Source: Pseudomonadales bacterium
GTDB taxonomy: Bacteria > Patescibacteriota > Microgenomatia > UBA1400 > PJMF01
Length of the DNA: 64,000 nucleotides
Assembly (NCBI GenBank): GCA_020632265.1
Contig: JACKFW010000001.1
Coordinates: 218,981 to 282,980 of the forward strand
Direction of reading: 5' to 3'
The position numbers were made by a program, and so were the translations under genes. Numbering within the stretch: the first letter of the stretch is position 1; each line of letters starts with the position of its first letter. Below are positions 1 to 64,000 of this stretch, piece by piece. The notes beneath the pieces are model-generated. The model was not told where the DNA came from, searched no databases, and worked only from the letters and a program-made list of their open reading frames with translations.

Positions 1-930
1 CTTGAAGAGAATTTTGTGCTAACATTCCTAAAATTACAATATAAGGGCCACTAGTACATGGAAGTAAAATTAAACTAACTATAAACCCAACACAAAAAGC
101 ACCAATAGGTCCTGATACAGATTTAATTAATTTTTTAAGATTTGGTCTCCAAGTCATTGGCACTTCTAATAAAAAACCTTTTCCGTACCAAAAATAATCC
201 TTCAAATTAAATAATCCTAAAAAGAATGCTAACCAACCTATTACTTTATAAAATATGCCGGAAAATCCACCAACTGCCAAAGCCTTATATAATCCTAGTC
301 CCATTAAAAAATAAGAAATAAAAATTGAAGAAGCAAATGCTATTCCTGATTTTAAAGCTTTTTTTCCATCGCCTGTGGCCAATATTGTAGTCATTAAAAT
401 TATTAGAACTGCAAATGCGCAAGGATTAATAGCGTCTACAATACTAGCACCAATTACAACTAATAAAGTTAAGTCAGATTCGAATTTCGGCTCGGACTTT
501 TCTTTAATTTCAATTTCTTCCAGAGCATTTTCATTAATAAAAACCTCATCAGTTCTAGTTAGATTGGACTGTTCCAAGAATCGATCTGACTCTGCAACAA
601 AGTTATCTAAAATTGGTTTGTCACCAATAAAAACCTTGTCACCGATAATTACAGTTGGAACTCCTCTCTCTTGAGTTGGAATTCCTTTTTCATCTAAAAT
701 TTTATTAAAGAAAATTGCGTTATCTTTGTTAAAATATATTTCTTTTTTTTCAATAGGATATTTCTCTAATAAATGTTGCTTCTCAAAAAAATCTTCTACT
801 ACTACACAATGTGGGCAACCTGTACCATAAAAAAAATAAATTTGAGAATTTTCTTGAGCTTTAACATAATTCACTATTCCAAATAAGAAAAAAATAATGA
901 AAAATAAATAAATATGGTGATTTTTATTCA
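1..930 (-). CDS. 3'-partial CDS (start at 930, runs off the window). Secreted thioredoxin-fold domain (GTGCPHC) fused to a CcdA/DsbD-type thiol:disulfide transporter membrane domain.
   Basis: My translation of the minus strand from the ATG at 930 gives MNKNHHIYLFFIIFFLFGIVNYVKAQENSQIYFFYGTGCPHCVVVEDFF..., followed by DAINPCAFAVL and LLPCTSGPY. These are the two conserved Cys of CcdA/DsbD membrane domains. The ORF-track entry at 375..674 (+) is antisense to this gene and is low-complexity. Confidence 0.55.
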
Positions 931-986
931 TAGGTTAAAAATTAATTATATACATAATAATTACAGAAATTAAAAAATCCATATAT

Positions 987-1096
987 ATATTTATAAAAGG
1001 CTCTTTGATAATTTATTCATTAATCTTTCTAATCTATTGGTAATTTTACAATTTGAATTGCTTTTCCATTAACTATGGCATCTGCTAAATTTTTAT
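987..1096. repeat. Copy A of an approximately 110-bp direct repeat. It covers the 3' end of the DUF134 gene plus its 3' flank.
   Basis: tttataaaaggctctttgataatttattcattaatctttctaatc... aligns with 2281-2390. The first 45 nt are nearly identical, and identity is about 80% over the rest. Confidence 0.6.
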
Positions 1097-1316
1097 ACGC
1101 TTTGTCTAGAACCCTAGCAAAAGTTGATTGAGATATTTTCATACTTTTTGCCGCTTGAATATGATCTAAACCATCGCAATCGTGCAGTTTTAGAGCCTCT
1201 AATTCATCATGCTCTAAAATAACTTCTTCTAATAAACTCAATGGAATACCTTGAGGTTTGAAATAATAAACATTTGGTTTAAAACGTAAGCAACGATATT
1301 TTTTTGGTCTAGGCAT
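1029..1316 (-). CDS. DUF134 (UPF0251) family predicted DNA-binding protein.
   Basis: The N-terminus MPRPKKYRCLRFKPNVYYFKPQGIP matches the conserved MPRPxKxRxV...FKPxG start of DUF134 proteins. The C-terminal half is helical and HTH-like. Confidence 0.6.
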   Translation of the reverse strand: MPRPKKYRCLRFKPNVYYFKPQGIPLSLLEEVILEHDELEALKLHDCDGLDHIQAAKSMKISQSTFARVLDKAYKNLADAIVNGKAIQIVKLPID

Positions 1317-1323
1317 TATAGTT

Positions 1324-1339
1324 ATGAGTATATACTCAT
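1324..1339. promoter_or_regulatory. Perfect 16-bp palindrome atgagtatatactcat, 8 nt upstream of the DUF134 start codon. Candidate operator.
   Basis: The sequence is its own reverse complement. It sits in the 5' region of the 1029..1316 gene. Confidence 0.3.
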
Positions 1340-1502
1340 ATGTAAAATTTTTCTATAAAGAAATTAGTTATTTCCAAAAAGATCACAATAAATCTAACTT
1401 AATTCAATAATATCATTGAGCAAGGAGTTGGGGATAAAACAACGCGAAGTTATTCACAATAAACAAAAAAGCATTGACAAATTATTTTTGGTATAAATAT
1501 TA

Positions 1503-2204
1503 TTAATTTAAATCCAATATCTTCTCAACAATTCTTAAAATATTTTTTCTATCTACAAGAGTTATTTTGTGTTTTTTTGCAATTTTAATTATATTTTTTT
1601 CAAATGGTTCAAATAAAAATCCATAATTCACGGCCTTAAGCATTTCAATATCTCCCGAGCTATCACCAAAGCCAATCGAAAATACTTGAGTTTTTGAATT
1701 ATTTGAGATTTTTTTTACAATCTTAGCCTTTTCACCCTCATTCATCAACTGCTTAATCCTACCAGTAAATAGATTATCATTAACAAATAAATTAGATGAA
1801 TATGATTTAACGCCAAATATATTTGCGAAAGCGGAAACCACAGGTTCGATTGAAGCAGAAATAATGAAAATTTCGTAATTTTTCTGTTCAAGCAAAAAAA
1901 ACAATTTCGAAACATAAGAATAGGTACGTTTTTTTGTAAAAAAGTTATGTAACCAACTATCAACTTCAGATACTGATTTTCCAGCTAATACTTTCGCAGA
2001 CATTTCTATGGTTTTTTTAGAAGCTTGATTATGTGAAATCAATCTAAACTTATATCTAAATATTAAAACAAATGTCTCAATTAGTTCTATAAATCTAATT
2101 TTTCTGTTGGGGATTAAATACTCAAATAGAAATGACTCCATCGATGAGCCGTTATAAATAGTTTTATCCAAATCAAAAAAAGCGATTTTTTTCATAAATT
2201 GCAA
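1503..2204 (-). CDS. HAD-superfamily hydrolase, subfamily IB-like (phosphoserine-phosphatase-like fold).
   Basis: Motif I FFDLDKTI (DxDxT). C-terminal motif GFGDSSGDIEML (GDSxxD). Length 233 aa. Confidence 0.65.
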   Translation of the reverse strand: MQFMKKIAFFDLDKTIYNGSSMESFLFEYLIPNRKIRFIELIETFVLIFRYKFRLISHNQASKKTIEMSAKVLAGKSVSEVDSWLHNFFTKKRTYSYVSKLFFLLEQKNYEIFIISASIEPVVSAFANIFGVKSYSSNLFVNDNLFTGRIKQLMNEGEKAKIVKKISNNSKTQVFSIGFGDSSGDIEMLKAVNYGFLFEPFEKNIIKIAKKHKITLVDRKNILRIVEKILDLN

Positions 2205-2280
2205 AAAATATATAAATATCAGTTTTTACATTCATAACCCGATAATTCACTACATTCATAATACTTACAATAACAAAAAA

Positions 2281-2390
2281 ATACAAACATATTTATAAAA
2301 GCTCTTTGATAATTTATTCATTAATCTTTCAAATCTTTTGGTATTCTTATAATTTGAATCACTTTTCCATTAACTATAGCATTAGTTAAA
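2281..2390. repeat. Copy B of the approximately 110-bp direct repeat (see 987-1096).
   Basis: atttataaaagctctttgataatttattcattaatctttcaaatc...ttttccattaactatagcattagttaaattttta. Confidence 0.6.
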
Positions 2391-2395
2391 TTTTT
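2321..2395 (-). pseudogene. Remnant of a second DUF134 gene, C-terminal approximately 25 codons only. It is fused in frame to unrelated sequence in the ORF-track entry 2321..2506.
   Basis: The encoded ...KNLTNAIVNGKVIQIIRIPKDLKD matches the C-terminus ...KNLADAIVNGKAIQIVKLPID of the 1029..1316 protein. Similarity stops abruptly at about 2395. Confidence 0.45.
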
Positions 2396-2448
2396 AAAAG
2401 ACTTAATACTGTAATAAATATCTATTTGATATAAACTATTTTCTAACC

Positions 2449-4716
2449 ATGAAACAAAAAAAATCACTAATTTCTTTTTTAACTGCTCCTTTTTTAGTAG
2501 TTGCAATGATTTTTATTAGTTATATTTCTTTATTTCATAATGATGCAGGAAGCAATATTCAATATCTTCAATCAACTTTTGGAACAAACGCTGTAATTCT
2601 TATCAACGTTCTGTTATTAGTTTTAGTGATTCCTGTTTCTTTAACTTTAATGGAAATTATCACCGGTGAATTTGGCCTCGAGCGTTTCAAACGCATTGCA
2701 GCAATTAGTATTGGTATGACAACTTTGGGTTTTGCTACACTCCAATTTATCGGAGCAATTGCCACCTCATCCGCTGAAGGAGCAACGGTTGTAGTTGAAA
2801 TAGTCCAACAAATAGCTCATTTTTCTACTCAAGGAACTTTGGAACAATATGGTCTGGTGGGAATGCTAACATCAGATGCTTCTGGACCTTGGAATTCTAG
2901 CGTCTTTCCTCTTCTAATTTTAATAGTTTGGTTTATAAAAAGAAAAAAGGTTGGAATTGAGACAAAACAACTGCATATACCTATGATAGTTCAATGGATA
3001 CTTTATGCAGAACAATTTCTGTTTGGTTTGGATTTGCAATACACACTTTTAGAAATTATTCTCATGTTTATTACAGGAAGTATCTTTGTTTGGGGCATGA
3101 TTAGCTTCTTAGTTTCGATGTTTAGAGATGCTGAAAAAGCTGAAAAAAGCGCGGCTCAATTGGTAACTAAGACTGAAATTACTCAAAAAAAACAAAACCT
3201 TTACTCACGTTTTATCAATTTTCTTGCACATACTTCATTTAAAATTTTAACATTTAATCCATTGAATACACACGTAAATTCTGCAGACTCAAAAATAAAA
3301 AATAAAAAAGGAGGTTTTGGAAATATAGGTCGAGGCTATGTAATGGCTAATGCCCTTCAACTTACTATTGCCATGACCATAGCAATGTTTGCCCTGGTTT
3401 CTTCTATGCAGTTATTTGCAGTGCAAATTAGAATGAGTGATGCAGAAGCTGCTCTTTTTGGAACAGCAGGACTAACTAGCGCTCCAGAAGCTTTTGTAGC
3501 TTTTGCGGCTGGACCGTATATCAATGCACTGTTGCTTGTTGGCAGCAATATAATTGATGGCTGGATGTCAGCTATAGGTCAAATAATACTACTGGGTTAT
3601 GCTGAAATCGCAAGTAATGGAGCAATCGCTGCAATTCCACTACACCCAGCAATTAGATTCTTAACTTTTCTCTCATGGACTCAAGGCATGATTGTTTGGG
3701 CAACACTTGCGCTTTATGCTCATAAAATTAATTCAACCAAAAATAAAAAGCTTCTTAATTTTATCGTAATTGGAATGTTAATTTTTTCTATATTTTATTA
3801 TTTTGGAGGAGCATGGTACAGCGCACAAGCACTTGGATATGGTGCACAATATGCACAACAAAGCTATGTTTTCAGAGCTTTAGATAAAATTATTATGTTC
3901 TTAGCCAATCATCCAACCCAACAAATAGCACTCACGTTAAACATCTTTGGACTTGTCGGAATGTTTATTTTCTGGTCAGGTATTTCTACAAAATTATCAA
4001 ATCTTTTTTTTAATTCTGAAAAAGAAATTAATTCAAGCATTTCTGAACTACAATCAAAAATTAGCACCCGACTTAAAAGATTGGATCAACAAGTAATTAT
4101 TGTTTTAGATATAAGTGAAGATATGGATAAAGCTGGCAATTTCTTTAAGAATAAGTGGATTGATTTAGTATTCAGACAAGCCGCTGCACTTGGACTAATA
4201 TTGGACGATGATTCATATGTACCAGTTTATTCAACTCATGGAAAATTTGTTACAAAAATTAATCATCTTTTAACCAACAAAAATGCAGACGAATTTATTG
4301 AAAAATATATTGGTAGAGATACAGAAGGTATTATTGAATACGCTCCAGTCATCAAATCTATTTTCGAAGAATATCAAAACACACTAACTAAAGATCATGA
4401 CCCAATATTAGTACTTTTTATTACAGCTGGTGGTGGCACCGACACTCAAGAAACAATTGATACCTTTATTAAATTTGAAAAAACTCCAGTTTTTGTACAA
4501 TTTCTAGAAATTTTTGGTGAAAAAAGACATACAAACATTTCAAATCTTGAAAAGATCTCTAAACACCCTGGAAAATCGATTGATAATTCTGGATTATCTT
4601 CCCTACCTTTATATAGGATCACTGATGCAGGTCAAATTGTTGAAGAAGTGCTTAATAAATATCCTGAATATTTATCAAATGCATCCAAATTGGGAATAAC
4701 GAAAGAAAATACTTAA
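2449..4716 (+). CDS. Large polytopic membrane protein (755 aa) with a C-terminal cytoplasmic vWA-like domain.
   Basis: Many hydrophobic segments lie between residues 10-520. The C-terminal region QVIIVLDISEDMD ... ILVLFITAGGGTDTQET resembles a vWA fold, with a DxSxD-type MIDAS start and a hydrophobic strand ending in TDG-like residues. No close family recognised. Confidence 0.4.
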   Translation: MKQKKSLISFLTAPFLVVAMIFISYISLFHNDAGSNIQYLQSTFGTNAVILINVLLLVLVIPVSLTLMEIITGEFGLERFKRIAAISIGMTTLGFATLQFIGAIATSSAEGATVVVEIVQQIAHFSTQGTLEQYGLVGMLTSDASGPWNSSVFPLLILIVWFIKRKKVGIETKQLHIPMIVQWILYAEQFLFGLDLQYTLLEIILMFITGSIFVWGMISFLVSMFRDAEKAEKSAAQLVTKTEITQKKQNLYSRFINFLAHTSFKILTFNPLNTHVNSADSKIKNKKGGFGNIGRGYVMANALQLTIAMTIAMFALVSSMQLFAVQIRMSDAEAALFGTAGLTSAPEAFVAFAAGPYINALLLVGSNIIDGWMSAIGQIILLGYAEIASNGAIAAIPLHPAIRFLTFLSWTQGMIVWATLALYAHKINSTKNKKLLNFIVIGMLIFSIFYYFGGAWYSAQALGYGAQYAQQSYVFRALDKIIMFLANHPTQQIALTLNIFGLVGMFIFWSGISTKLSNLFFNSEKEINSSISELQSKISTRLKRLDQQVIIVLDISEDMDKAGNFFKNKWIDLVFRQAAALGLILDDDSYVPVYSTHGKFVTKINHLLTNKNADEFIEKYIGRDTEGIIEYAPVIKSIFEEYQNTLTKDHDPILVLFITAGGGTDTQETIDTFIKFEKTPVFVQFLEIFGEKRHTNISNLEKISKHPGKSIDNSGLSSLPLYRITDAGQIVEEVLNKYPEYLSNASKLGITKENT

Positions 4717-4814
4717 TTTAAAGTTTTCACAACCTTATTAAACATATTTTTACCAAAACTTTATTCCGTACATTTATTTGACATATTTCTCTCATTTATA
4801 TCACTTCATATATA

Positions 4815-4843
4815 TTGATAGGTAGAATTTTACCGTCTATGAT
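4815..4843 (+). promoter_or_regulatory. Sigma70-like promoter. TTGATA, N17, TATGAT, ending 6 nt before the ATG at 4850. Candidate leaderless transcript.
   Basis: ttgata ggtagaattttaccgtc tatgat agatat ATG. There is no Shine-Dalgarno sequence between the -10 hexamer and the start. Confidence 0.3.
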
Positions 4844-4849
4844 AGATAT

Positions 4850-7381
4850 ATGGCCAAAAATAAACAATTATTTGAAAATTATCTGACAATCGGAACAGAT
4901 GATATTTTAAATCAACTTAATTCAAATAAAAATGGTCTAACGAGCTTGAGTGCCCAGGAAAAACTTTTAAAATTTGGCCCAAATCTTTTAAAAATTAATA
5001 AGATTAGCTGGCTTAATATATTCATTAGACAATTCAAATCACCATTTATATATTTATTAATTGGAGCTGCATTACTCGCATTCTTTTTAAAAGAATTTAT
5101 CGATGGAATAATGATTTTTGCTTTTATCTTCATAAACTCAATTCTTGGATTTTTTCAAGAATTTCACTCTGAAAAAGCTTTAAGAGTTCTAAAAAAATAC
5201 ACTACTAAACATGCAAATGTTTTTAGAGATAATAAAGAAACAGTCATCTCAGTAGATCAACTCGTTCCAGGAGATATTGTCAAACTCCATCCTGGAGATA
5301 TTGTTCCTGCAGATTTAAGACTTATAGAAACACATAATTTACAAATCGACGAGTCAATACTCACAGGAGAATCGGAACCTAGTTATAAATCAACAAATGC
5401 TCTTTCTTCAAAATCCATACCGATTCACAAAGCTACTAACATTGCCTTTGCGTCTACTAATATTACGGGTGGCCACGGATTAGGATTAGTCTTTGCCACA
5501 GGTACTCTTTCCTATATTGGATCAATTGCCAAGCTTACTGTTGAAACACATTCAGAGAGTAACTTTGAAAAAGGAATGACTAAATTTAGCACATTTGTAC
5601 TTAAATTAGTTGGAGTGACACTTTCCCTAGTTATCTTAGCAAATCTATTGATCAAAGGTGATTCGTCAAGCCTAGGAGATTTAATTATTTTTGCAATCGC
5701 TCTTGCAACAGCAGTAGTTCCCGAAGCACTTCCGCTAGTGATTACATTTTCTTTATCTCGTGGAGCTGTCAAACTTGCCAAAAATAAAGTAGTAGTCAAG
5801 CGTCTTTCTGCCATTGAAGATTTGGGCAGTATCCAAGTCCTTTGCACAGACAAAACCGGTACAATCACCGAAAATAAATTGGAAGTTTCTGAAATATTTG
5901 GCGACGAAGATGAAGTAGTTTCACAAGCTATCATGGCAATCAGTCAAAAGAACTCTCTCAAAGATCCTTTTGATACTGCTTTTGAAACATTTTATAAAAA
6001 AGTTAGTAACCAAAATAAATCGTGGAGTATTGAACAAGAAATACCTTTTGATCCTGATAGGAAAAGAAATAGCGTACTTATTAAAAAAGATTCGAAAAAC
6101 ATGTTGATTGTGCGTGGTGCGGCCGAATCAATTTTATCTCATTTAAAAAATCATACTGACGAAAAATTAAAACATTGGATTTTAAAACAAGAAAATCAAG
6201 GTAAAAGAGTTATCATTATTGCTCATAAGTTTCTACCAAATCTAAAAGAATACTCTAAAAAAACTGAGGAAGGCGATTTATATTTAACAGGAGCTATTTC
6301 ATTACTTGATCCTCTCAAAAAAAGTGCATCTGAAGCTATTAAAAAAGCTCAAAAACTTGGGGTAGCAATTAAAATAATTACAGGTGATAGCCCAATAGTG
6401 GCTGGTTCAATTGGATTTCAAGTGGGATTAATTACAACTCCAACAGATGTAATAACTGCAGAAGAATTTTATAAATTGTCTGCTCTAGAACAAAAAAGAA
6501 AAGCTGCGTCATTCAATATTTTCGCGCGTTTCTCCCCACATGAAAAATTTCAATTAATCAACTTGCTCAAAGAACAATTCGAAGTTGGATACCTGGGTGA
6601 AGGCATTAATGATGCTCCGGCATTAAAAAGCGCAAATGTAGCCTTAGTTGTCCAAGGTGCAAGTGATATCGCAAGGGAATCAGCAGATATTATTTTATTA
6701 AACAAAAGCTTGAGAGTCATTATTGACGGAATTCAAGAAGGCAGAGAAGTTTTTGCCAATACAACCAAATATGTAAAAATGACCTTAGCATCAAATTTTG
6801 GCAATTTTTACGCAGTTGCTATCGTATCTTTATTGATAGATTACTTGCCAATGCTACCTATTCAAATACTGTTAGTTAATTTACTTTCAGACTTTCCTTT
6901 AATTGCTATTGCCACCGATTCAGTGGATATTGAAGAAATTAGAACTCCCGAATCATATAATTTGAAGGATTTTGCAATTATTGCAACTTTAATTGGAGTA
7001 GTTAGCACAGTTTTTGACTTTATCTATTTTTCAATATTTTACAGAATTTCACCAGAAGCTTTGCAAACAAATTGGTTTATGGGAAGCATATTAACCGAAC
7101 TAGCTTTATTATATTCACTCAGAACTAAATTGCCTTTTTTCAAAACAAAAGCTCCATCAAAAACTATACTTTGGATGACATTGACCGCAGCTCTAATTAC
7201 CGTAACTGTTCCATATACTACTTTTGGTCAAAATCTATTCAAGTTTATTCCTCCTACCATCAACCAAATGACTGTTGTGATCGTCGTAGCCATTTTATAT
7301 TTTATCGCTACCGAAATTACCAAAAACATCTATTACCAAAGTTCTAGAAAAAAAATTATTTCCAATAAAAGTCTGATATAA
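4850..7381 (+). CDS. P-type cation-transporting ATPase, MgtA/Ca-ATPase-like.
   Basis: Motifs LCTDKTGTITENK (phosphorylation site DKTGT), PEALPLVITFSLSRGAVKLAKNKVVVK and [19 protein letters not shown]. Length 843 aa with 10 predicted TM segments. Confidence 0.85.
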   Translation: MAKNKQLFENYLTIGTDDILNQLNSNKNGLTSLSAQEKLLKFGPNLLKINKISWLNIFIRQFKSPFIYLLIGAALLAFFLKEFIDGIMIFAFIFINSILGFFQEFHSEKALRVLKKYTTKHANVFRDNKETVISVDQLVPGDIVKLHPGDIVPADLRLIETHNLQIDESILTGESEPSYKSTNALSSKSIPIHKATNIAFASTNITGGHGLGLVFATGTLSYIGSIAKLTVETHSESNFEKGMTKFSTFVLKLVGVTLSLVILANLLIKGDSSSLGDLIIFAIALATAVVPEALPLVITFSLSRGAVKLAKNKVVVKRLSAIEDLGSIQVLCTDKTGTITENKLEVSEIFGDEDEVVSQAIMAISQKNSLKDPFDTAFETFYKKVSNQNKSWSIEQEIPFDPDRKRNSVLIKKDSKNMLIVRGAAESILSHLKNHTDEKLKHWILKQENQGKRVIIIAHKFLPNLKEYSKKTEEGDLYLTGAISLLDPLKKSASEAIKKAQKLGVAIKIITGDSPIVAGSIGFQVGLITTPTDVITAEEFYKLSALEQKRKAASFNIFARFSPHEKFQLINLLKEQFEVGYLGEGINDAPALKSANVALVVQGASDIARESADIILLNKSLRVIIDGIQEGREVFANTTKYVKMTLASNFGNFYAVAIVSLLIDYLPMLPIQILLVNLLSDFPLIAIATDSVDIEEIRTPESYNLKDFAIIATLIGVVSTVFDFIYFSIFYRISPEALQTNWFMGSILTELALLYSLRTKLPFFKTKAPSKTILWMTLTAALITVTVPYTTFGQNLFKFIPPTINQMTVVIVVAILYFIATEITKNIYYQSSRKKIISNKSLI

Positions 7382-7413
7382 TTATTTAGTATCTATATAT
7401 AAAGGAGATTGGC

Positions 7414-7764
7414 ATGCAAGAAACAGAAAAAGTCAAAACTGGTCTGAGTACAGATTCTAAAAATAAAGCAACTATTGCATATATTTTAGGCTTTATCACT
7501 GGATTAATCATGTTATTAACTAATCCAAAAGATAAGTTTGTTAGATTCCACGCAATTCAATCAATAGGACTATCGGTCATCTCAATGATTTTCAGTCTGC
7601 TTATTTCCCAATTACTATTTCTATGGACCTTAGGATCACTTTTGAATTTTATAGTAATTGTGTTTTTCGTCATCTCAGCTGTTAAAGCTTATCAAGGAGA
7701 AAAATACTTAGTACCACTAGTGGGTGAGCAAATTCAAAAAATAGGCGAATCAATTAAAATTTAA
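7414..7764 (+). CDS. Small membrane protein, DUF4870-like.
   Basis: Two hydrophobic helices flank a VRFHAIQS motif resembling the FHxxQS signature of DUF4870. SD AAGGAGA lies upstream. Confidence 0.4.
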   Translation: MQETEKVKTGLSTDSKNKATIAYILGFITGLIMLLTNPKDKFVRFHAIQSIGLSVISMIFSLLISQLLFLWTLGSLLNFIVIVFFVISAVKAYQGEKYLVPLVGEQIQKIGESIKI

Positions 7765-7866
7765 CAATTTACAATTTTATCTTCGTTTAATCGAACTTTA
7801 ATTAGTGTCATTACGTAGAGTGTTATCTCTTGTTTAAGGAATTTTTTCTGGCATAATCTACTGTCT

Positions 7867-8631
7867 ATGTTACGACCAAGCGACAGACCTCTCATTGCCA
7901 TTACTGGAGCAAATATTATTCTTGATAAAGATGAAAGAGCACCTATTTCAGGAGTTAGAAAAGCATATTTAGATCTTGTTATAAATGCAGGTGGTATTCC
8001 TGTGCTTATCTCAAATACAACTGATCTCGAAGTTTTAGCAGCTATTGTTAAAAAATTTGACGGACTACTACTCACTGGTGGCGGTGATATTCACCCCTCC
8101 AGATACAAGGCCTATCCGAAAAAGGAATCGGGGAAAAATGGCCACACTTTTGATCCAAATCGCGATGTAGCAGAAATGTTTTTGGCTCAAGCCTTCATTA
8201 AAGATGGAAAAGCAGTGCTGGGAATTTGTAGGGGACTACAAATGATTAACGTTGCTTCAGGAGGCACGCTTAAACAACACGTTGAAGGACATTTTAATCC
8301 AAAAGAAAATGATTATTGGTATAATAAAATACATCCAGTTTTATTTCTTAATGATACATATTTGAGAAGACTAGCACAGAATGAAAGCTCAGCGGATATT
8401 ATCAGGGTAAATAGTCAACATCATCAAGCCATCGATAAAGTAGGTAGTGGTCTAAAAATTGCTGGAATTAATCCTGAAGATAATGTAATAGAAGCAATGG
8501 AGGGATTACAAATGCCCGAAAAATTTTTGTTAGGTGTTCAATGGCATCCAGAACTCTTTCCAGAAGACCCAATTACAAAAGCAATTTTAAATTTATTTGT
8601 CAAAAGTGCCACTGACCAAAAGAAGCAATAA
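7867..8631 (+). CDS. Class I glutamine amidotransferase-like hydrolase (peptidase C26, gamma-glutamyl hydrolase PuuD-like).
   Basis: GICRGLQMINVASGG contains the catalytic Cys in the GxCxGxQ context. A His-containing C-terminal motif is VQWHPE. Length 254 aa. Confidence 0.7.
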   Translation: MLRPSDRPLIAITGANIILDKDERAPISGVRKAYLDLVINAGGIPVLISNTTDLEVLAAIVKKFDGLLLTGGGDIHPSRYKAYPKKESGKNGHTFDPNRDVAEMFLAQAFIKDGKAVLGICRGLQMINVASGGTLKQHVEGHFNPKENDYWYNKIHPVLFLNDTYLRRLAQNESSADIIRVNSQHHQAIDKVGSGLKIAGINPEDNVIEAMEGLQMPEKFLLGVQWHPELFPEDPITKAILNLFVKSATDQKKQ

Positions 8632-8648
8632 ACACAAAGTTAGTTGAG

Positions 8649-9338
8649 TTATTGTTCCATCATGCTTTTCACGTCTTCAGGAATTTGAAAGTTTTCATTT
8701 ACTTCTGGAATTCCATTCTCTTCTTGCATCTTAGAAAAACTTTCTTGCATTTGCGTTGCAAAATCGGTAAATACCACATTTGTTGGTGGAACAAACATCT
8801 CATCTCCAAATGAATCTTTTTGACAGTCAACTTTGTAACCTGTCTTTTCGTATTCAGCAATAGCTTCAGGATTATAAAAATCGGGATAATCTCTTGAATA
8901 GTCCTCTACCTGCTCAACGGTTTTAGCCATTTCCTCTTCAGTTGGAAGCGCAGTTTTAATACCTTCTAGTGATCCCTCCTGCCATACATATGTGTAATCT
9001 CCATCATTAATCATATAATTAAACGTTTCATCTTGAAAAAAGGTTGTCTTCATTTTAGAACCCTTCAGATAATATACTAGTTCTGAATTATCTGGATTGG
9101 TAATCAAACAACGCAAAGGTTGGTCTTTGGCAATGGCTTGAGCCATCTCTTGGGCTTCTTGTTGCAATTCTTGAGTCGGAGTTTTTGGAGAAAACTTATT
9201 TAAAGCAAACACTAATAAAAGAATTCCTAAAATTGCAATAATTGCAATATTGGTAGGTTTTTTCATAAAATCCCTTTCAATCATTATTTTCTTGATTCTA
9301 TGCAAAAGATGATCGAAAAGCAATAGAAAATTTTCCAT
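8649..9338 (-). CDS. Hypothetical N-terminally membrane-anchored extracytoplasmic acidic protein. The likely true start is the internal Met at 9266.
   Basis: MKKPTNIAIIAILGILLLVFAL is a signal or anchor, and the remainder is hydrophilic and D/E-rich. No family recognised. Confidence 0.35.
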   Translation of the reverse strand: MENFLLLFDHLLHRIKKIMIERDFMKKPTNIAIIAILGILLLVFALNKFSPKTPTQELQQEAQEMAQAIAKDQPLRCLITNPDNSELVYYLKGSKMKTTFFQDETFNYMINDGDYTYVWQEGSLEGIKTALPTEEEMAKTVEQVEDYSRDYPDFYNPEAIAEYEKTGYKVDCQKDSFGDEMFVPPTNVVFTDFATQMQESFSKMQEENGIPEVNENFQIPEDVKSMMEQ

Positions 9339-9379
9339 TTCACTAAAGTCAAAATAATATCAAAATTTTGATCATCAAC

Positions 9380-9679
9380 TTATTTCTTCTTATCAAGCTT
9401 ATCTAAGCCTAAAATTGTAACGCCATAATATACAACCAAAGCAATTACTAGAAAATCAATTAAAACTCCAAGAAAACTTCCAATCATTATTTCTACTGAA
9501 CCAATCTTAATAATTGCAGTTTCAAGACCGCCCGCTGCACCAAGAACTATTCCCAAAAGCGGATTGATAATGTCACCAACAAGCGAAGCAACAACTTTAG
9601 AAACTGCTCCTCCCAAAATAAAACCAGTGGCCAAACCAACGACGCCTTGCTCTCTAATAAAATTCATGAAACCCTTCAT
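9380..9679 (-). CDS. mscL: Large-conductance mechanosensitive channel MscL.
   Basis: MKGFMNFIREQGVVGLATGFILGGAVSKVVASLVGDIINPLLG matches the MscL N-terminus and TM1 consensus. Length 99 aa with two TM segments. Confidence 0.75.
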   Translation of the reverse strand: MKGFMNFIREQGVVGLATGFILGGAVSKVVASLVGDIINPLLGIVLGAAGGLETAIIKIGSVEIMIGSFLGVLIDFLVIALVVYYGVTILGLDKLDKKK

Positions 9680-9828
9680 ATTATTTTCTCCTCAAGTATA
9701 GTTGTCACTATTATGTTATTAAAATGCCTAAGCATCAACTTAATAATACAATAGTTATAAAATAAATCAAAATGAAAATAAATAAATTAGTTCTTTATAC
9801 TTGCGCGTTTATTGTTTATGATTAATAC

Positions 9829-11520
9829 ATGTCTCTGCCTGACGAAAAATTAAAAAAACTCATCTTAAAAGCTGGAATCATTTCTAAAATTGATTTGCCT
9901 AAAATATCTCGATATGCAAAACGAGAAAACCTTACTTTAGAAGAAGCAATTATCAAAAAAGAGTTAATTACAGATTCTGATCTTGGCGTACTGATTGCTA
10001 GTAATTTAAAAATTCCTTTTGTTGATTTGTCTAAAATTGAACTAAATAATGAACTTTTATCAATAATTCCCGAAAGAATTGCCCATACCAGAAAAATAAT
10101 TGTTTTTGGAAGAGATGATAAAACTGTTAAAGTTGCCCTTTCTGATCCAGAAAATATTGAGTTATTAAAGATGATTGCTCATAAAACTGGTTTAGAGGTC
10201 TCGGTATATTATGCAACCAATAAAGATCTTGAAAAATCATTTATCCACTATAAAACTGATTATCAACAACTTTTTGAAAAACTTTTAAAAGAAGATAGAG
10301 CTCAAATAATTACAACAGTTGCGTATGATCCTCCAGTTAGAAAAATGGTTGATCTTTTGGTGGCCACTGCTTATCGAGAGAATGCCTCCGATATTCATAT
10401 AGAACCTAAAAAAAATAATTTTTTAATTAGATTTAGAATTGATGGAATTTTGCGTGACATGGCAACATTGCCCAAAGAAATTCATGAACGTGTTGTGACA
10501 AGAATAAAGGTCATGTCTAGATTAAGAATTGATGAACATTTTTCTTCTCAAGATGGAAAAATTTCAACTCAGGTGGATAATGAAAATTTGGATTTACGTA
10601 TCTCAATTCTTCCAATTGCAGATGGTGAAAAGATAGTCATACGTTTATTAGCTTCAAAATCCAATTTTTTCTCATTATCGGAACTTGGCATGAATGAGTC
10701 GGATCTAATGAAAGTTACTAAGGCATTCCAAAGTTCTTTTGGAATGATTATTTGCACGGGACCAACGGGATCTGGAAAAACAACAACAATTTATACGGTA
10801 ATCAAAAACATTAACACTAGAGACGTCAACATTACATCAATCGAAGACCCAATTGAATATAGAATTCAGGGTGCAAATCAAGTTCAAGTCAATGAAAAAA
10901 CAAACCTAACATTTGCAAATGGACTAAGATCTATCTTAAGACAAGATCCAGACAAAATTTTCGTCGGAGAAATACGAGATTCAGAAACTGCTAATATTGC
11001 TGTCAATGCTGCCCTAACAGGTCATTTAGTTCTTTCAACACTTCACACTAACAACGCAGCAACAGCCCTACCACGTCTTTTTGACATGGATGTTGAACCA
11101 TTTTTAGTTGTCTCCACAGTCAATTTAATTATCGCCCAGCGTCTAGTAAGAAAGATTTGTCAACACTGTAAAATTAGTAAAAAAACTCCAATGGCTGAGT
11201 TCTCAAAATTTTTCTCAAAAGAAATAATTAATAAATATTTTAAGTCAAATGGAAAAACTAATGAAATTGAAACATTCATGGGTAAAGGTTGCAGATTTTG
11301 TCATGACAGTGGATATTCTGGTCGAATTGGAATATACGAAATATTAGAAGTTAATGACAAAAATAAAGACTTAATTGCCTCAAAAGCTAGTGCTGAAGAC
11401 ATTGAGAATCAAGCAATAAAAGATGGTATGACGACAATGATTGACGACGGTGTTCAAAAAATTAAAGACGGTATGACGACAATGGAAGAAGTATTTAGAG
11501 TTACATCTGTTGCCAAATAA
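9829..11520 (+). CDS. pilB: Type IV pilus assembly ATPase PilB (GspE family).
   Basis: Walker A GPTGSGKTT, Asp box, His box LSTLHTNNAA. The N-terminal GSPII_E N-domain is about 150 aa. Length 563 aa. Confidence 0.9.
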   Translation: MSLPDEKLKKLILKAGIISKIDLPKISRYAKRENLTLEEAIIKKELITDSDLGVLIASNLKIPFVDLSKIELNNELLSIIPERIAHTRKIIVFGRDDKTVKVALSDPENIELLKMIAHKTGLEVSVYYATNKDLEKSFIHYKTDYQQLFEKLLKEDRAQIITTVAYDPPVRKMVDLLVATAYRENASDIHIEPKKNNFLIRFRIDGILRDMATLPKEIHERVVTRIKVMSRLRIDEHFSSQDGKISTQVDNENLDLRISILPIADGEKIVIRLLASKSNFFSLSELGMNESDLMKVTKAFQSSFGMIICTGPTGSGKTTTIYTVIKNINTRDVNITSIEDPIEYRIQGANQVQVNEKTNLTFANGLRSILRQDPDKIFVGEIRDSETANIAVNAALTGHLVLSTLHTNNAATALPRLFDMDVEPFLVVSTVNLIIAQRLVRKICQHCKISKKTPMAEFSKFFSKEIINKYFKSNGKTNEIETFMGKGCRFCHDSGYSGRIGIYEILEVNDKNKDLIASKASAEDIENQAIKDGMTTMIDDGVQKIKDGMTTMEEVFRVTSVAK

Positions 11521-11535
11521 CAAAGAAATTAAAAA

Positions 11536-12582
11536 ATGAAAAATCTAAGAATTTCTGGAAATGAGAAAATAAGTTTAATAGGTAATATGGCTACTATGCT
11601 TGGGGCTGGTATTCCCATGTTTGAAGCAGTTGAGGCATTGTTAGTTGATTCAAAAGGAGGGACAAAAAAAATTCTTGAGCAATTACAAGAGGATTTAACC
11701 GCCGGCCATCACATACATACAAATTTTGCTCGATTTCCGCGAGTTTTTGATAAGATCTCTGTAAATTTAATCAAAGCAGCTGAGGAGGCTGGAAAATTAG
11801 AGGTAATTCTCTTGGACCTTAGAAATAATCTCCAGAAAGAAATGGAATTTACCGATAGAATTAGGTCTGCTCTAACCTATCCAATACTAGTCTTAATTGT
11901 CTTTATTTTAGTAATATTCACTATGTTGATTGTGGTTATACCTAAGATTTCAACAGTATTTTCCCGTTTAAAGATGGATCTGCCTTTGCCTACGAAAATC
12001 TTAATTTTTGTATCTAATGCATTGCTAACATATTGGCCATTGATTTTAACTTTCTCAATAATCTCATTAGTGACAGTGTATTTTTTATACAGACAAAAAA
12101 AAGAGGTATTTTTATCTATGGTATTTTCTTTACCACTTGTTTCCAGACTTATGCAAGAAATCGATGTTACTCGCTTTACCAGAAGCATGCATCTTTTATT
12201 ATCATCTGGAATTCCATTCGTCTATGCTCTTGAACTTGCTCAAGAAGTGGTCTTAAAAAAGGAAGTATCTCAAATTATTAGAAGTGCCCGTGAACTTGCG
12301 CAGGAAGGAAAACAATTTTCTCAAGCTCTGAGAACTAAGGTAGGAGTCTTCCCAAGTGTTGCCGTAAAATTAATCGAAGTTGGTGAAAAAACTGGTCAAC
12401 TTGATAAATCTATGGGTGATATTTCAGAACAAATGGACTACACCGTCAGCAGAACTTTAGCATCTGTGACATCTTTGCTCGAACCACTCATGTTGGTTTT
12501 CGTAGGAATTTCTGTTGGGGCAATGATGATGGCTATTATCGCACCAATTTATGGATTAATCGGTCAAGTTGGTCAAAGATAA
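11536..12582 (+). CDS. pilC: Type IV pilus inner-membrane platform protein PilC (GspF family).
   Basis: Two GspF-type repeats with 3-4 TM segments. Immediately follows pilB. Confidence 0.8.
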   Translation: MKNLRISGNEKISLIGNMATMLGAGIPMFEAVEALLVDSKGGTKKILEQLQEDLTAGHHIHTNFARFPRVFDKISVNLIKAAEEAGKLEVILLDLRNNLQKEMEFTDRIRSALTYPILVLIVFILVIFTMLIVVIPKISTVFSRLKMDLPLPTKILIFVSNALLTYWPLILTFSIISLVTVYFLYRQKKEVFLSMVFSLPLVSRLMQEIDVTRFTRSMHLLLSSGIPFVYALELAQEVVLKKEVSQIIRSARELAQEGKQFSQALRTKVGVFPSVAVKLIEVGEKTGQLDKSMGDISEQMDYTVSRTLASVTSLLEPLMLVFVGISVGAMMMAIIAPIYGLIGQVGQR

Positions 12583-13108
12583 ATATTTATCATTACTAAG
12601 AAAAAGTATTATGGATAAAACCCAATTTTTAAAAAAATATAATGCTGGTTTTACCTTAATCGAATTAATTGTGGTAATTGCAGTTTTTTCAATTTTATTT
12701 TCAATTTCTTCAATTAGTTTGAGTGGATTAATTCCTAAAGCAAATTTTGTGACTCATTATGAATCCCTACTGTCAGATATAAAAGGACAACAACTTCGAT
12801 CAATGATAGGTGATACAAATGGCTCGGGTGATGGAAGTGCATATGGAATATATTTTGAAAGTAATCAATATACACTTTTCACTGGTCCTGCTTACAATCC
12901 AGTAGCAACTGATAATTATGTCATCGAACTTAGTCCTGGAATAAATATCACTGAAAATGTCCTTCCCTCTAGTAGTGTTGTTTTCTTACAAAATAGTGGT
13001 GAAATATCTGGATTTAATATTTTAACTTCTTCATTTAAATTAACTTCAGATTCGGGAGATGAAAAGCTAATCAATTTTAATGCGCTAGGGGTAGTGGTAT
13101 CAAATTAA
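12569..13108 (+). CDS. Minor pilin or pseudopilin (prepilin-type N-terminal cleavage/methylation domain).
   Basis: AGFTLIELIVVIAVFSILF has the G/FTLIE class III signal. The probable start is an internal Met that gives a shorter leader. Confidence 0.6.
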   Translation: MVKDKYLSLLRKSIMDKTQFLKKYNAGFTLIELIVVIAVFSILFSISSISLSGLIPKANFVTHYESLLSDIKGQQLRSMIGDTNGSGDGSAYGIYFESNQYTLFTGPAYNPVATDNYVIELSPGINITENVLPSSSVVFLQNSGEISGFNILTSSFKLTSDSGDEKLINFNALGVVVSN

Positions 13109-13109
13109 T

Positions 13110-15014
13110 ATGCAAAACCAAAAAGGACAATCAATTATTGAAGTATTACTAGCTTCAGCATTACTAATAATATTAATGCCAGCAATTTTTGCTGGATTAT
13201 TATCAACTCGCGAGGGTCGTGCACAACAACAAAAAAGAATTGATGCTTCATATTTTTTAAAAGAAACCCAAGAGGAAGTTAGAATTATTAGAGAGCGAGG
13301 TTGGTCACTTTTTGCCAACAATGGTGTATATCACCCAGAAAAGTCAGCTAATACGTGGATTTTATCTTCAGGTCCTGAAAGTGCTAATGGACTGATAAGA
13401 AGAGTTACAATTTCTGACGTATATCGTGATGAAACAGGAAAAATTAATGATGTGGGCGAAGTCGACAGCTCAACCAAATTAATCAATATTCTAGTAACCT
13501 GGACTGACCCATTTTATTCTAGCGTTGAAACATCATTTTATTTAACTAGGTATTTAGAAAATATTGCCTACATCGAAACATTAGAAAATGATTTTCTTCT
13601 TGGTGAAACTAACGGCACGACTGTTATTAATGAATCTGGAGGAGAAATTGTTCTAGGTGCGGGAGGAGAAGGCAACTGGTGCAATCCAAATGAATCAATA
13701 GTAGCTGAGCTAGATTTACCCAAAAATGGAGAAGCACTAGCTATTTCAGCAGTTGAAGGCCAAATCACAGCTGGCACCGGCGCAAATTCTTCTGGAGTTT
13801 CATTGGCAAATGTATCAATAAGTAATAGTAATCCTCCAATCGCCACGCTCGTTGGAACCTTTGATGGCTATAAAACTAACGATATTTTTTCAGAATTAGA
13901 TTATGCATATATTAGTACGGATACAAACAGCAAAGAAGTATCGATTATTAATATTAATAGCACTCCATATTCAGAGATAGGTTATGTTGATTTACCGGGA
14001 AATACAAATGCTGATGCTATTACAGTATCTGGACAAATTGGATATGTAGTTCAAGGAAGCATACTTTGGAACTTTGATTTAAGTAGTAAATCTGGATCAA
14101 GACCACTTTTAGATAATAATGGAGTCACGCTTGCTGGCAATGGAACCGAGGTTATTGTTGTCGGAAACTATGCTTATATTTCACTCATTGGAAATGTGGA
14201 AATGCAAATAGTTGATATTAGCAACTCTTCTAATCTAACCATCGTCGGTCAAGCCAACCTAAATGGAAATAATGGCCAGGACATTGCTGTCAATAGTACG
14301 GGTACCAGAGCTTATTTAATTACCAGTAAGTATGCTGGAAAATCAGAATTTTTTGTAATCGATACCACATCAAAAAATGGTGAACAACCGGTTTTAGGTT
14401 CATTAGATACGGGTGATATGAATCCAAAAGCAGTCATCATTGTTCCAGGTAATATTGCAATTGCAGCTGGACACGGCGGAGAACAATACCAAATTATTAA
14501 TATTTCACAGGATAATAATCCAAATTTGTGTGGAAGCTTAAACATTGGTAGTGATATTAATGATCTTGAAGCCATACTAGAAGCAGATGGCAATGCGTTT
14601 TCATATGTGTTAACAACAGATAGCTCTAGTGAACTTAAAATTATTGAGGGAGGCCCGGGAGGTCAATTTTCAACTGAAGGAACATTTGAATCTAATATAT
14701 TTGATGCAAACTACGATACAGTTTTCAATCGATTCGAAGCAAACACATATGAGCCTAGCTTAACAGCAATCAATTATCAATTTGCTGTTGCAGATGACAT
14801 CTCAGGCAGTTGTATTGGAGCCAATTATGTTTATGTCGGACCTGATGGTACTAATAGTACCTTTTTTTCTGGAACTGGCGCCATTCCTCTAGATAATGAT
14901 GGAATAGGATATGAAAATCCTGCTCAGTGTTTTCGCTATAAAGTATTTTTTACGTCTGAAAATAGCTTTACTTCGCCAATATTTGAAGATATAAGCATAA
15001 ATTATTCACCATGA
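13110..15014 (+). CDS. Large minor pilin (634 aa) with a prepilin N-terminus and an extended beta-propeller-like repeat domain (LVIVD-repeat-like).
   Basis: N-terminus KGQSIIEVLLASALLIIL has G at -1 and E at +5. Internal repeats include YAYISLIGNVEMQIVDISNSSNLTIVGQANL, AYLITSKYAGKSEFFVIDTTS and AVIIVPGNIAIAAGHGGEQYQIINIS. Two Cys near the C-terminus. Ends with TGA, which overlaps the next ATG. Confidence 0.5.
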   Translation: MQNQKGQSIIEVLLASALLIILMPAIFAGLLSTREGRAQQQKRIDASYFLKETQEEVRIIRERGWSLFANNGVYHPEKSANTWILSSGPESANGLIRRVTISDVYRDETGKINDVGEVDSSTKLINILVTWTDPFYSSVETSFYLTRYLENIAYIETLENDFLLGETNGTTVINESGGEIVLGAGGEGNWCNPNESIVAELDLPKNGEALAISAVEGQITAGTGANSSGVSLANVSISNSNPPIATLVGTFDGYKTNDIFSELDYAYISTDTNSKEVSIININSTPYSEIGYVDLPGNTNADAITVSGQIGYVVQGSILWNFDLSSKSGSRPLLDNNGVTLAGNGTEVIVVGNYAYISLIGNVEMQIVDISNSSNLTIVGQANLNGNNGQDIAVNSTGTRAYLITSKYAGKSEFFVIDTTSKNGEQPVLGSLDTGDMNPKAVIIVPGNIAIAAGHGGEQYQIINISQDNNPNLCGSLNIGSDINDLEAILEADGNAFSYVLTTDSSSELKIIEGGPGGQFSTEGTFESNIFDANYDTVFNRFEANTYEPSLTAINYQFAVADDISGSCIGANYVYVGPDGTNSTFFSGTGAIPLDNDGIGYENPAQCFRYKVFFTSENSFTSPIFEDISINYSP

Positions 15015-15559
15015 TGCATAACAAAAATCTAACTAAAAATATTTTTCAAAAAGGCTTTAACATTCGCAAAAGTTTTTCCCTTCAAAAAGGCTTCACTCTC
15101 GTGGAATTATTAATTTACATGGGTCTTTCAATGATTTTGCTGGCAATTATTTCCGGAATATTTATATCAGTACTAAGTGTTAGAAACGAATCAATCAAAT
15201 CTTCAAGTTTGGAAAGGGAAGGAAGATATATTTTAGCCCGCCTTTCCCACGATGTTTACTCTGCTCAAGATATTATTGAGCCAGCTACGTTGGGCGAAAG
15301 CTCAACAACACTTCAATTATTAGTTAATTCTGACCTTTTTACCTACTCAATAAATGATGATAAACTATATTTAACAAATACATCTGGAACTCATTTACTC
15401 AGTGGTGAATCTGTGAATGTAATGAGTTTTAATGTTACTAGATTAGGTAACGAAGGTGGTAAAAATGCTGTTGAAATTGAACTCACTACTCAAAGTCAAA
15501 ATGTTTCAGAGGGTAAAATAGAAAATCGTAATTACCAATTTATTTTAGCGTTAAGATGA
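15011..15559 (+). CDS. Minor pilin or pseudopilin.
   Basis: KGFTLVELLIYMGLSMILLAI prepilin signal. Overlaps its neighbours by 4 nt. Confidence 0.6.
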   Translation: MMHNKNLTKNIFQKGFNIRKSFSLQKGFTLVELLIYMGLSMILLAIISGIFISVLSVRNESIKSSSLEREGRYILARLSHDVYSAQDIIEPATLGESSTTLQLLVNSDLFTYSINDDKLYLTNTSGTHLLSGESVNVMSFNVTRLGNEGGKNAVEIELTTQSQNVSEGKIENRNYQFILALR

Positions 15560-15945
15560 AAAATAACCATACTAAATCATCATCTGGACATATTTTAATT
15601 ACTTTGTTAATTGTAATGGTGGTGGGAATGATAATTAGTACTGCAGCAATTTCTTGGGTAATTGACAATACAATTGGCAACTCACAAACTCACCAAGGAC
15701 TTACTGCTCTAACTGCTGCCGAAAGTGGTATTGAAAATGCTATGCTATTACTACTAAGAAATCCTGATTATTCTGGAGAGGTATTGGAAATTGCAGACGC
15801 AACAGTTACCGTTACTGTTTCTGGATCAGATGAGAAGACTATTATTTCTCAATCAATCGAAAACAATTACTCAAGAAAAATTGAAGTAACTGCGACATAT
15901 ATCAATAATATTTTAACTATCACTTCTTGGAAAGAATCGATTTAA
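15556..15945 (+). CDS. Minor pilin-like protein (PilX-like, atypical signal).
   Basis: SSGHILITLLIVMVVGMIISTAAI has G followed by a hydrophobic helix but no Glu at +5. Operon position is between the pilins. Confidence 0.4.
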   Translation: MKNNHTKSSSGHILITLLIVMVVGMIISTAAISWVIDNTIGNSQTHQGLTALTAAESGIENAMLLLLRNPDYSGEVLEIADATVTVTVSGSDEKTIISQSIENNYSRKIEVTATYINNILTITSWKESI

Positions 15946-15949
15946 AAAC

Positions 15950-17065
15950 ATGAATAAAAGCAGCCACCAAATTATCTTCATTTATAAAAATAAATTGTTT
16001 TTTTGTCATCCTGAAAAAAAAGAGAGCTTAGAATTTCCCTTAAGTAGCGATATTATTAAAGATCTGACTATTATTGATGAAGCAAAGCTAAAAAAATCCC
16101 TAGAATCGTTTTTAAGCAAAACTCAAATAACTGATAATGAAACATTGATTATCTTAAATAAGAATACTTATTTTAGAACTACAATTGAAAGTCCTGAGCT
16201 AAACCCGGAAAACAATAAAGTTATAATTGATCAATTTTCTGATTTAGTACCTTTTGATGATATCTTTGTCAAACAATTTAACCTGCATAAAAAGTTAGAA
16301 GTTGTCGCTATTAATAGAGAATTTTACGAACCAATTTTAAGTGTTTTGCAAAAATTAAAATTTAATATAACTATGATTCTTCCAGATCTAGTAGTAAAAG
16401 ACTATATCGGCGAAGCTAGTTGCACACCAGAAGAAAACAGTGCGTTATTAAAAGTTTTAAATAAGCTTGGTCAATATGATCTCCTTGGATCGGGTCACAT
16501 ATTATTAAGTAAAACTAAAATTGATCTTGCTCCAATCAAAGCAGAAAACAAACGTCTATATATTTTGGTTGGTCTTTTTGCAATTTTAATTATAATGTTA
16601 GTTGGAGTAATTATTTTTAACTCTAATAGAACCTATGGTCCTCCAATCATAGATAAAATTCCACCGGAATTAGAGACAATAATTGAAACGAAAAAACCTA
16701 GTATTGCATCTGACTCATCTCAAGCTTCCAATTCAGGTGAGTTAAGTGAAGGAATTTCCAGTAGCTCATCTGCTCTTTTAGATTTAGATCAATACACATT
16801 GAGAGTCTTAAATGGTTCGGGAATAAGCGGACAAGCAAACGTTGTCAAAAGTGATTTGCAAAAAGCTGGTTTTAAAAATATTGATATTGGAAATGCGCAA
16901 AAAATTTCCTCTAATAAAACTCAAATACTACTAAATCCTAAATTACCTAGCGAAGTCAGAGCGCTACTTTTAAATGTTTTAGAAAATTTTGGACAAGAAT
17001 ACACTATCCAAGAAAATAGTGAATTAAACTATGACGTAGTGATAACAACTACCTCAGCCAATTAA
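15950..17065 (+). CDS. Pilus-operon protein of three parts: an approximately 190-aa cytoplasmic domain (possibly PilM N-terminal-like), a single TM, and a C-terminal extracytoplasmic LytR_C-like domain.
   Basis: TM segment LYILVGLFAILIIMLVGVIIF. C-terminal YTLRVLNGSGISGQANVVKSDLQKAGFKNIDIGNAQK...TQILLNP...DVVITT matches the LytR_C consensus VxVLNGxGxxGlA...L...GF.v...gNA. Confidence 0.4.
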   Translation: MNKSSHQIIFIYKNKLFFCHPEKKESLEFPLSSDIIKDLTIIDEAKLKKSLESFLSKTQITDNETLIILNKNTYFRTTIESPELNPENNKVIIDQFSDLVPFDDIFVKQFNLHKKLEVVAINREFYEPILSVLQKLKFNITMILPDLVVKDYIGEASCTPEENSALLKVLNKLGQYDLLGSGHILLSKTKIDLAPIKAENKRLYILVGLFAILIIMLVGVIIFNSNRTYGPPIIDKIPPELETIIETKKPSIASDSSQASNSGELSEGISSSSSALLDLDQYTLRVLNGSGISGQANVVKSDLQKAGFKNIDIGNAQKISSNKTQILLNPKLPSEVRALLLNVLENFGQEYTIQENSELNYDVVITTTSAN

Positions 17066-17149
17066 CATATATCTACTTGACCTATAAACAAAAAATGATC
17101 TATTATTAATGTATATATAGTAAATTATTAATTATAAGAAGGTCAACTT

Positions 17150-17611
17150 ATGAAACTGCCATCATTAAAAAAACTAAATAAAGGTTTCACCCTTATTGAG
17201 CTATTAGTTGTTATAGGTATTCTAGCTATTTTATTAGCTATAGTTCTTATTGCTATTAATCCGGCTAGACAATTTGCTCAAGCAAATAATACTCAGCGTC
17301 GAAGTGATGTTAATGCTATCCTAAATGCAATACATCAATATGCAGCTGATAACTCGGGTGCACTTCCGGCAGGTATAACAACTACCGCTACAAATGTATC
17401 TGACACAGGTGCTGATATTTGTGCATTACTAGTTTCTGATTATTTAGCAGCATTGCCAGTTGATCCAACTGCCGGAGAACCCGTTGATGAGGCAGGATGT
17501 GCACTCGAATATGACACAGGATACACAGTCGTTACCAGTGCAACAAATAATAGAGTCACTGTAACTGCTCCATCAGCAGAGTTGGGTGATGTTATTTCTG
17601 CAACAAGATAA
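17150..17611 (+). CDS. pilA: Major type IV pilin (PilA-like).
   Basis: MKLPSLKKLNKGFTLIELLVVIGILAILLAIVLIAINP is a classic type IVa prepilin signal plus alpha1 helix. SD AAGAAGG lies upstream. Length 153 aa. Confidence 0.8.
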   Translation: MKLPSLKKLNKGFTLIELLVVIGILAILLAIVLIAINPARQFAQANNTQRRSDVNAILNAIHQYAADNSGALPAGITTTATNVSDTGADICALLVSDYLAALPVDPTAGEPVDEAGCALEYDTGYTVVTSATNNRVTVTAPSAELGDVISATR

Positions 17612-17640
17612 TATTATTAATTAATAAATTAATTAACATT

Positions 17641-17671
17641 AAAAAAGGACCAATTAAATTGGTCCTTTTTT
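17641..17671. terminator. Bidirectional rho-independent terminator between convergent pilA and the RRM-protein gene.
   Basis: aaaaaa GGACCAA ttaaa TTGGTCC tttttt. This is a 7-bp perfect stem and a 5-nt loop, flanked by an A-run and a T-run. Confidence 0.6.
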
Positions 17672-17715
17672 CTTAGATAACTTTAAATTTTATAATTTAA
17701 AGAGATTGCAGCTGA

Positions 17716-18066
17716 TTAATATCTACCGCCACCTCTATTGTTATTACCTTGGCTATCATTTCTTCTGTTGTTGTAACCACCAGAATTGTCTCTAGGAACT
17801 CTTGGTCTTGCAACGTTAACAACGATTTCTCTGCCTTCAAGTACGTAACCATTAAGTGCCTTTGTGGCAGCCTCTGCTTCTTCTACAGTATCGTAAGTAA
17901 TGAAAGCAATACCTTTTGATCGACCACTCATGCGGTCAACAATCAATACTCCATCAACAACTTTTCCATATTGAGAAAAGAGATTTACTATTGTTTCTTC
18001 CGTTGTACTAAACGGAATGCTCCCAACGAAAAGTTTCTTTGGGTTTTCTTGTGGTGCATCTTGCAT
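17716..18066 (-). CDS. RRM-domain RNA-binding protein with a Gly/Asn/Arg-rich C-terminal tail.
   Basis: RNP-1-like KGIAFITY and RNP-2-like KLFVGSIPF. The tail is ...GGYNNRRNDSQGNNNRGGGRY. SD AAAGGAGG lies upstream on the minus strand. Confidence 0.8.
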   Translation of the reverse strand: MQDAPQENPKKLFVGSIPFSTTEETIVNLFSQYGKVVDGVLIVDRMSGRSKGIAFITYDTVEEAEAATKALNGYVLEGREIVVNVARPRVPRDNSGGYNNRRNDSQGNNNRGGGRY

Positions 18067-18214
18067 GCGCCTCCTTTAATCATGCTCGATAAATCGAGCT
18101 TACTTAATGCTCAGAATAAACCGAGCTTATATACTCAGTCAAGAACAATGATAACTCAATAAGTGAAATACTGTTCAAAACTGTGTATAGTATAACATAG
18201 TTTGGAAAATAAGT

Positions 18215-18802
18215 ATGAAGATAATATATTTAGTTCGACATGGACAGAAAATTAAAGAAATTGGTGATCCTGGATTAACTCAATTGGGAATCGAACAAGC
18301 AAAGCTTGCTGGAAAATTTCTCAGTCAATTTCCAATTAATTATATCTTTTCAAGCCCACTCAAAAGAACTGTCGAAACAGCAATACATATTTCAAAAATA
18401 TTAAATTTAAATCATCAAATAGATGATGATTTAACTGAAAGAATGAATTGGAGCGATCCAAAAATTTCTAAAGATGAATTTATACAAGAATGGATTGAGT
18501 CATCTAATAATCGGTCTTATATTCCTAAGTTTGGTGATTCATCTTTAATAACAGGCTCAAGAATTGAAAGATTAATCAACAAGGTTCCAGAAGAAAGTCA
18601 TATTTTATTAGTATCTCATGGAGGAGCAATCGTTGATTATTTGAGAAATGTATTTGGAGATCATAAACTCAACAAATTGAGAAGTCAATTTGACTATGGA
18701 ATGGATTATAAAATGCATAACTGCTCAATAAACTGCGTAACTTTAGATGCAAATTCTAAAATTAATCTTCTAAATTATACAAAACATCTTGAGAAAAAAT
18801 AA
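18215..18802 (+). CDS. Histidine phosphatase superfamily (phosphoglycerate-mutase-like) protein.
   Basis: IIYLVRHGQ contains the RHG catalytic motif. LLVSHGGAI is the second His motif. Confidence 0.7.
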   Translation: MKIIYLVRHGQKIKEIGDPGLTQLGIEQAKLAGKFLSQFPINYIFSSPLKRTVETAIHISKILNLNHQIDDDLTERMNWSDPKISKDEFIQEWIESSNNRSYIPKFGDSSLITGSRIERLINKVPEESHILLVSHGGAIVDYLRNVFGDHKLNKLRSQFDYGMDYKMHNCSINCVTLDANSKINLLNYTKHLEKK

Positions 18803-18829
18803 TTATATCAATATTGATTGAAAATTATT

Positions 18830-19309
18830 TTACATTATTAAAATTTCATACTTAAGTTTTTTTGTAATATTTGGATCTTTATCACTTGGAAAGGTATCGT
18901 AAAACTCTAAAAATTTTTTGGACAATTTTCTTCCTTTAATAGTATGAGATCTCCTTTTTTCGTCTTCATAACTTCCTGAGAAATTTTCTGAGTCCTTGTA
19001 AAGAGTAAACTCTTCGTGTACATAAGTATGTCGGTGTTTAATAAATTCAAATTTCTCAAACATTGAATCATATCTGACTTTTAAGAAACATATATAATCC
19101 TTACCCACTTGAAAATCCAATTCTCTTGAGATTTGATTATTAGAAACTGTACGAACTAAATGATATTTATAATAAATGAAGCTTCCGCTTGAAGAATAAA
19201 TAGTTGTTTTAATATCAAAAGTTTGTCCTCCAAAACTGAGTGGATTTTCCAAAATACTTTCGGTCAAATAACTAATTAATGTAAGAACTGCTCCTGTATG
19301 AGGTTGCAT
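18830..19309 (-). CDS. Hypothetical protein, last gene of the putative copper operon.
   Basis: 159-aa ORF. No family recognised. Confidence 0.3.
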   Translation of the reverse strand: MQPHTGAVLTLISYLTESILENPLSFGGQTFDIKTTIYSSSGSFIYYKYHLVRTVSNNQISRELDFQVGKDYICFLKVRYDSMFEKFEFIKHRHTYVHEEFTLYKDSENFSGSYEDEKRRSHTIKGRKLSKKFLEFYDTFPSDKDPNITKKLKYEILIM

Positions 19310-19384
19310 ATTTTTTCGTAATTGTAAAATAGTAACCTGATAATTATACCTTAATTTAACATTTTATGGTAATAAATCTGGAAT

Positions 19385-19624
19385 TCATAAAACCTTATAT
19401 CCAAGACCTTCAATTTTTTTCTTTATTTGAATTTCATCAACCTTAGTATGATCAAAAATTATGATTGTTTTCTGCTTAGCATAACTTGTTTTTACTTCTA
19501 AAATCCCCATTAAATCCTCTAATTCGCCATCAATATTCATACTACAACTACTGCAATGCATACCCCGAATTTTCAACTCTAGCGTTGTTCCTTCAATTTT
19601 TTTGTTTTTAAACAATCTGAACAT
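19385..19624 (-). CDS. copZ: CopZ-like copper chaperone (HMA domain).
   Basis: GMHCSSCSMNI is the metal-binding loop, a CxxC variant of GMxCxxC. Length 79 aa with a ferredoxin-like fold. Confidence 0.7.
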   Translation of the reverse strand: MFRLFKNKKIEGTTLELKIRGMHCSSCSMNIDGELEDLMGILEVKTSYAKQKTIIIFDHTKVDEIQIKKKIEGLGYKVL

Positions 19625-19649
19625 ATCTTTAATAACTTTCTGTGTTTTT

Positions 19650-20762
19650 TTATATTACTTCTAAAATACCGGTATACATTCCCATTGAACAAGAATAAGT
19701 AAATTTACCTCTTTTTGTTGGAGTAAACATAAAAGTTTGTGAATCAGTAGGTTTCAAAAATACAGAAATCCCAAATTCTTTAAAAATAAAAGCCGATGCA
19801 CAAGAATATGTATCATTTGTTGAAACTGTTAATTCGACGGGAACACCAGATTTAACAACTACATAGTTTGGTGAATAGCCAGAACTCAAGGCTTTAATAT
19901 TAATTTTTTGTACTCCATTAGTAATTGAAGCTAAATCTAAGGAATTGGCAAATCTGTCATCCGAAAAAAAATAGGTAATTGGGCTAACTAGCTTGTTTAT
20001 TGTAAATGATGAATCCATAACTATTAAAACTCCATTAATGCTATAAATCGCCATACCAATTAATACAACTGCTGCAAATTTCATAAATTTTTCATGCCAA
20101 CCTTCTGAAAGTTTAGCTGTAGCTATACCAATAATTGCAAATAATGGGGTAGTGCCTAAAATAAATGAGAACATAATTAGAGCACCTAAAAAGGGATTAC
20201 CGGAACTTATTGCAAGAACTTCCATTGCCTGAGTAATTCCACAAGGAATAAATACTGTTAAAAAACCTAGTAAAGCGGGTGCGAAAAGTGCCTTGCTTTT
20301 TGTAGAATTTCTCACAATTTTTTGAATAAATTTTGGTGGCTGAAAAACCATATATCTAAATATTGGATGAACATCTAATAAATTCATGGCTGTACCAAAC
20401 ATAAATAGTGCAGTGAAAACTTGAAAAACTAGTCTTACCCCCAAGCTTAAGGATAATGTTGATCCCAGCCATCCAAGTAAAAAACCTAAAATAACGTGTG
20501 CAACAACCTTTGTCAATAAAAACATACCCACAGGCATCCAATCGAGATCATCAAAAGATTTTAAAGAAAAATTGCTTTGTTGTAATGTTTTTGCATATTT
20601 CTTTCGCTTGTTTTTTTTGTCTTTATCCTTATCTGAAATTGACTCATCAAATTCTCGATCCTTTTGATTGGCAATAATGCTTGTCAATAATCCACCTTGC
20701 ATAGCCAAACAAGACAAACCCCCGGTAGTTAAACCAGTTAAAAATATGACCCATAAATTCAT
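19650..20762 (-). CDS. DsbD_2/UreH-like two-Cys membrane permease fused to a C-terminal cupredoxin-like domain.
   Basis: N-terminus FLTGLTTGGLSCLAMQGGLL. Second Cys in a TM helix: FIPCGITQAMEVL. The C-terminal approximately 90 aa, NYVVVKSGVPVELTVSTNDTYSCASAFIFKEFGISVFLKP...FTYSCSMGMYTGILEVI, has a cupredoxin-like strand pattern with Cys/Met candidate ligands. Confidence 0.45.
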   Translation of the reverse strand: MNLWVIFLTGLTTGGLSCLAMQGGLLTSIIANQKDREFDESISDKDKDKKNKRKKYAKTLQQSNFSLKSFDDLDWMPVGMFLLTKVVAHVILGFLLGWLGSTLSLSLGVRLVFQVFTALFMFGTAMNLLDVHPIFRYMVFQPPKFIQKIVRNSTKSKALFAPALLGFLTVFIPCGITQAMEVLAISSGNPFLGALIMFSFILGTTPLFAIIGIATAKLSEGWHEKFMKFAAVVLIGMAIYSINGVLIVMDSSFTINKLVSPITYFFSDDRFANSLDLASITNGVQKINIKALSSGYSPNYVVVKSGVPVELTVSTNDTYSCASAFIFKEFGISVFLKPTDSQTFMFTPTKRGKFTYSCSMGMYTGILEVI

Positions 20763-20822
20763 AATACTATTCCATTGTAAACTTATTAATTTATATTATC
20801 TTAACACTCTTTGTACTACGCA

Positions 20823-23093
20823 TTATAGTTTAATTTTTCTAAGCCTTAAAGCATTAGATACAACTGAAAGACTTGAAAATGCCATAGCAGCTGATGCTAA
20901 CATAGGATTCAATTGAATGCCCCAAATTGGATAAAGTGCCCCCATTGCTACTGGAATTAACAAAATGTTGTAACCAAATGCCCAAGCTAAATTTTGTTTT
21001 ATATTTTGCATGGTTAATTTGGATAAGTGAATGGCCTGTGGCACCAATGAGATATCACTTCGAAGTAAAGTTATTCCCGCAGATTCAATGGCAACATCTG
21101 TTCCCAAGCCCATTGCTATCCCAACATCGGCTGCAGCAAGAGCTGGAGCATCATTAATACCATCTCCTATGAACCCAACTACATCGCCATTTTTTCTCAA
21201 TTCTTTTACTTTCTGCTCTTTATCATCAGGTAATACTTCAGCAATATACTCTGAAAGTCCAATAGAATTTGCAATGTATTTGGCAGTTCCAGCGTTATCA
21301 CCCGTCATCATAAGTACTTTAACACCGATATCCGACAACTTCTTGATAACATTTCTTGATTCCTCTTTAACCGCATCAGCTATACCCAAAGACAATAAGT
21401 GTATATTATTTACTGATATGTAGGTAACTGTATGTCCATTATTCTGCCAATCTTGTGATTTTTGATCTAGCTTCTTATTTGGTTCAGTACCATTTTCTAC
21501 TAAAAACTTACGATTTCCTACTAAAACATCCTTACCGTCAACAACTCCCATAACTCCTTTTCCCGGAATATCTTTAAAATTTTTAACCTCAAATTTTTGA
21601 CCTTTATTCTTTGCAAAATATTTTACAACTGCATCAGCTAAAGGATGATGTGACTTTGTTTCAACAGACATAATTAAAGATTGTAAATAGGTCTTAAAGT
21701 TCAAATTATCTGGTAAAGTCCAATTAAAAGCTTTTTCGATTAAAGCTAAATCATCTGAAAATTCTGCTTTTTGAACCTCTGGTTTTCCTTTCGTTAAAGT
21801 TCCAGTTTTATCGAAAATTATTGTGGTGATCTTATTAGCTGTCTCCAGTGCCTCAGCATTCTTGATTAAAATACCAATTTGTGCCCCTTTACCAATACCA
21901 ACCATTAAAGATGTGGGTGTCGCCAAACCTAAGGCACATGGACAAGCAATAATTAAAACTGAAATCATACTAACAAGCGCTCTAATTAATTTTGGTTCAG
22001 GACCAAAGAAAAACCATATCCCAAAAGTAAGAATTGATAGCACTATTACTACTGGAACAAAATATGATGACACAACGTCTACTAATTTTTGAATTGGAGG
22101 TCTTGAACCTTGAGCTGATTTAACTAATTGAATAATGTTTGCTAACATAGTATCGGAACCAATTTTCTCAGTTTTCATTTCAAAAGACCCAGATTTATTT
22201 ATAGTCGATCCAATAACTCGATCTCCCTTAATTTTTTCAACTGGCAAACTCTCACCAGTAACCATACTTTCATCTAAATAACTTGTTCCAGAAAACACTA
22301 CTCCGTCAACTGGAACTTTCTCACCTGGCTTAACCAATAAAATGTCTCCAACTTTAAGCTTAGAAATTTGGACATCTTTGACAGTTTTCCCAATAACTAA
22401 ATGTGCAACCTTTGCTTGCAGTCCAATTAACTTTTTGATTGCTAAAGAGGTTTGGCCTTTTGCTCTAGTTTCAAAGTATTTACCAAGTAATATCAGGGTA
22501 ATAATTGTTGCTGATGTTTCAAAATATACATGTGTCTGAATTCCATTACTTTCAAATGAATTCTTAAATATCAAAACTATGATCGAAAAAAAATAAGCCA
22601 CGGAAGTGCCAAGTACGATTAATGTATCCATGTTGGTAGTTTTATTTAGAAAAGCAGACCAAGCACTTTTATAATAATTTTTACCAACCCAAAACTGAAT
22701 TGGTGTTGCAAGTAAAAACATCACCCATGGATTCATTAAAATTTTTGGTGAAAACGGAATCATTGATCCAATCAATAAAAATATGGTTAAAAAAACACTA
22801 AGAAACAATCTATTTTTAAGACTTGCTATTTCAACATTTCTTTCTTTCTCCGCCAAATCGGTGGTGTCTTCAACTCCAATATGAGCTTGATAACCTAGGG
22901 ACTCAACAGCTTTAGATGCTAGAAAAGCATTAAATTTATGTTCATTAATTACGAGAGTGGCTTGCTCATTAGCATAATTTACATTTGATGAGATTACTCC
23001 GTGAGTTTTAGTTAGCTTTCTTTGAACGTTAGAAGCACAACTTGCGCAATGCATACCTGAAACATGAAATGAGATGGTTTTATTGCCCGACAT
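20823..23093 (-). CDS. copA: Copper-translocating P1B-type ATPase CopA.
   Basis: N-terminal [14 protein letters not shown]. Membrane CPC motif [18 protein letters not shown] and [10 protein letters not shown] motifs. Length 756 aa. Confidence 0.9.
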
Positions 23094-23445
23094 ATTTTAA
23101 TGGCTTTTTTTTAAATTTTTCTAAACATCCAGACGCGCAAAAATAATAAATAATATTCATGTATTTATATCTAAATCCTGCTGTTTTTGGTGAAACGCGC
23201 ATTTTGCACACTGGATCGTGTGTTAAAGGAACTAAATCTTTCATATTATAAATAAATTTGTCACTATCTATTTGATTTGAAAATTTATCAAAAATTATTG
23301 CTCTACTAAGATCATTAATTTTAACGAATTTTTTTTCACCAAGTTTATAAAATACCTGTTTGCCATTTTTTTGTTGTACCACAATGCCAGCATCGCGAAG
23401 AATTTGTAAATGTTGACTAACATTAGCCTGAGGTAAATCTAGCAT
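23080..23445 (-). CDS. ArsR/SmtB-family winged-HTH regulator fused to a C-terminal YHS/TRASH metal-binding domain. The annotated ATG at 23445 falls inside the HTH. The reading frame stays open upstream to 23622 and encodes the rest of the ArsR domain, but has no ATG, GTG or TTG.
   Basis: The recognition helix and wing are [28 protein letters not shown]. The YHS motif is [35 protein letters not shown]. My upstream in-frame translation gives ...IFKLQEEILKALAHSRRLEIINLLRESELNVSEIYT before the Met. The gene overlaps the copA start by 14 nt. Confidence 0.6.
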
Positions 23446-23685
23446 AGTATAAATCTCACTTACATTTAACTCAGATTCTCTTAATAAATTAATAATCTCT
23501 AATCTTCTCGAATGAGCAAGAGCTTTTAATATTTCCTCTTGTAGTTTAAAAATTGTATTGTAAATATCATTATTAATATATTCGTATTTTCGAATATAAT
23601 CAAGAGCAATATATTTGGATATCTATTTATTTGAATACTTTAAATTTAATTGTAATTAGTGGAAAAAATAATGTATATTTAAAAC

Positions 23686-23928
23686 ATGCCTAAAATAGAT
23701 TTAAAAGCAATTCTAGTGTGTCCAGAATGCGGAACTAAACAAACTGCAATCATGCCAGTCGAAAATAAGCAGCATTTTTACAAATGTGCCAATGAACAAT
23801 GTGGTGCAAATATTGCGACTAAGGAAAATGATTGCTGTGTTTTTTGTTCACATTCGAACAAATTGTGTCCCGCTAAACAACTAGAACCAAAATTAAAAGA
23901 AGAATCAAAACTGCGTTCGTTGATTTAG
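23686..23928 (+). CDS. Small Cys-rich (8 Cys) zinc-ribbon-like protein, divergent from the ArsR-YHS regulator.
   Basis: CPECG ... CANEQC ... CCVFCS ... CP. Length 80 aa. Confidence 0.4.
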   Translation: MPKIDLKAILVCPECGTKQTAIMPVENKQHFYKCANEQCGANIATKENDCCVFCSHSNKLCPAKQLEPKLKEESKLRSLI

Positions 23929-23946
23929 TGAAGCCTAATTTTTCAA

Positions 23947-24642
23947 CTATTTATAAGGCTTGGCAACTACAATGAAAAGACGAGTTCTAATTAAATTTTT
24001 TGATTTATAAATGATTAATGTATTTTCTTCCTTAGCAATTACATGTGGTAAATACTGAGCATCAGTTTCTCTTGTTTCTATAACGTGATATTTGTAAATT
24101 CCATTGTTATTTCCAGTTAGAATTATTTCGGTTCCAATTTCAATTTCTTCAATGTTTTTAATGATATCTTTAGAACTCAAGTCAGCAATAACTATTGGTT
24201 TATTTTGACCCAAATACCCAGATCCTTTTAGATGGATCAATTCATTTGAAATAACATTTTCAACAAAACTTGTTAGTTCATCACTTTTAACGCTAGCATA
24301 TAAATCTAATGCAGGAATTTTAATTTCTTTAGCTTGTACTCCTTCAATATTTGCGTTCATTAAAATTGGAAATGCCTGAAGTGCGTCTGGTCTTTGAGTT
24401 ACTATTATGCTTAATCCTAATCCAATTCCAAGACCAACGCCACTTACCACCAATTTTCTCTTTTCAGCCAATTTATCAAAAAACGAAAAAATTGGAAAAA
24501 ATAAAATAAGAATCAACTTCATTAAAACTTTAGCAATATTTTTGGGCGAAAATAAAGAAATGCTTGGACAAATTTCAAAAATTATGTCACCAGTTCTATC
24601 CTTTTTTATTTTAAGAAGATTTCTTGAATTATATATAATCAT
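23947..24642 (-). CDS. Membrane-anchored sortase-fold-like protein lacking the catalytic His and Cys (possible pseudo-sortase).
   Basis: The by-eye alignment to the class A sortase core rests on three segments. EIKIPALDLY resembles the beta-strand IEIPDADI. IVIADLSS sits where IAGHT carries the catalytic His. TLIIYKS sits where TLITC carries the catalytic Cys. RTRLFIVVA retains the conserved Arg. The N-terminus has hydrophobic anchor segments. Confidence 0.3.
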   Translation of the reverse strand: MIIYNSRNLLKIKKDRTGDIIFEICPSISLFSPKNIAKVLMKLILILFFPIFSFFDKLAEKRKLVVSGVGLGIGLGLSIIVTQRPDALQAFPILMNANIEGVQAKEIKIPALDLYASVKSDELTSFVENVISNELIHLKGSGYLGQNKPIVIADLSSKDIIKNIEEIEIGTEIILTGNNNGIYKYHVIETRETDAQYLPHVIAKEENTLIIYKSKNLIRTRLFIVVAKPYK

Positions 24643-24734
24643 ATTATATCAAAGTAGTATAACAGAAAACTTTTTACTATCTAATAAGAATTTATTCTGA
24701 TATCTTTTATATAATCGTAGATAATATTCAAAGT

Positions 24735-25886
24735 ATGAACAAATTATTAATTAAACTTGGATTTTTTCTTTTAATAGTGTCTGTCTCATGTACAACTGGT
24801 TTTTTTATAAGTCAATATTTTTTTTCAGAAAACTCTGAATTAATTAGTCCTTTTGTTTCGTTACAAGAAAATATTAGCTATCCACTACTCACTTATTCGA
24901 TTAATAATTTAAGAACAAGAACCTATCTACCTAGTAATATCAAAATTGAAAAATTAATATCAAAAGAAGATAAATTCGATTCTTATCTTTTTTCATATAT
25001 CACTCAAGGAAAAAGAATGACAGGACAACTGAATATTCCTGATATTATCACCGCTTCTCCGCTTCAAAAACATTCGGTAATAATTATGATTCGTGGATAT
25101 GTGCCAGAGGAAATTTACACCACCGGGGTTGGCACCAAATCTGCCGCTGCTGAATTAGCCAATAATGGATTTATCACAATCGCCCCTGACTTTTTTGGTT
25201 ATGGAGAAAGTGATCCAGAACCCAACGATAGTTGGCAAACTAGATTTGAAAAACCAATTTTAATTATTGAATTAATTAAATCACTGGAACAAAATGGCAT
25301 TCCTAGAGATTTGTCTGAAAATACAATTTCAAATGACCAAAATCTTAAAGTTGATAACATAGGAATATGGGCACACAGCAATGGAGGCCAAATTGCTCTG
25401 GAAACATTGGAAATTCTTGATCAAAAAATTCCAACAACCCTTTGGGCGCCAGTAACTGCACCATTTCCATACTCTGTGCTTTACTTTGGGGATGAGCTTG
25501 AGGACGAAGGAAAGGAACAGAGAAAATGGATATCTATGTTTGAAGAAAAGTATGATGCTTTTGATTTTTCTTTAACAAAACATTTGAACTTTTTGCAAGG
25601 CCCAATTCAAATCCAGCATGGAGATGCTGATGACGCAGCTCTAATTTATTGGAGCCAAGAATTTATAAATAAAATTAATCTTGAAAATAAAAGAAGAGAA
25701 AAACTTTCTTTAGAATTAGAATCAATTAAAAATTCAAGCTCTAGCACTAAAAAAAAATCAATGCAAAATTTAGAAGAGATTGAAATTTCTTTACAAAAGT
25801 ATCCTGACACCAACCACAACATGATTCCTAGCTGGAACAAAGCAATCGCGAAAGATATACAATTTTTTAATAAATACCTCAATTAA
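24735..25886 (+). CDS. Secreted or membrane-anchored alpha/beta-hydrolase-fold protein (serine hydrolase).
   Basis: N-terminal signal/TM. Nucleophile elbow GIWAHSNGGQIA. HGDAD lies near the C-terminus as a candidate catalytic His. Confidence 0.5.
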   Translation: MNKLLIKLGFFLLIVSVSCTTGFFISQYFFSENSELISPFVSLQENISYPLLTYSINNLRTRTYLPSNIKIEKLISKEDKFDSYLFSYITQGKRMTGQLNIPDIITASPLQKHSVIIMIRGYVPEEIYTTGVGTKSAAAELANNGFITIAPDFFGYGESDPEPNDSWQTRFEKPILIIELIKSLEQNGIPRDLSENTISNDQNLKVDNIGIWAHSNGGQIALETLEILDQKIPTTLWAPVTAPFPYSVLYFGDELEDEGKEQRKWISMFEEKYDAFDFSLTKHLNFLQGPIQIQHGDADDAALIYWSQEFINKINLENKRREKLSLELESIKNSSSSTKKKSMQNLEEIEISLQKYPDTNHNMIPSWNKAIAKDIQFFNKYLN

Positions 25887-25920
25887 ATGAGGGTCTAAAT
25901 TAACAAAAACTTTATGGCAA

Positions 25921-27372
25921 TTACCACCATCTTATAGTTTGTTCTCTCTTAGGACCGGTGGTTACAACTAGTAACTTCACATTCAAACATTGAGTAATAA
26001 ATGCTAAATACTGAAGTGCCTCCTTAGGCAAATCTCCAATAGTATTCGTATTCTGAGTTTTTGCACCATCCCAGGCAGGTAATTCCAAATATTCCGGTTT
26101 TACCTTGTTTAAATATTCTTGATCTGGCCTGTATCCAACCTCTTTACCACTTATTTTATAACCAATACATACTTTTACTGGAATATCTGAATAGGCAATA
26201 TCTAAATGTGTGGCTGCTAAATATTCAACTCTCCCTACTTTAAATAAATATGACATCATTGGTAAATCAATATAAGCAATATCCCTAGGTCTTTTAGTTG
26301 TGGCTCCATATTCATTAGCATCTTCGCGAATTCTATGAGCAAGACTACCTTTCATTGCCGTTGGTAGGACTCTTGAACCTACACTTGAAGAATAAGTGGC
26401 TTTAATAGTTGCAATCTTAACTGCAATATTATTATGATCAACCACACCTTCGGTTGATGAAAAAATACCATCAAAACCACAGTTTGACGCAGTAACATCA
26501 GGGTATACTCCCCACCTTTTATCTAAACCTAAAGCTTGAGCTTTTTCAAATACAACTGGAGAGTCTGAATTCCAGGACTTTTCCATTAAGTTATAAGTGG
26601 AAGCAACTAAAGGTTTAATCACTTTTCTTGATTCTTCCAATCTAGCCAGCATTTTATTTAAGGAACCAACTTTAATATTACTTTTGCCTAATCTTGGAAC
26701 ATCCACCGAACTTAAAGTATAACCAAATCCTTTTACTAATAATTGATAATGCTTGTAGTGTTTAGAAAATTTTTCTTTCCAATTTTTGGAAACAAGATCT
26801 CTTATTCTTAATGGATTGCGATAAATAACATCTGCATACGCTGGTGAAATACCTCTACCTGTGGCCCCTTTACTACCAGAAGTTTTGTTTTTAAGTACAG
26901 CTTCAAATGCTCGATGAGTATCTAAACATAAAAATGCCATTTCATCGATTACTAATGTTGAAGGTAATTTTTTCTTGCCAATTGCTAACTTAGATTCTTC
27001 TATTTCTGCCACTAAATCTTCGGGATGCAAAACCATTTCTTTTCCTAATACAGCGGTGCAACCTTTTTGTAAAACCCCAGCCCCTAATTGATGAAGTGCA
27101 ATTCTCACATCACCAATTTCAACAGTATGTCCAGCATTTGAACCACCGTTATCTCGATAATGTAATACTTTTTTGTAGTTTTTGAGAAAATCAGCTGTCA
27201 ATTCATCTGCAATTCTTCCTTTTCCTTCATCGCCCAACATTCCTCCCAAAATTGCAACGGAATTTTTTCTTTTACTGCTTACTAACAAGGGATTTTTATT
27301 TAATTTTTTGTTAATTTTATATAAATTGCCTCTCTTGTAAACCTCATTGTATATATTTTTAAAATCATTCAT
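25921..27372 (-). CDS. purA: Adenylosuccinate synthetase PurA, with an approximately 35-aa N-terminal extension.
   Basis: GDEGKGRIAD P-loop and GGSNAGHTV motifs. Length 483 aa. Confidence 0.9.
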   Translation of the reverse strand: MNDFKNIYNEVYKRGNLYKINKKLNKNPLLVSSKRKNSVAILGGMLGDEGKGRIADELTADFLKNYKKVLHYRDNGGSNAGHTVEIGDVRIALHQLGAGVLQKGCTAVLGKEMVLHPEDLVAEIEESKLAIGKKKLPSTLVIDEMAFLCLDTHRAFEAVLKNKTSGSKGATGRGISPAYADVIYRNPLRIRDLVSKNWKEKFSKHYKHYQLLVKGFGYTLSSVDVPRLGKSNIKVGSLNKMLARLEESRKVIKPLVASTYNLMEKSWNSDSPVVFEKAQALGLDKRWGVYPDVTASNCGFDGIFSSTEGVVDHNNIAVKIATIKATYSSSVGSRVLPTAMKGSLAHRIREDANEYGATTKRPRDIAYIDLPMMSYLFKVGRVEYLAATHLDIAYSDIPVKVCIGYKISGKEVGYRPDQEYLNKVKPEYLELPAWDGAKTQNTNTIGDLPKEALQYLAFITQCLNVKLLVVTTGPKREQTIRWW

Positions 27373-27392
27373 ATGAAAACCTTTCCAATTTG

Positions 27393-28760
27393 TTATAATA
27401 TTTTAATAAATTTTTCAACTTTTTTACAACTCTCTCTAGCAAGTTTAATTGTTAATCCAAGATAGTTCTCCGGATTAAGACTAGATAAATTATTACTTAT
27501 TGATTTTGTCAAATTTTTCCAATCATTTTTTGAGATAGTTTTATTTTTCCCCATCCGGGCGGCTTTCTCATATGCAGAACTATCTCCAATTTTTCTAAGT
27601 TCAGTCTGCCAAGCCTCTAATAATATATTAAAATTTTCATTTAATGAGGCACTAATGTGAAACCTGTCTACTCCAAGATTTTTGACTCCAGAAATTAAAC
27701 TTTTATAAGCAATTAAACAATAACCAAATGCACTACCAAAATTTCTTAAGACAGTGCTCTCTGATAAATCTCTTTGTAATCTACTCATAGGTAATTTTCT
27801 TATAAATCCTTCAAACAAAGAATTAGCAACTGATAAGTTTCCTTCAGAATTTTCAAATTCTATAGGATTGATTTTTTGAGGCATTGTTGATGAACCAACA
27901 AACTTTTCTTTATTAGCTTGAATTAACCAACCGTCACTAATATATCTCCATATATCTTGATTCAAACCAATTAATATATTGTTAAATCGATGAAAAATAG
28001 AAAACAATTTTACAAAATCATCTGCAGGGGCAATTTGAGTTGTTAGATCAATATGCTCAAAATTAAATCCCGTTACAATATCTTTGCTGAGATTCTTCCA
28101 ATTAATTTTTGGATACGAAAAATGCATTGCATGATATCCTCCAACTGCGCCATTAAATTTGCCTTTAAATTTAAACTCTTTTAGTTCGCTTAATATCTCA
28201 ATAAGACGAAGTTCGAAAACCACAAATTCCTTTCCAAGAGTAGTTGGAATTGCTGCCTGACCATGCGTTCTAGCTAGCATTGCAAGAGACGAGTGATGGC
28301 TTGAAAATGAATTCAAATCAATTAAAATATTTTTCATTTCCGGAACAATGACTTCTTTTAATGAATCTGAAATCATCATGCGATATGATAAATTATTAAT
28401 ATCTTCAGAAGTAATTGCGAAATGAATATATTGAGAAATATTTTTTAAACTTGTTTTTTGAAAAGTATCTCTGAGAAAATATTCGATAGCCTTAACATCG
28501 TGATGAGTTTGATTCTCAAACTTTTTAATACTTTTTAACTTTTTAAGATCTAATATATGAAGCTGATTTAAAAAATTAAGCTCACTTTTTGTAAGTGATC
28601 TTAAAACATTATATTTGGAAAGAAGTTTTATATAAGCAATTTCAACCTTAATTCTATATGAAATTAATGCAGCTTCAGAAAAAAATTTTCTAAGTAAAAC
28701 CGTCTTATTTTTATAACGGCCATCAAGAGGAGATAAAGACTGTAGATCATCAATAATCAT
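27393..28760 (-). CDS. purB: Adenylosuccinate lyase PurB.
   Basis: SSTMPQKINPIEFENSEG is the fumarate-lyase signature SSxMPxKxNP. Length 455 aa. Confidence 0.9.
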   Translation of the reverse strand: MIIDDLQSLSPLDGRYKNKTVLLRKFFSEAALISYRIKVEIAYIKLLSKYNVLRSLTKSELNFLNQLHILDLKKLKSIKKFENQTHHDVKAIEYFLRDTFQKTSLKNISQYIHFAITSEDINNLSYRMMISDSLKEVIVPEMKNILIDLNSFSSHHSSLAMLARTHGQAAIPTTLGKEFVVFELRLIEILSELKEFKFKGKFNGAVGGYHAMHFSYPKINWKNLSKDIVTGFNFEHIDLTTQIAPADDFVKLFSIFHRFNNILIGLNQDIWRYISDGWLIQANKEKFVGSSTMPQKINPIEFENSEGNLSVANSLFEGFIRKLPMSRLQRDLSESTVLRNFGSAFGYCLIAYKSLISGVKNLGVDRFHISASLNENFNILLEAWQTELRKIGDSSAYEKAARMGKNKTISKNDWKNLTKSISNNLSSLNPENYLGLTIKLARESCKKVEKFIKIL

Positions 28761-28811
28761 ACTTATATCAACTGTATTATATTATCTTATACAGCAACTA
28801 CCAATACTAAT

Positions 28812-30308
28812 CTAGTGAGTATTTTGAGACCACGTACCCTGAGGAGTGTTCTGTCTAATTGGCGAAGGATCGAGTGCTTGAAATTGTGGAATATCTTCAA
28901 CACCTCTAAAAACCAGTGACAAAATAATATCTTCAGTCAAATTATGAACATGGAACGGGATTGTTGGAACACCATAAGGCAGATGATTCATATAAGATCT
29001 TCTGGTTTCACCTTCTACAAATGATGGCATATCAAATGGCAACATTTTATTATCTAAATATTTTGTTCTCGCTGAAGCTTCGCCTCCATATGGTTTAAAA
29101 TGCTTGCCATCCTCATCAATATAATAAAGCATCCCGCCCGGAGATTCAATTGTACCTCCAGCCACAATTCTAGAAACACCAATGCCTGTGGCACCCAAAG
29201 CCAAAGTTGTAGCAATGTGGTCACTAGCACCACCTTCAACAATTACTGGAATATTAATTTCACCTCTCATTTCCCACAATAAAATTGGCCAATCAATCAC
29301 AGACCCACTTCTCACGCCCGTAATACATCTTCCTCCACCACCTATGCCAACATAAAGGCCATCGGCTCCTGCCTCATCTAATTGCTTAGCTTGTAGAACA
29401 TCTACTACCTGACCGGCAAATAATTCAACTTCCTCGCCAAATTCTTTTCTCATTGCTTTTATTGTTTGAACTGGTCCTTGCCCCGGCTCAGGAGAATAAA
29501 TTCTGAATGTTCTAACGCCTACTTTATATAATGCATTTGCGCGTTCAAGTGCTTTTTCTGGATCTGCATCTACAACTCCCATTACATTTCTTTTCCAGGT
29601 TGTAAGAAGAAATGTTTTTTGATAATGACTTCTGCCAATTAAAACTTCACTTTCATCTAAAGCATTAAATGCTTCTTTTGCCAAAGCAACTTGTCTTTTA
29701 ATTTCATTGAAAGGACCATTTCTAGGTACTCCAACTAATGATAAACATTGAGCCATTGTTGAAATTGCATATACACTTCCCCAAACATCGGGCATTGCAG
29801 AACCAACTAATACAGATCTTGCATATTTACCTAGTTTAACAAATGGACCATGATTTAAACGCGTTTTTCTTGAAACTCTTCTTCTTTGTGATCCTACCAC
29901 TCTTATTCCTAAATCGGAAATTGAAGCTCCAATACCATTTTTAATGTTTTCTTCCATTACCTTACTTTTAATTTTTTGAGGTGCTAGGAAATCTTTTTTT
30001 TGAATTTTCTTAATTTCAGCAATTCGCTCAGGATGGTTAAACAATTCTAAGAAATATTGTCTAATTCTCAAAATTTTCATCATCTTTTCAAAAGGAATCA
30101 TACCTTTTTGTTCATTCTTTAAATAATCAAATGGTGTTTTGAGAAGTCCCTGACTTGGATATGAATTGCTATTTTCTTGACTCTCTATATACCAATATTG
30201 CAAATATGCAGAAATATCTTTTTCAAACGGACTGAGTTTATCTTTAATATATTTTTCCCAAAGATCTTTATCTCTAAATGATGAAAATGGTAATTTTTTT
30301 ATATCCAT
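28812..30308 (-). CDS. IMPDH/GMP-reductase family TIM-barrel oxidoreductase. It has no CBS pair and is probably GuaC-like. It carries an approximately 150-aa N-terminal extension.
   Basis: Catalytic-Cys loop VGIGGGGRCITGVRSGS, compared with GIGPGSICTTR. LVGSAMPDVWGSVYAISTM and IPVIVEGGASDHIATTLALGATGIGV match IMPDH/GMPR core motifs. Only about 45 aa sit where the CBS insert would be. Confidence 0.55.
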   Translation of the reverse strand: MDIKKLPFSSFRDKDLWEKYIKDKLSPFEKDISAYLQYWYIESQENSNSYPSQGLLKTPFDYLKNEQKGMIPFEKMMKILRIRQYFLELFNHPERIAEIKKIQKKDFLAPQKIKSKVMEENIKNGIGASISDLGIRVVGSQRRRVSRKTRLNHGPFVKLGKYARSVLVGSAMPDVWGSVYAISTMAQCLSLVGVPRNGPFNEIKRQVALAKEAFNALDESEVLIGRSHYQKTFLLTTWKRNVMGVVDADPEKALERANALYKVGVRTFRIYSPEPGQGPVQTIKAMRKEFGEEVELFAGQVVDVLQAKQLDEAGADGLYVGIGGGGRCITGVRSGSVIDWPILLWEMRGEINIPVIVEGGASDHIATTLALGATGIGVSRIVAGGTIESPGGMLYYIDEDGKHFKPYGGEASARTKYLDNKMLPFDMPSFVEGETRRSYMNHLPYGVPTIPFHVHNLTEDIILSLVFRGVEDIPQFQALDPSPIRQNTPQGTWSQNTH

Positions 30309-30362
30309 ACGTTTATATATGGTAACAAAAAAATTAAATGTCGCAATGCGTATTAAATAATA

Positions 30363-31460
30363 TTAATCCACCCTCTCATTAAGCAAAGTCCCCGCACTGT
30401 ATCCCTTCACCTTAACAATTTTCTTTTCCATAACCCTAACTCTAGTTCCAGTCAAATCCTCATAATCTTTTTGCAAAACACTTATTGTTCGTCCATATTT
30501 TTCAAAACCAGTTTTAAATTTATCCCATTCAGTCACAAAATCATCAATATATCTGACAACTTCTTTAAGCTTGTCTCCAATCATGAAGTTTCGATAACTT
30601 TCCATCACAGTTCTTACAACAATTAAAAAAGTAAAGGGAGAAACTATGAGAACTCTTTTTCCCATTGCCATGTCTACAATATTTGGAAGAGACTGATTAA
30701 TGATTGAAAAAACAGCTTCATTTGGAACAAACATAATCGCATAGTCCAAAGTATTTTGGGCAGGGTCAATATATTCTGCTACTTTATAGATTTTTGCTTT
30801 TAGATCTTGTTCAAATTGCTTTAAATGAGCTTTTTTATCATTTTTATTTTCAGCTAAACTCATTTTTTGCATTTCTGCATATGGAAATTTAACATCAACT
30901 GGAACGGTTCTTTGATTGGGAAGTAAAATCAAAATATCAGGTTTTAATAATGTGTCTCCCAATTTTTTTTGCTTTGTAAAATGAACGCCTTCAACCAGTC
31001 CATTTGAAATCATAATATCTTCAATAATTCTTTCCCCCCACTCTCCTCGTCTTTGATTATTGGACAAAACTCTAGAAAGAATATCAGTTGAGTTTTTCAA
31101 CTCTCCTGTTAATTCACGATAATGATCGATTGATTTGGATAATTCACCAAATTCTCTCATTCGATCTTTTTCGACATCTCTGATTTCTTTTTGGTGAACA
31201 CCCATTTCTTCACGCAACTGTTGAACCAATTTTTCCATCACTTGTTGTTTATTTTGCAAATCAACTTTTATCAATTCCTTGTCACCCTGTAATATCCTAC
31301 TAGATTGTTCTGCAATTTTTTCAACACTCATGCCAAAAACACGATCAACTAGTTCTTCAATTTGCTGACTTTTTTGATTTAATATTGAATTTTTAATGGA
31401 AAAATATATCAAAATAAAACCTAAAATTAGTACAACCAAAATTATTGATTCAAATAACAT
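30363..31460 (-). CDS. rmuC: DNA recombination protein RmuC.
   Basis: N-terminal TM, long coiled coil, and a C-terminal RmuC domain PDILILLPNQRTVPVDVKFP. Length 365 aa. Confidence 0.7.
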   Translation of the reverse strand: MLFESIILVVLILGFILIYFSIKNSILNQKSQQIEELVDRVFGMSVEKIAEQSSRILQGDKELIKVDLQNKQQVMEKLVQQLREEMGVHQKEIRDVEKDRMREFGELSKSIDHYRELTGELKNSTDILSRVLSNNQRRGEWGERIIEDIMISNGLVEGVHFTKQKKLGDTLLKPDILILLPNQRTVPVDVKFPYAEMQKMSLAENKNDKKAHLKQFEQDLKAKIYKVAEYIDPAQNTLDYAIMFVPNEAVFSIINQSLPNIVDMAMGKRVLIVSPFTFLIVVRTVMESYRNFMIGDKLKEVVRYIDDFVTEWDKFKTGFEKYGRTISVLQKDYEDLTGTRVRVMEKKIVKVKGYSAGTLLNERVD

Positions 31461-31492
31461 ATTTCTAGTATACTGGAAATATTAAATAAAAA

Positions 31493-33193
31493 CTATTTAT
31501 TTTTTAAAGATTTTTCTCTATCACTTATTTCCCTTAAAGCTAGATTTGCTTTTTTAAAAATGTTCTCCTTGCCTATTATCTCATCTAAATTAATTTTTCT
31601 AATAAATTGCTCCAAACTTGGCTTAACACTTACCATAATAAAAGTAATATTGTTTTTCCTTAAAATTCCAACTAAATCTTCAAGCATTAGGACAGCAGTA
31701 GAATCCAAAAAATTGATATTTCTTGATAAAAACATAATGTACCTAATACCCTTTCTACATTTAATTTCATTAAGAATCTCATTCTGTATAGCTTCAACAT
31801 TTGAAAACATTAAACTATGATCAATTGATATAACTAATACTGCATTATTAGATTGAAAAAATTTAAATCTAATCCTTCTTTTTTCTTGTTCCAAAATATC
31901 GCTTGCTTTAAAAAACTCAATTGGAGATGCATAAGCTCGATGTACATAAATTCCAATAGAAAAAATTATTCCTAAAATAATTCCATAGTCTAAGTGAGGA
32001 GCAAATATTAATGTCGATAAAAATGAAAAAATAGCAATATATCCATCGTACTTGTGATGTATTAACAATTTCCTTATTTGCTTAAAATCTATTAAATTAA
32101 TAACAGTTCCTCCAATAATTGCTGCTAAAACAGTTTTTGGCAAAAAATACAAGGTATCCATGAAAAAGATTGAGGTTATAGCTAATACAATTCCTACAAC
32201 TAAAGCAGATAGACCAGTTTTCGAATTACTTTCCAAATTTATAGCCGATCTACTAAAAGAACCTCCAACAGGAATTGTCCCAGAAATACCTGCGCTAATA
32301 TTTGCCAAACCCTGACCAATTAATTCTTGATTTGGATTAATAATTTCTTTTGAATGAAGTGAGAGGGTTTTAGAAATTGAGATACTATTAACATAAGCAA
32401 CTATAGCTACAATAAATGCTGGCAAAAATAATTTTTTTAATAAATCAAAACTATATAAAGGTATAGAAAAATCTGGTAAACCTGTAGGGATGTTTCCAAT
32501 AATACTACCCGAATAACCAGAATATTTACTAAAAATTGTTGATAAAATTACAATTAACAAGATCACTGGAAATTTTTTAAAATATTTTTTTCCAATTATT
32601 ATAATCAGCAATGATGTAAGACCTAAAAACAACGACTGATAATTAATACTATGATATTGACTAAAAATATTTTTAATAATGATGATTAAATGATCATTAT
32701 TATTCACAACTATTCCTAGAATTTTTGGAATTTGGTCAATTATTATTAAAACTACCGCGCCATTAACAAAACCTAATATCACAGATTGCGCAATATATCT
32801 AATCAAATTCCCAACCTTAATTAATCCAAAAATTAATTGAATAATTCCCACCATTAATGCTAGCAAGGCGACTAAAGAAATAAATTCTACGGATCCAGGA
32901 ACAGCAAATTTTGAAATAGAAGTTAATGTCAGTAATGAAACAACTACCGCAGGTCCTGTTGAAAGTTGTTTTGAAGACCCCCAAAGAGAAGCTATGATCA
33001 CGGGTAAAAAACTCGCATACAGTCCAAAACGCGCAGGCATGCCAGCAATTTGCGCATATGCTAATGACTGAGGAATCAAAATAATTGCAATAAGAATACC
33101 CGAAATTAAATCATTTTTCCAGCTATATCTAAGTTCTTTAATCCAACTTAAAAATGGAAATATACTTTTTAACATAACAAGATCCTTATTCAA
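31493..33193 (-). CDS. SulP-family anion permease (sulfate/bicarbonate transporter) with a C-terminal STAS domain.
   Basis: SLAYAQIAGMP SulP signature, about 10-12 TM segments, and a C-terminal STAS-like domain (NAVLVISIDHSLMFSNVEAIQ...). Length 566 aa. Confidence 0.85.
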   Translation of the reverse strand: MNKDLVMLKSIFPFLSWIKELRYSWKNDLISGILIAIILIPQSLAYAQIAGMPARFGLYASFLPVIIASLWGSSKQLSTGPAVVVSLLTLTSISKFAVPGSVEFISLVALLALMVGIIQLIFGLIKVGNLIRYIAQSVILGFVNGAVVLIIIDQIPKILGIVVNNNDHLIIIIKNIFSQYHSINYQSLFLGLTSLLIIIIGKKYFKKFPVILLIVILSTIFSKYSGYSGSIIGNIPTGLPDFSIPLYSFDLLKKLFLPAFIVAIVAYVNSISISKTLSLHSKEIINPNQELIGQGLANISAGISGTIPVGGSFSRSAINLESNSKTGLSALVVGIVLAITSIFFMDTLYFLPKTVLAAIIGGTVINLIDFKQIRKLLIHHKYDGYIAIFSFLSTLIFAPHLDYGIILGIIFSIGIYVHRAYASPIEFFKASDILEQEKRRIRFKFFQSNNAVLVISIDHSLMFSNVEAIQNEILNEIKCRKGIRYIMFLSRNINFLDSTAVLMLEDLVGILRKNNITFIMVSVKPSLEQFIRKINLDEIIGKENIFKKANLALREISDREKSLKNK

Positions 33194-33296
33194 TATAGTA
33201 AATATATTTCGAAAAACATAACAAATTATCTCTAATAGATGTAAATGAAATAAATTTTAGTATACTTTAATTATTGATATTAGATATGAATAATAT

Positions 33297-33314
33297 TAAA
33301 ATTTCGAAATTTTA
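33297..33314. promoter_or_regulatory. Perfect 18-bp palindrome taaaatttcgaaatttta, 30 nt upstream of the 33344 start. A second tttcgaaa core lies at 33207-33214.
   Basis: Self-complementary. Sits in the divergent sulP / 33344 intergenic region. Confidence 0.3.
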
Positions 33315-33343
33315 ATATTATTTACCTAAAAAAATTATTTTAT

Positions 33344-33838
33344 ATGACTGCAAAATCTCGTCTCAAATCTGAAATTAAAAGAGAACTGCTCATAAATAAT
33401 GATACTAATATTTTAAGCTCTTCTACATTTACCAACCATCCAATTTTCAGCAAGTCTCATCTTTACATCAAACACTTGCCTTTATTAGTGCTCGGTTTAA
33501 TATGTTATTTTTTTGTTTTTTTTATAATTATTAATATTTATCCAAAACAAATAGCTAACTTTCCAATTACCAACTCATATTTAATATTACAATTACCGCT
33601 ATTTTTTGCTAACACTTTTTTAATAAGCTATCTTCTGTTAAATATTAATAGAGGAATAAATTTTTCTTTATTTGTTTCAATCGTAGTCTATCTTAAATTA
33701 CAAAGATTTATTTTTGAGTATTGGTGGTTTGTTCCTATTGTGATATCTTTTGTTATAGTTGATTATTACATAAAAATTAGACCAAAAAATGAGAAAATCT
33801 CAGATAAATTTGTCAAACCAAAAAGAAAAAGAAATTAA
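33344..33838 (+). CDS. Hypothetical polytopic membrane protein.
   Basis: Four hydrophobic segments. No family recognised. Confidence 0.3.
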   Translation: MTAKSRLKSEIKRELLINNDTNILSSSTFTNHPIFSKSHLYIKHLPLLVLGLICYFFVFFIIINIYPKQIANFPITNSYLILQLPLFFANTFLISYLLLNINRGINFSLFVSIVVYLKLQRFIFEYWWFVPIVISFVIVDYYIKIRPKNEKISDKFVKPKRKRN

Positions 33839-34145
33839 GTTAATTTTAGCAACATTGCTAGCTGACATCAAAGATCCAAAAGAAATGTATATTTTTTTAG
33901 ATTCATTTCTTAAAAAAAATGAATATTTAGCTTTGAGTAAAAGAATCGCTATTTTAAAATATCTCGCAAAAGGTTTTTCCTACAAAAAGATACACAAAGA
34001 TCTGTCCGTTTCCAGTTCAACAATATCTGCCATGACAAATTTTAAAAATGAAAAAATTTTATCAAAGATTTTAGAAAAATTTGATGTGGATGACTGGTCA
34101 GCAAGAATTACTAAAAAAATATTTAATATTTTTAAATTCAAGTAG
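33789..34145 (+). CDS. Small HTH protein, TrpR/YerC-YecD-like.
   Basis: LALSKRIAILKYLAKGFSYKKIHKDLSVSSSTISAMTN resembles the TrpR-related YerC/YecD helix-turn-helix. Confidence 0.35.
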   Translation: MRKSQINLSNQKEKEIKLILATLLADIKDPKEMYIFLDSFLKKNEYLALSKRIAILKYLAKGFSYKKIHKDLSVSSSTISAMTNFKNEKILSKILEKFDVDDWSARITKKIFNIFKFK

Positions 34146-34183
34146 TTTAGTATATATAAATAGTCTGGTACAATAGTTTCTTA

Positions 34184-35608
34184 ATGACCGAAACTTTCTA
34201 TATTACAACCACCCTTCCTTATGTGAACGCAGATCCACATATTGGCTTTGCTTTAGAAATTATTGCAGCTGATGTCATTGCAAGATATCAAAAATTATCA
34301 GGAAAAGAAGTCATTTTTAACACAGGTACGGATGAGCATGGACAAAAAATTTATCAAAAAGCATTGGAATCTGAAAAAAATATTCATGATTATGTAAATT
34401 TCTATGCCGAGAAATTTTCAAATTTAAAAGAAATATTAAATCTTGATTACACAAATTTTATTAGAACAACCGATCAGAATCATATTGAGGCTGCCCAAGT
34501 ATTTTGGTCAAAATGTCAAAAAAATGGCGATATTTATAAAAAAATGTATACAATTTCATATTGTGTAGGATGCGAATTAGAAAAAAATGTTTCCGACCTT
34601 GTTGACGGAAAATGTCCACTCCACCCAACAGAAAAAATTGAATTGATTGAAGAGGAGAATTATTTTTTTAAATTTTCTAAATACCAAAATGAACTACTCA
34701 ATTTATACGAATTAAATAAGGAATTTGTTAAGCCAGAAGGAAAATTGTCTGAAATTTCATCTTTTGTATCGGGTGGTTTAAAAGACTTTAGTATTTCAAG
34801 ATTAAAAGAAAAAATGTCGTGGGGAGTTCCAATTCCCAATGATGACAAACATGTTATGTATGTTTGGTTCGACGCATTAGTAAATTACGTATCAACTATC
34901 GGTTGGCCAAAAAATATTAATAATTTTAATAAATTCTGGCCCGTAATTCAAATTGCAGGAAAAGACAACTTGAGGCAACAAGCTGCAATGTGGCAAGCAA
35001 TGCTTATATCTGCTGGAATTTCAAATAGTAAGCAAATTTTAATTAATGGCTTTATTAATGTCGAAGGTCAAAAAATGAGTAAATCATTGGGCAATGTTAT
35101 CTCTCCATCAGAAATGTTTAATAGATACGGCACAGACGGAACAAGATATTTATTGATGAATCTTGGCCCATTTGGATCTGACATGGATGTGTCGTGGGAT
35201 AAATTTGATTCTACATTTAATTCAGCACTTTCAAACGGCCTTGGAAATCTTTGTTCAAGAGTTGCAAAAATGTGTGAACAAAGTAATGAGAAATTCAACA
35301 TTAATTCTGCAAACCCGCAATTCTCGTCAGTATTTCATGAAAGTATGAATAACTTTGATTTAAAAAACGCTTTGAATCAAATTAATGATTTAATTTCAAA
35401 TACTGATAAATATCTAAGCGACACTCAACCATGGACAAAATCTGGCAATGAACAAAAGGAAATTTTACAAAATGCAATTTCTAACATTCTTACAATTGCA
35501 TCAAATCTCCAATCATTTACTCCTTTAACAGCTAAAAAGATTAATGATCATTTTAATCAAGAAAAAATAAGTAGCATAAAACCATTATTTCCAAGACTAC
35601 CTAAATAA
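34184..35608 (+). CDS. metG: Methionyl-tRNA synthetase (short form).
   Basis: HIGH-type PYVNADPHIGFA. KMSKS motif KMSKSLGN. Zn-knuckle region CVGCELE...CPLH. Length 474 aa. Confidence 0.9.
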   Translation: MTETFYITTTLPYVNADPHIGFALEIIAADVIARYQKLSGKEVIFNTGTDEHGQKIYQKALESEKNIHDYVNFYAEKFSNLKEILNLDYTNFIRTTDQNHIEAAQVFWSKCQKNGDIYKKMYTISYCVGCELEKNVSDLVDGKCPLHPTEKIELIEEENYFFKFSKYQNELLNLYELNKEFVKPEGKLSEISSFVSGGLKDFSISRLKEKMSWGVPIPNDDKHVMYVWFDALVNYVSTIGWPKNINNFNKFWPVIQIAGKDNLRQQAAMWQAMLISAGISNSKQILINGFINVEGQKMSKSLGNVISPSEMFNRYGTDGTRYLLMNLGPFGSDMDVSWDKFDSTFNSALSNGLGNLCSRVAKMCEQSNEKFNINSANPQFSSVFHESMNNFDLKNALNQINDLISNTDKYLSDTQPWTKSGNEQKEILQNAISNILTIASNLQSFTPLTAKKINDHFNQEKISSIKPLFPRLPK

Positions 35609-35623
35609 AATCTTTTAGATGAT

Positions 35624-36505
35624 ATGATTATCGATACTCATTGCCACTATAATTTGGAACCACTTTCCGAAAATGTTGTAAAACACTGGAAAAAAGCACA
35701 AGAAAGCGGGGTTGAAGCATCTATTGTAATAGGAACTGATTTAGAAAATAGCAAGCTTGCAATTGAAATTGCAAGCAACAATCAAGGCTTATATGCAAGC
35801 ATCGGCCTGCATCCTGGAAATTGCCAAGAAGACATTAAGAAACTGCTCATTGGTGATACATATTCTCAAGTTAATATTGATAAATCAATTGATAATCATT
35901 TAAATTTATTTGAAGTCTTGCTCAATCAACAATTGTCAAATCATAACTTAAAGTTACTGGCAGTTGGAGAAATTGGTTTAGATTATTATCGTCTTAAAAC
36001 TAAAGGTCTCAAGCGTCAATTGGTGGTTGAAATGCAAAAAAGAATGTTTCAATTTCAATTAAACCTCGCCTTTAAAAATAATTTGCTTGCAATCATTCAT
36101 GTAAGAGACCAAAATGATCGACATCTTCAAAATGCTTATCAAGACACTATTAATATTTTAGAAGATACTATTCAAAGCTTAAACGTATCTCCAAGATTTA
36201 TTCTTCACTGTGCATCTGGCAGTTTAGACTATATAAAAAAAGGGTTGAAATTAGGTGCTTACATTGGTGTTGCTGGAAATGTAACTTATGACAATGCAGA
36301 AAATATTAGAGCAATCATTGATCATACTCCATCAAATCGAATATTATTAGAAACTGATGCCCCATATCTTGTTCCTAAAGGATATAAAACGCAAATTTGT
36401 GAACCCTATATGATAAAAACAACTGCTGAATTTTTACAACAAAAAATGAAGATAAATCTTGATATAATCAGACAGAATGCAAATAACTTTTTATTCAACA
36501 AATAA
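35624..36505 (+). CDS. tatD: TatD-family metal-dependent DNase/hydrolase.
   Basis: MIIDTHCHYN. Conserved His/Glu/Asp at positions typical of TatD (GEIGLDY, HVRD, ETDAPYL). Confidence 0.85.
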   Translation: MIIDTHCHYNLEPLSENVVKHWKKAQESGVEASIVIGTDLENSKLAIEIASNNQGLYASIGLHPGNCQEDIKKLLIGDTYSQVNIDKSIDNHLNLFEVLLNQQLSNHNLKLLAVGEIGLDYYRLKTKGLKRQLVVEMQKRMFQFQLNLAFKNNLLAIIHVRDQNDRHLQNAYQDTINILEDTIQSLNVSPRFILHCASGSLDYIKKGLKLGAYIGVAGNVTYDNAENIRAIIDHTPSNRILLETDAPYLVPKGYKTQICEPYMIKTTAEFLQQKMKINLDIIRQNANNFLFNK

Positions 36506-36508
36506 ACT

Positions 36509-38029
36509 GTGAAAAACAATACTATGGGTAACTTTGTAAGAAATTATTTTAAAATTCATCCCGTCAGAACTCAGCGTGCTCTAGAGATAATTCCAGGTCT
36601 CTTTTCCTGGGGACTAATTCTTTTTCCTTTTTGGGGATCACTAATTATACCCGATATAGTTGCTTATTATATTATTGCATTTGCAATCTATTGGCTATAT
36701 AAATCATTGCTTTTATCAGTCCTTGCAATTGCAGCTCACTTCAAAATTCAAGCCGCGAGTAAATTTGACTGGATTGCTGATATAAAAAAAGATTATCCAG
36801 ATACCTGGAACAAAATTCACCACTTAATTATTATCCCAACTTACAAAGAGCCTTTGACCACATTAAAACGAACCTTAAAAGCATTAAAAAATCAAAAAAT
36901 CCCTCTAAAAAATATTCATGTGATGTTATCATTTGAAGAGCGCGAAGGATCAGATGCTAGAGAAAAATCTAAATTGCTCTTAGAAGAATTCCGGGGAATT
37001 TTTGGAAACATGTGGACCACCTACCATCCTGATATCTTAGGAGAGGTAAAAGGCAAATCGTCCAATACTTGTTGGGGCGCTAAACAAGCAAAAAAAATTC
37101 TGATTGATGAACAAGGTCTTGATTTAAATATGGTCACAATTACTAGCGAAGACGCTGATGCGGTATTTCATCCCAATTATTTTGCAGCAGTTACTCAGGA
37201 CTTCTTGTTCGTAGAAGAACCTTACAACAAAATCTGGCAAGGAGCAGTAGTTTTTTATAATAACATTTGGAAAGTACCATCGGCAGTTAGAGTGCTTTCT
37301 TCTATGTATTCGGTAATTCAAATGCATTTACTAATGCGCTCAGATAGATTAATCAACTTTTCAACCTACACGACATCACTCAAGCACGTTGTGGACATTG
37401 ACTATTGGGATACTGATGTTATTCCCGAAGATTATCGACTATTTTTTAAATCTTATTTTGCTAAAAAAGGTAATTTTGATGTCAGACCAATATTTTTACC
37501 AATTCTTTCTGACGCCGCTGAATCTCATAATACCTGGTCCACTTATAATAATCTCTATCAACAACTTACTAGATGGGCTTGGGGCGTAAGTGATGATGCC
37601 TACATAATAAAACAATATGTTAAGGCCACTGAAATTCCTTTTTGGGATAAAACTATTAGAGTTTTTAAAACTATTCAAGATCATTTTTTATGGCCAGTGA
37701 ATTGGTTTGCAGTAACTATCTCAGCATTTTTACCTCCATTACTCAATCCAGTATTTAATAGAACAGTCTTGGGCAAAACTCTTCCTCAAGTTACTTCAAC
37801 ATTACTCACACTTTCATTAGTCTCAATGATCGTCGTATTTGTAATTGATGCAATGAATCGACCGCAAAGACCAAACCGATACAATCCACTTTCATATATC
37901 ATGCAACCACTGGAATTTTTACTTTTACCAATCATTGGCTTCTTCTTTTCTGCATTACCAGGAATAGATGCTCATACTAGACTTATGTTTGGAAAATATA
38001 TTGAATATAAGGTTACTGAAAAAGTATAG
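36509..38029 (+). CDS. Membrane-embedded processive family-2 glycosyltransferase (cellulose/chitin/hyaluronan-synthase-like).
   Basis: IIIPTYKEP (GT2 start), TSEDADAVFHPNYF (DxD region), QQLTRWAWG (QxxRW processivity motif), and N- and C-terminal TM helices. Confidence 0.65.
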   Translation: MKNNTMGNFVRNYFKIHPVRTQRALEIIPGLFSWGLILFPFWGSLIIPDIVAYYIIAFAIYWLYKSLLLSVLAIAAHFKIQAASKFDWIADIKKDYPDTWNKIHHLIIIPTYKEPLTTLKRTLKALKNQKIPLKNIHVMLSFEEREGSDAREKSKLLLEEFRGIFGNMWTTYHPDILGEVKGKSSNTCWGAKQAKKILIDEQGLDLNMVTITSEDADAVFHPNYFAAVTQDFLFVEEPYNKIWQGAVVFYNNIWKVPSAVRVLSSMYSVIQMHLLMRSDRLINFSTYTTSLKHVVDIDYWDTDVIPEDYRLFFKSYFAKKGNFDVRPIFLPILSDAAESHNTWSTYNNLYQQLTRWAWGVSDDAYIIKQYVKATEIPFWDKTIRVFKTIQDHFLWPVNWFAVTISAFLPPLLNPVFNRTVLGKTLPQVTSTLLTLSLVSMIVVFVIDAMNRPQRPNRYNPLSYIMQPLEFLLLPIIGFFFSALPGIDAHTRLMFGKYIEYKVTEKV

Positions 38030-38092
38030 TTGATGCAATTCTTTTCAAGATAACGTATACTTATTTTATAGTAATTAAGTCAAACAAATTCT

Positions 38093-39739
38093 GTGATAAA
38101 ACTCAAAAATCTTATTAAAAAAATAATTAAAACTGATAAAGTTTTAGATAAACAAACACCAATATTTTTGCTTTCAATTTTAGTATTAGTTTTAAGAATT
38201 CCAAATTTATTTGAACCATATTGGTATGGAGACGAAGGAATATATTTAACTATTGGGCAAAGCCTTAATAAGGGGGCAAAACTTTACTCTGAAATTATCG
38301 ATCATAAAACTCCGATTATCTATTATTTAGCACGAGTTCAAACACAACTTAATTTTCGTCTTCTAAACATAGGATGGATGATTTTTACAACCATAGCATT
38401 TTACTATTTTGCAAAAAAATTATTTAAGTCTGTAAAACAGACAACTTTAGCAACATTTATTTTTATCATTTTTACCTCCTTACCTTGGCTTGAAGGAAAT
38501 ATTCCCAATGGAGAATTGTTTGTTTTGGGTTTTGTGATGACTGGAGCAATAATAATCTCAAATACCGATTATTTTAAAGATTTTTTAAAATCTAATTTGA
38601 AGATTAAAGCTAATTGGCATAGTGTTCTAAAAAATTCAATAAACCTGATCACAGCTGGATTTTTTCTGGGATTAGGAATATTAACCAAAATCCCCGCAAT
38701 TTTAGACCTCGCCGTATTTTTTACCATCGGATACTTTACATTTACAAATAATCTTTTAGTTAACAGTTTTTCAAACAATTTAAAATTATTGGGCAAAAAA
38801 ATAGTTGAAATTGGTTTGCTTTCTCTTGGTGTATTAATTCCAATTTTAATTTCAATCATTTATTTTGTTTCCATAGGATCTGGACAAGAATACCTAGATT
38901 TTGGTCTTTTATATAATTTTAGATATGCTTCAAGTTGGCAATTACCATTTTCAAATCAATTATTAATATTTGCCTTTACCCTTCATGGAAAATTCATAAT
39001 CCTAACTGGAATCATATTATTTATTACTTTACTAAAAAAATACTTTAAACCTCATGTTCAATTTATTTTAAGTTGGTTTGGTTTATCACTTTTTGCTTCC
39101 TTGCTTTCAAATAGACCATACCCACATTATTTTATACAATTAGTTCCACCTCTTTCCTTACTTTTAACTTTAATTATTAAAAATAAATTTCTAATTTTAA
39201 AAAACTTCTTAAAATCCAAAAGACCAGAAATTAATGTAATTTTTCTCAATTTATTTACTGAGTCATTTTTATTAGTTGGGTTTATTGTAGTGATGATTTT
39301 ATTAAATTTTGCACCATATTCGACATCAAAATATTATTTAAATTGGTACAAATTAGTTACAAATAAAATTAACAATCAAGAATATAGACAAACATTTGAT
39401 TATCTAATGACTGATAATTACCTTGCGGCTGAAATTATTAAAGCTTCAGGATCAAAAAACATGTTTATTTGGGGTACAAACCCCATGCTATATGCCCTAA
39501 CTCAGACTCAACCAACTGGAAGATTTACTGTTTCATTTCACATAAAAGATTTTGATGCTTTTGGAGAAACTGTTAGAGATGTAATCAAAAAAGAACCAAC
39601 TTTTATAGTAGTAATGAAGAATGAGGATAATAACTTTCCTATATTTAAATCATATTTAAACCAATATTATCTGCCAAACAACCTTCAATTTGAGCACTTC
39701 ACTCTCTGGAAAAGAAAATATGATAGCCACAACAATTAA
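38093..39739 (+). CDS. GT-C fold glycosyltransferase (ArnT/PMT-like, polyprenyl-phosphate-sugar dependent).
   Basis: The first extracytoplasmic loop YWYGDEGIYLTIGQSL has a DE motif. Twelve or more TM segments over 548 aa. Confidence 0.5.
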   Translation: MIKLKNLIKKIIKTDKVLDKQTPIFLLSILVLVLRIPNLFEPYWYGDEGIYLTIGQSLNKGAKLYSEIIDHKTPIIYYLARVQTQLNFRLLNIGWMIFTTIAFYYFAKKLFKSVKQTTLATFIFIIFTSLPWLEGNIPNGELFVLGFVMTGAIIISNTDYFKDFLKSNLKIKANWHSVLKNSINLITAGFFLGLGILTKIPAILDLAVFFTIGYFTFTNNLLVNSFSNNLKLLGKKIVEIGLLSLGVLIPILISIIYFVSIGSGQEYLDFGLLYNFRYASSWQLPFSNQLLIFAFTLHGKFIILTGIILFITLLKKYFKPHVQFILSWFGLSLFASLLSNRPYPHYFIQLVPPLSLLLTLIIKNKFLILKNFLKSKRPEINVIFLNLFTESFLLVGFIVVMILLNFAPYSTSKYYLNWYKLVTNKINNQEYRQTFDYLMTDNYLAAEIIKASGSKNMFIWGTNPMLYALTQTQPTGRFTVSFHIKDFDAFGETVRDVIKKEPTFIVVMKNEDNNFPIFKSYLNQYYLPNNLQFEHFTLWKRKYDSHNN

Positions 39740-40085
39740 CCCAATAAAAAATAGTTTTGTACCAGAAATTGCAAAAAAGCCTATCTATTTATCATGGATT
39801 GTGGCATTATCTATCTCATTAATTTCGGTAATATTTTATTTTATTTCCCAACCACAGCTTCCAATCTTCTATTCACTTGCAACAAAAAGAGATCAATTAG
39901 CACCAAAAGAATTTATATTTGTTTTTCCGGTAGTATCCTTATGGATGAACGCCTCGCATTTATTCGTCATTAAAATTTTAAAAAACTACTCTCTTTTAAT
40001 GCTGAAACTTTTTGCAATAACCACCGCATTTTTACAAATTATCTTCCTGATATCATTACTAAGAATTATTCTGATAACCATTTGA
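39690..40085 (+). CDS. Small membrane protein (3-4 TM) between glycosyltransferases. Probably starts at the internal Met near 39720.
   Basis: Hydrophobic ORF. It overlaps the preceding gene and resembles the small subunits found in some polyprenyl-glycosyltransferase operons. Confidence 0.3.
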   Translation: MSTSLSGKENMIATTINPIKNSFVPEIAKKPIYLSWIVALSISLISVIFYFISQPQLPIFYSLATKRDQLAPKEFIFVFPVVSLWMNASHLFVIKILKNYSLLMLKLFAITTAFLQIIFLISLLRIILITI

Positions 40086-40086
40086 T

Positions 40087-41142
40087 ATGATTCCATTTCT
40101 AATTGCATTATTATCAAGCTTTATTATTACTCCGATAATTATTAGTATTTATACCAAAAAAAATTGGTTAGATAATCCTATTCAAACTATTCATGTAAAA
40201 AAAACTCACTCAAAGCCTATTCCTAGAGGAGGAGGTTTAGTAATTTTTTTTGGGATTCTTGTAACATCTTTGATATTTTTACAATTTGATCAGCATTTAA
40301 TTGCAATTTTTATAGGAGCATTTTTATTAACTCTAGTTGGTACGTTGGATGATATTTATGATCTGCATCCAGCAATTAGGCTAGCTACCGGGCTAGTGGC
40401 GTCCCTCATTGTAGTTGGTTCTGGTATTGGAGTAGCATATATTACAAATCCTTTTGGACCTGGAGTAATTCATTTAAATCAACCTCAAATTTTACTAAAT
40501 TTATTTGGTACAACAAAATCAATTTGGGTATTAGCTGATATTTTTGCTTTATTTTTTATCATCTGGAATATGAATATTGTTAATTGGTCAAAAGGAGTTG
40601 ATGGACAAATGCCAGGATTTGTTAGTATCGCATTAATTTTTATTGGAATATTGTCAACGAGGTTTATAGATGATCCAACACAATTTAACACAGCCTATCT
40701 ATCTTTTATTGTTGCAGGAGCATTTGCTGGATTATTAATTTGGAATTGGTACCCTCAACGAATTTTGCCCGGTTATGGAGCTGGTTCATTAGCAGGATAC
40801 TTCCTTGCAATTCTAGCCATTCTTTCGGGTGCAAAAATTGCCACAGTTTTTATGGTATTAGGTTTACCTACTGCAGATGCAATTTTTACAATTATGAGAA
40901 GAATAATCGCTGGCAAATCACCTCTTTGGGGTGATCGTGGTCACATGCATCACAAAATGCTGGATGTTTTAAAATGGGGACGACGCAGAATTGCAGTTTT
41001 TTATTGGGCAAGTAGTTTTTTTCTTGGATTTTTATCGCTGTACTTGAATACTTCTGGAAAGTTAGTTACAATGTCAATAGTTTTTATTTTAGTTTTTGGC
41101 TTTTTAATTTGGGTTAAGATAAATAAAAAAGGATTAAGATAA
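40087..41142 (+). CDS. Polyprenyl-phosphate N-acetylhexosamine-1-phosphate transferase (WecA/MraY/WbcO family, GT4).
   Basis: NMNIVNWSKGVDGQMPG resembles NxxNxxDGxDG. C-terminal GDRGHMHHKMLDV resembles the DRxHxHH motif of WecA/TagO. Ten to eleven TM segments. Confidence 0.75.
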   Translation: MIPFLIALLSSFIITPIIISIYTKKNWLDNPIQTIHVKKTHSKPIPRGGGLVIFFGILVTSLIFLQFDQHLIAIFIGAFLLTLVGTLDDIYDLHPAIRLATGLVASLIVVGSGIGVAYITNPFGPGVIHLNQPQILLNLFGTTKSIWVLADIFALFFIIWNMNIVNWSKGVDGQMPGFVSIALIFIGILSTRFIDDPTQFNTAYLSFIVAGAFAGLLIWNWYPQRILPGYGAGSLAGYFLAILAILSGAKIATVFMVLGLPTADAIFTIMRRIIAGKSPLWGDRGHMHHKMLDVLKWGRRRIAVFYWASSFFLGFLSLYLNTSGKLVTMSIVFILVFGFLIWVKINKKGLR

Positions 41143-41156
41143 AAATTATTCATAAT

Positions 41157-42137
41157 ATGATCAGCATTCCTTTAAAAAAACCCTTTAATCAATCATTCGT
41201 ATATCTTGTTGCTAAAACCGCTAGACCACAACAATGGATAAAAAATCTAGCACTTTACGCAGCGTTAGTATTTTCTGGATTTTTTTTCTACCATCCGGCA
41301 GGAGAACCTTCATATTTTATGACGGTATCTTATGCATTTGTAGTTTTTAGTATTCTCACTTCAAGTATTTATTTTATAAATGATATTGTTGATTTTGAAT
41401 CTGACAAGCAACATCCTTTCAAAAAGAAAAGACCCATTGCGTCTGAATTGCTTAGCAGAAGTTCAGCCCTGAAGATTTCTTTACTTGGTCTATTTTTAGT
41501 TTTTATTTTATCAACTGGTTTAGCGCTATTTTTCAGAATCTTACTTCTAGCATATTTTTTACTTCAAATATTGTATTCCAAAAAACTCAAACATATTCCT
41601 ATCATTGATGTTGTTTCCATTGCCTCAGGGTTTTTGATAAGAATATATGCAGGAGCGGTTGTCATTAATCTTCATATGAGTGTTTGGTTTTTACTCACAG
41701 TGGTTTCTGCTTCATTATTTTTAGCAGTTGGAAAAAGACAGAGCGAAAGAACTTTGTTGGGAAATGAAAGTAATATTGGAACGACTCGACAATCTCTCAA
41801 ACGCTATAGCCAAAGACTTCTTGACCAGTATACTGGAATGTTTGCAAATGCTACTTGGCTCACTTATGCTCTCTTTGCATTTCAAAATGAAATCAGTGCA
41901 CCTAGACAAAAAATAGAATTAATTTACACATTCTTGCCCAAAGCACTTCACTCTCAAAAACTTTTAATGCTCACTATACCATTTGTAATTTTTGGCGTCA
42001 TGAGATATCTACAACTTGTCTACGAAAACAACCAAGGAGAATCACCTGAAAAAGTACTTTTAAACGATAAACCACTTTTAATCACGGTTGGATTATTTGG
42101 TGCAATAGTAATGTTTGTTACCTATATCCTAACTTAA
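41157..42137 (+). CDS. UbiA-family prenyl/phosphoribosyl transferase, decaprenyl-phosphate phosphoribosyltransferase (DPPR synthase)-like.
   Basis: YFINDIVDFESDKQHPFKKKRPIAS has the Asp-rich motif NDxxDxExD followed by HPxKxxRPIA, as in the Rv3806c-type subgroup. Eight to nine TM segments. Confidence 0.55.
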   Translation: MISIPLKKPFNQSFVYLVAKTARPQQWIKNLALYAALVFSGFFFYHPAGEPSYFMTVSYAFVVFSILTSSIYFINDIVDFESDKQHPFKKKRPIASELLSRSSALKISLLGLFLVFILSTGLALFFRILLLAYFLLQILYSKKLKHIPIIDVVSIASGFLIRIYAGAVVINLHMSVWFLLTVVSASLFLAVGKRQSERTLLGNESNIGTTRQSLKRYSQRLLDQYTGMFANATWLTYALFAFQNEISAPRQKIELIYTFLPKALHSQKLLMLTIPFVIFGVMRYLQLVYENNQGESPEKVLLNDKPLLITVGLFGAIVMFVTYILT

Positions 42138-42140
42138 ATT

Positions 42141-43493
42141 ATGAAGAAATTTGTTTCAAAGTACTACCCTCAATTATTACTGATAATTTTAGCCTTCTCA
42201 TTTTTTACTCGAATTTATAATCTTCACTTACCAGAAAAATATGTCTTTGATGAAGTCTACCATGCTGTGACAGCTAAATTAATTGCCGACAACAATCCAA
42301 TGGCATTTGAATGGAATAACACACCACCAGAACCCAATACTGCCATAGATTGGTTGCATCCTCCAATTGCAAAATATACTCAAGCTCTATCAATGAATTT
42401 ACTTTCAAAGAATTCATTTGGCTGGAGATTTAGCTCGGCAATCTTTGGAGTAATTGCAATTTTTTTAACAGCCAAACTTGCATATAATCTTTTTCATTCT
42501 AAATCGGTTGCATTAATTGCGGCACTTATAACATCATTGGATGGTTTGGTCCTAACAATGTCTAGAATTGCTATGAATGACATCCATGTAACAGTGTTCA
42601 TCCTCATGACTTTAAACTTCTATATTATTTATCTAAATACAAAGAGAACCGATAAAAAATTTCTTTTCTTTTCTGCAGCTTTTTCAGGAATAGCCATGGG
42701 CACAAAATGGTCTGGATTTTTTGCCTTAATAATAATCGGATTTTTTGAAACCATTAATTTACTTATAACTTTTTTTCATCGAGAAAAAATGGAAAAATTA
42801 AGTACAAAAATTCGCACATTTTTTAAAGAATTTTTATTTTTATTTACTTTGTTAATTATTTTACCCGGAACAATTTACATACTTTCATATAGTCAAATGT
42901 TTTTACAAGGAAAGAACTTCAATCATTTTATTGGATTGCATAAGAATATCTGGTCATATCAAACATCTCTTGTTGCTACCCACCCCGCACAATCAAAACC
43001 TATTGAATGGTTCTTAAACACTAAACCTGTTTGGATTTATGCTAATTGGCAAACAAATAAACGAGCAGATATATATGCTGTCGGTAATCCTATTCTTTTC
43101 TGGATTTCAGACATCTTTGTATTTATTAGTTTAATTTACAGTATATTTATTATTAAACACTATTATCAATCTAAAAAAATTGATTCAAAAAACTTAAATT
43201 TTTTACATTTAATAATTATGTATTTCGCTGTCTGGATTCCTTGGCAGTTTTCTCCCAGAATAATGTTCTTCTATCACTATCTCCCAGCAGTACCATTGCT
43301 TTGTATAAATACAGCCTACTGGCTAAATAAAATGATGCAAAAATCAAAGAATCAAAAAAAACTAGCAATATTAATTATCATGAGTTTTCTGATTACATTT
43401 ATAATTTGGTATCCTCATTGGACAGGCATATTTGTATCAGATGAGCTAAAAGAGTCCTTGTATTTTGCGCTTGATTCTTGGCAGCAAAAATAA
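42141..43493 (+). CDS. GT-C fold glycosyltransferase, GT39 (PMT-like)/ArnT-like.
   Basis: Loop-1 motif YVFDEVYHAV, as in the PMT DE motif FDEVHF. Polytopic, 450 aa. Confidence 0.55.
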   Translation: MKKFVSKYYPQLLLIILAFSFFTRIYNLHLPEKYVFDEVYHAVTAKLIADNNPMAFEWNNTPPEPNTAIDWLHPPIAKYTQALSMNLLSKNSFGWRFSSAIFGVIAIFLTAKLAYNLFHSKSVALIAALITSLDGLVLTMSRIAMNDIHVTVFILMTLNFYIIYLNTKRTDKKFLFFSAAFSGIAMGTKWSGFFALIIIGFFETINLLITFFHREKMEKLSTKIRTFFKEFLFLFTLLIILPGTIYILSYSQMFLQGKNFNHFIGLHKNIWSYQTSLVATHPAQSKPIEWFLNTKPVWIYANWQTNKRADIYAVGNPILFWISDIFVFISLIYSIFIIKHYYQSKKIDSKNLNFLHLIIMYFAVWIPWQFSPRIMFFYHYLPAVPLLCINTAYWLNKMMQKSKNQKKLAILIIMSFLITFIIWYPHWTGIFVSDELKESLYFALDSWQQK

Positions 43494-43501
43494 ATTAATT
43501 T

Positions 43502-44200
43502 TTAATTCCAATATTCAGGATATTCATTTAGAATATTATTAATTTCTTCGTTATCTGCATTTGGAATTAATGGTAAATAATTGTGCAAATGAATTTTATC
43601 CTGAGCAAATAATATCACAACTTTATTAATAAATTTTTGAATTATTTTAACATTATCGATATTTTTAATACAAATTAGATTATCAATCAAAGAATTTGAA
43701 TGTTGGCTACTTAAATCAGATTGCCGATTTATTCTAATATTGAGATTTCCTAAATTAAATTTTTTTTGGAAGAACATTTTTTTGGCAACTGTTACACTTT
43801 TTATAGCTTCTAAAGGAAGTAAAGTAATTTTATAACTAAGCGGAAACTTCGTAGTAATATTGATAATTTTGTCAGAACTAATAATACATATATTCTTCAT
43901 CCAAATAGATTTCAACCACCACCATCCCAAAAATAAAATAAGCGAAGAAATCGCTGTGATAAATAGATTCACTGCTTCTAAATTTTTGATTATAAAATAT
44001 TTACTCAGTACCTTCACAAAATAATATCCAAAATTTAAAAATATAAACGAGAAAAAAAACAATAATGCTCTTTTTAAATTCAAATAAGCTTTGCTTTGCC
44101 TAAATACATATAAGATTGACTCATTTTCATATTGATAGGGAAAATTATAACTGTATGGAAAACTAAATGATTCAGTTAAAATAATATTTTTCTTTTTCAT
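43502..44200 (-). CDS. Membrane protein with two N-terminal TM helices and a possible bacterial PH-like (YdbS/YdbT-type) domain.
   Basis: Hydrophobic segments LLFFFSFIFLNFGYYFV and ITAISSLILFLGWWWL are followed by a soluble domain. The start is 1 nt after the stop of the helicase-nuclease gene. Confidence 0.3.
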   Translation of the reverse strand: MKKKNIILTESFSFPYSYNFPYQYENESILYVFRQSKAYLNLKRALLFFFSFIFLNFGYYFVKVLSKYFIIKNLEAVNLFITAISSLILFLGWWWLKSIWMKNICIISSDKIINITTKFPLSYKITLLPLEAIKSVTVAKKMFFQKKFNLGNLNIRINRQSDLSSQHSNSLIDNLICIKNIDNVKIIQKFINKVVILFAQDKIHLHNYLPLIPNADNEEINNILNEYPEYWN

Positions 44201-44201
44201 A

Positions 44202-47200
44202 TTATTTTTGATTTAAAAAACCTAGCTCCCTGATCTCCCTCATTACTTCAATAATTACGACTTTTAGGTCTTCTACTGCTTGAGTTGAAATAGTAAATTG
44301 TCTCTGTATGTGCTTTTCGTCACCATTGCTAGAAATTGATGGCTCAACAAAATCAAAAACAGCCTGAGCTACATTGTATTTAAATGTTTTATCAAGCATA
44401 GTGAGCAATTTATAAAATACTAATTGTCGCTTATACCTACCTCTAATGGTTTCGGGAAGTTTAAGCTCTCTGTCTGAATAATCATCAATATATGTTTTTC
44501 CCTCAATTTGAGCATCTGTTTTTGACTTTCCAGTTTTATAATGAATAATTCTGACCAACTTATTATCAGCATCAATTAAATCTACTCTATCAATTCTTCC
44601 TGATAATTTAATTTCATTTTCAGCATCCATTAAAACTGCTTTACAAAAATTACCACCAAAATACCTTTCAATAAATAATGGTTTTGATACATTGTTTTTA
44701 ATTTCTTCATAATAAAAGCTTAGAACTTTAATGCCTCTTTCTTTTCTTTCTTCAAAATCTAATGACGATAGATTTTCATTTTTTAATGATCTCATAAAAT
44801 CATTTTGAAATTCTGTCAAACTAATAACTTGATTATTAATTGTAAATTTTTTATAAAATTGTTCTAAAGCATAATGAACTGAGGTTCCAAAAGACATAAC
44901 AGGATTTTTTTCTCTAGGAACCCTCAACAATGTATTTAGTATAAATTCATTTTTATCTTTCAAATAATTATTGAGAGCAGTAACTGACATCTTAAATTCG
45001 CTAACCAGCTGTCTAAAAAATTCAATTTCTAAGTCAGTTGAAGAAGTTCCATCAGCTGTCACTTGAAGCATTTCTTCTATTAACTTTTCTGCTTTAACAT
45101 TCAATTTATCTTTATAATTTGAGTCAACAACTGTGATGAAGTCCGCTATTTCTTTTATGAACATACTCATTATGAGTTCACGATTTTTTCCACCAGAAAT
45201 CTTTGTCTGAGGGTAAGAAATAAAAACTTGTTTTTTGGCTCTTGTAATTGCAACGTAGAATAATCGGCGATCATCTTCATTTTTTTCTTTTTTTGAAATA
45301 TCAGTATTAGTTAAAATATGCGTTGGAAGAGGAATCATATCCCGTTTCTGTTTATTTCCCCATTTTTTATCAACACAATTTAAAATAAAAACATACTGCC
45401 ATTCTTGACCTTTGGCCTTATGAACTGTTGACAATTTAATTCGCCCACGAGCAATATTTAACATTTCAGTTTTAAGAACAATGTTATGCTCTCGCATTAT
45501 CTGAATATTCAACAAAAATTTACTTAAATTTAATTCAACATCCTGAGAAAGGGTTTGCTTGATATGAGAGAACAAAGTATTTAATGCAATTAAGTGATTA
45601 ACTTTCGTTGGTTTTGACAAAATATTATCCAAGAATCCAAAGCCACTTTTATCATTTTCTTGTACATCAGGCTTCTGATCGTCCCAATCTTTTGATATAA
45701 AATTTGAATTAATTACTAAACTAAACCACTTATTAAATAAAAGATTGTGACTATTTTTTTGCCAATAAATTAATTTGTCCCTAAATTCAACTATTTTTTC
45801 AAATTCATGCTGATTAAGATCATACTTTTTGTCTAAATTTTCATATTTTGTGCTGATAATCGTAAATATTTCTTCTTTTTCTTTAGCTGCTATTCTCGCA
45901 ACTTTCATGACAGTTAAACTATCTAAATTTATCCAATCAAACATCATTACTTCAAAAATTAAATCCGTTTCACTACCATTGGAAATTCCATTAATAACTT
46001 TAAAAAGTTTTAATAATTGAATAATTAACTTGTCCTTAAGAGCATTGTCCGCACTGTTTGAATCATGAACCACATTCTCTTTTTCCAATATTTCACTAAT
46101 CTCTAAAGAATCGGAATTATCTTTATACAAAACTGCAATTTCTTCTGGATTGACTCCGAGTTTAATTAATTTTTTTATTTCCTCAACTACAAAAAGTTTC
46201 TCTGTAAAAGATGAATTTGCTTCAAAAAGTCTAATTGGATCATTTTGATTGTTTACACTTTTTAATCTTGTTAGTAGCGAAGTTTTAATAGTTTTATCAG
46301 TAAATTGATTTACGGAATTATTTGAAAAATTTATTCCCAACTCATTATTTTCAATTAAATTATGAGCGGCGTCATAAATTATCTGGCTACATCGATATCC
46401 AGTTTGAAGAGTAATTACTTTTGCATTTGGATATTTATTTACAAATCCCAACATATTTTCCACCGAAGCACCTTGAAACCGATAAATTGATTGATGTGGA
46501 TCACCAACGACAAAAATATTAGGCTGATTATCCTGATCCGTGCACAATAAATCCACAATTTTATTTTGAGCAGAATTTGTATCTTGATATTCGTCAACTA
46601 ATACATACTGAAATTTCTCTTTGTAATCTAATAAAATTTCTTCATCTTTTTCGAATATCTCAACTATTAGAGAAATCATATCGTCAAAATCAAATCTTAA
46701 ATTAGCTCTTAATTCTGCTTCATACTTTACATATAGCAAATATAATTCCTTTTGCTTATTTAAATCTTTTGTTCTTTTAATTTTTTGAACTTTTTTTAAA
46801 TCATCAATTTCATTTTCTAAAATTTCTTCTTCAGCATTTAAAATACTTTCAAACTTTTCCAAACTTATATTTTCTCTTTTTAAATTTGAAATTTGAGAAA
46901 TAATATCTTTTAAATAACAGAGTGGATTGTTTAAAGGCTTAAGTATCTGTAAATTTGTCTCAAAAATAATTTTTTCAAATATTTCAAATCTCTCAATATC
47001 TGATAATGGTTTACTTCCTCTATCAATTGGAAACTTGTCCGGATATTGAGCAATTACTTCACTTGCAAAAGAATGAAAAGTACTGATTGCAACGTAGTAA
47101 CCTTCATTACCGATCATTTCAACAATACGCTCCCGCATATTTTTTGCAGCTGCCTCAGTAAAAGTAAGAGCTAAAATATTTGAAGGATCTACATCCTGAA

Positions 47201-47378
47201 TTTTTAAAATATTTGCAATTCTACTTGCTAAAACTTGAGTTTTACCGGTACCAGGTCCTGCAATCACCATTACTGGTCCTTCGATAGAATCAACTGCAAC
47301 TCTTTGGTCTGAATTGAGCTTTTGGTAGATGGAGGCGAAATTTTTGTATTCCTGCATTAAATGTCTAAGTAAAGCCAA
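44202..47378 (-). CDS. UvrD/PcrA/AddA-like SF1 helicase fused to a C-terminal RecB-family PD-(D/E)xK nuclease domain (1058 aa).
   Basis: Helicase motifs: Q (LNSDQRVAV), I (AGPGTGKT), II (VDEYQDTN), III (VGDPHQSIYRF), IV (GYRC), V (TVHKAKGQEWQYVFIL), VI (RRLFYVAITRAKKQVFISY). C-terminal nuclease motifs: GRIDRVDLID, IIHYKTGKS, YKRQLVFYKLL. Confidence 0.8.
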   Translation of the reverse strand: MALLRHLMQEYKNFASIYQKLNSDQRVAVDSIEGPVMVIAGPGTGKTQVLASRIANILKIQDVDPSNILALTFTEAAAKNMRERIVEMIGNEGYYVAISTFHSFASEVIAQYPDKFPIDRGSKPLSDIERFEIFEKIIFETNLQILKPLNNPLCYLKDIISQISNLKRENISLEKFESILNAEEEILENEIDDLKKVQKIKRTKDLNKQKELYLLYVKYEAELRANLRFDFDDMISLIVEIFEKDEEILLDYKEKFQYVLVDEYQDTNSAQNKIVDLLCTDQDNQPNIFVVGDPHQSIYRFQGASVENMLGFVNKYPNAKVITLQTGYRCSQIIYDAAHNLIENNELGINFSNNSVNQFTDKTIKTSLLTRLKSVNNQNDPIRLFEANSSFTEKLFVVEEIKKLIKLGVNPEEIAVLYKDNSDSLEISEILEKENVVHDSNSADNALKDKLIIQLLKLFKVINGISNGSETDLIFEVMMFDWINLDSLTVMKVARIAAKEKEEIFTIISTKYENLDKKYDLNQHEFEKIVEFRDKLIYWQKNSHNLLFNKWFSLVINSNFISKDWDDQKPDVQENDKSGFGFLDNILSKPTKVNHLIALNTLFSHIKQTLSQDVELNLSKFLLNIQIMREHNIVLKTEMLNIARGRIKLSTVHKAKGQEWQYVFILNCVDKKWGNKQKRDMIPLPTHILTNTDISKKEKNEDDRRLFYVAITRAKKQVFISYPQTKISGGKNRELIMSMFIKEIADFITVVDSNYKDKLNVKAEKLIEEMLQVTADGTSSTDLEIEFFRQLVSEFKMSVTALNNYLKDKNEFILNTLLRVPREKNPVMSFGTSVHYALEQFYKKFTINNQVISLTEFQNDFMRSLKNENLSSLDFEERKERGIKVLSFYYEEIKNNVSKPLFIERYFGGNFCKAVLMDAENEIKLSGRIDRVDLIDADNKLVRIIHYKTGKSKTDAQIEGKTYIDDYSDRELKLPETIRGRYKRQLVFYKLLTMLDKTFKYNVAQAVFDFVEPSISSNGDEKHIQRQFTISTQAVEDLKVVIIEVMREIRELGFLNQK

Positions 47379-47454
47379 AAATTTATAAACTGATTAATTA
47401 TTTTGATTCTTGGACTATATTTTTTCTAATTATTTTAGTTTTCAATCTCCTGAT

Positions 47455-48633
47455 CTAATTTTTATCTGCCAACTTTTTTAGTTGTTCATGTCCTTCATCT
47501 AATAATTCCAGTTGCTTTATAGTTGGCAAGCTACCGCCAATAATTCCTTGTAAATCTCCATACATACTAGAGGTACTTAAAATAACCTTTTCGATTTCTT
47601 TTTCTCGTTTACTCCAAATTCTTGAAAAAGATCTTTTCTCCGTTTCTAAATCCTGCTTCATATTCACAAAGGCCATTACAATATTTTCTATACGATTTTT
47701 GAACTGAGCTCCAGACAGATATTTATATAACATGTTCATTTTTTCATCTCTACCAACCAAAGATTGCTTAACTTTTGCAACTTCAATTAATTGAATACGC
47801 AATGCGTTTACCAACGGAATAATATAGGCATAAGAAACAATCCAAACACCATTTCTCAAACCAAATCCTTTAATATCTTCGGGAAAAATTTGAGTGACCA
47901 AAATTGCAATATCTGCTTTAACTAAACCTTGATCACTCTTGAGTTTGGAGATCCAACTTTCACTAAATGCCTTAGTATTTTTTGATTCCCAAATGATTGT
48001 TCCATCATGACTGCCAATTTTTGCATTGACTTTTTGTACTAAATCAGCGCCTTTAGCTCCAGTTGCAACATCACTAATTTCATCAGTTACAAATCTGGAA
48101 ATTAACAATGCTTTCAAATCATCTTCTTGAACTTCTCCTTGAATTTGTTGCGAACCCTGCTCCGCCTTTCTCTTCAACTCATTAATAGTTTTATTAAGCA
48201 TCTCCATTTGCTTATCTTTTTCTTGAATTTTAAAACGATATTGCTCTTCTTCAAACTTTTTAGTTGACTCAATAATTTTTTTTCGCTCTTCATCCATTTT
48301 TCGAGCCATTTCTAATTCAAAAGTTTTTTCTTTTGCTTCAAGTTCGCGAGCTTTTTTTCTTAGTTCCAATTCAAATTTTTCTGCTTCTTCAAGCTTTTGA
48401 GAGTTTATTTTTAATTCCTCTCTCAACTCCTTTAATTCTTTTGCTTGTAGATTTTTTTTAAGTAAATTCTCCTTTTCAAATTTTTCACTAGCCTTCTCTT
48501 GAGCAAGTTTCCATAATCTTTTTTTCTCAAGAGCAAGTTCTTCATCAAACTTATGTTTCATTTGTTCTGAAAGTGCTTTGCTTAGTGGAATTAATTTACC
48601 GCAATCTGGACATTTAATTTGTTGATCTGTCAT
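47455..48633 (-). CDS. Zn-ribbon, long coiled-coil and C-terminal PD-(D/E)xK-like domain protein (DUF2130-like).
   Basis: N-terminal IKCPDCGKLIP, then approximately 150 aa of E/K-rich heptad coiled coil. C-terminal ...GAKGADLVQKV...GTIIWESKNTK fits the D...(E/D)xK nuclease core. Confidence 0.45.
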   Translation of the reverse strand: MTDQQIKCPDCGKLIPLSKALSEQMKHKFDEELALEKKRLWKLAQEKASEKFEKENLLKKNLQAKELKELREELKINSQKLEEAEKFELELRKKARELEAKEKTFELEMARKMDEERKKIIESTKKFEEEQYRFKIQEKDKQMEMLNKTINELKRKAEQGSQQIQGEVQEDDLKALLISRFVTDEISDVATGAKGADLVQKVNAKIGSHDGTIIWESKNTKAFSESWISKLKSDQGLVKADIAILVTQIFPEDIKGFGLRNGVWIVSYAYIIPLVNALRIQLIEVAKVKQSLVGRDEKMNMLYKYLSGAQFKNRIENIVMAFVNMKQDLETEKRSFSRIWSKREKEIEKVILSTSSMYGDLQGIIGGSLPTIKQLELLDEGHEQLKKLADKN

Positions 48634-48638
48634 AAAGA

Positions 48639-48893
48639 TTATTTCTTTCTTGAATTTTCTCTTTCAAATTCTAAGCGACTTATTTTTCTATCAACCATTG
48701 ATCTTTTTGTTTGATACAAGTTTCCAAGAGTGGAATCAGCAGCATACTGAGCTCGAACAAGTTTTTTTCTTTCTTCTAATGCTTTCTTATACTTTAAATT
48801 TATATCCGAAACTTTTTTTTGAGCAAAAGTTTGTGACTTAGTCATAGTTAAGTCACTTTTAGGTCTAGATAACAGATTTTTTAACAAATTCAT
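48639..48893 (-). CDS. Small basic helical protein (84 aa), first gene of the putative operon.
   Basis: K/R-rich with no recognised family. Its stop is 5 nt before the next start. Confidence 0.3.
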   Translation of the reverse strand: MNLLKNLLSRPKSDLTMTKSQTFAQKKVSDINLKYKKALEERKKLVRAQYAADSTLGNLYQTKRSMVDRKISRLEFERENSRKK

Positions 48894-49089
48894 AACTTGT
48901 CTAGTATATCAAAATCCAACACCTAAATATCATACAATTAACGTAAGACTTAAAATGTATGGTATTTTTGATATATAAAAATCTGATAGTGAATTTAAAT
49001 AAAATTTAGTTTACTATAAATTATAGAAAAAACCCAAAACACTTTTTGTAACAAACTACAAACAATTAGTACTAACTAAAAGGAAAGAT

Positions 49090-50145
49090 ATGACAAAAAA
49101 ATCCAAAACAAATAATCCATCTGAGGAAGTCAAAGAACAGAGCGCAAAGAATCAAGCTGTTTCAATTGCAATGCAACAAATTGAAAAAGAATTTGGAAAA
49201 GGGTCTATTATGAAAATGGGCGACTCTTTAAAGAATATGGCCACAGTGCCTGTGATTTCTACTGGATCGCTCTCTTTAAACCTAGCGCTGGGAATAGGTG
49301 GTTTTCCAATAGGAAGAATCGTTGAAGTTTATGGTCCAGAAGCTTCTGGAAAAACCACCCTTTGTCTTCACGCTATTGCCGACGTTCAACAAAAAGGAGG
49401 AGTAGCAGCATTTATTGATGTTGAACATGCTTTAGACCCAATTCGAGCTCAAAAAATCGGTGTTAATCTTGAAGAAATGCTAATTTCTCAACCAGATTAT
49501 GGCGAACAAGCTTTGGAAATTGCCGAAACTTTAATTAGATCTGGTGGTGTTGGAATAGTAGTTATCGATTCCGTAGCCGCTCTCGTACCAAAATCTGAAA
49601 TAGAAGGAGAAATGGGTGATCATCAAATGGGAACTCAAGCTAGATTGATGTCTCAAGCGATGAGAAAACTTACTGCAGCCATTAGTAAAACCAAAACCCT
49701 AGTGATTTTTACAAATCAAATCAGACATAAAATTGGCGTGATGTTTGGAAGTCCAGAAACAACTACTGGAGGAAACGCTCTAAAGTTCTACGCATCTCAA
49801 AGATTAGATATTAGAAAAATTGGAAATATTCAAGAAGGTGATCAAATCGTTGGCACTAGACATAGAGTAAAAGTCAAAAAAAATAAATTAGCTCCTCCAT
49901 TTCAAATTGCAGAATTTGATATGGATGATAGTGGTATTTCAATTACGGGCGATGTTGTAGATATTGCTTCTAGAGAAAACATTATACAAAAAGCCGGTAG
50001 CTTTTATAAATATAATGGTGAAGTATTAGCTCAAGGGAGGGAAGCAACTAAACAATATCTCAAAGAAAATCCTCAATTCATGAAAAAAATTAGAAAAGAA
50101 ATTTGGGACTCCATTAAAACTGGAGCCCACAAGATAGAAGAATAA
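49090..50145 (+). CDS. recA: Recombinase RecA.
   Basis: [17 protein letters not shown] Walker A. Full RecA core and L1/L2 regions. SD AAAGGAAAG. Length 351 aa. Confidence 0.95.
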
Positions 50146-50455
50146 ATCACAATAATCTACATTTTCAGACTGGAGTCCAGATTAAAAATATGAGTTAATT
50201 TTGAGCAAATCATTGACTATCCGACCCCTCAAAGGTACAATTGATGTTGTAAGTGTTTTAGAATAATTTAAAGCATAAGCTAGTTACTTAAACTAACGGA
50301 GAAATTCAAGTGTATAAATTAGAAAACAAAAGTATTATTCAGGCGAGACATTAAAAACTGTCCAAATTTTCTATTTTATTTTTATTCCTCTATTCATAAA
50401 TCAACAGCTTATATTTAAATTTTCATACTCACTTTAATTAAAATAAAGGAGAATA

Positions 50456-52036
50456 ATGTCATTTTTTGGAAATTTATCAACCTTGTTTGGAAATCAAACA
50501 AAGGGTCCAAGGCCTGTTTTAAACAACACACGGCCTGATCAAACTGGAAAAAAACATAAAAAAGTCAGTAAAAAACCTCAAAAGCTTGAGGAAAAATCAG
50601 TAGTAAGTAGAGTCCAAATGCAAGATTTTGAACAAATGAAGCGAGATGCTCAATCAAAAGCTCGCGAAATTGTTGTCGAAGCAAAAGCCGAAGCCCTTGC
50701 AATTAGAAGTAAAGCTGAAAATGAATCAAGAGAGATTGCTAAAAATGCGGAACAATCACAAAGAAATCTAGAAAAACAATTGGACAGAGTTGAATCCAAG
50801 TTAGAGTGGATTGCAAAAAGAGAAGAAAATCTAACTGAACAGAGAAACAACATTCAAGAACTAAAAACTGAAATTGAAAAAGAGAAAAATAAAGTAATTA
50901 AGAAACTAGAAGAAGTTTCGCAACTTACTATTGACGAAGCAAAAGATATTCTTTTTGAAAGATTGGAAACCAAACTCAGTAAGGATATGGCTCAATTTAT
51001 AAGACAAAAAGAGGAAATTGCCGAAACTGAGGCAGATGAAAAAGTTAAAGAAATTCTTGTCGATGCCATGAAGCATGGGGCTACCGATTACGTTTCCGAA
51101 TATACAGTTTCTGTAGTTGAAATCCCTTCAGAAGATACCAAGGGAAAGATTATTGGAAAATCAGGTAGAAACATCAATGCTTTTGAGAGACGTACGGGAG
51201 TAGATGTTGATCTAGACATGTCTCCAACCGAAGTAAGATTGTCATGCTTTGATCCTGTCAGAAGGGAAATTGCCAGAATTTCTTTAGAGAAATTAATAAA
51301 AGATGGAAGAATTCAACCAACTAGAATTGAAGAAATCGTAGATAAAGTAGAACAAGACATTGCAAAGGTTACTTTAGAAGCTGGTAAGCAACTTTGCCAT
51401 GATGTTGGAGTTTACAATTTGCCAATAGAGTTGATGAGAATGCTAGGAAAATTTAAATATCGTTTCTCATATGGTCAAAATTTAATTGCTCACACTTTAG
51501 AAGAAACAAAAATCGGCATTAAAATTGCTCATGAACTCAATTTAGATGTCAAAATTGTTAAACTTGGTTGCTTGCTACATGATATTGGAAAGGTTTCTGA
51601 AGAAGTTGAAGGAAGTCACGTCGAGCTTGGTGTTAAAATTGCAAAAAAATTCAATCTGCCACAATCAGTGATAGATTGTATTGCTCAACATCATGAAGAT
51701 GAACCATTCTCAGGACCAGAACAAATGGCGGTTTATATTGCCGATGCAATTTCAGGTGCAAGACCTGGCGCTAGATATGAAAATCATGAGGAATATGTTC
51801 AAAGATTGCAAAAACTGGAAGATATTGCTATGGAATATAAGCAAGTAAAACAAGCTTATGCAATTCAAGCTGGAAGAGAAATTCGAGTTTTACTTGAACC
51901 TGAAAAATCTAAAGATAGTGATGTAAAAGTCCTAAGCTTGAAAATTAGAGATGAAATAAAAGAATCTGTTACCTATCCTGGAACGGTTACTGTCACAGTT
52001 ATTAGAGAAACAAGAGGACAAGAAGTAGCAAAATAA
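50456..52036 (+). CDS. rny: Ribonuclease Y.
   Basis: N-terminal TM/coiled coil. KH domain IGKSGRNINAFERRTGVDV. HD domain GCLLHDIGK. SD AAGGAG. Length 526 aa. Confidence 0.9.
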   Translation: MSFFGNLSTLFGNQTKGPRPVLNNTRPDQTGKKHKKVSKKPQKLEEKSVVSRVQMQDFEQMKRDAQSKAREIVVEAKAEALAIRSKAENESREIAKNAEQSQRNLEKQLDRVESKLEWIAKREENLTEQRNNIQELKTEIEKEKNKVIKKLEEVSQLTIDEAKDILFERLETKLSKDMAQFIRQKEEIAETEADEKVKEILVDAMKHGATDYVSEYTVSVVEIPSEDTKGKIIGKSGRNINAFERRTGVDVDLDMSPTEVRLSCFDPVRREIARISLEKLIKDGRIQPTRIEEIVDKVEQDIAKVTLEAGKQLCHDVGVYNLPIELMRMLGKFKYRFSYGQNLIAHTLEETKIGIKIAHELNLDVKIVKLGCLLHDIGKVSEEVEGSHVELGVKIAKKFNLPQSVIDCIAQHHEDEPFSGPEQMAVYIADAISGARPGARYENHEEYVQRLQKLEDIAMEYKQVKQAYAIQAGREIRVLLEPEKSKDSDVKVLSLKIRDEIKESVTYPGTVTVTVIRETRGQEVAK

Positions 52037-52073
52037 TGATAGAATAAAAGACATCAGTGCCCTAAGGAATAAA

Positions 52074-52295
52074 ATGAATAATAATATTTGGCTCATCATA
52101 CAATCAATTCTTTCAATCGTGATTGTAGTTTCAATTTTACTACAATCTCAAGGTAGTGGCTTAGGCTCAGCTTGGGGTGGTGGTGGAGAAACATATCATA
52201 CTAAAAGAGGAGTCGAAAAAGTACTTTTTAATTTAACAATAATTTTTATTGTACTTTTTGCGATTACTTCTATTGCATCACTAATAACAAAATAA
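52074..52295 (+). CDS. secG: Preprotein translocase subunit SecG.
   Basis: LLQSQGSGLGSAWGGGGETYHTKRG is the Gly-rich SecG loop between two TM helices. Length 73 aa. Confidence 0.7.
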   Translation: MNNNIWLIIQSILSIVIVVSILLQSQGSGLGSAWGGGGETYHTKRGVEKVLFNLTIIFIVLFAITSIASLITK

Positions 52296-52301
52296 GCTTT
52301 T

Positions 52302-53708
52302 TTGATGAGAAAATTTTACTGGTATCTTACTGGTTTTGCTAAAAAACATGGATTAGTTTTCATGATTTCCATTATTGGGGCCATAGCTTTTTTTTCATTT
52401 TTTGTTCCTTCGCTTTCATCAATATTTGAATTCAAAAATAGATACTATGTTGGCTTAGTTGGAGATTATACAATCGACAATCTTCCCAAAGAAATTACTG
52501 AAAAATTAAGCGCCGGACTCACAAGCATTAATAAAGATGGATCAGTATCCCCACTTTTATCTCAAAGATGGAGTATTGAGCAAGAAGGAAAAACATATAG
52601 GTTTATTATTAGAGATGATGTTACTTGGAAAGATGGTAAAAAACTTGAACCACAAGATATTAAATATAATTTTGAAGGCGTTGAAACTATAATTACTCCA
52701 AGCGACATTGTTTTTAAACTGCCTGATTCTTATTCCCCATTTCCGGCAATTGTATCAGAACCAATTGTGAGAAAAGAAAATATTAAATACCATTTTTTCT
52801 TTAACAGACCAATTCTAATTGGAGTTGGAAAGTACAAAATGAGTGATTATAAAATAAACGGTCAAAGAATTACTGAAGTAACTATGGACAGCATAGATGA
52901 TAGATATATCTATAGATTTTATTTAACTGAAGAAGATGCAGTTGCAGCTTTCAAACATGGTGAGGTTGATATCCTGCCTAATTTGTCAAAGAATCATGAT
53001 ATTGTTAATTGGCCAACAATTAAAATTCAAAGTACGCTCAACACCAATAAATATTTGGCAGTGTTTTTTAATATTCGAAACCCAATTTTTTCAAAAAATA
53101 TTCGTCAAGCACTTTCATATGCAATAGAGAAACCAAATGACGAAACAAGGGCTCTAGGTCCAATAAGCAGTGACTCCTGGGCATATCTTCCCGCTGGAAA
53201 AGCCTATGATAAAGATTTAGATCGAGCAATTGAACGTTTAATTGATGAGATTCCACAAGTAAAACTAGATTTAGAGCTTACTACAACTTCTCTTTATGAA
53301 GATGAAGCAGAGATTATTAAGAAAGAATGGGAAGAACTAGGATTAAAAGGATTTGATGAATGTCAAAAGGCAACAACTGTATCTGACAAAAGCATTTGTG
53401 AAAACTTAAAAATTTCAGTTACAATCAGAATTTCCAATTTTCCTGATACTAACAATTATCAATTAATGCTAATAGGCCAAGAGTCATTGCCAGATCCAGA
53501 CCAGTATTATCTTTGGCATTCAGAACAAAGCACTAATTTTTCAGGCTATAAAAATACTAGAATCGACAATCTGCTAGAAAAAGGTAGACAAACATTCGAT
53601 CAAAAAGAAAGGAAAGAAATTTATCAAGAATTTCAACAATTCTTTTTAGAAGATGCCCCAGTAATTTTTATCAAACATCTTTATACTTATGAAATTAGCC
53701 GTCAGTAA
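52302..53708 (+). CDS. Membrane-anchored extracellular solute-binding protein, family-5-like (peptide/nickel ABC-type SBP). No cognate permease or ATPase genes are adjacent.
   Basis: N-terminal TM anchor. RFIIRDDVTWKDGKKLEPQDIKYNF resembles the SBP_bac_5 core. Length 468 aa. Confidence 0.45.
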   Translation: MMRKFYWYLTGFAKKHGLVFMISIIGAIAFFSFFVPSLSSIFEFKNRYYVGLVGDYTIDNLPKEITEKLSAGLTSINKDGSVSPLLSQRWSIEQEGKTYRFIIRDDVTWKDGKKLEPQDIKYNFEGVETIITPSDIVFKLPDSYSPFPAIVSEPIVRKENIKYHFFFNRPILIGVGKYKMSDYKINGQRITEVTMDSIDDRYIYRFYLTEEDAVAAFKHGEVDILPNLSKNHDIVNWPTIKIQSTLNTNKYLAVFFNIRNPIFSKNIRQALSYAIEKPNDETRALGPISSDSWAYLPAGKAYDKDLDRAIERLIDEIPQVKLDLELTTTSLYEDEAEIIKKEWEELGLKGFDECQKATTVSDKSICENLKISVTIRISNFPDTNNYQLMLIGQESLPDPDQYYLWHSEQSTNFSGYKNTRIDNLLEKGRQTFDQKERKEIYQEFQQFFLEDAPVIFIKHLYTYEISRQ

Positions 53709-53740
53709 AATCAATGTTGGCTAGATATGATTTAAAATAG

Positions 53741-54760
53741 TTACAACTTTCTAAATTTTCTTCTCAGCATTTCAAAATAATAAGTTAAATGATAAAGAGG
53801 TGATAAAGAAATATCATGAGAAGGCAAATATTTAACTTCTTCGCCTCCAAATCCACGCTTGAATAATGAAACTCCCGTAAAACGATGATTTAGCTCGTTT
53901 TCAGGCGCAATTCCCCAAAAATTATACTTTATACACCCCCTTCTTTTAGCCTCTTTAATTGCAGCCCACTGACAAGCGTAACTACCTGCATACTTTCCAT
54001 TTTCAGGAGTAGAAATACCGTAATGATATACGGCTTCTTTATTATAAAAAATTATAAATGCTGTTGCTAACAATCTATTATTCAACTTTGAATGTATCAT
54101 CAGCACCTGATCATCTTCCAAAAATGAGATAAATTGATTATATAAAAAATCATATGTAAACGGTACAAACCCATGTTTTTTAGCAAGCTTGATTTGAAGA
54201 TCATAAAATTCTTTAATATCATTCTTATCTTTGGAAAAATTGATACTGATGCCTTCTCTATCAGATTTATTGATTGAATAACGCGTATTTTTCCTCATTT
54301 GCTTTAAAATTTCATCTTCAGAATTTTCTAAATTTAGTTGTAGAGTTAAATCTGCAGTCAAATGCATTTGTGAGGTTTTTGCACCAATTTTAGCAACAGT
54401 ATTTCTAAGTTCAATTGAATCTATTGCTTGAGGTCTAAATCTAATAAAGATAGCTCCTTTTTCTTTGGCAATTAATTTGATTTTTTCAAATACAAGATTG
54501 ATAAGCTCTTGATTGGTCCAATCAATTAATGGACCACCTGCAATTGAGATGTAAGTACCCCTTTTGGCTTTTTCACAAACAAGTAAAGCCATTCCCAAAG
54601 TAACGTTATTTTTTTGAATCAAAAGCCTGACAACTATCTTTCCCATTCTTTCTTGAAACAAACTCCAGTTCCAAGATTGCAAAAAATTTGCGTTCTTAAA
54701 TAATAAAATATTGCTTTCCCAAACATTTTTATCAGTAATATATAAAAAAGTAATATTCAT
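53741..54760 (-). CDS. FemAB-family (FemX-like) peptidoglycan-precursor aminoacyl/peptidyl transferase (GNAT-fold pair).
   Basis: N-terminal ...NANFLQSWNWSLF is typical of the FemABX start. Length 339 aa and operon context. Confidence 0.6.
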   Translation of the reverse strand: MNITFLYITDKNVWESNILLFKNANFLQSWNWSLFQERMGKIVVRLLIQKNNVTLGMALLVCEKAKRGTYISIAGGPLIDWTNQELINLVFEKIKLIAKEKGAIFIRFRPQAIDSIELRNTVAKIGAKTSQMHLTADLTLQLNLENSEDEILKQMRKNTRYSINKSDREGISINFSKDKNDIKEFYDLQIKLAKKHGFVPFTYDFLYNQFISFLEDDQVLMIHSKLNNRLLATAFIIFYNKEAVYHYGISTPENGKYAGSYACQWAAIKEAKRRGCIKYNFWGIAPENELNHRFTGVSLFKRGFGGEEVKYLPSHDISLSPLYHLTYYFEMLRRKFRKL

Positions 54761-54762
54761 AT

Positions 54763-55983
54763 TTAAAAATCGTTCAATGTTTTTATAATTTGGTTTGCCT
54801 GTTTGATTGATAAATTGATATGGGTTGGTAGATTTATAATCTCGCTTGAAAGTTTCTCAGCATTAGGGGCCAGTCCTTTCGTATAAAATGAGTCGCATTG
54901 ATATCTCCCACAGTCTACAGGATTTCGATACCATCTATCAGATAAAAATATTTTATTTTTCTTCATTAATTGAATAAATTTTTCAACTTCCTGAATTCTA
55001 ATTGAGAACCTAAGATTACTACCAAATAAGACATCCTCTTTTGAATTTATTATGCTAATTTTTTTATTAACAATTTTCTCAAGATACAAATTTGCAATTT
55101 TTCTTCGATGAATTATTTGCGATTCTAAATTACCTAAGGAAACTAGTGCTAAAGTGGAATAAGCTGGAGACATAGTACAAATATTTTTTATTTGACTAAT
55201 TGTTGGTGAGGTTATTAACTTTAAGGTTTTGGCTAATTTAATTATTAATTTTCCAGCCCAAACGTCATATAAATTGCGACCTAAATATGTCACTATTGGA
55301 TAAATTAAATCAATAAATAAATATTTTTTTGTTTGCTGAGATATTATGATTTCCTGAATTACTTTTAATTGATTATTCGTGAGTTCTTTAAAAACAACAG
55401 CTCCACCGGAAATTGAATCGATGACTTTATCTCTTCCAAATGAAAAAATTACCACATCGGCATTGTATCCCAATGACTGACCCAAACTATCTCTACCTCC
55501 AATTGATTGTGCCAAATCTTCAATCAATAATAAATTGTTTTTTTTACACCAAGCACTGATTTTTCCGATTTCTGCTGGAATTCCTAAGCTATGCTGAACT
55601 AACACCACCTTCGAATCTGGATTAGACTTAAAACTTGCTTGTAAAGTTTGAACGGTTAAATTTGTTGAATTTTCTGCAATATCCACATAAACTGGTTCAC
55701 CCCCGCCTCTCTTAATTCCTTCTTCAACGGCATAACAAGTAAAGGCTTGAGTTAAAATTTTTATGCGATCTTGAGATTTTTTTTGAGCTGATAAAACTCG
55801 AATGGAGAATTCAATTGCATCACGACCTTTATAAAATAAAAATGATTTGCCATGATAATTATCTTCTAAATATTGATTCAATTTTTGATGATCCTCGCTT
55901 GCGGAAACAAAAATCTGACTCAATGCGGTCAGTGCAAATTTAAATGTATAATTCGAACCCAAACTATTAAAAATTGATTTCAT
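54763..55983 (-). CDS. DegT/DnrJ/EryC1/StrS-family PLP-dependent sugar aminotransferase-like protein.
   Basis: KILTQAFTCYAVEEGIKRGGGEPVYVDI, LLLIEDLAQSIGG, and a Lys in VVIFSFGRDKVIDSISGGAVVF (compare SFHxxKxxxxGEGG). Confidence 0.6.
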   Translation of the reverse strand: MKSIFNSLGSNYTFKFALTALSQIFVSASEDHQKLNQYLEDNYHGKSFLFYKGRDAIEFSIRVLSAQKKSQDRIKILTQAFTCYAVEEGIKRGGGEPVYVDIAENSTNLTVQTLQASFKSNPDSKVVLVQHSLGIPAEIGKISAWCKKNNLLLIEDLAQSIGGRDSLGQSLGYNADVVIFSFGRDKVIDSISGGAVVFKELTNNQLKVIQEIIISQQTKKYLFIDLIYPIVTYLGRNLYDVWAGKLIIKLAKTLKLITSPTISQIKNICTMSPAYSTLALVSLGNLESQIIHRRKIANLYLEKIVNKKISIINSKEDVLFGSNLRFSIRIQEVEKFIQLMKKNKIFLSDRWYRNPVDCGRYQCDSFYTKGLAPNAEKLSSEIINLPTHINLSIKQANQIIKTLNDF

Positions 55984-55984
55984 A

Positions 55985-57457
55985 TTATTTTAAATATTCT
56001 TGCACCCATCCAGGCATTCTTCCTTCAATTATAACAACAAAGTTCTTATCTAAACTTAATAGATACTTAATAATTTTATCTTGATCACTTAATAGATTGT
56101 CACCAAATACTTGCGAAAATTCATTAATACCAGATAACCCTACAAATAAAACTTTATCAAAAGTTTTTTTAGACAATACAGCAAGCTCTCGATGAATTAT
56201 TGATGATTCTATTCCTAAATCAACAATTCCCGATGTAATTAAAACTTTTTTAGGTAAATTTAGTTCATTAGCTAGATCAATCACAGCACTAAATCCCTTT
56301 GGGTTAGTTGTTCCGCCATCATCAATAATTAAAAATTCATTTTTTGAAACAAATGAAAAGATAAATTTATCATCAGGAACAAAACTAGATAATGCATCAA
56401 CAATTTCCGAATCGGTCATATTAAATTTTTTTGCTATTAGTATCGCTATTTTAATTATTTCTAAATAATGTATTCCAATAAATTTTGTATTAACTTGCTG
56501 TCCATTCCAAACAAAATGTAACCTTCCAGATTTATTTAATCCAGTTTTTAAAATTTGAAGACCGCTAACCTCATTATCAGTTTTAATTATTTTTAAATCA
56601 TCTCTCTTTGAAGCCTGAATAATCTTTAATACGCCCATATCACTTCCATTTACAAATACTAGAGATTCTGGCGCCAAGGCTCGTAGTAGTTCGGATTTAG
56701 CTTGAATAATTGATTCCAGACTGCCAAATAGTCCTAAATGTTGACTTGTCAATCCAGTAATGACTGCTAAATTGGGCTTAAACCAATTTGCAAGTAGTCT
56801 AATTTCACCTATTTTATAAGCTGCGTACTCTATAATTGCGATTTTTTGATTTGAAAAATTATCATTAATGCTTTTAGCAACTGAAAATTTAGTGTTGTAA
56901 GATTTCGGTGTTTTAAAAACAGAATATTTTTTTCCTAAAACATGAGCTAAAAGAATTTTTGTGGAAGTTTTTCCATAACTGCCAGTAATACCAATAATAA
57001 TTGGTTTAACTTTATCAATTTTTCTTTTGGCTTTGAATAATTCGAATAATACTCTAATATAAACTAAAAATGAGGTTGGAGTTATTGCTAATATGACTAA
57101 AAGTGGCACAGCTAATAGAATAATAAATAAACTAGAAAGCAAATAAAATAATAGCGTTAAACCGTTAATTTGAAATGCAACTGCAACCAATAAATATACA
57201 ATTATCAACATTTCGACAAATATTATTGAACTAATAATTAAAATTCTGGGTGTAATTTTAGGACGCTTTAACCCAAACTTAGAAAAATCTTTTTTTTGTG
57301 GCAGTAATCGCAAAAATTCCCTTTGGCCTTCTGGAGTTTTCAAAAATAAAATAATTCGATCTAAACGATATTCTTTTTGTTGCACAATCGACAACCATCG
57401 CAATAATCTAATTCCATAAGATGAAAAAAATGCAAATAAAACTAATAAAGATTTCAT
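55985..57457 (-). CDS. MurF-like Mur ligase. The usual N-terminal domain is replaced by approximately 130 aa with 3 predicted TM helices.
   Basis: P-loop IIGITGSYGKTSTK. The central and C-terminal domains align with E. coli MurF over KPNLAVITGLTSQHLGLFGSLESIIQAKSEL and IIDDGGTTNPKGFSAVIDL. N-terminal hydrophobic segments include ILIISSIIFVEMLIIVYLLVAVAF and LFYLLSSLFIILLAVPLLVILAI. Confidence 0.65.
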   Translation of the reverse strand: MKSLLVLFAFFSSYGIRLLRWLSIVQQKEYRLDRIILFLKTPEGQREFLRLLPQKKDFSKFGLKRPKITPRILIISSIIFVEMLIIVYLLVAVAFQINGLTLLFYLLSSLFIILLAVPLLVILAITPTSFLVYIRVLFELFKAKRKIDKVKPIIIGITGSYGKTSTKILLAHVLGKKYSVFKTPKSYNTKFSVAKSINDNFSNQKIAIIEYAAYKIGEIRLLANWFKPNLAVITGLTSQHLGLFGSLESIIQAKSELLRALAPESLVFVNGSDMGVLKIIQASKRDDLKIIKTDNEVSGLQILKTGLNKSGRLHFVWNGQQVNTKFIGIHYLEIIKIAILIAKKFNMTDSEIVDALSSFVPDDKFIFSFVSKNEFLIIDDGGTTNPKGFSAVIDLANELNLPKKVLITSGIVDLGIESSIIHRELAVLSKKTFDKVLFVGLSGINEFSQVFGDNLLSDQDKIIKYLLSLDKNFVVIIEGRMPGWVQEYLK

Positions 57458-58164
57458 ATAATATAATCCGCAACTAAATCAGCAGTCTCCTTTGGATGAG
57501 TAAACTGCGGAGAATGCCTGGCATTTTTGATAAGATCTAATTCACTGTTTAAAATTGAATTGTTTATTAAAATTGCATTTTTTACTGGAGTTGTCGTATC
57601 GTTTTCACCCCAAATAATTTTTGTAGGACATTTTATTAAAATCAAATCATTGATAATTTGATCCTCTAGGATTTTTGACATTGTTTGTCTTAATAATGGA
57701 GATGCATTTTTGTAATCAGCTTCTCTAGCAATTTTATAAAGAATATTTCTAAAAAAGTCACCTTTAAAAATTGATTTTCCAAATTTACTTAATAATTTGA
57801 AAATCGATCTCTTAACTACTGCCCTAAATGACATATCCCTTATTCCAGAACTATCAATCAAAATAAGCTTTTCTACCTTTTGTGAATTTTGAGATGCAAA
57901 CCTGATTGCAAGTTGTCCTCCAAAGGAGTGTCCTAATAAAATTACTTTATCATTGCCGGTTTCTTGATATAAATAATTTTTCAACCAATTAGAATAATCA
58001 TTGAGATTCCAAACTTCATTTAATGGAGCTGTTAATCCCGGAATTTTTAAAAACTTAACTTTAATATGTTTTAATTCAAGCTCTTGAATAAAAGGCGTCC
58101 ACATTTCGTGACTTTTTTTTCCATCTCTGACAGCCCAACCATGTAAAATATATATTTTTTTCAT
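57454..58164 (-). CDS. Alpha/beta-hydrolase-fold protein (esterase/lipase-like).
   Basis: Nucleophile elbow LLGHSFGGQLA. Length 236 aa. A 4-nt ATGA overlap with the downstream MurF-like gene. Confidence 0.6.
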   Translation of the reverse strand: MKKIYILHGWAVRDGKKSHEMWTPFIQELELKHIKVKFLKIPGLTAPLNEVWNLNDYSNWLKNYLYQETGNDKVILLGHSFGGQLAIRFASQNSQKVEKLILIDSSGIRDMSFRAVVKRSIFKLLSKFGKSIFKGDFFRNILYKIAREADYKNASPLLRQTMSKILEDQIINDLILIKCPTKIIWGENDTTTPVKNAILINNSILNSELDLIKNARHSPQFTHPKETADLVADYII

Positions 58165-58259
58165 ATCATGTTATAGTATCCCAGTAGAATGCTTGGGAAT
58201 CAAGCTAATGATCAAAATTCTAAGTTGCATGGATCGTAATGATAAGTTAGTATCTAAAT

Positions 58260-58952
58260 ATGAAATTTTCAAATAAAAAGCTTTTTTTAGCATCCCTACT
58301 TATTATAGTTAGTGCAATTATTACCTCGGGCTGTACCAAACCGGATGCCGATCAACCAGAGGCAGATCTTTCAATTAATTTTGAGCCATCAAAAAATGAT
58401 TCTGGAATAAATCTATCAGATACAAAAATTACTGGAAAGGAAATCGAACCTCAAATGCAAAAAAATACATACAAAACTATTGATGATTTCAAAAAAATTG
58501 ACGCAACGCAAGCAGTTTTTGAAACTTCCAAAGGCACAATTGTACTAGATTTATTTAGAGAAAAAGCTCCATTGACCACCGCAAACTTTTTAGATTTAAT
58601 TGACAGCGGATTTTATGATGGCATAATTTTTCATCGAGTAATTCCTGGTTTCATGGCTCAAGTAGGTGATCCATTTACCAAAGAACCTGGTAGAGAAAAC
58701 GAATGGGGTATGGGTGGTCCTAATTATAGAATAATGGATGAATTTGATCCAGAACTTAAACATGACTCAGCCGGTATATTAAGTATGGCAAATTCTGGTC
58801 CAAATACGGGGGGAAGTCAAATTTTTATTACCTATGCTGCCACTCCTCATCTAGACGGCAAACATGCGGTCTTCGGAAAATTAGTTGAAGGCATGAAAGT
58901 TCTAGAATCTATAGAAGTTGGGGATAAAATTGTCAGAGCAAGCTATAGATAG
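58260..58952 (+). CDS. Cyclophilin-type peptidyl-prolyl cis-trans isomerase, lipoprotein.
   Basis: Lipobox [26 protein letters not shown] and the [17 protein letters not shown] cyclophilin signatures. Confidence 0.85.
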
Positions 58953-58965
58953 ATAAGTACATTTA

Positions 58966-60645
58966 ATGTGGAAAAAAGCCTTATTAATATTAGCCATTAT
59001 TTTTTTGGCAAGTATCCTAACAATTTGCTATCTCATTTCACAAACAGTTTCACAAATTAAACAAGGAAATTTTTTTAAAGCTAGTGAACTTGCAAAAAAA
59101 ACATTATTTTTTACTCAACCGGCTTCAATAATAACTCTTCACAAAAACCCAAATATTGAACTCCTAAATACTCTGTTGATATTTACATTGGAAATACCAC
59201 ACTACACACAAAAACTCAGCTTATCCTTTAATCAAAATGTCCAAGAAGAATATGTTTTTGACATTAAAAAATTTAATAATAGTTTAGAAGAAATCAATGG
59301 AAGAATTCAAAAAATCAGTAAATTAATTGATGAGGCTACCATTGCTAAAAAATTTATCAAATCAAATCAGATCCAAATTATTCGCAATGTTTCCAAAGAT
59401 TTGCCTGATTTAATTACAATTCTAGATAATTTTTCAAAAAAAGATCAAAACATTATAGTAATTTTTCAAAACTCAGATGAAATTAGAGCCACCGGTGGCT
59501 TTATGGGTTCGTACGCAATTATAGACATTAATGATGGTAAAGTAACCGAAATATCCATTGAGGACATTTACGATGCTGATGGGCAATTTGAGGGCTTTGT
59601 ACAAGCCCCAAGCGGTGTTCTTGAGTACTTGAGTGAAGGAAAAGGCTTGAGATTGCCCAATGCAAATTGGCATGCAAATTTTCCTTCAAGTGCAGAGCAA
59701 ATTTTACAATTTTTTGCACTTGGAAATAAAAAAAGCATTTCAACCTTAATTGCTGTCAACCTCGATTATGCGAAATTGCTATTAAACATCCTTGGGGATA
59801 TCACTTTAAAAGATTACAATACGGTTGTTGATAGTAATAATATTAATGAAGTATTAAGATCTAGAAGAAGCACATTTTTTCCTGGAAGTAAGCAAAAAAA
59901 ACATCTACTTTCGCAATTATTAACCCAACTTAAGATTGAATTTTTTAATCTTGATGAAAAATTGAAAGTTCAACTTGCTAAAGAAACCTTCAATCAATTA
60001 ATATTAAACAATATCCAATTGTATTCAACTGTTAATGAAATTGACTCAATATTTGCCAAAAATAATTTTAGACAAGAATTAAAATTTGATGTTAATTCTG
60101 AATATCTTTACTTAGTGGAATCCAATGTTGGAATTAACAAGGCAAACAAAAATATTTTAAGAGAAGTTACTTTGGAGCTTGGAAAAACTAGCAACAATTT
60201 AAAAATTAAATTTATAAATAATAATTTTCCTCCAACAATTTCCAATTTGTATAATTTAATTAAAACTGATTCAAATTTAGATCCAACTTTCAGCCCAGAA
60301 TCACCAACTGAAAATTTAAATTATATTAATTACCAGAGAATAATAATCAGGCCAAACTGGAAAATCAATTCTGTGAAATATAATAATCAAGAAATTACTG
60401 AATGGAATGAAAATATCATTACAAACTCAAAAAATGAACAATTTAAAGAAATAGGTTTTTTGATTACTCTAAAAGAGCAAGAAAGCTCTATCCTTGAAAT
60501 TGAATTTGAAAATAATAATTTAAATAATAATCAAATATATATTCAAAAACAGCCTGGACTAACTCCTATACCATACATAATAATCAAAGATGATTTTATG
60601 GTAAATTTTGTGCTAGAAAAAAATAGCTTGCTTGAATTATTTTAA
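58966..60645 (+). CDS. DUF4012-like membrane-anchored extracytoplasmic protein.
   Basis: N-terminal TM. IVIFQNSDEIRATGGFMGSYAIIDI resembles the QNNAExRxTGG(x)xGS motif of DUF4012. Length 559 aa. Confidence 0.45.
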   Translation: MWKKALLILAIIFLASILTICYLISQTVSQIKQGNFFKASELAKKTLFFTQPASIITLHKNPNIELLNTLLIFTLEIPHYTQKLSLSFNQNVQEEYVFDIKKFNNSLEEINGRIQKISKLIDEATIAKKFIKSNQIQIIRNVSKDLPDLITILDNFSKKDQNIIVIFQNSDEIRATGGFMGSYAIIDINDGKVTEISIEDIYDADGQFEGFVQAPSGVLEYLSEGKGLRLPNANWHANFPSSAEQILQFFALGNKKSISTLIAVNLDYAKLLLNILGDITLKDYNTVVDSNNINEVLRSRRSTFFPGSKQKKHLLSQLLTQLKIEFFNLDEKLKVQLAKETFNQLILNNIQLYSTVNEIDSIFAKNNFRQELKFDVNSEYLYLVESNVGINKANKNILREVTLELGKTSNNLKIKFINNNFPPTISNLYNLIKTDSNLDPTFSPESPTENLNYINYQRIIIRPNWKINSVKYNNQEITEWNENIITNSKNEQFKEIGFLITLKEQESSILEIEFENNNLNNNQIYIQKQPGLTPIPYIIIKDDFMVNFVLEKNSLLELF

Positions 60646-60654
60646 TTAAAATTC

Positions 60655-61767
60655 GTGATAAAATTACCTGATATGAACTCTGAAAAAGATTTTGAATTAG
60701 TGATTGCCGGCGCAAATGAATATCTTGCATTGGTAGATACAAATAAAATACAAGAAGAAATCGCATTGCTTGAAGAAAAATCATTTCAAGCTGATTTTTG
60801 GCAAACTAAAGATGCTAAAAAAATAATGAAAAAAATCTCAATGTTGCAAGAGCAATTCTCGAATTTTAATTTAATAAAAACTTTCAAAGAAGAGTTAACA
60901 ACCTATTTAGAGCTAATCTCAGAAGAAGAAGATCTAAACATTATCAAAAAAATCGAAGTTGAAGCAATCACAGTTGCCTCAAGATTATCAAAAAAACTTC
61001 AGGAATTACAATTAAAACAATACTTAAACGGCAAATATGATGGCTTTGGAGCTATTTTATCAATTCACTCTGGTCAAGGTGGCACTGAAGCAATGGACTG
61101 GGCCGAAATGTTAAAAAGAATGTATTCAAGGTTTTTTGAGAGAAAACATTGGAAAGCAACTATTAATTATGAATCCAGAGGTGAAGAAGCGGGTATTAAA
61201 GCCGTTGAGTTTCAAATTAATGCCCCATATTCATATGGATATCTCAAACACGAACAAGGTACTCATCGATTAGTCAGACAAAGTCCTTTTAATGCTGATA
61301 ATTTAAGACAAACTTCGTTTGCTCTTGTTGAAGTCTTACCTCTTTTAGACGAGTCTGATGATGAAATTGAGTTAAATGATGCTGATTTAGAATGGAACTT
61401 TACTAGAGCTGGTGGTGCTGGAGGACAAAATGTCAATAAAGTTAATACTGCCGTTGAATTGACTCATAAGCCCACTGGCATAGTCATGAAATGTCGTGAG
61501 GAGCGCACTCAAATTCAAAACAAAGAAAGAACTTTGATAAAGTTAAAAAGTAAATTGGCTCAGCTAGAGGCTCAAAAGATTCAGGAAGAACTAAGTAAAG
61601 AAAAGGGTGTTCATATAAATGCTAGTTTTGGAAACCAAATCAGAAATTATGTATTACATCCTTACAAATTAGTTAAAGATACAAGAACTCAAGTTGAAAC
61701 TTCCAATACTGAGGCGGTTTTAGATGGAGATATAGAGGAATTTATCCAAGAAGAAATCAGGCTTTAA
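60655..61767 (+). CDS. prfB: Peptide chain release factor 2. Apparent GTG start. A single contiguous frame with no programmed +1 frameshift.
   Basis: SPF motif [12 protein letters not shown] motif [17 protein letters not shown]. Length 370 aa. Confidence 0.85.
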
Positions 61768-61837
61768 TAATAAAATAATTTTGTGGCTAAAAAATAAATT
61801 AGTGGTAATTAAGTTTTAAATCAGTTATAATTTTATT

Positions 61838-62410
61838 ATGAAAAAAATTGATATTATTGAAGATTCAGAAAATAAAGCTGTGGTTGACGATGTTTTACTT
61901 CTAGAGCATAATCAAAATTCGTCAAGTTCTGACGTTAATCAAGATACTCAAATTAATAAGGAAAATTCAATGAAGAAAACTTCAAAATTATTTTTAATTT
62001 TAACAATAATTGCAGTTTTAGCTGGAGTAGGAACCGGTTTTGGTGCATTCAAACTTTCAGCAAAATCAGGACTAAATTTTAATGGTGAAGAACTTCAACA
62101 ACTTCCCTCTGCAGGAAAAGTCAAAGTTGGAGACGTTTTTGGGAGCAGCAGTGAATCTTTCAAAGACTCCGCAGAAGGATATTTGGAGGTTGGTGGCCTA
62201 GAAGGTGAAGGATCACATAAATTACTTAGACCTGGTGGTATATCACAAACTGTTTACCTTACTTCTTCTGTTACTGACTTGAATGAGCTAGCAGGTATGG
62301 ATGTAAAAGTGTGGGGAGAAACTTTTAAAGGTCAAAAGGCTGGATGGCTTATGGATGTTGGTCGGGTCGAAGTTTTGAAACTTGATGCAGAATCTCCTTT
62401 AGAAGAGTAA
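61838..62410 (+). CDS. Hypothetical single-TM extracytoplasmic protein.
   Basis: TM LFLILTIIAVLAGVGTGFGAF after an acidic N-terminus. No family recognised. Confidence 0.3.
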   Translation: MKKIDIIEDSENKAVVDDVLLLEHNQNSSSSDVNQDTQINKENSMKKTSKLFLILTIIAVLAGVGTGFGAFKLSAKSGLNFNGEELQQLPSAGKVKVGDVFGSSSESFKDSAEGYLEVGGLEGEGSHKLLRPGGISQTVYLTSSVTDLNELAGMDVKVWGETFKGQKAGWLMDVGRVEVLKLDAESPLEE

Positions 62411-62477
62411 AAAAACAATATCAGCCTCATTTATCTTGCATAATTACCTAGAAACAGGTTAAACTAAATGTTGAAAT

Positions 62478-63356
62478 ATGATTAAATTTTCTTCAGTCAG
62501 TAAATACTTTCCACCTGATACGTTTGCAATCAGTGATATCTCATTTGAGGTTGAACCAGGCGAACTAGTCTTACTCACTGGTCCTTCTGGATCGGGTAAA
62601 ACCACTATCATGAGACTACTTACCAGAGAATATATCGCCACAAAGGGCGATGTTATTTTTGCTGATATTGATTTAAATAAAGTGAAAAATTCAAAAGTTC
62701 ATGAAATCAGAAGAAAAATTGGAGTAATATTTCAAGATTATTTACTCCTTCCCGAATTAAATATCTGGGAAAACATCGCGTTACCACTATCGATTATTGG
62801 AAAACCACAAGCAGAAATTGAACAACGAGTTACGGACTTATTAACCTTGGTTTCTTTAACTGATAAAGCCTTTTTATTCCCAAAACAACTCTCTGGAGGT
62901 GAAGCACAAAGAATTAGTATTGCAAGAGCACTTTCAACAGCACCAGAGATAGTTTTTGCTGATGAACCAACTGGAAATCTTGATAGAGAAACTTCCTTGG
63001 AAATTGGAAAACTAATTAGAAAAATTAATTCATTTGGAACCACAGTTATTTTTGCCACTCATGATCATGACATAATGGATTTACTCAAGGATATTAGACA
63101 CATTGAGCTAGATAAAGGTAAAATAGTTCGAGATTCAAAGATTGCCAGATCTACTCAATCTGAAGCATCAACTGATAAAAATGAAATAACTACTAATAAC
63201 GATAAAAAAGATAAAGATGATAAAAAATCAAAAGAAGAAATAAAAGAAGCAACAAAGGAAGAAATAAAAAATAATAAGAACTCTGAGATGAATAAGGAAA
63301 ATTCAAAAAAAAGCGCTAAAAAAAGTAAAAAGATAAAGCCAAAAGAAGAAAAATAA
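62478..63356 (+). CDS. ftsE: Cell-division ABC ATPase FtsE, with an approximately 70-aa Lys/Glu/Asp-rich C-terminal tail.
   Basis: Walker A GPSGSGKTT. ABC signature LSGGEAQRISIARAL. Walker B IVFADEPTGNLD. The tail is ...KDKDDKKSKEEIKEATKEEIKNNKNSEMNKENSKKSAKKSKKIKPKEEK. Confidence 0.85.
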   Translation: MIKFSSVSKYFPPDTFAISDISFEVEPGELVLLTGPSGSGKTTIMRLLTREYIATKGDVIFADIDLNKVKNSKVHEIRRKIGVIFQDYLLLPELNIWENIALPLSIIGKPQAEIEQRVTDLLTLVSLTDKAFLFPKQLSGGEAQRISIARALSTAPEIVFADEPTGNLDRETSLEIGKLIRKINSFGTTVIFATHDHDIMDLLKDIRHIELDKGKIVRDSKIARSTQSEASTDKNEITTNNDKKDKDDKKSKEEIKEATKEEIKNNKNSEMNKENSKKSAKKSKKIKPKEEK

Positions 63357-63358
63357 AT

Positions 63359-64000
63359 ATGAGCTCATTCTCAACTGCTTTAACAACCATTAGACGCTCC
63401 CCCTACCAAGCAATGACTTCGATTTTAATGGTTGCAGTTACTTTTTTTGTTGGATTTTCTTTTTCGTTATTTGTTATTGGAGCAGGTAAAGTACTTCAAC
63501 ATTTTGAAACTCGACCTCAAATTATTGCTTTTTTTGAATTACAAACAACTGAAAATCAAATTAATGAAATTGTTGCTCAAGTAAAACAGAAATCTTACGT
63601 TGAGGCAATATCTGTTATTAATCAAGACCAAGCTTTAAAATTATATCAAGAAGAAAACAAAGATGATCCTTTATTGCTGGAATTAGTTACTGCAGATATT
63701 CTACCAGCAAGCATTGAAGTATCTTCAAATAACATTGAATCATTAGAATTAATTAAAAATGACTTGGAAAAGTTTGATACTGTGGAGGACGTGATTTTTC
63801 AAGAAGATGTTATTTCAACTTTATCGAAATGGATAAGAATTGCAGAAATTATTGGTTTAACAACTACTCTCATATTAGCAACAATTTCATTTTTAATTAT
63901 CATGACAATTATGGGTATGAAAGCAACCACTCAAAAAAAATCTATGACTATCATGAGAATGCTCGGCGCAACCAAAGGATATATAAAAGCTCCTTTCATG
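63359..64000 (+). CDS. ftsX: Cell-division permease-like protein FtsX, 5' portion. It runs off the window end and is not in the ORF track because no stop is reached.
   Basis: My translation from the ATG at 63359 gives MSSFSTALTTIRRSPYQAMTSILMVAVTFFVGFSF (TM1). A periplasmic domain follows, and ...MRMLGATKGYIKAPF matches the FtsX motif LVGATxxFIrxPF. It sits 2 nt after the ftsE stop. Confidence 0.6.
   Translation, partial: MSSFSTALTTIRRSPYQAMTSILMVAVTFFVGFSFSLFVIGAGKVLQHFETRPQIIAFFELQTTENQINEIVAQVKQKSYVEAISVINQDQALKLYQEENKDDPLLLELVTADILPASIEVSSNNIESLELIKNDLEKFDTVEDVIFQEDVISTLSKWIRIAEIIGLTTTLILATISFLIIMTIMGMKATTQKKSMTIMRMLGATKGYIKAPFM

Follow-up and report, generated by a model that had tools for sequence, protein, structure and literature searches.

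An eight-gene operon in the 64,000-nucleotide stretch of DNA analysed here (the window) is very probably the core operon for assembling a type IV pilus (T4P) of the monoderm type, a type IV filament, from a Microgenomates bacterium. We assign it as a T4P assembly cassette because every gene carries domain or motif evidence, and the reading is further supported by AF2 models and fold matches, conserved gene order, purifying selection, a PilM_2 protein found in the equivalent slot of a relative, the TM7x protein PilX2 and a report of T4P in Microgenomates (PMC7143001). The operon is not unusual: it is an intact, standard and highly conserved cassette of the Microgenomates (CPR/Patescibacteria). 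All eight open reading frames (ORFs) listed by the first-pass annotation are present at its coordinates, and Pfam domain matches bear out their identities and order. The features are as follows.

9829-17611, plus strand: pilus operon, eight co-directional, abutting ORFs
9829-11520, plus strand: pilB, ATPase for pilus extension, 563 aa; N-terminal domain of the MshEN/T2SSE_N type (Pfam)
11536-12582, plus strand: pilC, polytopic platform protein, 348 aa (Pfam T2SSF)
12611-13108, plus strand: minor pilin 1, 165 aa from ATG, or 179 aa if from TTG at 12569 (N_methyl 1.5e-8)
13110-15014, plus strand: modular minor pilin, 634 aa (LVIVD, AF2 model)
15011-15559, plus strand: minor pilin 3, 182 aa, long leader, ...SLQKG↓FTLVELLIYM (arrow, cleavage site; N_methyl 1.1e-6)
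15556-15945, plus strand: PilX/GspK/ComGG-like minor pilin, 129 aa, without Glu5, ...KSSSG↓HILITLLIV (family-level PilX_N)
15950-17065, plus strand: GspL/PilM-like bitopic assembly protein, 371 aa (LytR_C, fold match)
17077-17106, plus strand: promoter-like element TTGACC-18-TATTAT, a consensus match only (10/12), in the gap before pilA
17150-17611, plus strand: pilA, major pilin, 153 aa, MKLPSLKKLNKG↓FTLIELLVVIG, GspG-like core (N_methyl 3.9e-9)
17641-17671, no strand assigned: intrinsic terminator hairpin AAAAAAGGACCAAtt(a)aaTTGGTCCTTTTTT, between convergent genes (terminator scan)

The genes run in the order pilB, pilC, minor pilin 1, 634-aa pilin, minor pilin 3, PilX-like pilin, GspL-like gene and pilA. 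Gaps of 15 nt (pilB/pilC), 1 nt (minor pilin 1/634-aa pilin), 4 nt (PilX-like pilin/GspL-like gene) and 84 nt (GspL-like gene/pilA) separate neighbours, and minor pilin 3 overlaps both the 634-aa pilin and the PilX-like pilin by 4 nt. Minor pilin 1 overlaps pilC by 14 nt if it starts at TTG 12569, or follows it after a 28-nt gap if it starts at ATG 12611, the start chosen by an independent gene call. None of the genes is frameshifted; a frameshift in pilB or pilC was the defect that the first-pass annotation had named as fatal to its reading. Scans of the window for tRNAs and Rfam families returned no match.

To place the operon, we compared it with 80 related loci, retrieved from the genomes of different Microgenomates species. 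The eight-gene order is kept in nearly all of them, which makes the operon a typical one for this clade. Minor pilin 1 was found in 80 of the 80 loci (35% identity) and minor pilin 3 in 78 (34%); among relatives the median identity spans 24–61% across the cassette genes, and all eight are under purifying selection. PilA (61%, at 96% coverage) and the 634-aa pilin (48% along the entire protein) are about as conserved as PilB (53%). The divergence that had been attributed to the accessory proteins therefore holds for the 371-aa protein (24%), not for the 634-aa pilin at 48%. A relative of the 634-aa pilin is encoded by 183 stretches in the genome collection, with relatives in Levy-, Ames-, Gottesman-, Roizman-, Woese- and Pacebacteria. 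These are CPR lineages, and a 634-aa protein of identical sequence is encoded on a MAG contig of 1,082,363 bp, in agreement with the small-genome CPR origin proposed earlier; the monoderm context likewise holds. That the operon is a decaying or silent remnant without function is extremely improbable. PilD and PilT are missing locally and most of the genes have no obvious Shine–Dalgarno sequence, as such a remnant might be expected to show, but all eight ORFs are intact with every catalytic motif in place, the cassette is syntenic and retains its sequence identity across 80 species-level genomes, and the large pilin keeps four invariant cysteines and many other invariant residues.

The motor proteins are those of a type IV filament machine. 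PilB matches T2SSE (4.2e-127) and MshEN (1.6e-12), and has a Walker A motif (GPTGSGKT), an Asp box, Walker B, a His box and two CxxC motifs (CQHC...CRFC), which together place it among the PilB/GspE-family hexameric ATPases of the type IV filament superfamily. Its match to the PilB model TIGR02538 (4e-155, aligned over 2–563 of 564 model positions) and that to GspE (1.8e-153) both score under the equivalog cut-offs. PilC carries T2SSF in two stretches (1.3e-47), as expected of a PilC/GspF platform protein, and three hydrophobic segments; it matches GspF (3e-71) and Thermus-type PilC (1.7e-59) models, and its 348 aa compare with a median of 350 aa in relatives. Could the machine instead be a T2SS-like pseudopilus piston that moves proteins through the monoderm cell wall or S-layer? 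We regard this as quite improbable. The secretin GspD, GspC and GspM were found neither in the operon nor in the other window ORFs scanned, and there is no outer membrane to cross. PilB is marginally better as a T4aP PilB than as GspE, although the T2SS and T4P models differ little in score. A wide occurrence of pili has been reported for CPR bacteria (PMC7143001), and an adhesin-like, exposed propeller pilin would make little sense on a buried piston.

We examined class III signal peptides by motif scan and N_methyl profiles. Three prepilins are canonical, with cleavage at G↓FTL(I/V)E (N_methyl 1.5e-8, 1.1e-6 and 3.9e-9), and the 634-aa protein has KG↓QSIIE, so that the signals predicted for the pilin candidates are there; the exception is the fifth pilin, which reads G↓HILIT without Glu5, like GspK/PilX-type subunits. 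Minor pilin 1 shows the canonical ...YNAG↓FTLIELIVV and matches TIGR02532 (5e-8), with weak ComGD and GspH matches, and minor pilin 3 weakly matches ComGD, ComGF and PpdC-type models. The window's copy of the PilX-like pilin has no Pfam match. Its identity is supported at the level of the family: PilX_N is matched by 15 of 46 orthologues (best 3.3e-5), and the N terminus conserves G↓Q(A/T)L(I/V)xLL with Thr, Leu or Met, never Glu, at +5 in the 40 orthologues shown. Structure matches allowed no H/I/J/K assignment of the minor pilins, as no solved structure resembles their globular domains in sequence; for minor pilins 1 and 3 the family profiles reach solved structures only through the shared α1 helix, and that of the PilX-like pilin gave nothing significant. 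From gene order and the missing Glu5, we infer that the minor pilins may occupy the H/I/J/K roles. The canonical core set comprises four minor pilins (GspH/I/J/K or FimU/PilV/W/X). A set of four is thus not "unusually elaborate", as it had been described, and other members of the clade show an identical arrangement of the eight genes.

The leader of the 634-aa pilin, MQNQKG↓QSIIE, is a non-canonical signal. Pfam detects LVIVD (8e-7), which we take to be InterPro entry IPR013211, together with a weak N_methyl match, and LVIVD matches recur in all 55 members of the family. In the AF2 model (pLDDT 88.8), an α1 helix (residues 5–63) and a pilin head (72–146) precede a seven-bladed LVIVD β-propeller (about 190–515) and a C-terminal β-sandwich (about 520–634), so that an N-terminal pilin module is followed by unrelated folded modules, the organization of a modular pilin. 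The propeller resembles generic seven-bladed propellers of the WD40/YVTN type and phage nozzle proteins. Kinship with PilY1 was ruled out, with no PilY1-type Pfam match and PilY1 not among the top fold matches listed; in PilY1/PilC adhesins a C-terminal PilY1-type propeller sits on a non-pilin protein, and the 634-aa protein is a pilin. A literature search for LVIVD together with pilins found nothing relevant. In this very conserved pilin, the propeller is the likely ligand binder.

The 371-aa protein comprises a cytoplasmic domain (1–176), a transmembrane helix (about 201–227), a Ser-rich disordered linker and an extracytoplasmic LytR_C domain (283–367; Pfam 1.4e-8) that is missing in 45 of 73 orthologues. 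Fold matches of a high-confidence AF2 model assign the cytoplasmic domain to the GspL/PilM fold. Pfam GspL and PilM do not match the protein, and its family profile reaches PilM only at E values of 0.09–0.2. In the relative mentioned above (L068), the same slot holds a PilM_2 protein. Of the Pfam families that the first-pass annotation had named for the operon, T2SSE, T2SSF, N_methyl and LytR_C were found, whereas PilM, PilN and PilO were not, and none of the three was detected as a separate protein in the operon or the scanned window ORFs. A literature search for LytR_C together with pili found nothing relevant.

At the end of the operon, PilA matches the GspG model (5.8e-10, over 11–107) and, in the PDB, Geobacter, Thermus and GspG pilins; it contains two cysteines (91 and 117) and has at least 6938 homologues. 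The pilA gene has a good ribosome-binding site, with AAGAAGG a few bases upstream of its ATG. It may have a promoter of its own, for which the promoter-like element is weak evidence, as promoter-like sites are not enriched in the region (50, against 40.7 ± 7.1 in shuffles). The strong terminator noticed earlier at 17641-17671 was recovered by the terminator scan. A predicted fold of the intergenic RNA (104 nt) reaches −24 kcal/mol (z = −4.85; 0 of 200 shuffles as stable), an A-run and a T-run flank the hairpin on opposite sides, and the convergent gene for an RRM protein ends at 17716. Because of these flanks and its position between convergent genes, the hairpin plausibly acts in both directions.

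Pfam scans covered 38 further window ORFs (46 with the operon), which are all but a few of those of at least 110 aa and include none that is shorter. As previously noted, no PilT, prepilin peptidase or secretin occurs among the ORFs scanned: A24 prepilin peptidase was not found in any of the 46, and a second T2SSE/PilB-like ATPase that could be PilT was absent from them and, in the 80 relatives, from the roughly 8 kb around the operon. PilD has no recurrent candidate family in the roughly 8-kb flanks of those loci. To call the operon "complete" was thus too strong, with neither the essential PilD nor PilT found in the window.

A rival reading is that the structure is a competence (Com-type) pseudopilus that mainly takes up DNA, rather than a pilus for adhesion or motility. 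The lack of a PilT in or near the operon recalls comG operons. Weak ComGC, ComGD, ComGE and ComGF matches on the pilins and ComGA and ComGB matches on PilB and PilC point the same way, and the high conservation of PilA and the propeller pilin is easier to reconcile with a universal ligand such as DNA than with host-specific receptors; CPR bacteria are also regarded as nucleotide scavengers (general background and PMC7143001). We nevertheless consider this reading rather unlikely. The ATPase is of the full-length PilB/GspE type with N-terminal MshEN, and the ComGA model covers only residues 177–441 with a score of 255.8 against a cut-off of 300. The operon thus lacks both the short ComGA-type ATPase and the major pilin directly after comGB that mark comGA-GG; its major pilin comes last. 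A 634-aa modular pilin is foreign to classical comG operons, yet Thermus ComZ is a DNA-binding modular pilin (PMC8179133). ComEA, ComEC and DprA were not detected in the scanned window ORFs, and the propeller-pilin system of TM7x has no effect on competence (PMC11623550). Competence and attachment are, moreover, not mutually exclusive functions.

For the T4P reading, established T4P and T2SS biology suggests how the parts would work together. A prepilin peptidase encoded elsewhere would cut the pilins after the conserved Gly. The GspL/PilM-like protein would anchor the PilB hexamer at the membrane beside PilC, its single polypeptide replacing PilM/N/O, and its optional external LytR_C domain would touch the cell wall. 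The four minor pilins would form a priming complex that ends at the pilus tip, capped by the Glu5-less PilX-like subunit, and the 634-aa pilin would display its β-propeller and β-sandwich there as a ligand-binding module. PilB would then polymerize the abundant GspG-like PilA beneath the tip complex. The pilus would most likely bind host cells or surfaces, capture DNA, or do both.

Type IV pili are leading candidates for host attachment and DNA uptake in ultrasmall CPR bacteria, and to our knowledge experimental work on CPR type IV pili has so far been limited to Saccharibacteria. The locus is no new kind of system; it defines a conserved eight-gene Microgenomates cassette with two experimentally approachable parts, the conserved β-propeller pilin and the GspL/PilM-like single-protein substitute for PilMNO. 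We propose only tentatively, and think it improbable, that the cassette is a distinct, streamlined type IV filament subtype that combines a bitopic GspL-like component, a propeller on a minor pilin and a surface conserved like the motor. If so, that surface would point to a universal ligand (DNA or a common cell-wall glycan) instead of host-specific receptors, the pilus would act chiefly to capture nutrients or DNA, and the GspL-like component might bear on the divergence of T2SS and T4P machines. A PilY1-type propeller function could here be fused directly onto a core minor pilin.

Several known systems share parts of this design. The Streptococcus sanguinis locus encodes PilD, PilT and PilM/N/O. 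[quoted passage not shown] The PilY1/PilC adhesin of diderm T4aP also presents a large β-propeller, presumably at the tip, with four core minor pilins (PMC8179133 and general background). An InterPro survey already lists CPR pilins with IPR013211 repeats (PMC8179133). GspL of the T2SS (4pht, 5tkw) and PilM of T4aP (2ych, 3jc8, 5eou) have no significant sequence match to the 371-aa protein, and its external domain is LytR_C, whereas that of GspL/PilN is ferredoxin-like. A complete Microgenomates genome, that of Microgenomates bacterium Ch65, is reported to carry T4P genes. Ch65 belongs to the same superphylum, likewise lacks a secretin and has PilA, minor pilins, PilB, PilC and PilM; PilD and PilT are reported in that same single locus (PMC7143001), whereas near the operon here and in the 80 relatives there is no second PilB-like ATPase and no recurrent PilD candidate.

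The closest described analogue of the 634-aa pilin, likened by description, is PilX2 of the Saccharibacteria member Nanosynbacter lyticus TM7x, which has two systems, T4P-1 and T4P-2 (PMC11623550). PilX2, a pilin with a seven-bladed propeller and a non-canonical signal peptide, is required for efficient host binding, and no retraction ATPase is encoded in the T4P-2 locus either (PMC11623550). In both TM7x and the present case the T4P is that of a CPR monoderm and comprises PilB, PilC, one small major pilin and a number of minor pilins. TM7x encodes separate PilM, PilN and PilO where a single GspL/PilM-like bitopic protein fills the slot here, and its propeller is of the RCC1 type, whereas ours is of the LVIVD type with an extra β-sandwich. 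Finally, the TM7x pilins are reported to be poorly conserved beyond Saccharibacteria, whereas PilA and the large pilin are highly conserved within the Microgenomates.

Between 9829 and 17611, eight ORFs run in one direction on the + strand, their neighbours separated by gaps of 15, 1 or 4 nt or joined by 4-nt overlaps, with 84 nt before the last gene.

Features of the pilus operon (window coordinates)
9829-11520, +: gene 1, PilB-type ATPase, 563 aa (T2SSE 4e-127, MshEN 1.6e-12)
11536-12582, +: gene 2, PilC/GspF platform, 348 aa (T2SSF, two stretches)
12611-13108, +: gene 3, minor pilin 1 (G↓FTLIE, N_methyl 1.5e-8)
13110-15014, +: gene 4, predicted modular pilin, 634 aa (MQNQKG↓QSIIEVLL, LVIVD 8e-7)
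15011-15559, +: gene 5, minor pilin 3 (G↓FTLVE, N_methyl 1.1e-6)
15556-15945, +: gene 6, PilX-like pilin, 129 aa (SSG↓HILITLLIV, no Glu5)
15950-17065, +: gene 7, GspL/PilM-like protein, 371 aa (LytR_C 1.4e-8, one TM)
17150-17611, +: gene 8, major pilin PilA, 153 aa (G↓FTLIE, N_methyl 3.9e-9)

The third ORF has alternative starts at TTG 12569, overlapping pilC, and ATG 12611; a gene prediction made independently for a public contig of identical sequence uses the ATG. The pilA gene has the ribosome-binding site AAGAAGG, and TTGACC-18-TATTAT upstream of it is promoter-like by consensus match only. Downstream of pilA, the hairpin AAAAAAGGACCAA-TTAAA-TTGGTCCTTTTTT occupies 17641-17671, within a 104-nt intergenic RNA whose fold (-24 kcal/mol, z = -4.85) was equalled by 0 of 200 shuffles. 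The ORF coordinates and the RNA fold confirm the eight co-directional pilus genes and hairpin of the first-pass annotation; class III signals are present, and neither pilB nor pilC is frameshifted. An A-run lies upstream of the hairpin and a T-run downstream, so termination in both directions is plausible; the gene for an RRM RNA-binding protein, convergent with the operon, ends at 17716. A perfect 7-bp palindromic hairpin, CCAGCAATTTTTGCTGG (13179-13195), called terminator-like on both strands, falls within the 5′-terminal part of gene 4, where the α1 helix of the 634-aa pilin is encoded.

The TIGR02538 model aligns with PilB from end to end, and the Walker A, Asp-box, Walker B, His-box and tetracysteine motifs are present. 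MshEN domains bind c-di-GMP through the motif RLGxx(L/V/I)(L/V/I)xxG; its Arg and Gly were not seen by eye in the PilB MshEN domain (9829-10000), making c-di-GMP control seem unlikely. PilC has three hydrophobic segments; relatives normally have a PilC this short, so it is not truncated. PilA carries two Cys residues and a GspG-like core (5.8e-10).

Among 38 further window ORFs scanned with Pfam, none matched PilT, an A24 prepilin peptidase, a secretin or PilM/N/O, in agreement with the first-pass annotation that secretin, pilT and prepilin peptidase are absent from the window. Slightly better scores for GspF, GspG and GspL suggested a T2SS-like piston, against which stand the lack of a secretin among the scanned window ORFs and of an outer membrane. 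A Com-type pseudopilus dedicated to DNA uptake is a possible reading that overlaps in function with a type IV pilus, but the ATPase type and gene order are unlike comG. Other window genes encode FemAB, Mur ligase, protein O-mannosyltransferase and a sortase-domain protein (23947-24642, - strand; a weak match, just under the Pfam cut-off), which together fit a monoderm. A 755-aa protein with a C-terminal vWA-TerF-like domain is encoded at 2449-4716 (+), and it and the sortase-domain protein may add to the surface functions encoded close to the pilus genes. The operon-flanking ORFs 8649-9338 (-, 229 aa) and 18830-19309 (-, 159 aa) matched no Pfam family at E ≤ 1e-4.

Full-length homologues of the 634-aa pilin, at about 50% identity, occur in Levy-, Ames-, Gottesman-, Roizman-, Woese- and Pacebacteria (Microgenomates, CPR), and the identical protein is found on a 1,082,363-bp NCBI MAG contig and in the Logan assembly of SRR12358675. 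Relatives were found in 183 stretches of the genome collection, from which 80 loci were taken for gene calling. Nearly all 80 share the order pilB, pilC, pilin, big pilin, pilin, PilX-like, GspL-like, pilA; the eight-gene cassette is therefore standard for the lineage, and the description of its minor-pilin set as unusually elaborate is not borne out. Four minor pilins are the canonical number in T4P and T2SS priming complexes. Conservation across relatives also excludes a dead remnant operon. MAG records with the cassette are often titled 'uncultured Gammaproteobacteria bacterium' or 'Pseudomonadales bacterium' (loci L004, L011, L013, L014, L018 and others, and the MAG holding protein P0001), including the 1.08-Mb contig with the window's own proteins ('Pseudomonadales bacterium'); these titles look like taxonomic mislabels.

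Median identities between window proteins and relatives were 61% for PilA (96% coverage), 53% for PilB, 51% for PilC, 42% for the PilX-like pilin, 35% and 34% for minor pilins 1 and 3, and 24% for the GspL-like protein; the big pilin reached 48% (propeller part 54%), a value that may be inflated because the loci were chosen via this protein. The PilA family, with at least 6938 matches, many at 66-90% identity, is conserved over its whole length. Across Microgenomates the major pilin (17150-17611) is thus better conserved than the PilB motor, which reverses what is usual for surface pilins. One locus carries pilA twice in tandem (L041:12052-13098).

A CheY-like response regulator lies directly upstream of pilB in 37 of the 80 loci (e.g. 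the L081:4421-4798 and L022:3913-4308 region) and an Hpt protein in 20, with histidine kinases nearby in 15, an arrangement that points to regulation of the pilus by a two-component system in many members of the clade; the window has a divergent MscL gene in their place. Five loci (L047, L052, L056, L062 and L076, about 2000-7400) carry an insertion of about 5 kb at the junction of pilC and the first minor pilin, whose genes specify a 7TM-GAF histidine kinase and a ThiF-like protein alongside proteins of unknown function; the insert in L038 is shorter.

In the big pilin family, G6, Q7 and E11 are nearly invariant, and 22 of 55 members reach the N_methyl model. An AlphaFold2 model (55-sequence alignment, pLDDT 88.8) comprises a 59-residue α1 helix with a pilin β-sheet head (72-146), a seven-bladed β-propeller (about 190-515) and a C-terminal β-sandwich (about 520-634); the protein is thus a predicted modular pilin as Raynaud et al. 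2021 (PMC8179133) use the term. A long form of about 1020 aa occurs in other genomes (proteins P0009, P0013, P0028 and others), and one locus has the propeller pilin duplicated in tandem (L057:7983-11896). Orthologues of the PilX-like pilin share the N-terminus G↓Q(A/T)L(I/V)xLL, and position +5 in the 40 shown is T, L or M and never Glu; PilX_N matched 15 of 46, and the Pfam scan of the window copy gave no match.

In the AlphaFold2 model of the 371-aa protein (60-sequence alignment, pLDDT 86.9), a cytoplasmic domain predicted with confidence (1-176) is followed by a TM helix (about 201-227), a Ser-rich disordered linker and a LytR_C domain (283-367). Clustered at 50%, the family of its N-domain comprises 1357 representatives, and LytR_C is present in only 28 of 73 syntenic orthologues. 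The family profile matched PilM weakly in the PDB (E 0.09-0.2), and in locus L068 a Pfam PilM_2 protein occupies its slot. We conclude that the protein is GspL-like, a PilM-like domain on a TM-helix tether, and that it is likely to dock PilB at the membrane in place of PilM/N/O.

From these components, their folds and their conservation, we infer the assembly steps. PilD encoded elsewhere would process the pilins, and the four minor pilins would prime assembly and form the tip, capped by the Glu5-less subunit with the propeller module exposed. PilA would then be polymerized by PilB, held beside PilC by the GspL-like protein. The pilus most likely serves attachment, DNA capture or both, and the high conservation of its exposed subunits leads us to lean towards a common ligand.

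Searchable literature yielded no description of a GspL-like single-protein substitute with optional LytR_C, of an LVIVD-propeller-plus-sandwich pilin family or of such strong conservation of exposed pilins; we regard these as modest but noteworthy variants. The operon is correctly read and belongs to a known kind, since good documentation of T4P loci exists for CPR bacteria, Microgenomates included (PMC7143001), and modular and propeller-bearing pilins have been described (PMC11623550, PMC8179133). Whereas PilM/N/O are separate proteins in Saccharibacteria, one GspL-like protein probably stands in their stead here. Among described proteins, the nearest analogue of the 634-aa pilin is the Saccharibacteria TM7x pilin PilX2, which combines a heptabladed propeller with a non-canonical signal peptide and is required for efficient host binding (PMC11623550).

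Follow-up and report, generated by a model that had tools for sequence, protein, structure and literature searches.

A modular minor pilin with a predicted LVIVD-type beta-propeller is a conserved, slowly evolving part of the Microgenomates type IV pilus operon

The type IV pilus (T4P) operon in the 64-kb stretch of DNA analysed here (the window) encodes a 634-aa minor pilin that is predicted to carry, in addition to a classical pilin module, a seven-bladed LVIVD-type beta-propeller and a CBM-like beta-sandwich. On balance, we think it probable that this three-module protein belongs to the core of a tip or priming complex, where its role is to expose a module that binds some conserved ligand. 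We read it as a slow core part of the Microgenomates T4P operon and not as a fast-changing host-specificity determinant. The original prediction, made from the sequence alone, had placed an open reading frame of 634 aa exactly where it is found and had described its product as a minor pilin with a propeller. That architecture holds; the C-terminal sandwich, a Gln at position +1 and the fixed place of the gene in the core of the operon had been overlooked (Table 1).

An identical protein is present at NCBI, annotated as a hypothetical protein. The NCBI label of this DNA, 'Pseudomonadales bacterium', and the label 'Gammaproteobacteria' on many related MAGs we take to be submission placeholders, because all informatively named relatives belong to Microgenomates-group CPR and because GC content across the window is 27-34%.

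Table 1. The 634-aa pilin gene, its parts and its operon. Positions are those of the window, residue numbers (aa) those of the 634-aa protein; a slash marks the predicted cleavage site.
Feature	Position	Strand	Evidence
PilB-type assembly ATPase, operon gene 1	9829..11520	+	Pfam T2SSE E=4e-127, MshEN
PilC-type platform protein	11536..12582	+	Pfam T2SSF E=1e-47
Minor pilin 1 (G/FTLIE), 165 aa	12611..13108	+	N_methyl E=1.5e-8, TIGR02532, weak ComGD/GspH matches
Modular minor pilin gene, 634 aa, stop codon included	13110..15014	+	ORF list, ATG start
Class III (prepilin) leader, MQNQKG (aa 1-6), with cleavage predicted behind Gly6	13110..13127	+	Read from sequence
Alpha-1 helix of pilin module (aa 7-63), Glu+5 (E11), invariant Pro24	13128..13298	+	AF2 helix 5-63; conservation
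Pilin-module beta-sheet head (aa 72-146)	13323..13547	+	AF2 strands 72-79, 82-87, 90-92, 95-106, 117-131, 137-146; pLDDT about 80-91
Strands and short helix (aa 152-173) between pilin head and propeller	13563..13628	+	AF2 secondary structure
Predicted seven-bladed LVIVD-type beta-propeller (aa 179-514), invariant Cys191 and Cys474 inside	13644..14651	+	
Single Pfam LVIVD stretch (aa 342-381, blade 4)	14133..14252	+	PF08309, E=8.2e-7, 28.7 bits vs gathering score 20.2
Predicted C-terminal beta-sandwich (jelly-roll), CBM / galactose-binding-like type (aa 523-634), invariant Cys568 and Cys607	14676..15011	+	
Minor pilin 3 (G/FTLVE)	15011..15559	+	Pfam N_methyl E=1e-6; start overlaps stop of 634-aa gene (ATGA)
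Small PilX-like pilin-like protein (G/HILITLL)	15556..15945	+	Weak PilX_N match E=0.14
PilM/N-like bitopic protein, extracellular LytR_C domain	15950..17065	+	Pfam LytR_C E=1.4e-8; conserved operon position
Major pilin (G/FTLIE, 153 aa)	17150..17611	+	N_methyl E=4e-9, GspG-like
Palindromic hairpin, T-runs on both strands, between major pilin gene and convergent RRM gene	17641..17671		Terminator-like, 14 pairs

The N-terminus has what is expected of a type IV pilin. A short hydrophilic leader, MQNQKG, ends in Gly at -1 and is followed by QSIIEVLLASALLIIL, which places Glu at +5 (KG/QSIIE), and E11 is in turn followed by VLLASALLIILMPAIFAGLL, in keeping with the stretch of about 20 hydrophobic residues expected there. 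Gly6 and Glu11 are each conserved in at least 90% of 49 aligned homologues, and the motif G....E is found in 81 of 85 orthologous ORFs. The prepilin-type signal that had been proposed is thus borne out: with Gly at -1 and Glu at +5 conserved, and a long alpha-1 helix of the pilin type behind them, it does not look like an ordinary signal peptide. It is nevertheless divergent at one position, +1, where a conserved Gln (in 71 orthologues) takes the place of Phe. Gln at +1 is unusual in PilD substrates, and its replacement of Phe is the likely reason why the Pfam family N_methyl (PF07963) scores only 15.0 bits against the 634-aa protein, under its gathering score of 21.2. The same family matches 19 of the 49 homologues at E<=0.01. 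TIGR02532 has no match in the 634-aa protein, and the sole NCBIfam match, to ComGE (E=0.34), is meaningless.

AlphaFold2 (AF2) models the protein with a pLDDT of 88.3 as three modules: helix 5-63 and a pilin sheet, then 28 propeller strands, then the C-terminal sandwich. The long alpha-1 helix (59 residues) and the antiparallel beta-sheet that follows make up a classical pilin module, with pLDDT values of 77-91 over its helix and strands. The head strands recur in a model from which the propeller had been deleted (aa 64-182 joined to 517-634, aligned to full-length homologues), a chimera that is artificial and whose packing of sandwich against pilin head should not be trusted. A Foldseek search of the PDB with this chimera gave, among its top matches, none to a pilin head, so that it does not place the pilin module in a GspH-, GspI-, GspJ- or GspK-type class. 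Profile searches of the PDB with the N-terminal 178 aa gave insignificant matches to pilin alpha-1 helices alone (E 0.27-3.4), and sequence searches of the PDB with the C-terminal-domain profile or with the whole 634-aa protein gave no match.

The original prediction had also proposed two checks on the propeller, a structure model and a search for the LVIVD family (PF08309). The former predicts with confidence a seven-bladed propeller in addition to the N-terminal pilin helix, and the latter gives a match above the gathering score. All 49 homologues match LVIVD as well (best E 4e-14), and the match is therefore not a chance one. The repeat strings quoted in that prediction correspond to blades 4, 5 and 6 of the model, and tandem repeats of about 40 aa form its blades, as befits an LVIVD propeller; from the model we infer that strand 179-182 closes blade 7. 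The propeller is duplicated in some lineages, as in a homologue of 1018 aa, and the segment at aa 152-173 lies outside the duplicated unit there. This segment is probably the N-terminal part of a split beta-sandwich, and the propeller appears, in the model, to be inserted into the CBM-like sandwich. The two invariant cysteine pairs suggest extracellular disulfides. Homology to PilY1, GspK or RCC1 propellers was considered and rejected in the absence of a supporting Pfam match: at E<=1 there was no match to PF05567 (PilY1) and none to the RCC1 Pfam families.

Eight genes make up the operon, in the order pilB, pilC, minor pilin, 634-aa gene, minor pilin, PilX-like, PilM/N-like and major pilin. 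In about 80 species of Microgenomates, 82 related loci were compared; the order is complete in 47 of them, nearly all of the others being simply broken off by contig ends, and throughout these loci the gene is strictly single-copy and keeps its fourth place. It is hence encoded, as a type IV pilin should be, together with T4P assembly machinery and other pilins, and start and stop codons of the gene and its neighbours overlap or abut. Minor pilin 1 likely starts at ATG 12611, although the ORF listing begins at TTG 12569; on another contig the protein is called as 165 aa. The PilX-like protein is a candidate capping subunit, and its orthologues mostly lack the G....E motif (absent in 72 of 79), most having G/Q without Glu+5. 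To the product of the next gene we assign a PilM/N-like role from its operon position. The hairpin downstream of the major pilin gene likely marks the operon end. A promoter scan found 48 sites, no better than the 40.6 +/- 6.7 found in shuffled sequence; one of the sites precedes the gene of the major pilin. The 64-kb window gave no match in Rfam and tRNA scans, and it holds no gene for a prepilin peptidase (PilD).

How fast does this protein evolve? Its median identity to orthologues is 47%, close to that of PilB (53%) and PilC (51%), with the other minor pilins at 35% and 34% and the major pilin, the best conserved pilin of the operon, at 62%; keeping in mind that the roughly 80 loci were picked by similarity to the 634-aa pilin, its relative conservation is somewhat inflated. 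Full-length identity is 42-52% over about 80 species from several candidate phyla, and the family as a whole spans 31-71% full-length identity in at least 220 species. Among the modules, the propeller stands highest in conservation (mean pairwise identity 0.58), and the alignment contains 59 invariant columns, many of them charged and many of these in the propeller. Blades 3-5, the D-A and B-C loops and sandwich loops 541-600 are where indels cluster and conservation is lower, while blades 1, 2, 6 and 7 and the face formed by the A-B and C-D loops are highly conserved, loop faces being assigned here by textbook propeller convention and not from coordinates. The pattern is compatible with a conserved face that is buried and a second face that is exposed. 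The orthologues gave no sign of cassette-like variation. Host-specificity determinants are usually not so well conserved. Of the original proposal that this gene is the best candidate in the window for host or surface recognition, the combination of pilin and propeller stands; the recognition part is weakened by conservation near that of PilB and PilC, with the propeller as the most conserved module.

We favour the following scenario. Once the six-residue leader ending in Gly is removed, Gln would be the first residue of the mature protein, and Glu would stand at +5. The alpha-1 helix and the small sheet of this protein would act as a normal pilin module, entering the pilus via the PilB/PilC machine encoded upstream, and onto this module would be grafted the CBM-like beta-sandwich that holds the seven-bladed propeller. 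The gene appears translationally coupled to three other minor pilin genes, and the four products together probably make up the complex that sits at the tip of the Microgenomates pilus or primes it; the PilX-like protein, which is without Glu+5 in most species, would cap the filament. The 634-aa pilin is probably located at the pilus tip, where its propeller-sandwich module would be exposed; in effect, the function of the PilY1 propeller would have been fused into a pilin. Slow evolution like that of PilB and PilC makes a conserved job most likely. The protein could nucleate or cap the pilus and also bind some ligand that is conserved, for which a glycan on the surface of host or partner cells is the most plausible candidate; that it tells hosts apart in a lineage-specific way is less likely. 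Strong conservation is just as compatible with a role in structure alone. Gln at +1, the N_methyl score under the threshold and the absence of a prepilin peptidase gene from the 64-kb window count against this scenario.

A stronger form of the recognition idea would make propeller and sandwich the receptor-binding part with which each Microgenomates lineage chooses its host cell or surface, in the manner of phage receptor-binding proteins or variable adhesins. Exposed binding-type folds on the largest pilin of the locus would suit this role, as would the variable, indel-bearing blades 3-5 and sandwich loops, the duplication of the propeller in some lineages and the effect of the TM7x pilin PilX2 on host binding (PMC11623550). 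We nonetheless consider it unlikely: identity over about 80 species comes near that of PilB and PilC and is well above that of the neighbouring minor pilins, the propeller is the very module that is best conserved, many of the 59 invariant columns are charged, and the gene is strictly single-copy, fixed in its place and free of cassette-like variation. Machinery-like conservation, the obligatory presence of the gene in every operon and the highly conserved A-B/C-D loop face with blades 1, 2, 6 and 7 are instead what one might expect of a purely structural priming or capping subunit, comparable to the conserved C-terminal PilY1 propeller (an analogy discussed in PMC8179133 and PMC11623550), whose bulky module has no adhesive role of its own but starts assembly, closes or stabilises the tip and works against retraction. 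Yet deletion of the propeller pilin of TM7x left filament extrusion going (PMC11623550), the additional CBM-like sandwich is a typical ligand-binding fold, and a sequence relation to the PilY1 propeller is lacking (no PF05567 match at E<=1). A role confined to structure thus strikes us as doubtful.

Minor pilins that bind DNA are known from other bacteria (ComZ, ComP, FimT), and the propeller might, as the receptor of an uptake pilus, catch DNA outside the cell that is then scavenged for nucleotides or used in transformation. We regard this as very unlikely, given that the match of the propeller to YncE is no better than its matches to dozens of unrelated WD40 propellers and that T4P-2 pilin mutants of TM7x have no competence defect (PMC11623550). 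It is very improbable that the protein is not a pilin at all, be it a surface protein on an uncleaved N-terminal transmembrane helix that simply shares the pilus operon, or a pilus-borne enzyme with a catalytic propeller that, for example, resembles a polysaccharide lyase and is paired with a CBM. What speaks for it is an N_methyl score under the Pfam threshold, the atypical Gln+1 and the numerous invariant charged residues of the propeller; many LVIVD cell-surface proteins are anchored by just such an uncleaved helix, and enzymes in which a CBM adjoins a propeller are common. Some modular pilins, too, carry a module predicted to be a peptidase (PMC8179133). Finally, there is a slim chance that a strictly conserved propeller-plus-CBM tip machine does more than stick, serving as a pilus-borne enzyme or as a universal receptor for a conserved host-envelope polymer, or that Gln+1 belongs to a separate processing route. 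The conserved Gln+1 is common to the 634-aa pilin and the PilX-like cap and absent from the other three pilins of the operon, and it could mark such a route, for instance pyroglutamate formation, which is known from archaeal EppA-type pilins. If true, this would suggest that pilin maturation in CPR bacteria has a distinct branch resembling the archaeal one.

To our knowledge, Microgenomates have no cultivated member, and we know of no account of how such ultrasmall bacteria locate their partner cells and stay attached to them. The 634-aa pilin is the sole bulky subunit of a ligand-binding type in every Microgenomates pilus operon examined, which makes it an obvious target for expression, binding assays (glycan, DNA), structure determination and antibody labelling. 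Its conservation suggests a common ligand or a class-wide structural role, and in either case what is learned from one species would apply to many others. A direct literature search for LVIVD pilins or Microgenomates propeller pilins found nothing relevant.

The design itself is already established, both for pilins that carry an extra functional module and for propellers placed at a pilus tip, and our finding extends this known biology. With its pilin module, LVIVD propeller and CBM-like sandwich, the 634-aa protein is a modular type IV pilin in the sense of Raynaud et al. 2021, who describe PilB (pilin plus vWA) and PilC (pilin plus lectin) of S. sanguinis (PMC8179133); in both cases a functional module is grafted on a pilin module and expected to bind a ligand, and pilins of this kind are expected to be exposed at the tip (PMC8179133). 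Dataset S1 of that study includes the architecture IPR012902-IPR013211(xN), pilin plus LVIVD repeats (IPR013211), catalogued only, as a 'motif of unknown function' (PMC8179133). What is added here to these entries is a predicted fold, a sandwich domain, a constant place in the operon and a slow rate of evolution.

PilY1/PilC, the tip-associated adhesin of Gram-negative T4aP, likewise combines a seven-bladed propeller with four minor pilins at the tip, the propeller being the conserved part and priming and adhesion the role. PilY1, however, is a non-pilin that docks on minor pilins, whereas the 634-aa protein unites propeller and pilin in a single polypeptide, and with sequence homology absent the analogy is functional only. 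GspK and PilX-type tip pseudopilins resemble the 634-aa pilin as the largest of four minor (pseudo)pilins with an extra domain beside the pilin fold; but GspK has an alpha-helical insert and is without Glu+5, which the 634-aa pilin keeps and the small PilX-like protein next to it, unlike in the GspK case, is missing.

A close counterpart from Saccharibacteria is PilX2 of Nanosynbacter lyticus TM7x. This minor pilin, in which a seven-bladed propeller forms the C-terminal part, is a proposed tip adhesin, and its deletion halves host binding while filament extrusion continues (PMC11623550). Both are type IV minor pilins of CPR/Patescibacteria and the largest pilins of their loci, and both join an N-terminal pilin 'lollipop' to a seven-bladed beta-propeller behind a non-canonical signal peptide. 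They differ in that the propeller of PilX2, which we compare by description, is of the RCC1 type and ours of the LVIVD type, and in that the CBM-like sandwich, here in the same protein as the propeller, sits on a separate pilin, PilX1, in TM7x. TM7x pilins are, moreover, reported to be poorly conserved across Patescibacteria, and the machinery-like conservation of the Microgenomates protein family contrasts with these reports on Saccharibacteria pilins.

The confirmed 634-residue open reading frame at issue (the big pilin) is, with good support, a modular minor type IV pilin that carries a seven-bladed LVIVD propeller together with a predicted CBM-like sandwich. Its N-terminus, MQNQKG/QSIIEVLLASALLIIL, has glycine at -1 and glutamate at +5, just as the original prediction of a prepilin-type signal had read it. 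In Pfam, the N_methyl match remains below threshold (15 bits against a gathering score of 21.2); LVIVD (PF08309) is matched by one repeat (aa 342-381, E=8e-7) at 28.7 bits, above the gathering score of 20.2, bearing out the proposed likeness to this propeller family. An NCBIfam scan and a PDB sequence search of the protein returned nothing beyond these Pfam matches.

A confident AlphaFold2 model from a 49-sequence alignment (mean pLDDT 88.3, pTM 0.71) contains both the N-terminal pilin helix and the propeller that had been anticipated: a helix (5-63) and a sheet (72-146) form the classical pilin 'lollipop', followed by short strands at aa 152-173, a propeller region (strand 179-182, then 27 strands within 197-514) and a C-terminal sandwich (523-633). 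The repeat strings originally quoted are genuine and correspond to blades 4-6. In homologues of ~1020 aa exactly the unit at aa ~177-520 is duplicated in tandem, with both cysteines kept, confirming that the propeller is a self-contained module. Some lineages thus have two propellers on one pilin, these ~1020-aa homologues including P0009, a homologous protein of the related locus L002 (8001-11057), where an extra 302-aa gene without a counterpart in the window operon comes next. Downstream of the L002 pilus operon, a protein of >1300 aa (15221-19057) fuses RCC1 propeller repeats to an M23 peptidase domain and is possibly a cell-wall-attacking surface protein. We modelled the remainder of the big pilin as a propeller-deleted construct (aa 64-182 plus 517-634, pLDDT 91); since Foldseek matches this model to CBM6/35 and Cry toxin domain III (E 6e-5 to 5e-3), the C-terminal module is predicted to be a CBM/lectin-type jelly-roll sandwich, and strand order suggests that the propeller is inserted into it.

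Full-length relatives number in the hundreds, with 526 matches in a word-indexed search and 304 at E<=1e-30 in an exhaustive search of 50%-identity cluster representatives, the latter keeping the 630-690 aa layout down to ~31% identity. Among GTDB species representatives, at least 220 carry one, and informatively named relatives come from Levy-, Ames-, Gottesman-, Roizman-, Woese- and Pacebacteria, which belong to the Microgenomates group of CPR/Patescibacteria. The labels 'Pseudomonadales' and 'Gammaproteobacteria', attached to an identical NCBI protein and to many MAGs, look like placeholders; GC content of the window is 27-34%. The 49-sequence alignment has 56% mean column identity and 59 invariant columns, Pro24 among them, Gly6 and Glu11 are conserved in >=90% of members, and LVIVD is matched by all 49 members (N_methyl at E<=0.01 by 19). 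Four cysteines (C191, C474, C568, C607) are invariant, which makes it suggestive that in the Levybacteria relative L001 a thioredoxin gene and a DsbD_TM/redoxin fusion gene directly follow the pilus operon (12800-15124); no such pair follows the operon in the window.

The gene lies fourth in a closely packed plus-strand operon, in which neighbouring start and stop codons overlap or abut. Neither a prepilin peptidase nor a PilT gene is present within the 64-kb window. The complete eight-gene order recurs in 47 of 82 related loci and, shortened by contig ends, in nearly all the others; all 82 contain the genes for the big pilin and minor pilin 1.

Pilus operon and other features of the window, with median identity to orthologues in loci chosen by similarity to the big pilin
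Feature	Coordinates	Strand	Median identity
vWA-TerF-like protein	2449-4716
PilB, assembly ATPase	9829-11520	+	53%
PilC, platform protein	11536-12582	+	51%
Minor pilin 1, G/FTLIE	12611-13108	+	35%
Big propeller pilin	13110-15014	+	47%
Minor pilin 3, G/FTLVE	15011-15559	+	34%
PilX-like protein, small	15556-15945	+	42%
PilM/N-like protein, bitopic, LytR_C domain	15950-17065	+	24% (partial coverage)
Major pilin, G/FTLIE	17150-17611	+	62%
Palindromic hairpin, probably closing the operon	17641-17671
Putative copper-handling cluster	19385-23093	-
Weak sortase-domain match	23947-24642	-
Possible O-glycosylation cluster	40087-43493

The G....E motif is found in 81 of 85 big-pilin ORFs of related loci, with Gln at +1 in 71. 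Conserved Gln+1 marks exactly two of the five operon pilins (across loci L004-L083), namely the big pilin (site at 13125-13130) and the PilX-like protein, which is mostly G/Q as well and lacks Glu+5 in ~72 of 79 cases; the three other pilins read G/F...E. Gln+1 is typical of archaeal pilins processed by EppA, where it is converted to pyroglutamate, and the pattern seen here, with absence of Glu+5 in the PilX-like protein, may point to another N-terminal modification or to another peptidase. In T2SS and T4P tip complexes the subunit that lacks Glu+5, such as GspK or PilX, sits at the very top; because the big pilin keeps Glu+5, we would seat it beneath the PilX-like protein.

The gene for the big pilin is, with good support, a core, slowly evolving member of the Microgenomates pilus operon, and the propeller is its most conserved module (mean pairwise identity 0.58 versus 0.49-0.51 for the pilin and C-terminal modules). 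Conservation peaks in blades 1, 2, 6 and 7 and in the A-B and C-D loops; indels and variability concentrate in the D-A and B-C loops, blades 3-5 and the sandwich loops at 541-600. This fits a conserved face that serves as an interface or conserved site, set against an exposed face that varies more. Of the proposed recognition determinant, the modular pilin architecture stands; this pattern is not what a host-range determinant under rapid diversification would show, and we rank host specificity lower. We favour a scenario in which the big pilin would be cleaved, would be part of a tip or priming assembly and might bind a conserved ligand, for instance a glycan. Below it we place a purely structural role in priming, an anchor that stays uncleaved, a receptor for DNA, and an enzyme.

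The fastest-evolving operon protein, that at the PilM/N position (371 aa), combines a Ser-rich linker with a LytR_C domain on the extracellular side (Pfam E=1.4e-8), a domain that is unusual for a pilus alignment protein. Elsewhere, a GT4-family (Glycos_transf_4) transferase, a UbiA-type prenyltransferase and a PMT-family protein O-mannosyltransferase cluster together and might make up a pathway for protein O-glycosylation, with pilins or other surface proteins as conceivable targets, and the sortase-domain match, just under the Pfam cut-off (26.1 versus 26.6 bits), raises the possibility of a second surface-display system, dependent on sortase. A P-type ATPase (756 aa), an HMA-type metallochaperone (79 aa) and a 370-aa polytopic membrane protein with a soluble C-terminal domain would, going by sequence motifs, constitute a copper-handling cluster. 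A 755-aa protein combines a C-terminal vWA-TerF-like domain (E=7e-21) with a ~540-aa N-terminal region lacking a domain assignment. No tRNA, tmRNA or other Rfam family was detected across the whole 64 kb.

The big pilin is a good entry point for experiments on CPR pili, and adds another example to an established principle: pilins with a grafted functional module are widespread and thought to be tip-exposed (PMC8179133). Dataset S1 of that study lists IPR012902-IPR013211(xN) architectures and, as IPR013211 is the LVIVD repeat, pilin plus LVIVD was already catalogued, though there the repeat is given only as a 'motif of unknown function'. A functional counterpart is PilY1 of Gram-negative T4aP, a conserved propeller at the tip; it is not itself a pilin, and Pfam reveals no sequence relationship between the two. 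Of the analogues that have been studied, the nearest is PilX2 of the saccharibacterium TM7x (Nanosynbacter lyticus), a minor pilin with a seven-bladed propeller that is required for efficient host binding yet dispensable for filament extrusion; it bears a non-canonical signal peptide, a feature that the study notes for both large pilins of TM7x, and PilX1 has a lectin-like jelly roll (PMC11623550). The big pilin joins in one subunit the two kinds of module, propeller and jelly roll, that TM7x splits between PilX2 and PilX1, its propeller is of the LVIVD rather than the RCC1 type, and its conservation is far higher than that of the pilins treated in that study.

Follow-up and report, generated by a model that had tools for sequence, protein, structure and literature searches.

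The locus examined in this study lies on the minus strand of a 64-kb window, the term used here for the whole stretch of DNA that was analyzed, and consists of a P-type Cu ATPase gene, copA (20823..23093, 756 aa, with HMA and E1-E2_ATPase domains), and a regulator gene whose 3' end overlaps it. The ORF listing gives the regulator gene as 23080-23445, encoding 121 aa from an ATG, and the public record of this call (P0001 / MCB9812985.1) is named 'YHS domain-containing protein'. The overlap with the start of copA is 14 nt, as the original prediction had stated. A P-type ATPase lies directly downstream of the regulator in 60 of 72 orthologous loci, and copA is presumed to be the target of the ArsR-YHS repressor. 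A tRNA scan of the 64-kb window found none.

Between the in-frame TAG that forms the upstream end of the regulator frame (23623..23625, minus strand) and the annotated Met lie 59 open codons, whose translation is ISKYIALDYIRKYEYINNDIYNTIFKLQEEILKALAHSRRLEIINLLRESELNVSEIYT. Codon reading identified no ATG, GTG, or TTG in frame among these 59 codons, and re-translation returned the same open stretch that had been reported earlier. All stop-to-stop frames of at least 90 codons within the 64-kb window were scanned for startless 5' extensions, which measured 0-24 codons in all but two of approximately 54 real genes. The exceptions were the ArsR-YHS regulator, with 59 codons, and another gene (53741-54856), with 32 codons; the latter was considered as a second non-canonical start and rejected, as overlap with its upstream gene explains the extension. 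The scan found no other gene of the window that requires a non-canonical start, and the startless extension of the regulator gene is beyond chance.

The position of the ancestral start was located by comparison with 72 species-level orthologues, all of them ArsR-YHS proteins of approximately 160 aa from Patescibacteria, mostly with copA downstream of the gene. The orthologues start exactly 40 codons 5' of the annotated Met in the MLDLPQAN motif, with ATG in 70 of the 72 species and GTG in one (locus L064), while the remaining species has an ATG two codons further upstream. They begin MYNQxFKLQEE exactly at an ATT codon of the window (23563..23565, minus strand; alignments A1 and A3), from which the full-length regulator frame (23080..23565, minus strand) runs for 161 codons to the stop at 23082-23080. 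In an ungapped alignment, TATTTA of the window stands opposite TATGTA of the closest syntenic relatives, which places a G-to-T change at the third base of the codon (window position 23563). ATT was found at the start position in none of the 72 other species and is therefore not a conserved regulatory device. The single G-to-T change at the regulator start codon is real but ordinary. A 5-nt insertion behind a retained ATG (23570) was also considered and rejected, because the relatives align TATGTA with TATTTA without a gap. These starts agree with the prediction of a true N-terminus upstream of the annotated ATG and lacking a canonical start; ATA, which had also been proposed as a start codon, drops out, since the sole upstream ATA precedes the promoter.

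None of the orthologues starts at the internal Met, which corresponds to the publicly annotated ATG (23443..23445, minus strand) and is Met41 of the 161-aa protein. It is very unlikely that translation begins at this AUG (23445) to give a 121-aa copper-binding YHS protein and to feed ribosomes into the overlapping copA start. Such a product would resemble CopM/CopT, the TRASH proteins that stand alone in archaeal cop clusters, and would retain an intact YHS domain with three Cys; in addition, the AUG is the first canonical start in frame, is the choice of gene callers, and fits the 14-nt copA overlap. However, this Met is an invariant internal residue in all orthologues and therefore no new start, no SD motif stands in front of 23445, the codon lies 120 nt inside the mRNA, and the half of the winged helix that remains (residues 41-95) would probably fail to fold.

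The window is matched base for base by five independent Logan assemblies, each from a different SRA run (loci L001-L005), which are 100.000% identical to it over 1.3-6.4 kb, ATT included. The runs are SRR12358676, SRR28385526, SRR28385529, SRR30635583, and SRR776449. No corrected sequence with an ATG emerged, and no point was found in favor of a sequencing or assembly error concealing a true ATG; this explanation, one of three originally offered, now has a negligible probability. All six copies of the ATT locus (the window and the five runs) represent one clone. A search of 5.8 billion proteins found no ATG allele of at least 90% identity, the next match being 70% identical, and the pattern AATAATGATATNTACAAT... 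had no match in JGI metagenome contigs, whether with ATG or ATT. With no match in these contigs and no relative above 70%, the mutation is not datable. The ATT allele is compatible with persistence, the same clone having appeared in five runs.

The frame carries two recognizable domains, as predicted from its ArsR-type helix-turn-helix and YHS motifs, with both Pfam and NCBIfam models scoring above their cutoffs. In the 180-aa frame, the NCBIfam model HTH_metalloreg (NF033788) matches residues 29-100 (84.9 bits versus a cutoff of 55; ArsR/SmtB winged-helix domain, 23323..23538, minus strand), Pfam HTH_5 (PF01022) matches residues 38-81 (57.2 bits versus 22), and PF12840 scores 36.3 bits versus 27. 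The annotated Met is residue 60 of this frame, which bears out its predicted position in the middle of the winged helix, and the three ArsR-family scores depend on inclusion of the startless upstream codons. The YHS/TRASH metal-binding domain (PF04945; 23083..23217, minus strand) spans residues 136-180 of the same frame (44.1 bits versus 30.3) and contains Cys120, Cys143, and Cys147 of the 161-aa protein, in columns that are invariant in 60 sequences. Their C-X22-C-X3-C arrangement falls within the spacing Cys-X19-22-Cys-X3-Cys, reportedly described for the TRASH motif by Ettema et al. in 2003; both the model score and the Cys motif place the domain in the YHS/TRASH family. Cu(I) binding by this domain is suggested by the adjacency of copA in 60 of the 72 loci and by analogy with archaeal CopR. 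The fusion had been called notable, but it recurs in 682 database matches, mostly of approximately 160 aa and from Patescibacteria, some of which already carry the name 'ArsR family regulator/YHS domain-containing protein'.

An AF2 model of the 161-aa regulator (pLDDT 84.1) contains helices at residues 2-16, 19-27, 35-42, and 46-58 and has the ArsR/SmtB fold, a winged helix made up of alpha1 to alpha5 plus a beta hairpin. Foldseek matched it to SmtB (8qkf), CzrA (1r1u), and HlyU (4k2e), with target-normalised TM-scores of 0.80-0.86 and rmsd of 1.0-2.1 over 83-96 columns, while neither Foldseek nor the literature yielded a solved structure containing both ArsR and YHS domains. The regulator is best described as an ArsR-type winged-helix dimer with a C-terminal YHS/TRASH domain. 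Met41 falls at the end of helix alpha3 (35-42), and on this model a 121-aa product without helices alpha1 to alpha3 cannot be a DNA-binding repressor. The MCB9812985.1 call is truncated; if the gene yields a product at all, it would be the 161-aa ArsR-YHS regulator. Start-codon mutations like this one escape notice when gene callers admit only ATG, GTG, and TTG.

The startless stretch shows no sign of decay. Its protein identity to the six closest intact orthologues is 77-87%, compared to 77-100% among those six, and its N-terminal HMM score is 56.8 bits (51.7-66.7 for orthologues). The whole regulator scores 247.2 bits, which falls among the leave-one-out scores of the orthologues (243.8-291.6). 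The regulator frame has neither stops nor frameshifts, and all 36 invariant columns are unchanged in it. Sequence decay of the startless N-terminus was accordingly rejected on leave-one-out HMM scores and pairwise identities. An intact frame and a conserved N-terminus fit a very recent mutation and, equally well, the continuing production of a protein under selection.

Upstream of the ATT lies a putative sigma-70-type promoter, TTGATT-17-TATATT (23575..23603, minus strand), with 9 nt separating the end of its -10 box from the codon. A perfect palindrome, ATATTCG-N6-CGAATAT (23578..23597), lies between the -35 and -10 boxes and overlaps with them; it has two matches in the window versus 0.12 expected and recurs within -60..+3 of 67 of 71 orthologous loci. 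By analogy with related repressors, this putative operator is a candidate binding site for the regulator. Consensus promoter matches numbered eight versus 6.2 in shuffles of this AT-rich region, which is not above chance, and the promoter is assigned because its position is conserved in relatives rather than on the basis of the scan. The sequence GAAT|ATG occurs in 62 of 71 orthologous loci, making the start codon part of the palindrome and leaving 6-7 nt between it and a preceding -10-like box; TTGACA precedes the ATG by about 30 nt in most orthologues. The distance from -10 box to start is 7-29 nt in the window's subclade and 12-29 nt in its closest relatives. An SD-like motif within 20 nt upstream was found in none of the 71 orthologous loci and in only about 8 of 54 window genes, while -10-like hexamers 6 nt before starts occur in 7 of 53 window genes against a background of about 3, a weak enrichment. 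The start geometry of most species, with no SD and the ATG 6-7 nt past the -10 box, appears to be that of a leaderless mRNA; such messages are characterized by a 5'-terminal AUG or GUG, where the window has ATT.

The reading favored here, which we judge slightly better than an even chance, is that of a hypomorphic or near-null repressor allele, in which weak AUU initiation is the sole source of full-length protein and the cop operon is largely derepressed. On this reading, the ArsR-YHS regulator gene is autoregulated and heads a Patescibacteria cop operon in which copA comes second, and by analogy the protein would sit on ATATTCG-N6-CGAATAT over its own promoter until its YHS domain binds Cu(I) and releases it. 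One G-to-T change, carried by the clone of the five sequencing runs, has converted the ancestral ATG start to ATT. From the predicted transcription start, the mRNA would have no Shine-Dalgarno motif and a leader of a few bases at most, so that start selection would depend almost wholly on the start codon. AUU initiation in E. coli in vivo reaches 1-2% (0.02-3%) of AUG despite a good ribosome-binding site (10.1101/063800), and in mycobacteria a 5' AUG or GUG reportedly suffices for robust leaderless translation, with no reported function for other codons at the 5' end, AUU among them (PMC9094748). AUU initiation at the regulator should therefore reach at most a few per cent of what the ancestral codon supported, and weak initiation of this kind would make a strong hypomorph or near-null allele, with scarce full-length repressor and a largely constitutive cop operon. 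The cell probably produces no more than traces of the full-length repressor. However, AUU mRNAs can reach 28-74% of AUG in vitro (PMC5499595), so AUU is perhaps less weak than assumed. Initiation at a rare ATT and recent loss of the start, offered originally as separate explanations, become the two ends of this reading.

At the latter end, the start may have been lost completely and very recently, leaving no full-length protein, a young pseudogene, and a constitutive cop operon. We regard complete loss as unlikely, although it draws on the same evidence as the hypomorphic allele, agrees with a leaderless-like layout in which a non-AUG/non-GUG start is expected to fail, and would possibly be favored in copper-rich water or sludge. 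The frame carries no secondary lesions, which counts against it; however, the six copies belong to a single clone and so give no handle on how old the mutation is.

At the other end, AUU may be a working and possibly selected weak start, giving low but sufficient repressor and essentially normal cop regulation, which we consider a rather doubtful alternative. Repressors are needed at few copies per cell, AUU initiation is measurable in E. coli (where infC and pcnB offer parallels), and the GTG start of L064 indicates that non-ATG starts are tolerated in the family. The intact frame with its fully conserved N-terminus, the presence of the allele in five runs, and an unstructured 5' region would also fit. 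However, no SD motif compensates for the weak codon, none of the other 72 species shares it, and no other gene of the window uses a non-canonical start. It is also possible, with a low likelihood, that AUU functions on a near-leaderless, SD-less mRNA because this Patescibacteria lineage tolerates near-cognate initiation, the weak start keeping the autorepressor scarce. If true, this tolerance would occur in a lineage whose ribosomes and translation-factor set are both reduced, and would not be shared by model bacteria.

Even less likely than a functional AUU is a variant in which an out-of-frame AUG and a -1 slip on U_UUA_AAC restore the protein. The leader contains such an ATG (23568..23570, minus strand), which lies 4 nt past the -10 box, opens a 14-codon ORF, and is absent from relatives; a T_TTA_AAC heptamer (23544..23550, minus strand) lies in phase with it, and a -1 slip there would enter the regulator frame. 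Neither this ATG nor the operator palindrome nor the leaderless-type promoter geometry figured in the original prediction. The product, MIFTIQFLN-LQEEILKAL..., would have an N-terminus of approximately ancestral length, and the heptamer has the canonical X_XXY_YYZ form in the correct phase. We nevertheless hold this explanation to be highly improbable: the heptamer corresponds to conserved F-K-L codons that are also present in relatives with a normal ATG, downstream structure does not exceed that of shuffles (z = 0.33) and so offers no stimulatory element, and the ATG is probably upstream of the transcript or at its very edge. One G-to-T change is also the simpler account of the difference from relatives, and the heptamer is probably coincidental.

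The allele is of interest as a natural ATG-to-ATT change in an autorepressor of an uncultivated, genome-reduced bacterium, where it may serve as a test of start-codon strictness on SD-less or leaderless Patescibacteria messages. It also bears on how loss of a copper repressor fares in the field, as a tolerated or as a favored change. In most species the start codon lies inside the operator palindrome of the ArsR-YHS/copA operon, and this operon would seem to be the phylum's standard copper switch; the literature search found no experimental study of this switch in Patescibacteria and nothing specific on leaderless translation there. None of these findings overturns current understanding.

Compared to known systems, the regulator shares with the ArsR/SmtB repressors (SmtB, CzrA, CadC; HTH_5, NF033788) the alpha1-alpha2-alpha3-alphaR-beta-beta-alpha5 fold, a palindromic (here putative) operator over its own promoter, and its place at the head of a metal-efflux operon presumed to be under its control. 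It differs in having no Cys or His at alpha3N or alpha5, its only three Cys lying in the C-terminal YHS/TRASH domain, and in the ATT start codon of this genome. Cys is absent from residues 1-119 and His occurs only at 18, 52, and 116, so the DNA-binding domain lacks the classical alpha3N Cys and alpha5 His/Asp/Glu metal sites, which are typical of canonical metal sensors but which membership in the ArsR/SmtB family does not require. Archaeal CopR (Pyrococcus, Sulfolobus, Thermococcus; PMC7830388) likewise combines, in one polypeptide encoded beside copA, an HTH with a C-terminal TRASH Cys motif, through which CopR senses copper; however, CopR has an Lrp/AsnC-type HTH, assembles into octamers, acts as both repressor and activator, and is usually encoded divergently from copA, whereas the regulator has an ArsR-type HTH and a gene that is co-directional with copA and overlaps it. 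Having no Lrp/AsnC-type HTH, the regulator is CopR-like in outline only.

Most orthologues resemble leaderless bacterial mRNAs (e.g., approximately 25% of mycobacterial mRNAs) in their -10-to-ATG spacing and lack of an SD motif, while the window differs in its 9-nt gap, measured from the predicted promoter, and in having AUU in place of AUG or GUG. In E. coli, AUU initiation is confirmed for two genes, infC and pcnB, which like the regulator gene have AUU at the initiation position and encode a regulatory or low-abundance protein. In infC, however, AUU is conserved across species, underlies IF3 autoregulation, and is accompanied by an SD motif, whereas the ATT of the regulator has no SD motif, occurs in one of 73 species, and is a derived point mutation.

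On the minus strand, the annotated open reading frame of the ArsR-YHS fusion regulator (121 aa) starts with the ATG at 23445 and ends with the stop codon at 23082-23080; 5' of this ATG the frame remains open for another 59 sense codons, until a TAG at 23625-23623 closes it. Translation and codon-by-codon reading bore out the original prediction that none of these 59 upstream codons is an in-frame ATG, GTG or TTG. The HTH_20 plus YHS architecture that it had named was recovered in the extended 180-aa frame by Pfam matches to HTH_20 (residues 35-83), HTH_5 (residues 38-81) and YHS (residues 136-180; 44.1 bits, cutoff 30.3), and the NCBIfam model 'metalloregulator ArsR/SmtB' spans residues 29-100 (84.9 bits, cutoff 55). 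The annotated Met, residue 60 of this frame, does fall midway through the winged-helix domain, and the 3' end of the regulator overlaps copA (20823-23093) by the predicted 14 nt; the original description held on every point.

A search among 5.8 billion proteins returned 682 relatives. The best 120 of these 682 are 155-186 aa long with both domains of the regulator, and those that are named belong to Patescibacteria (Pacebacteria, Woesebacteria, Beckwithbacteria). The sole short entry is the window's own 121-aa protein (MCB9812985.1, 100% identical, 'YHS domain-containing protein'), after which the best match is just 70% identical. Orthologues begin MYNQxFKLQEE in the alignment, and the window reads D-I-YNTIFKLQEE at the same point. 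When 80 species-representative loci were fetched and the codon 40 before the Met of the invariant MLDLPQAN motif was read, 70 of the 72 scorable loci had ATG at this start position, one had GTG (L064), one had an ATG two codons further upstream (L084), and none had ATT. This comparison of orthologous start codons places the real N-terminus 5' of the annotated ATG, as had been suspected. The window codon at the orthologues' start position is ATT (23565-23563). The window and its closest relatives share the gene order hydrolase, sortase, small divergent gene, regulator, copA; TATTTA in the window corresponds to TATGTA in these relatives, a single G-to-T substitution in the start codon's third base. 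Public records describe many of the genomes carrying orthologous loci (L006-L085), as well as MCB9812985.1, as 'Pseudomonadales bacterium' or 'Gammaproteobacteria'. Because their gene content and closest relatives are those of Pacebacteria or Patescibacteria, they look taxonomically mislabelled.

A sequencing error, one of the explanations originally offered for the missing start, was ruled out. The exact 121-aa product occurs on independently assembled contigs of five sequencing runs (SRR12358676, SRR28385526, SRR28385529, SRR30635583 and SRR776449), and these five loci match window positions 20080-26445 at 100.000% identity over 1.3-6.4 kb, with the ATT and the entire intergenic region inside the matching stretch. 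The copies all represent one clone recurring across datasets and are therefore uninformative on the age of the mutation. When JGI metagenome contigs were scanned for the sequence pattern of either allele, neither the ATG nor the ATT form was found.

The DNA upstream of the regulator is strikingly conserved across 71 orthologous loci. GAAT stands immediately 5' of the start codon in 62 of the 71, and a palindrome, ATATTC-N5-9-GAAT|AT(G), takes in the first bases (A, T) of the start codon in 59. Orthologues have a TTGACA-like box about 30 nt upstream of the start and a -10-like hexamer ending 6-7 nt before the ATG, and a Shine-Dalgarno-like motif was found within 20 nt upstream of the start in 0 of 71 loci. 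From this layout we infer the geometry of a leaderless mRNA, with a putative operator covering the promoter and first codon. The overlap of promoter, putative operator and start codon (-30 to +3) is family-wide across L006-L085. In the window's subclade the -35 and -10 boxes flank the palindrome, and 7-29 nt separate the -10 box from the ATG. The window itself has a putative -35 box (TTGATT, 23603-23598, minus strand), a 17-nt spacer, a putative -10 box (TATATT, 23580-23575, minus strand) and 9 nt before the ATT, with a perfect palindrome, ATATTCG-N6-CGAATAT, as putative operator at 23578-23597. Its transcript would lack a Shine-Dalgarno motif and have a leader of approximately 0-3 bases, with no structure predicted in the first 30 nt. 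Shine-Dalgarno-like motifs lie within 20 nt of the start in approximately 8 of 54 window genes, and -10-like hexamers that end 6 nt upstream of start codons form a weak peak (7 of 53); this suggests that SD-less and leaderless initiation is common in this 31% G+C genome.

Several neighbouring features were also observed. The divergent gene at 23686-23928 (plus strand) encodes an 80-aa Cys-rich protein matching NCBIfam NF041374, 'GDCCVxC domain-containing (seleno)protein' (61.4 bits, cutoff 40), with no Pfam match; a TATATT box (TTGTAA-18-TATATT) ends exactly 6 nt before its ATG, a leaderless geometry. Two syntenic relatives (L087 and L088) have a similar small divergent gene (84 aa), and a GDCCVxC-like motif was seen upstream in just 1 of 72 species loci. 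A second operator-like palindrome, ATATTC-ATTTA-GAATAT (5-nt spacer, 43520-43536), lies inside the 3' end of a minus-strand ORF (43502-44212) and could be a chance occurrence or a second binding site. The gene after copA (19650-20762, minus strand) encodes a 370-aa membrane protein with a DsbD_2 (cytochrome c biogenesis-type) transmembrane region and a C-terminal cupredoxin-like domain, and probably belongs to the same copper-handling cluster.

The full 161-residue sequence, beginning at the ATT, was modelled with AlphaFold2 from a 60-sequence alignment (mean pLDDT 84.1, pTM 0.72). The model comprises four helices (residues 2-16, 19-27, 35-42, 46-58), then a beta hairpin (62-75), another helix (79-95), a linker of low confidence and a YHS domain at approximately 113-159. 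SmtB, CzrA, HlyU and Rv0081 superpose on the first 83-96 residues (target-normalised TM-score 0.80-0.86). In the ArsR family, alpha1 and alpha5 make up the dimer interface. The annotated Met corresponds to residue 41 of the model, at the end of alpha3, and a product initiated there would lack alpha1-alpha3 and could not form the ArsR fold or dimer interface. Initiation at this Met would yield a YHS-only protein, conceivably a copper-binding one, but the residue is internal and invariant everywhere, and no ribosome-binding signal precedes it. Production of the regulator by frameshifting was also considered, since an out-of-frame ATG (23570-23568, minus strand) lies four bases after the -10 box and a textbook slippery heptamer, T_TTA_AAC (23550-23544, minus strand), stands in its frame, where a -1 slip would enter the regulator frame. 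This arrangement was judged a coincidence because the heptamer is conserved F-K-L coding sequence, found also in relatives with a normal ATG, because downstream structure does not exceed shuffled controls (z = 0.33), and because the out-of-frame ATG is missing from relatives and probably lies outside the transcript. A genome-wide habit of non-canonical starts was rejected, as no other gene within the available 64-kb window requires one.

Lacking a Shine-Dalgarno motif and nearly all of a leader, the message would depend on the start codon as essentially its sole initiation signal. AUU initiation in E. coli reaches approximately 1-2% of AUG (range 0.02-3%) even with a good ribosome-binding site (10.1101/063800). 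The only confirmed AUU-start genes there are infC and pcnB. In mycobacterial leaderless messages a 5' AUG or GUG is reported to suffice for robust translation, with no other 5' codon reported to work (PMC9094748). The most likely outcome of the ATT is a large drop in full-length repressor, which would leave the regulator-copA operon largely derepressed. This weak-initiation (hypomorph) outcome ranks first, flanked on one side by a fully functional AUU and on the other by complete loss of the start. The former is favoured by AUU yields in cell extracts, which can reach 28-74% of AUG (PMC5499595), and by the state of the frame, which also speaks against complete loss. Profile scores and pairwise identities revealed no damage: the full-length regulator scores 247.2 bits against the orthologue profile (leave-one-out range of orthologues 243.8-291.6; clade-mates L007 and L048, 247.4 and 248.4), and the 40 startless residues score 56.8 bits (orthologue range 51.7-66.7), with residues 2-40 showing 77-87% identity to the six closest orthologues, on a par with the 77-100% among those six. 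The intact frame suggests that either the mutation is recent or AUU yields enough protein for selection to keep the gene. Of the original alternatives of a rare ATT start or a recent start loss, the ATT was confirmed at the ancestral start position, and the sequence fits continued protein production and a recent mutation equally well.

The main practical value of these findings is an annotation correction. The start-codon change is a point mutation of an ordinary kind whose effect on regulation may be interesting. It also offers a natural setting for testing the stringency of start-codon selection on SD-less or leaderless messages, in a phylum with a reduced translation apparatus. The ArsR-YHS architecture, which is widespread in Patescibacteria, is already catalogued, in some sources as 'ArsR family regulator/YHS domain-containing protein'; a literature search found no experimental work on it, and structure and literature searches found no solved structure with both domains. 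By sequence and predicted fold the regulator is a clear ArsR/SmtB family member, but it has a YHS/TRASH sensor module instead of the classical alpha3N or alpha5 sites. Its DNA-binding domain contains no Cys; the YHS domain holds the only three, Cys 120, 143 and 147 (C-X22-C-X3-C), all of them invariant in the 60 sequences aligned. Metal sensing seems to have passed to the fused YHS domain. Archaeal CopR is similar in outline, combining an HTH with a TRASH domain, although its HTH is of the Lrp type (PMC7830388) and that of the regulator is of the ArsR type. The ATT differs from the start of infC, where AUU is conserved.

Follow-up and report, generated by a model that had tools for sequence, protein, structure and literature searches.

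A run of six membrane-protein genes within a 64-kb stretch of DNA (hereafter the window, meaning the whole stretch analyzed) raises the question of whether these genes constitute one system for the synthesis of a cell-envelope glycan and, if so, which sugar this system transfers. The window originates from the roughly 1.08-Mb genome of a very small, uncultured member of the Patescibacteria (Microgenomates type). A preliminary description had reported six co-directional membrane-protein genes, which were recovered from the list of open reading frames at the same coordinates; they form a nearly gapless array at 36509-43493:

36509-38029, + strand: GT2 membrane synthase, 506 aa, GTG start
38093-39739, + strand: first GT-C glycosyltransferase (X548), 548 aa
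39690-40085, + strand: small membrane protein with three TM helices, 131 aa
40087-41142, + strand: initiator of the WecA/MraY superfamily, 351 aa
41157-42137, + strand: UbiA-family enzyme, 326 aa
42141-43493, + strand: PMT-type GT-C glycosyltransferase (PMT450), 450 aa

The spacing in cassette order is 63 nt, an overlap, 1, 14, and 3 nt, and the gene located 3' of the cassette (43502-44200) is convergent. Public gene calls on identical contigs start the GT2 gene at ATG 36524 (501 aa), which is probably the true start, and the gene of the small protein at ATG 39720 (121 aa), the probable start in this case. The motifs QQLTRWAWG, PYWYGDEGIY, GDRGHMHHK, NDIVDFESDKQHPFKKKRPIA, and FDEVYH quoted previously were all found in the translations.

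The best 80 related species-level genomes were compared for synteny, with only those loci entering a denominator whose flank was long enough to reach the expected gene position. The initiator gene directly preceded the UbiA gene, in conserved order and strand, in 75/75 loci; the first GT-C gene was conserved in this way in 67/70 and the GT2 gene in 51/61 loci. A small ORF with the motif QxxIPLFYSL was present between GT-C and initiator in 57 of 69 loci, and the order GT2, GT-C, small protein, initiator, UbiA was seen in most of the 80 genomes. The housekeeping neighbors MetRS and TatD are only about 40-58% identical among these genomes. Gene order and strand recur across related genomes, the arrangement is therefore not due to chance, and the cassette is a real, coherent unit. 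PMT450 is its variable tail: a PMT gene comes next after UbiA in 41/73 loci, and other GT-C-like genes (PTPS_related, GT87-like, DUF2298, PMT_2) occupy this position in loci lacking it. In distant relatives, UbiA is found among two to four GT-C genes, in one of them (L086) also near an LCP ligase.

Conserved order alone is no proof of a shared pathway, since the unrelated housekeeping genes MetRS, TatD, and UvrD are likewise syntenic in this clade. The six genes could instead serve separate envelope functions: GT2 would then produce an exopolysaccharide of its own, the initiator would start a different polymer or represent a divergent MraY, and only UbiA and one GT-C would be coupled, e.g., in the O-glycosylation of surface proteins such as pilins. 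We consider this unlikely. It would agree with the separation of GT2 from UbiA in the L053-type loci and in L085, where GT2 still lies beside MetRS and UbiA is 6.6 kb away, with the lack of GT2 upstream in about ten Woesebacteria-like loci, and with the restriction of PMT450 to just the 41 loci mentioned above; furthermore, the window harbors a type IV pilus cluster, and HAS/BcsA-type synthases need no lipid-linked primer. However, the core of GT-C, small protein, initiator, and UbiA occurs together in 67-75 of 70-75 loci, its genes overlap or leave gaps of 1-14 nt, and it is also intact in L084, in which the five-gene cassette is retained in a different neighborhood at a UbiA identity of 45%. 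The initiator also matches WecA models better than MraY models, and no MraY-family gene adjoins the Mur ligase/FemAB cluster located in another part of the window.

The GT2 protein is predicted to be membrane-integrated with a cellulose/hyaluronan-synthase-like fold. Its AF2 model (pLDDT 79, pTM 0.80) gave Chlorella virus and Xenopus hyaluronan synthases as best Foldseek matches, followed by BcsA. The predicted fold starts with two TM helices, followed by a GT-A domain, interface helices, and further TM helices at the C terminus, as in class I hyaluronan and BcsA-type cellulose synthases, at a sequence identity of 11-16%; the DxD, ED, and QxxRW motifs are common to all of them, and the translation contains IPTYKEP, SEDADA, PEDYR, and QQLTRWAWG. 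The Pfam family Glyco_trans_2_3 was matched with 24.9 bits, below its cut-off of 27 bits, and neither NCBIfam nor a sequence-profile search of the PDB gave a match. With a mean column identity of 74-81% within its family, GT2 is the most conserved of all cassette genes. Model and motif agree with the GT2 assignment made before, and GT2 is probably processive.

X548 is, judging from its structure model, a divergent glycosyltransferase of the GT-C fold. The protein has about 11 TM helices, an invariant PYWYGDEGIY in the first outer loop, and, at the C terminus, an alpha/beta domain of some 140 aa predicted to be located outside the cell. Whereas the window protein itself matched neither Pfam nor NCBIfam, 8 of 34 family members matched Pfam PMT (best 4.7e-7), and hhalign aligned the families of X548 and PMT450 with their DE motifs superimposed (probability 87%, E 3.9e-6). 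The AF2 model reached a pLDDT of 93, and the first 19 PDB matches obtained by Foldseek were all GT-C enzymes (AglB, STT3, ArnT, AftA, DPY19, Pmt, ALG3). PMT450, with FDEVYH in loop 1, exceeded the cut-offs of Pfam PMT (81.2 bits), PMT_4TMC (81.4 bits), and PMT_2 (52.4 bits) and can thus be assigned to the PMT-type (GT39-like) GT-C glycosyltransferases, as proposed earlier; both candidates are GT-C enzymes by these criteria rather than transporters. On the NCBIfam model for protein O-mannosyltransferase, PMT450 reached 85 bits as compared to a cut-off of 800. With protein O-mannosyltransferases of bacteria (GT39), such as the actinobacterial Pmt, it shares the PMT and PMT_4TMC domains as well as the DE motif of loop 1. 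The Pfam scan reported no MIR domain, and to our knowledge bacterial PMTs generally lack such domains. The classical donor of PMT-family enzymes is polyprenyl-phospho-mannose, not a pentose; unlike the genes of the bacterial O-mannosyltransferases, the PMT450 gene adjoins that of a phosphoribosyltransferase and not of a polyprenyl-phosphate mannose synthase.

The initiator apparently is a polyprenyl-phosphate phosphosugar transferase of the WecA/MraY (PNPT) superfamily, consistent with the earlier assignment, with a Pfam Glycos_transf_4 score of 77.9 bits and the WecA-type HxHH motif (GDRGHMHHK). Its NCBIfam scores of 59 bits for WecA, 53 for archaeal MraY, and 35 for MraY are all far below the cut-offs, and among solved structures it weakly matched C. 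bolteae MraY (5jnq). LDD, NWSKGVDGQ, PGYGAGS, and WGDRGHxHH are conserved in the family of 73 sequences; the active-site motifs are non-canonical, and two acidic residues usual in WecA/MraY are missing, the substrate may therefore be unusual. The small protein belongs to no Pfam family, weak matches to DUF1648 were found in just 5 of 37 members, and its family alignment shows a conserved loop motif QPx(I/L)P(L/I)FYSL. It might act as an accessory subunit or as a flippase for lipid-linked sugars.

For the UbiA-family enzyme, sequence comparison strongly supports a polyprenyl-phosphate 5-phosphoribosyltransferase homologous to Rv3806c (DPPR synthase, PPPRS). It scored 207.3 bits on NCBIfam DPPR model NF008977 (cut-off 234), 203.1 bits on NF008978 (cut-off 207), and 152 bits on NF008976, as well as 141 bits on the generic model NF006088 "UbiA family prenyltransferase". 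The sole PDB matches were M. tuberculosis Rv3806c structures 8j8j and 8j8k (phmmer E 6e-34, 232 aligned residues). Identity to Rv3806c is only moderate; the fold family, the motif NDxxDxxxD...HPxKxxRPIA, and the Mg-binding residues are common to both. The PRPP-binding residues were defined by cryo-EM of Rv3806c (PMC10994848), and 10 of the 11 are identical here (R22, K28, Y70, N73, D77, K87, R90, Q135, Y138, K143), the exception being Y157, which is replaced by Phe. These phosphoribose-binding residues are not conserved in other UbiA enzymes (PMC10994848). The family comprises 1043 clusters of 50% identity at E<=1e-30, and homologs are annotated as decaprenyl-phosphate phosphoribosyltransferase by NCBI and JGI. 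The earlier placement in the DPPR subgroup is thus corroborated by model scores, structural relatives, and PRPP-binding residues.

With slightly better than an even chance, we regard the cassette as a conserved cell-envelope glycan unit of Microgenomates-type Patescibacteria built on the principle of a lipid-linked pentofuranose donor and GT-C enzymes. At the cytoplasmic face, the UbiA enzyme would transfer ribose-5-phosphate from PRPP onto polyprenyl phosphate; the product would be dephosphorylated by an enzyme encoded outside the cassette and flipped across the membrane, for which the protein with three TM helices is only a candidate. Outside the membrane, polyprenyl-phospho-ribofuranose would serve as donor for X548 and possibly also for PMT450, which would attach the pentofuranose to a polymer or to proteins of the cell surface. 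The acceptor polymer would most likely be primed by the WecA-like transferase on the same lipid carrier and elongated and exported by GT2 in a synthase-dependent route, as in the Salmonella O:54 scheme of WecA and WbbF. Enzyme families and PRPP-binding residues favor the possibly pentose-decorated extracytoplasmic glycan predicted before; the assembly of all six genes into one pathway is suggested only by their synteny.

No epimerase of the DprE1/DprE2 or SDR type was found in the window or among the recurrent flank genes of the 80 related loci; therefore, polyprenyl-phospho-ribofuranose and not arabinofuranose is taken as default donor, and the transferred sugar is probably ribose. The analogy drawn previously to arabinan and galactan synthesis consequently lacks its key step. 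No known flippase type (MATE, GtrA/SMR) was detected in the window or the conserved flanks, nor was a DPPR 5-phosphatase (PAP2 or HAD-PRP) found adjoining the cassette; the sole HAD-type protein of the window (1503-2204) is encoded about 35 kb away and unlinked. The same cassette might nevertheless use arabinofuranose or another epimer if polyprenyl-P-ribose were epimerized, as it is in mycobacteria and in the glycosylation of Pseudomonas pilin, by enzymes of the DprE1/DprE2-like or SDR/flavoprotein type from another part of the genome: the epimerase search covered 64 kb of roughly 1.08 Mb, GT-C enzymes can accept different pentose donors (PMC11127046), and distant patescibacterial UbiA relatives (36-40% identity) each have, 2-7 kb away, an orthologous flavoprotein of 410-427 aa, which could be an oxidase for epimerization. 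This appears improbable to us, as epimerase genes of described systems sit within the cluster, and searches of the window and of the flanks (+/-8 kb) at the 80 loci gave neither a FAD_binding_4/ALO protein, an SDR epimerase, nor a homolog of this flavoprotein.

That the UbiA homolog is an ordinary prenyltransferase of the quinone, heme O, archaeal-lipid, or chlorophyll type, so that the pentose reading would be wrong, is close to refuted: several homologs are auto-labeled "4-hydroxybenzoate polyprenyltransferase" by JGI and the scores fall a little short of the NCBIfam equivalog cut-offs, but named models for DGGGP synthase, heme O synthase, 4-hydroxybenzoate, and other prenyltransferases gave <=43 bits as compared to 150-207 bits on the DPPR-synthase models, the phosphoribose-binding residues are retained, and we know of no respiratory quinone pathway in Patescibacteria of this type.

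Most likely, these Patescibacteria build a surface sugar polymer that is decorated outside the cell with a lipid-carried ribose-type sugar, a scheme known in mycobacteria and some Gram-negatives and not yet described in Patescibacteria of this group. The preliminary description had called such a system unusual outside Actinobacteria; this view is outdated, three-component pentofuranose systems being widespread (Kelly et al., PNAS 2024, PMC11127046). As in the M. tuberculosis DPA/arabinan pathway, GT-C transferases are encoded beside UbiA, and a WecA-type initiator fits the same wall-polymer logic. In contrast to M. tuberculosis, the host is a Patescibacterium with a genome of roughly 1 Mb, no DprE1/DprE2, Rv3807c-type phosphatase, or GtrA-like Rv3789 was found nearby, and the GT2 is an HAS/BcsA-like membrane synthase instead of a GlfT-type enzyme. 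Pilin O-arabinosylation of the Pseudomonas aeruginosa PA7 type, as outlined in PMC11127046, involves a PPPRS, DprE1/E2 homologs, and the GT-C TfpW. Within that outline, both systems combine a UbiA-type PPPRS with a GT-C, the PA7 GT-C glycosylating a surface protein; the cassette differs in that DprE1/E2 homologs were not found, and the type IV pilus genes of the window are unlinked, at a distance of about 20 kb.

The logic of PPPRS, flippase, and GT-C was demonstrated in Citrobacter, where the C. youngae O1/O2 system consists of ORF15 (PPPRS-PRP), ORF14 (MATE flippase), and ORF12 (GT136) (PMC11127046). In both systems, a PRPP-dependent polyprenyl-phosphoribose synthase adjoins a GT-C that has some 11 TM helices, a first outer loop of helical structure, and an additional domain at its C terminus; an epimerase is absent, and ribofuranose is the default sugar. 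The cassette differs by having neither a fused HAD phosphatase domain nor a MATE gene and by the invariably adjoining PNPT initiator and the protein with three TM helices; furthermore, it is kept across many related genomes, whereas the Citrobacter system is a serotype-variable add-on.

The region at 36509-43493 is a real, coherent feature of the window. As the preliminary description had stated, it comprises six open reading frames on the forward strand, and every peptide motif quoted there was confirmed in the translations. The genes of this cassette are:

36509-38029 (+), GT2, a membrane-integrated synthase
38093-39739 (+), X548, a divergent GT-C enzyme of 548 aa
39690-40085 (+), S131, a small protein with three predicted transmembrane (TM) helices
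40087-41142 (+), the initiator, a phosphosugar transferase of the WecA/MraY superfamily (PNPT)
41157-42137 (+), UbiA, a DPPR-synthase-like enzyme
42141-43493 (+), PMT450, a PMT-type GT-C enzyme of 450 aa

From one gene to the next, the spacing is 63 nt, an overlap, 1 nt, 14 nt, and 3 nt; a convergent gene follows the last one. Public gene calls on identical contigs place the start of GT2 at ATG 36524 (501 aa) and that of S131 at ATG 39720 (121 aa). The convergent gene (43502-44200, reverse strand) encodes a predicted membrane protein of 232 aa for which neither a Pfam nor an NCBIfam family was found and which has recognisable homologues in just four of 80 related loci. Upstream of the cassette and on the same strand are located a TrpR-like gene, MetRS, and TatD. 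MetRS and TatD were set aside as cassette members, since the more distant locus L084 has an intact cassette while MetRS sits elsewhere; we take the two to be an old housekeeping gene pair, comparable to metS-yabD of B. subtilis. The window has a G+C content of about 31%; promoter and terminator scans of this AT-rich DNA gave results at or near the level of shuffled sequence and were uninformative, and the window yielded neither a tRNA nor an Rfam family.

The relatives of UbiA at 58-79% identity carry the names Pacebacteria, Woesebacteria, Microgenomates, or "Patescibacteria group". Type IV pilus genes, a sortase, FemAB, and a Mur ligase elsewhere in the window also fit Patescibacteria. From these relatives and the gene content, the source is a Microgenomates-type Patescibacterium and the designation "Pseudomonadales" is a mislabel. 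Many NCBI MAG records of the lineage, that of the window included, bear the label "Pseudomonadales bacterium" or "Vitreimonas sp.", yet gene content and nearest relatives show them to be Patescibacteria.

Conservation of the cassette was analyzed in a scan with one genome per species, which yielded 358 related loci; the best 80 of these 358, all from Patescibacteria, were used. Only loci with a flank extending to the expected position were counted.

Cassette genes found in the same order and on the same strand in related loci
Initiator: 75 of 75 loci
X548: 67 of 70 loci
GT2: 51 of 61 loci
PMT450: 41 of 73 loci

In 57 of 69 loci, an S131-like open reading frame was situated between the GT-C gene and the initiator. 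Loci lacking PMT450 contained other GT-C-like genes after UbiA (PTPS_related, GT87-like, DUF2298, PMT_2) or a sugar nucleotidyltransferase. Gene order alone cannot prove a single pathway, because housekeeping genes share the synteny. In L084, where UbiA is 45% identical, the succession GT2/GT-C/small protein/initiator/UbiA was retained in a different neighbourhood. Linkage of GT2 is looser; in L085 it is located beside MetRS, 6.6 kb from UbiA. An apparent fusion of initiator and UbiA in one locus (L008) turned out to be an artefact of open reading frame extension, as an internal stop is present.

The enzyme classes of the cassette are well supported. The UbiA product scored 67 bits with Pfam UbiA, and its motif NDIVDFESDKQHPFKKKRPIA aligned with NDVRDVEADREHPTKRFRPIA of Rv3806c, giving NDxxDxxxD followed by HPxKxxRPIA. 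On the NCBIfam models for decaprenyl-phosphate phosphoribosyltransferases it reached 207.3 (NF008977), 203.1 (NF008978), and 152 bits (NF008976), near misses of the equivalog cut-offs of 234, 207, and 474, respectively, with the two best scores just below. On the models for DGGGP synthase, heme O synthase, 4-hydroxybenzoate, and other named prenyltransferases it obtained at most 43 bits. The only solved relatives identified by sequence were the M. tuberculosis Rv3806c structures 8j8j and 8j8k (E 6e-34). A cryo-EM study listed the residues of Rv3806c that bind PRPP and Mg and noted that the sites for phosphoribose binding are not retained in other UbiA enzymes (PMC10994848). Mapping by alignment revealed that 10 of the 11 PRPP-binding residues are identical in UbiA (R22, K28, Y70, N73, D77, K87, R90, Q135, Y138, and K143); the remaining one, Y157, is replaced by Phe, a substitution which also occurs in some mycobacteria (PMC10994848). 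Hence, the model scores, the relationship to Rv3806c, and the retained PRPP-binding residues assign the enzyme to the DPPR-synthase type proposed earlier and not to the quinone- or chlorophyll-type prenyltransferases. The gene-level name "decaprenyl-phosphate phosphoribosyltransferase" is already present in public databases, and the family comprises 1043 clusters at 50% identity (E ≤ 1e-30).

Both GT-C candidates were examined with regard to the possibility that they are generic transporters. PMT450 exceeded the cut-offs of three Pfam families, PMT, PMT_4TMC, and PMT_2. X548 itself gave no match in Pfam or NCBIfam, and Pfam PMT was matched by 8 of 34 members of its family. Comparison of the family profiles of X548 and PMT450 by hhalign gave E 3.9e-6, with PYWYGDEGIY aligned over PEKYVFDEVYH. 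As a search of PDB with the X548 family profile returned nothing meaningful by sequence, the protein was analyzed by structure prediction. A confident model (pLDDT 93) was obtained that shows about 11 TM helices as well as an alpha/beta domain at the C-terminus, and its first 19 Foldseek matches were all GT-C enzymes, including AglB, STT3, ArnT, AftA, DPY19, Pmt1/2/4, and ALG3. According to the model, the C-terminal domain would lie outside the membrane, given a positively charged N-terminus inside. Both proteins are thus GT-C enzymes, and a generic transporter function is excluded for X548 by profile, model, and Foldseek matches and for PMT450 by the Pfam PMT families.

GT2 possesses the features of HAS/BcsA/chitin-synthase-type enzymes, namely a GT-A domain, the DxD/ED/QxxRW motifs, and a joined multi-helix membrane domain; YKEP, EDAD, PEDYR, and QQLTRW are invariant in its family. 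A PDB search with the family profile gave nothing meaningful. Both the fold and the motifs are consistent with a synthase integrated into the membrane, and its processivity as well as the sugar used are matters of prediction. GT2 is the most conserved gene of the region, with 63-84% identity as compared to 38-68% for MetRS. Because its conservation exceeds that of MetRS, comparison of the sequences points to a core surface glycopolymer as the probable product rather than a variable antigen.

The initiator scored 77.9 bits with Pfam Glycos_transf_4 (cut-off 27), and its DD Mg-binding motif (GTLDDIYD) is conserved; by sequence, it is clearly a member of the PNPT superfamily. Among the NCBIfam models, WecA scored higher than MraY, both far below cut-off, the WecA equivalog TIGR02380 giving 59 bits where 326 are required. 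HIHH is a signature of WecA, and the protein contains GDRGHMHHK, conserved as GDRGHxHH. Its family, represented by 73 homologues from the 80 related loci (L004-L083), retains LDD and GDRGHxHH and departs from two canonical motifs: NxxNxxDGxDGL is replaced by NWSKGVDGQ, NIVNWSKGVDGQ, with K in place of the usual D, and (F/M)GDxGS by PGYGAGS, in which D is absent family-wide. Since two normally acidic active-site motifs are substituted throughout the family, the sugar-phosphate substrate is uncertain, and the enzyme may use an unusual donor or follow an unusual mechanism.

S131 contains a conserved QPxIPLFYSL loop. It belongs to no recognisable family, weak matches to DUF1648 being obtained in only 5 of 37 members, and is a candidate for a new flippase or a GT-C subunit.

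The enzyme calls of the preliminary description thus proved correct by Pfam and NCBIfam scores, profile comparison, and structure model. Its view that such a combination would be unusual outside Actinobacteria is outdated. Experiments on Citrobacter youngae showed that alpha-ribofuranose is added to a polymer outside the cytoplasm by a UbiA-type polyprenyl-phosphoribose synthase (PPPRS), a flippase, and a GT-C enzyme (GT136) (Kelly et al., PNAS 2024, PMC11127046), and epimerases encoded in clusters of this type convert the donor to Xylf or Araf (PMC11127046). This system and the family of 1043 clusters demonstrate that the pentofuranose principle is known and not confined to Actinobacteria. 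Clustering of PPPRS and GT-C genes as in the system of Kelly et al. was also found here: X548 is located about 1.4 kb upstream of UbiA, PMT450 starts 4 nt downstream, and this adjacency is conserved and recurs with other GT-C types in related loci. In contrast to that system, the patescibacterial cassette has an always-adjacent PNPT initiator and a HAS-like GT2, an unclassified GT-C family (X548), and the new small membrane protein S131, and no recognisable flippase, phosphatase, or epimerase accompanies it in the window or the recurrent flanks. Specifically, neither MATE (MatE), GtrA, and SMR flippases nor a PAP2 phosphatase nor an SDR epimerase of the ORF13 kind matched in the window or among the recurrent flank genes of the 80 loci. 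No HAD phosphatase adjoins the cassette, the UbiA protein has no extra (HAD-PRP) domain, and a HAD gene at 1503-2204 is 35 kb away. Unlike in the mycobacterial DPA pathway, which supplies an arabinofuranose donor, the epimerase pair DprE1 (FAD_binding_4/ALO) and DprE2 (SDR) was found neither in the 64-kb window nor among genes recurring in flanks of ±8 kb at the 80 loci.

Further components were observed at more distant UbiA-bearing loci. Among more distant UbiA relatives, the minority with a taxon name were Patescibacteria, Shapirobacteria, and one Lentisphaerota. At 36-40% identity of UbiA, two to four PMT-type or DUF2298 genes lie beside it. In L086:2350-12564, UbiA is found amid three PMT/PMT_2 genes, a DUF2298 protein, and a LytR_cpsA_psr (LCP) wall-polymer ligase, which suggests that the product is attached to the cell wall in that lineage. 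In L088:822-2407, the UbiA homologue is directly followed by a separate HAD/PNK3P-type phosphatase gene, which represents the missing phosphatase function in stand-alone form; the context is not that of the cassette and contains GT1 genes, Bac_transf, and a pyruvyl transferase. Orthologous flavoproteins of 410-427 aa (DAO/Amino_oxidase/NAD_binding_8; 38-44% identical mutually) are encoded in the patescibacterial loci L085:8703-9932, L086:1104-2387, and L087:5636-6901 within 2-7 kb of UbiA, there 36-40% identical. Their PDB matches were generic flavoproteins only, and homologues were absent from the window and the 80 closer loci. They are candidate oxidases for pentose epimerisation.

From these data, we infer a coupling between the cassette genes and propose the following sequence of steps. 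UbiA would convert PRPP and polyprenyl-P to polyprenyl-P-ribose-5-P, which would be dephosphorylated and flipped by further components, and the GT-C enzymes would transfer ribofuranose outside the membrane. The acceptor would probably be a polymer: the initiator would prime it, and GT2 would extend and export it. In a more far-reaching reading, Microgenomates-type Patescibacteria would produce a secondary wall polymer resembling arabinogalactan that occurs throughout the clade and is probably essential. A PNPT with a non-canonical active site would prime this polymer, and a HAS-like synthase specific to the lineage (63-84% identical across species) would carry out its polymerisation and export. 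Outside the membrane, a GT-C family not classified before would decorate it with ribofuranose, or with ribofuranose-5-phosphate should no phosphatase act, the new 3-TM protein serving as polyprenyl-phospho-pentose flippase or GT-C subunit. We consider this reading unlikely.

The cassette carries the scheme PRPP → polyprenyl-phospho-pentofuranose → GT-C into a third, very different lineage beyond Actinobacteria and Gram-negative O antigens. To our knowledge, the cell envelopes of Patescibacteria (CPR) have hardly been studied; the surface of these bacteria mediates attachment to host cells. Literature searches returned no paper linking the decaprenyl/pentofuranose scheme with Patescibacteria or the candidate phyla radiation, and a paper on the lipocone superfamily mentioning UbiA and Patescibacteria was unrelated to the cassette. 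Since the gene-level annotation of UbiA is already public, the advance lies in the system and its distribution and not in a new enzyme class.

Additionally, several other gene groups were observed in the window. A type IV pilus-like cluster at 9829-17611 (+) encodes a PilB-type ATPase (T2SSE), a PilC-type platform protein (T2SSF), three pilins with N-methyl motif, a 634-aa LVIVD-repeat protein, and a LytR_C-domain protein; the pilins may serve as acceptors of a PMT-type O-glycosyltransferase. At 53741-57457 (-), a FemAB-family transferase, a DegT/DnrJ-type aminotransferase, and a Mur-ligase-family protein are encoded in a row, an aminotransferase being unusual within a peptidoglycan-type gene group. 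A metal-handling group at 19650-23445 (-) consists of a fusion of a DsbD_2 membrane domain with a cupredoxin, a heavy-metal P-type ATPase with HMA domain, and a small ArsR-HTH/YHS protein. Furthermore, a protein of 755 aa carrying a vWA-TerF-like domain at its C-terminus is encoded at 2449-4716 (+) and a small RRM_1 RNA-binding protein at 17716-18066 (-).
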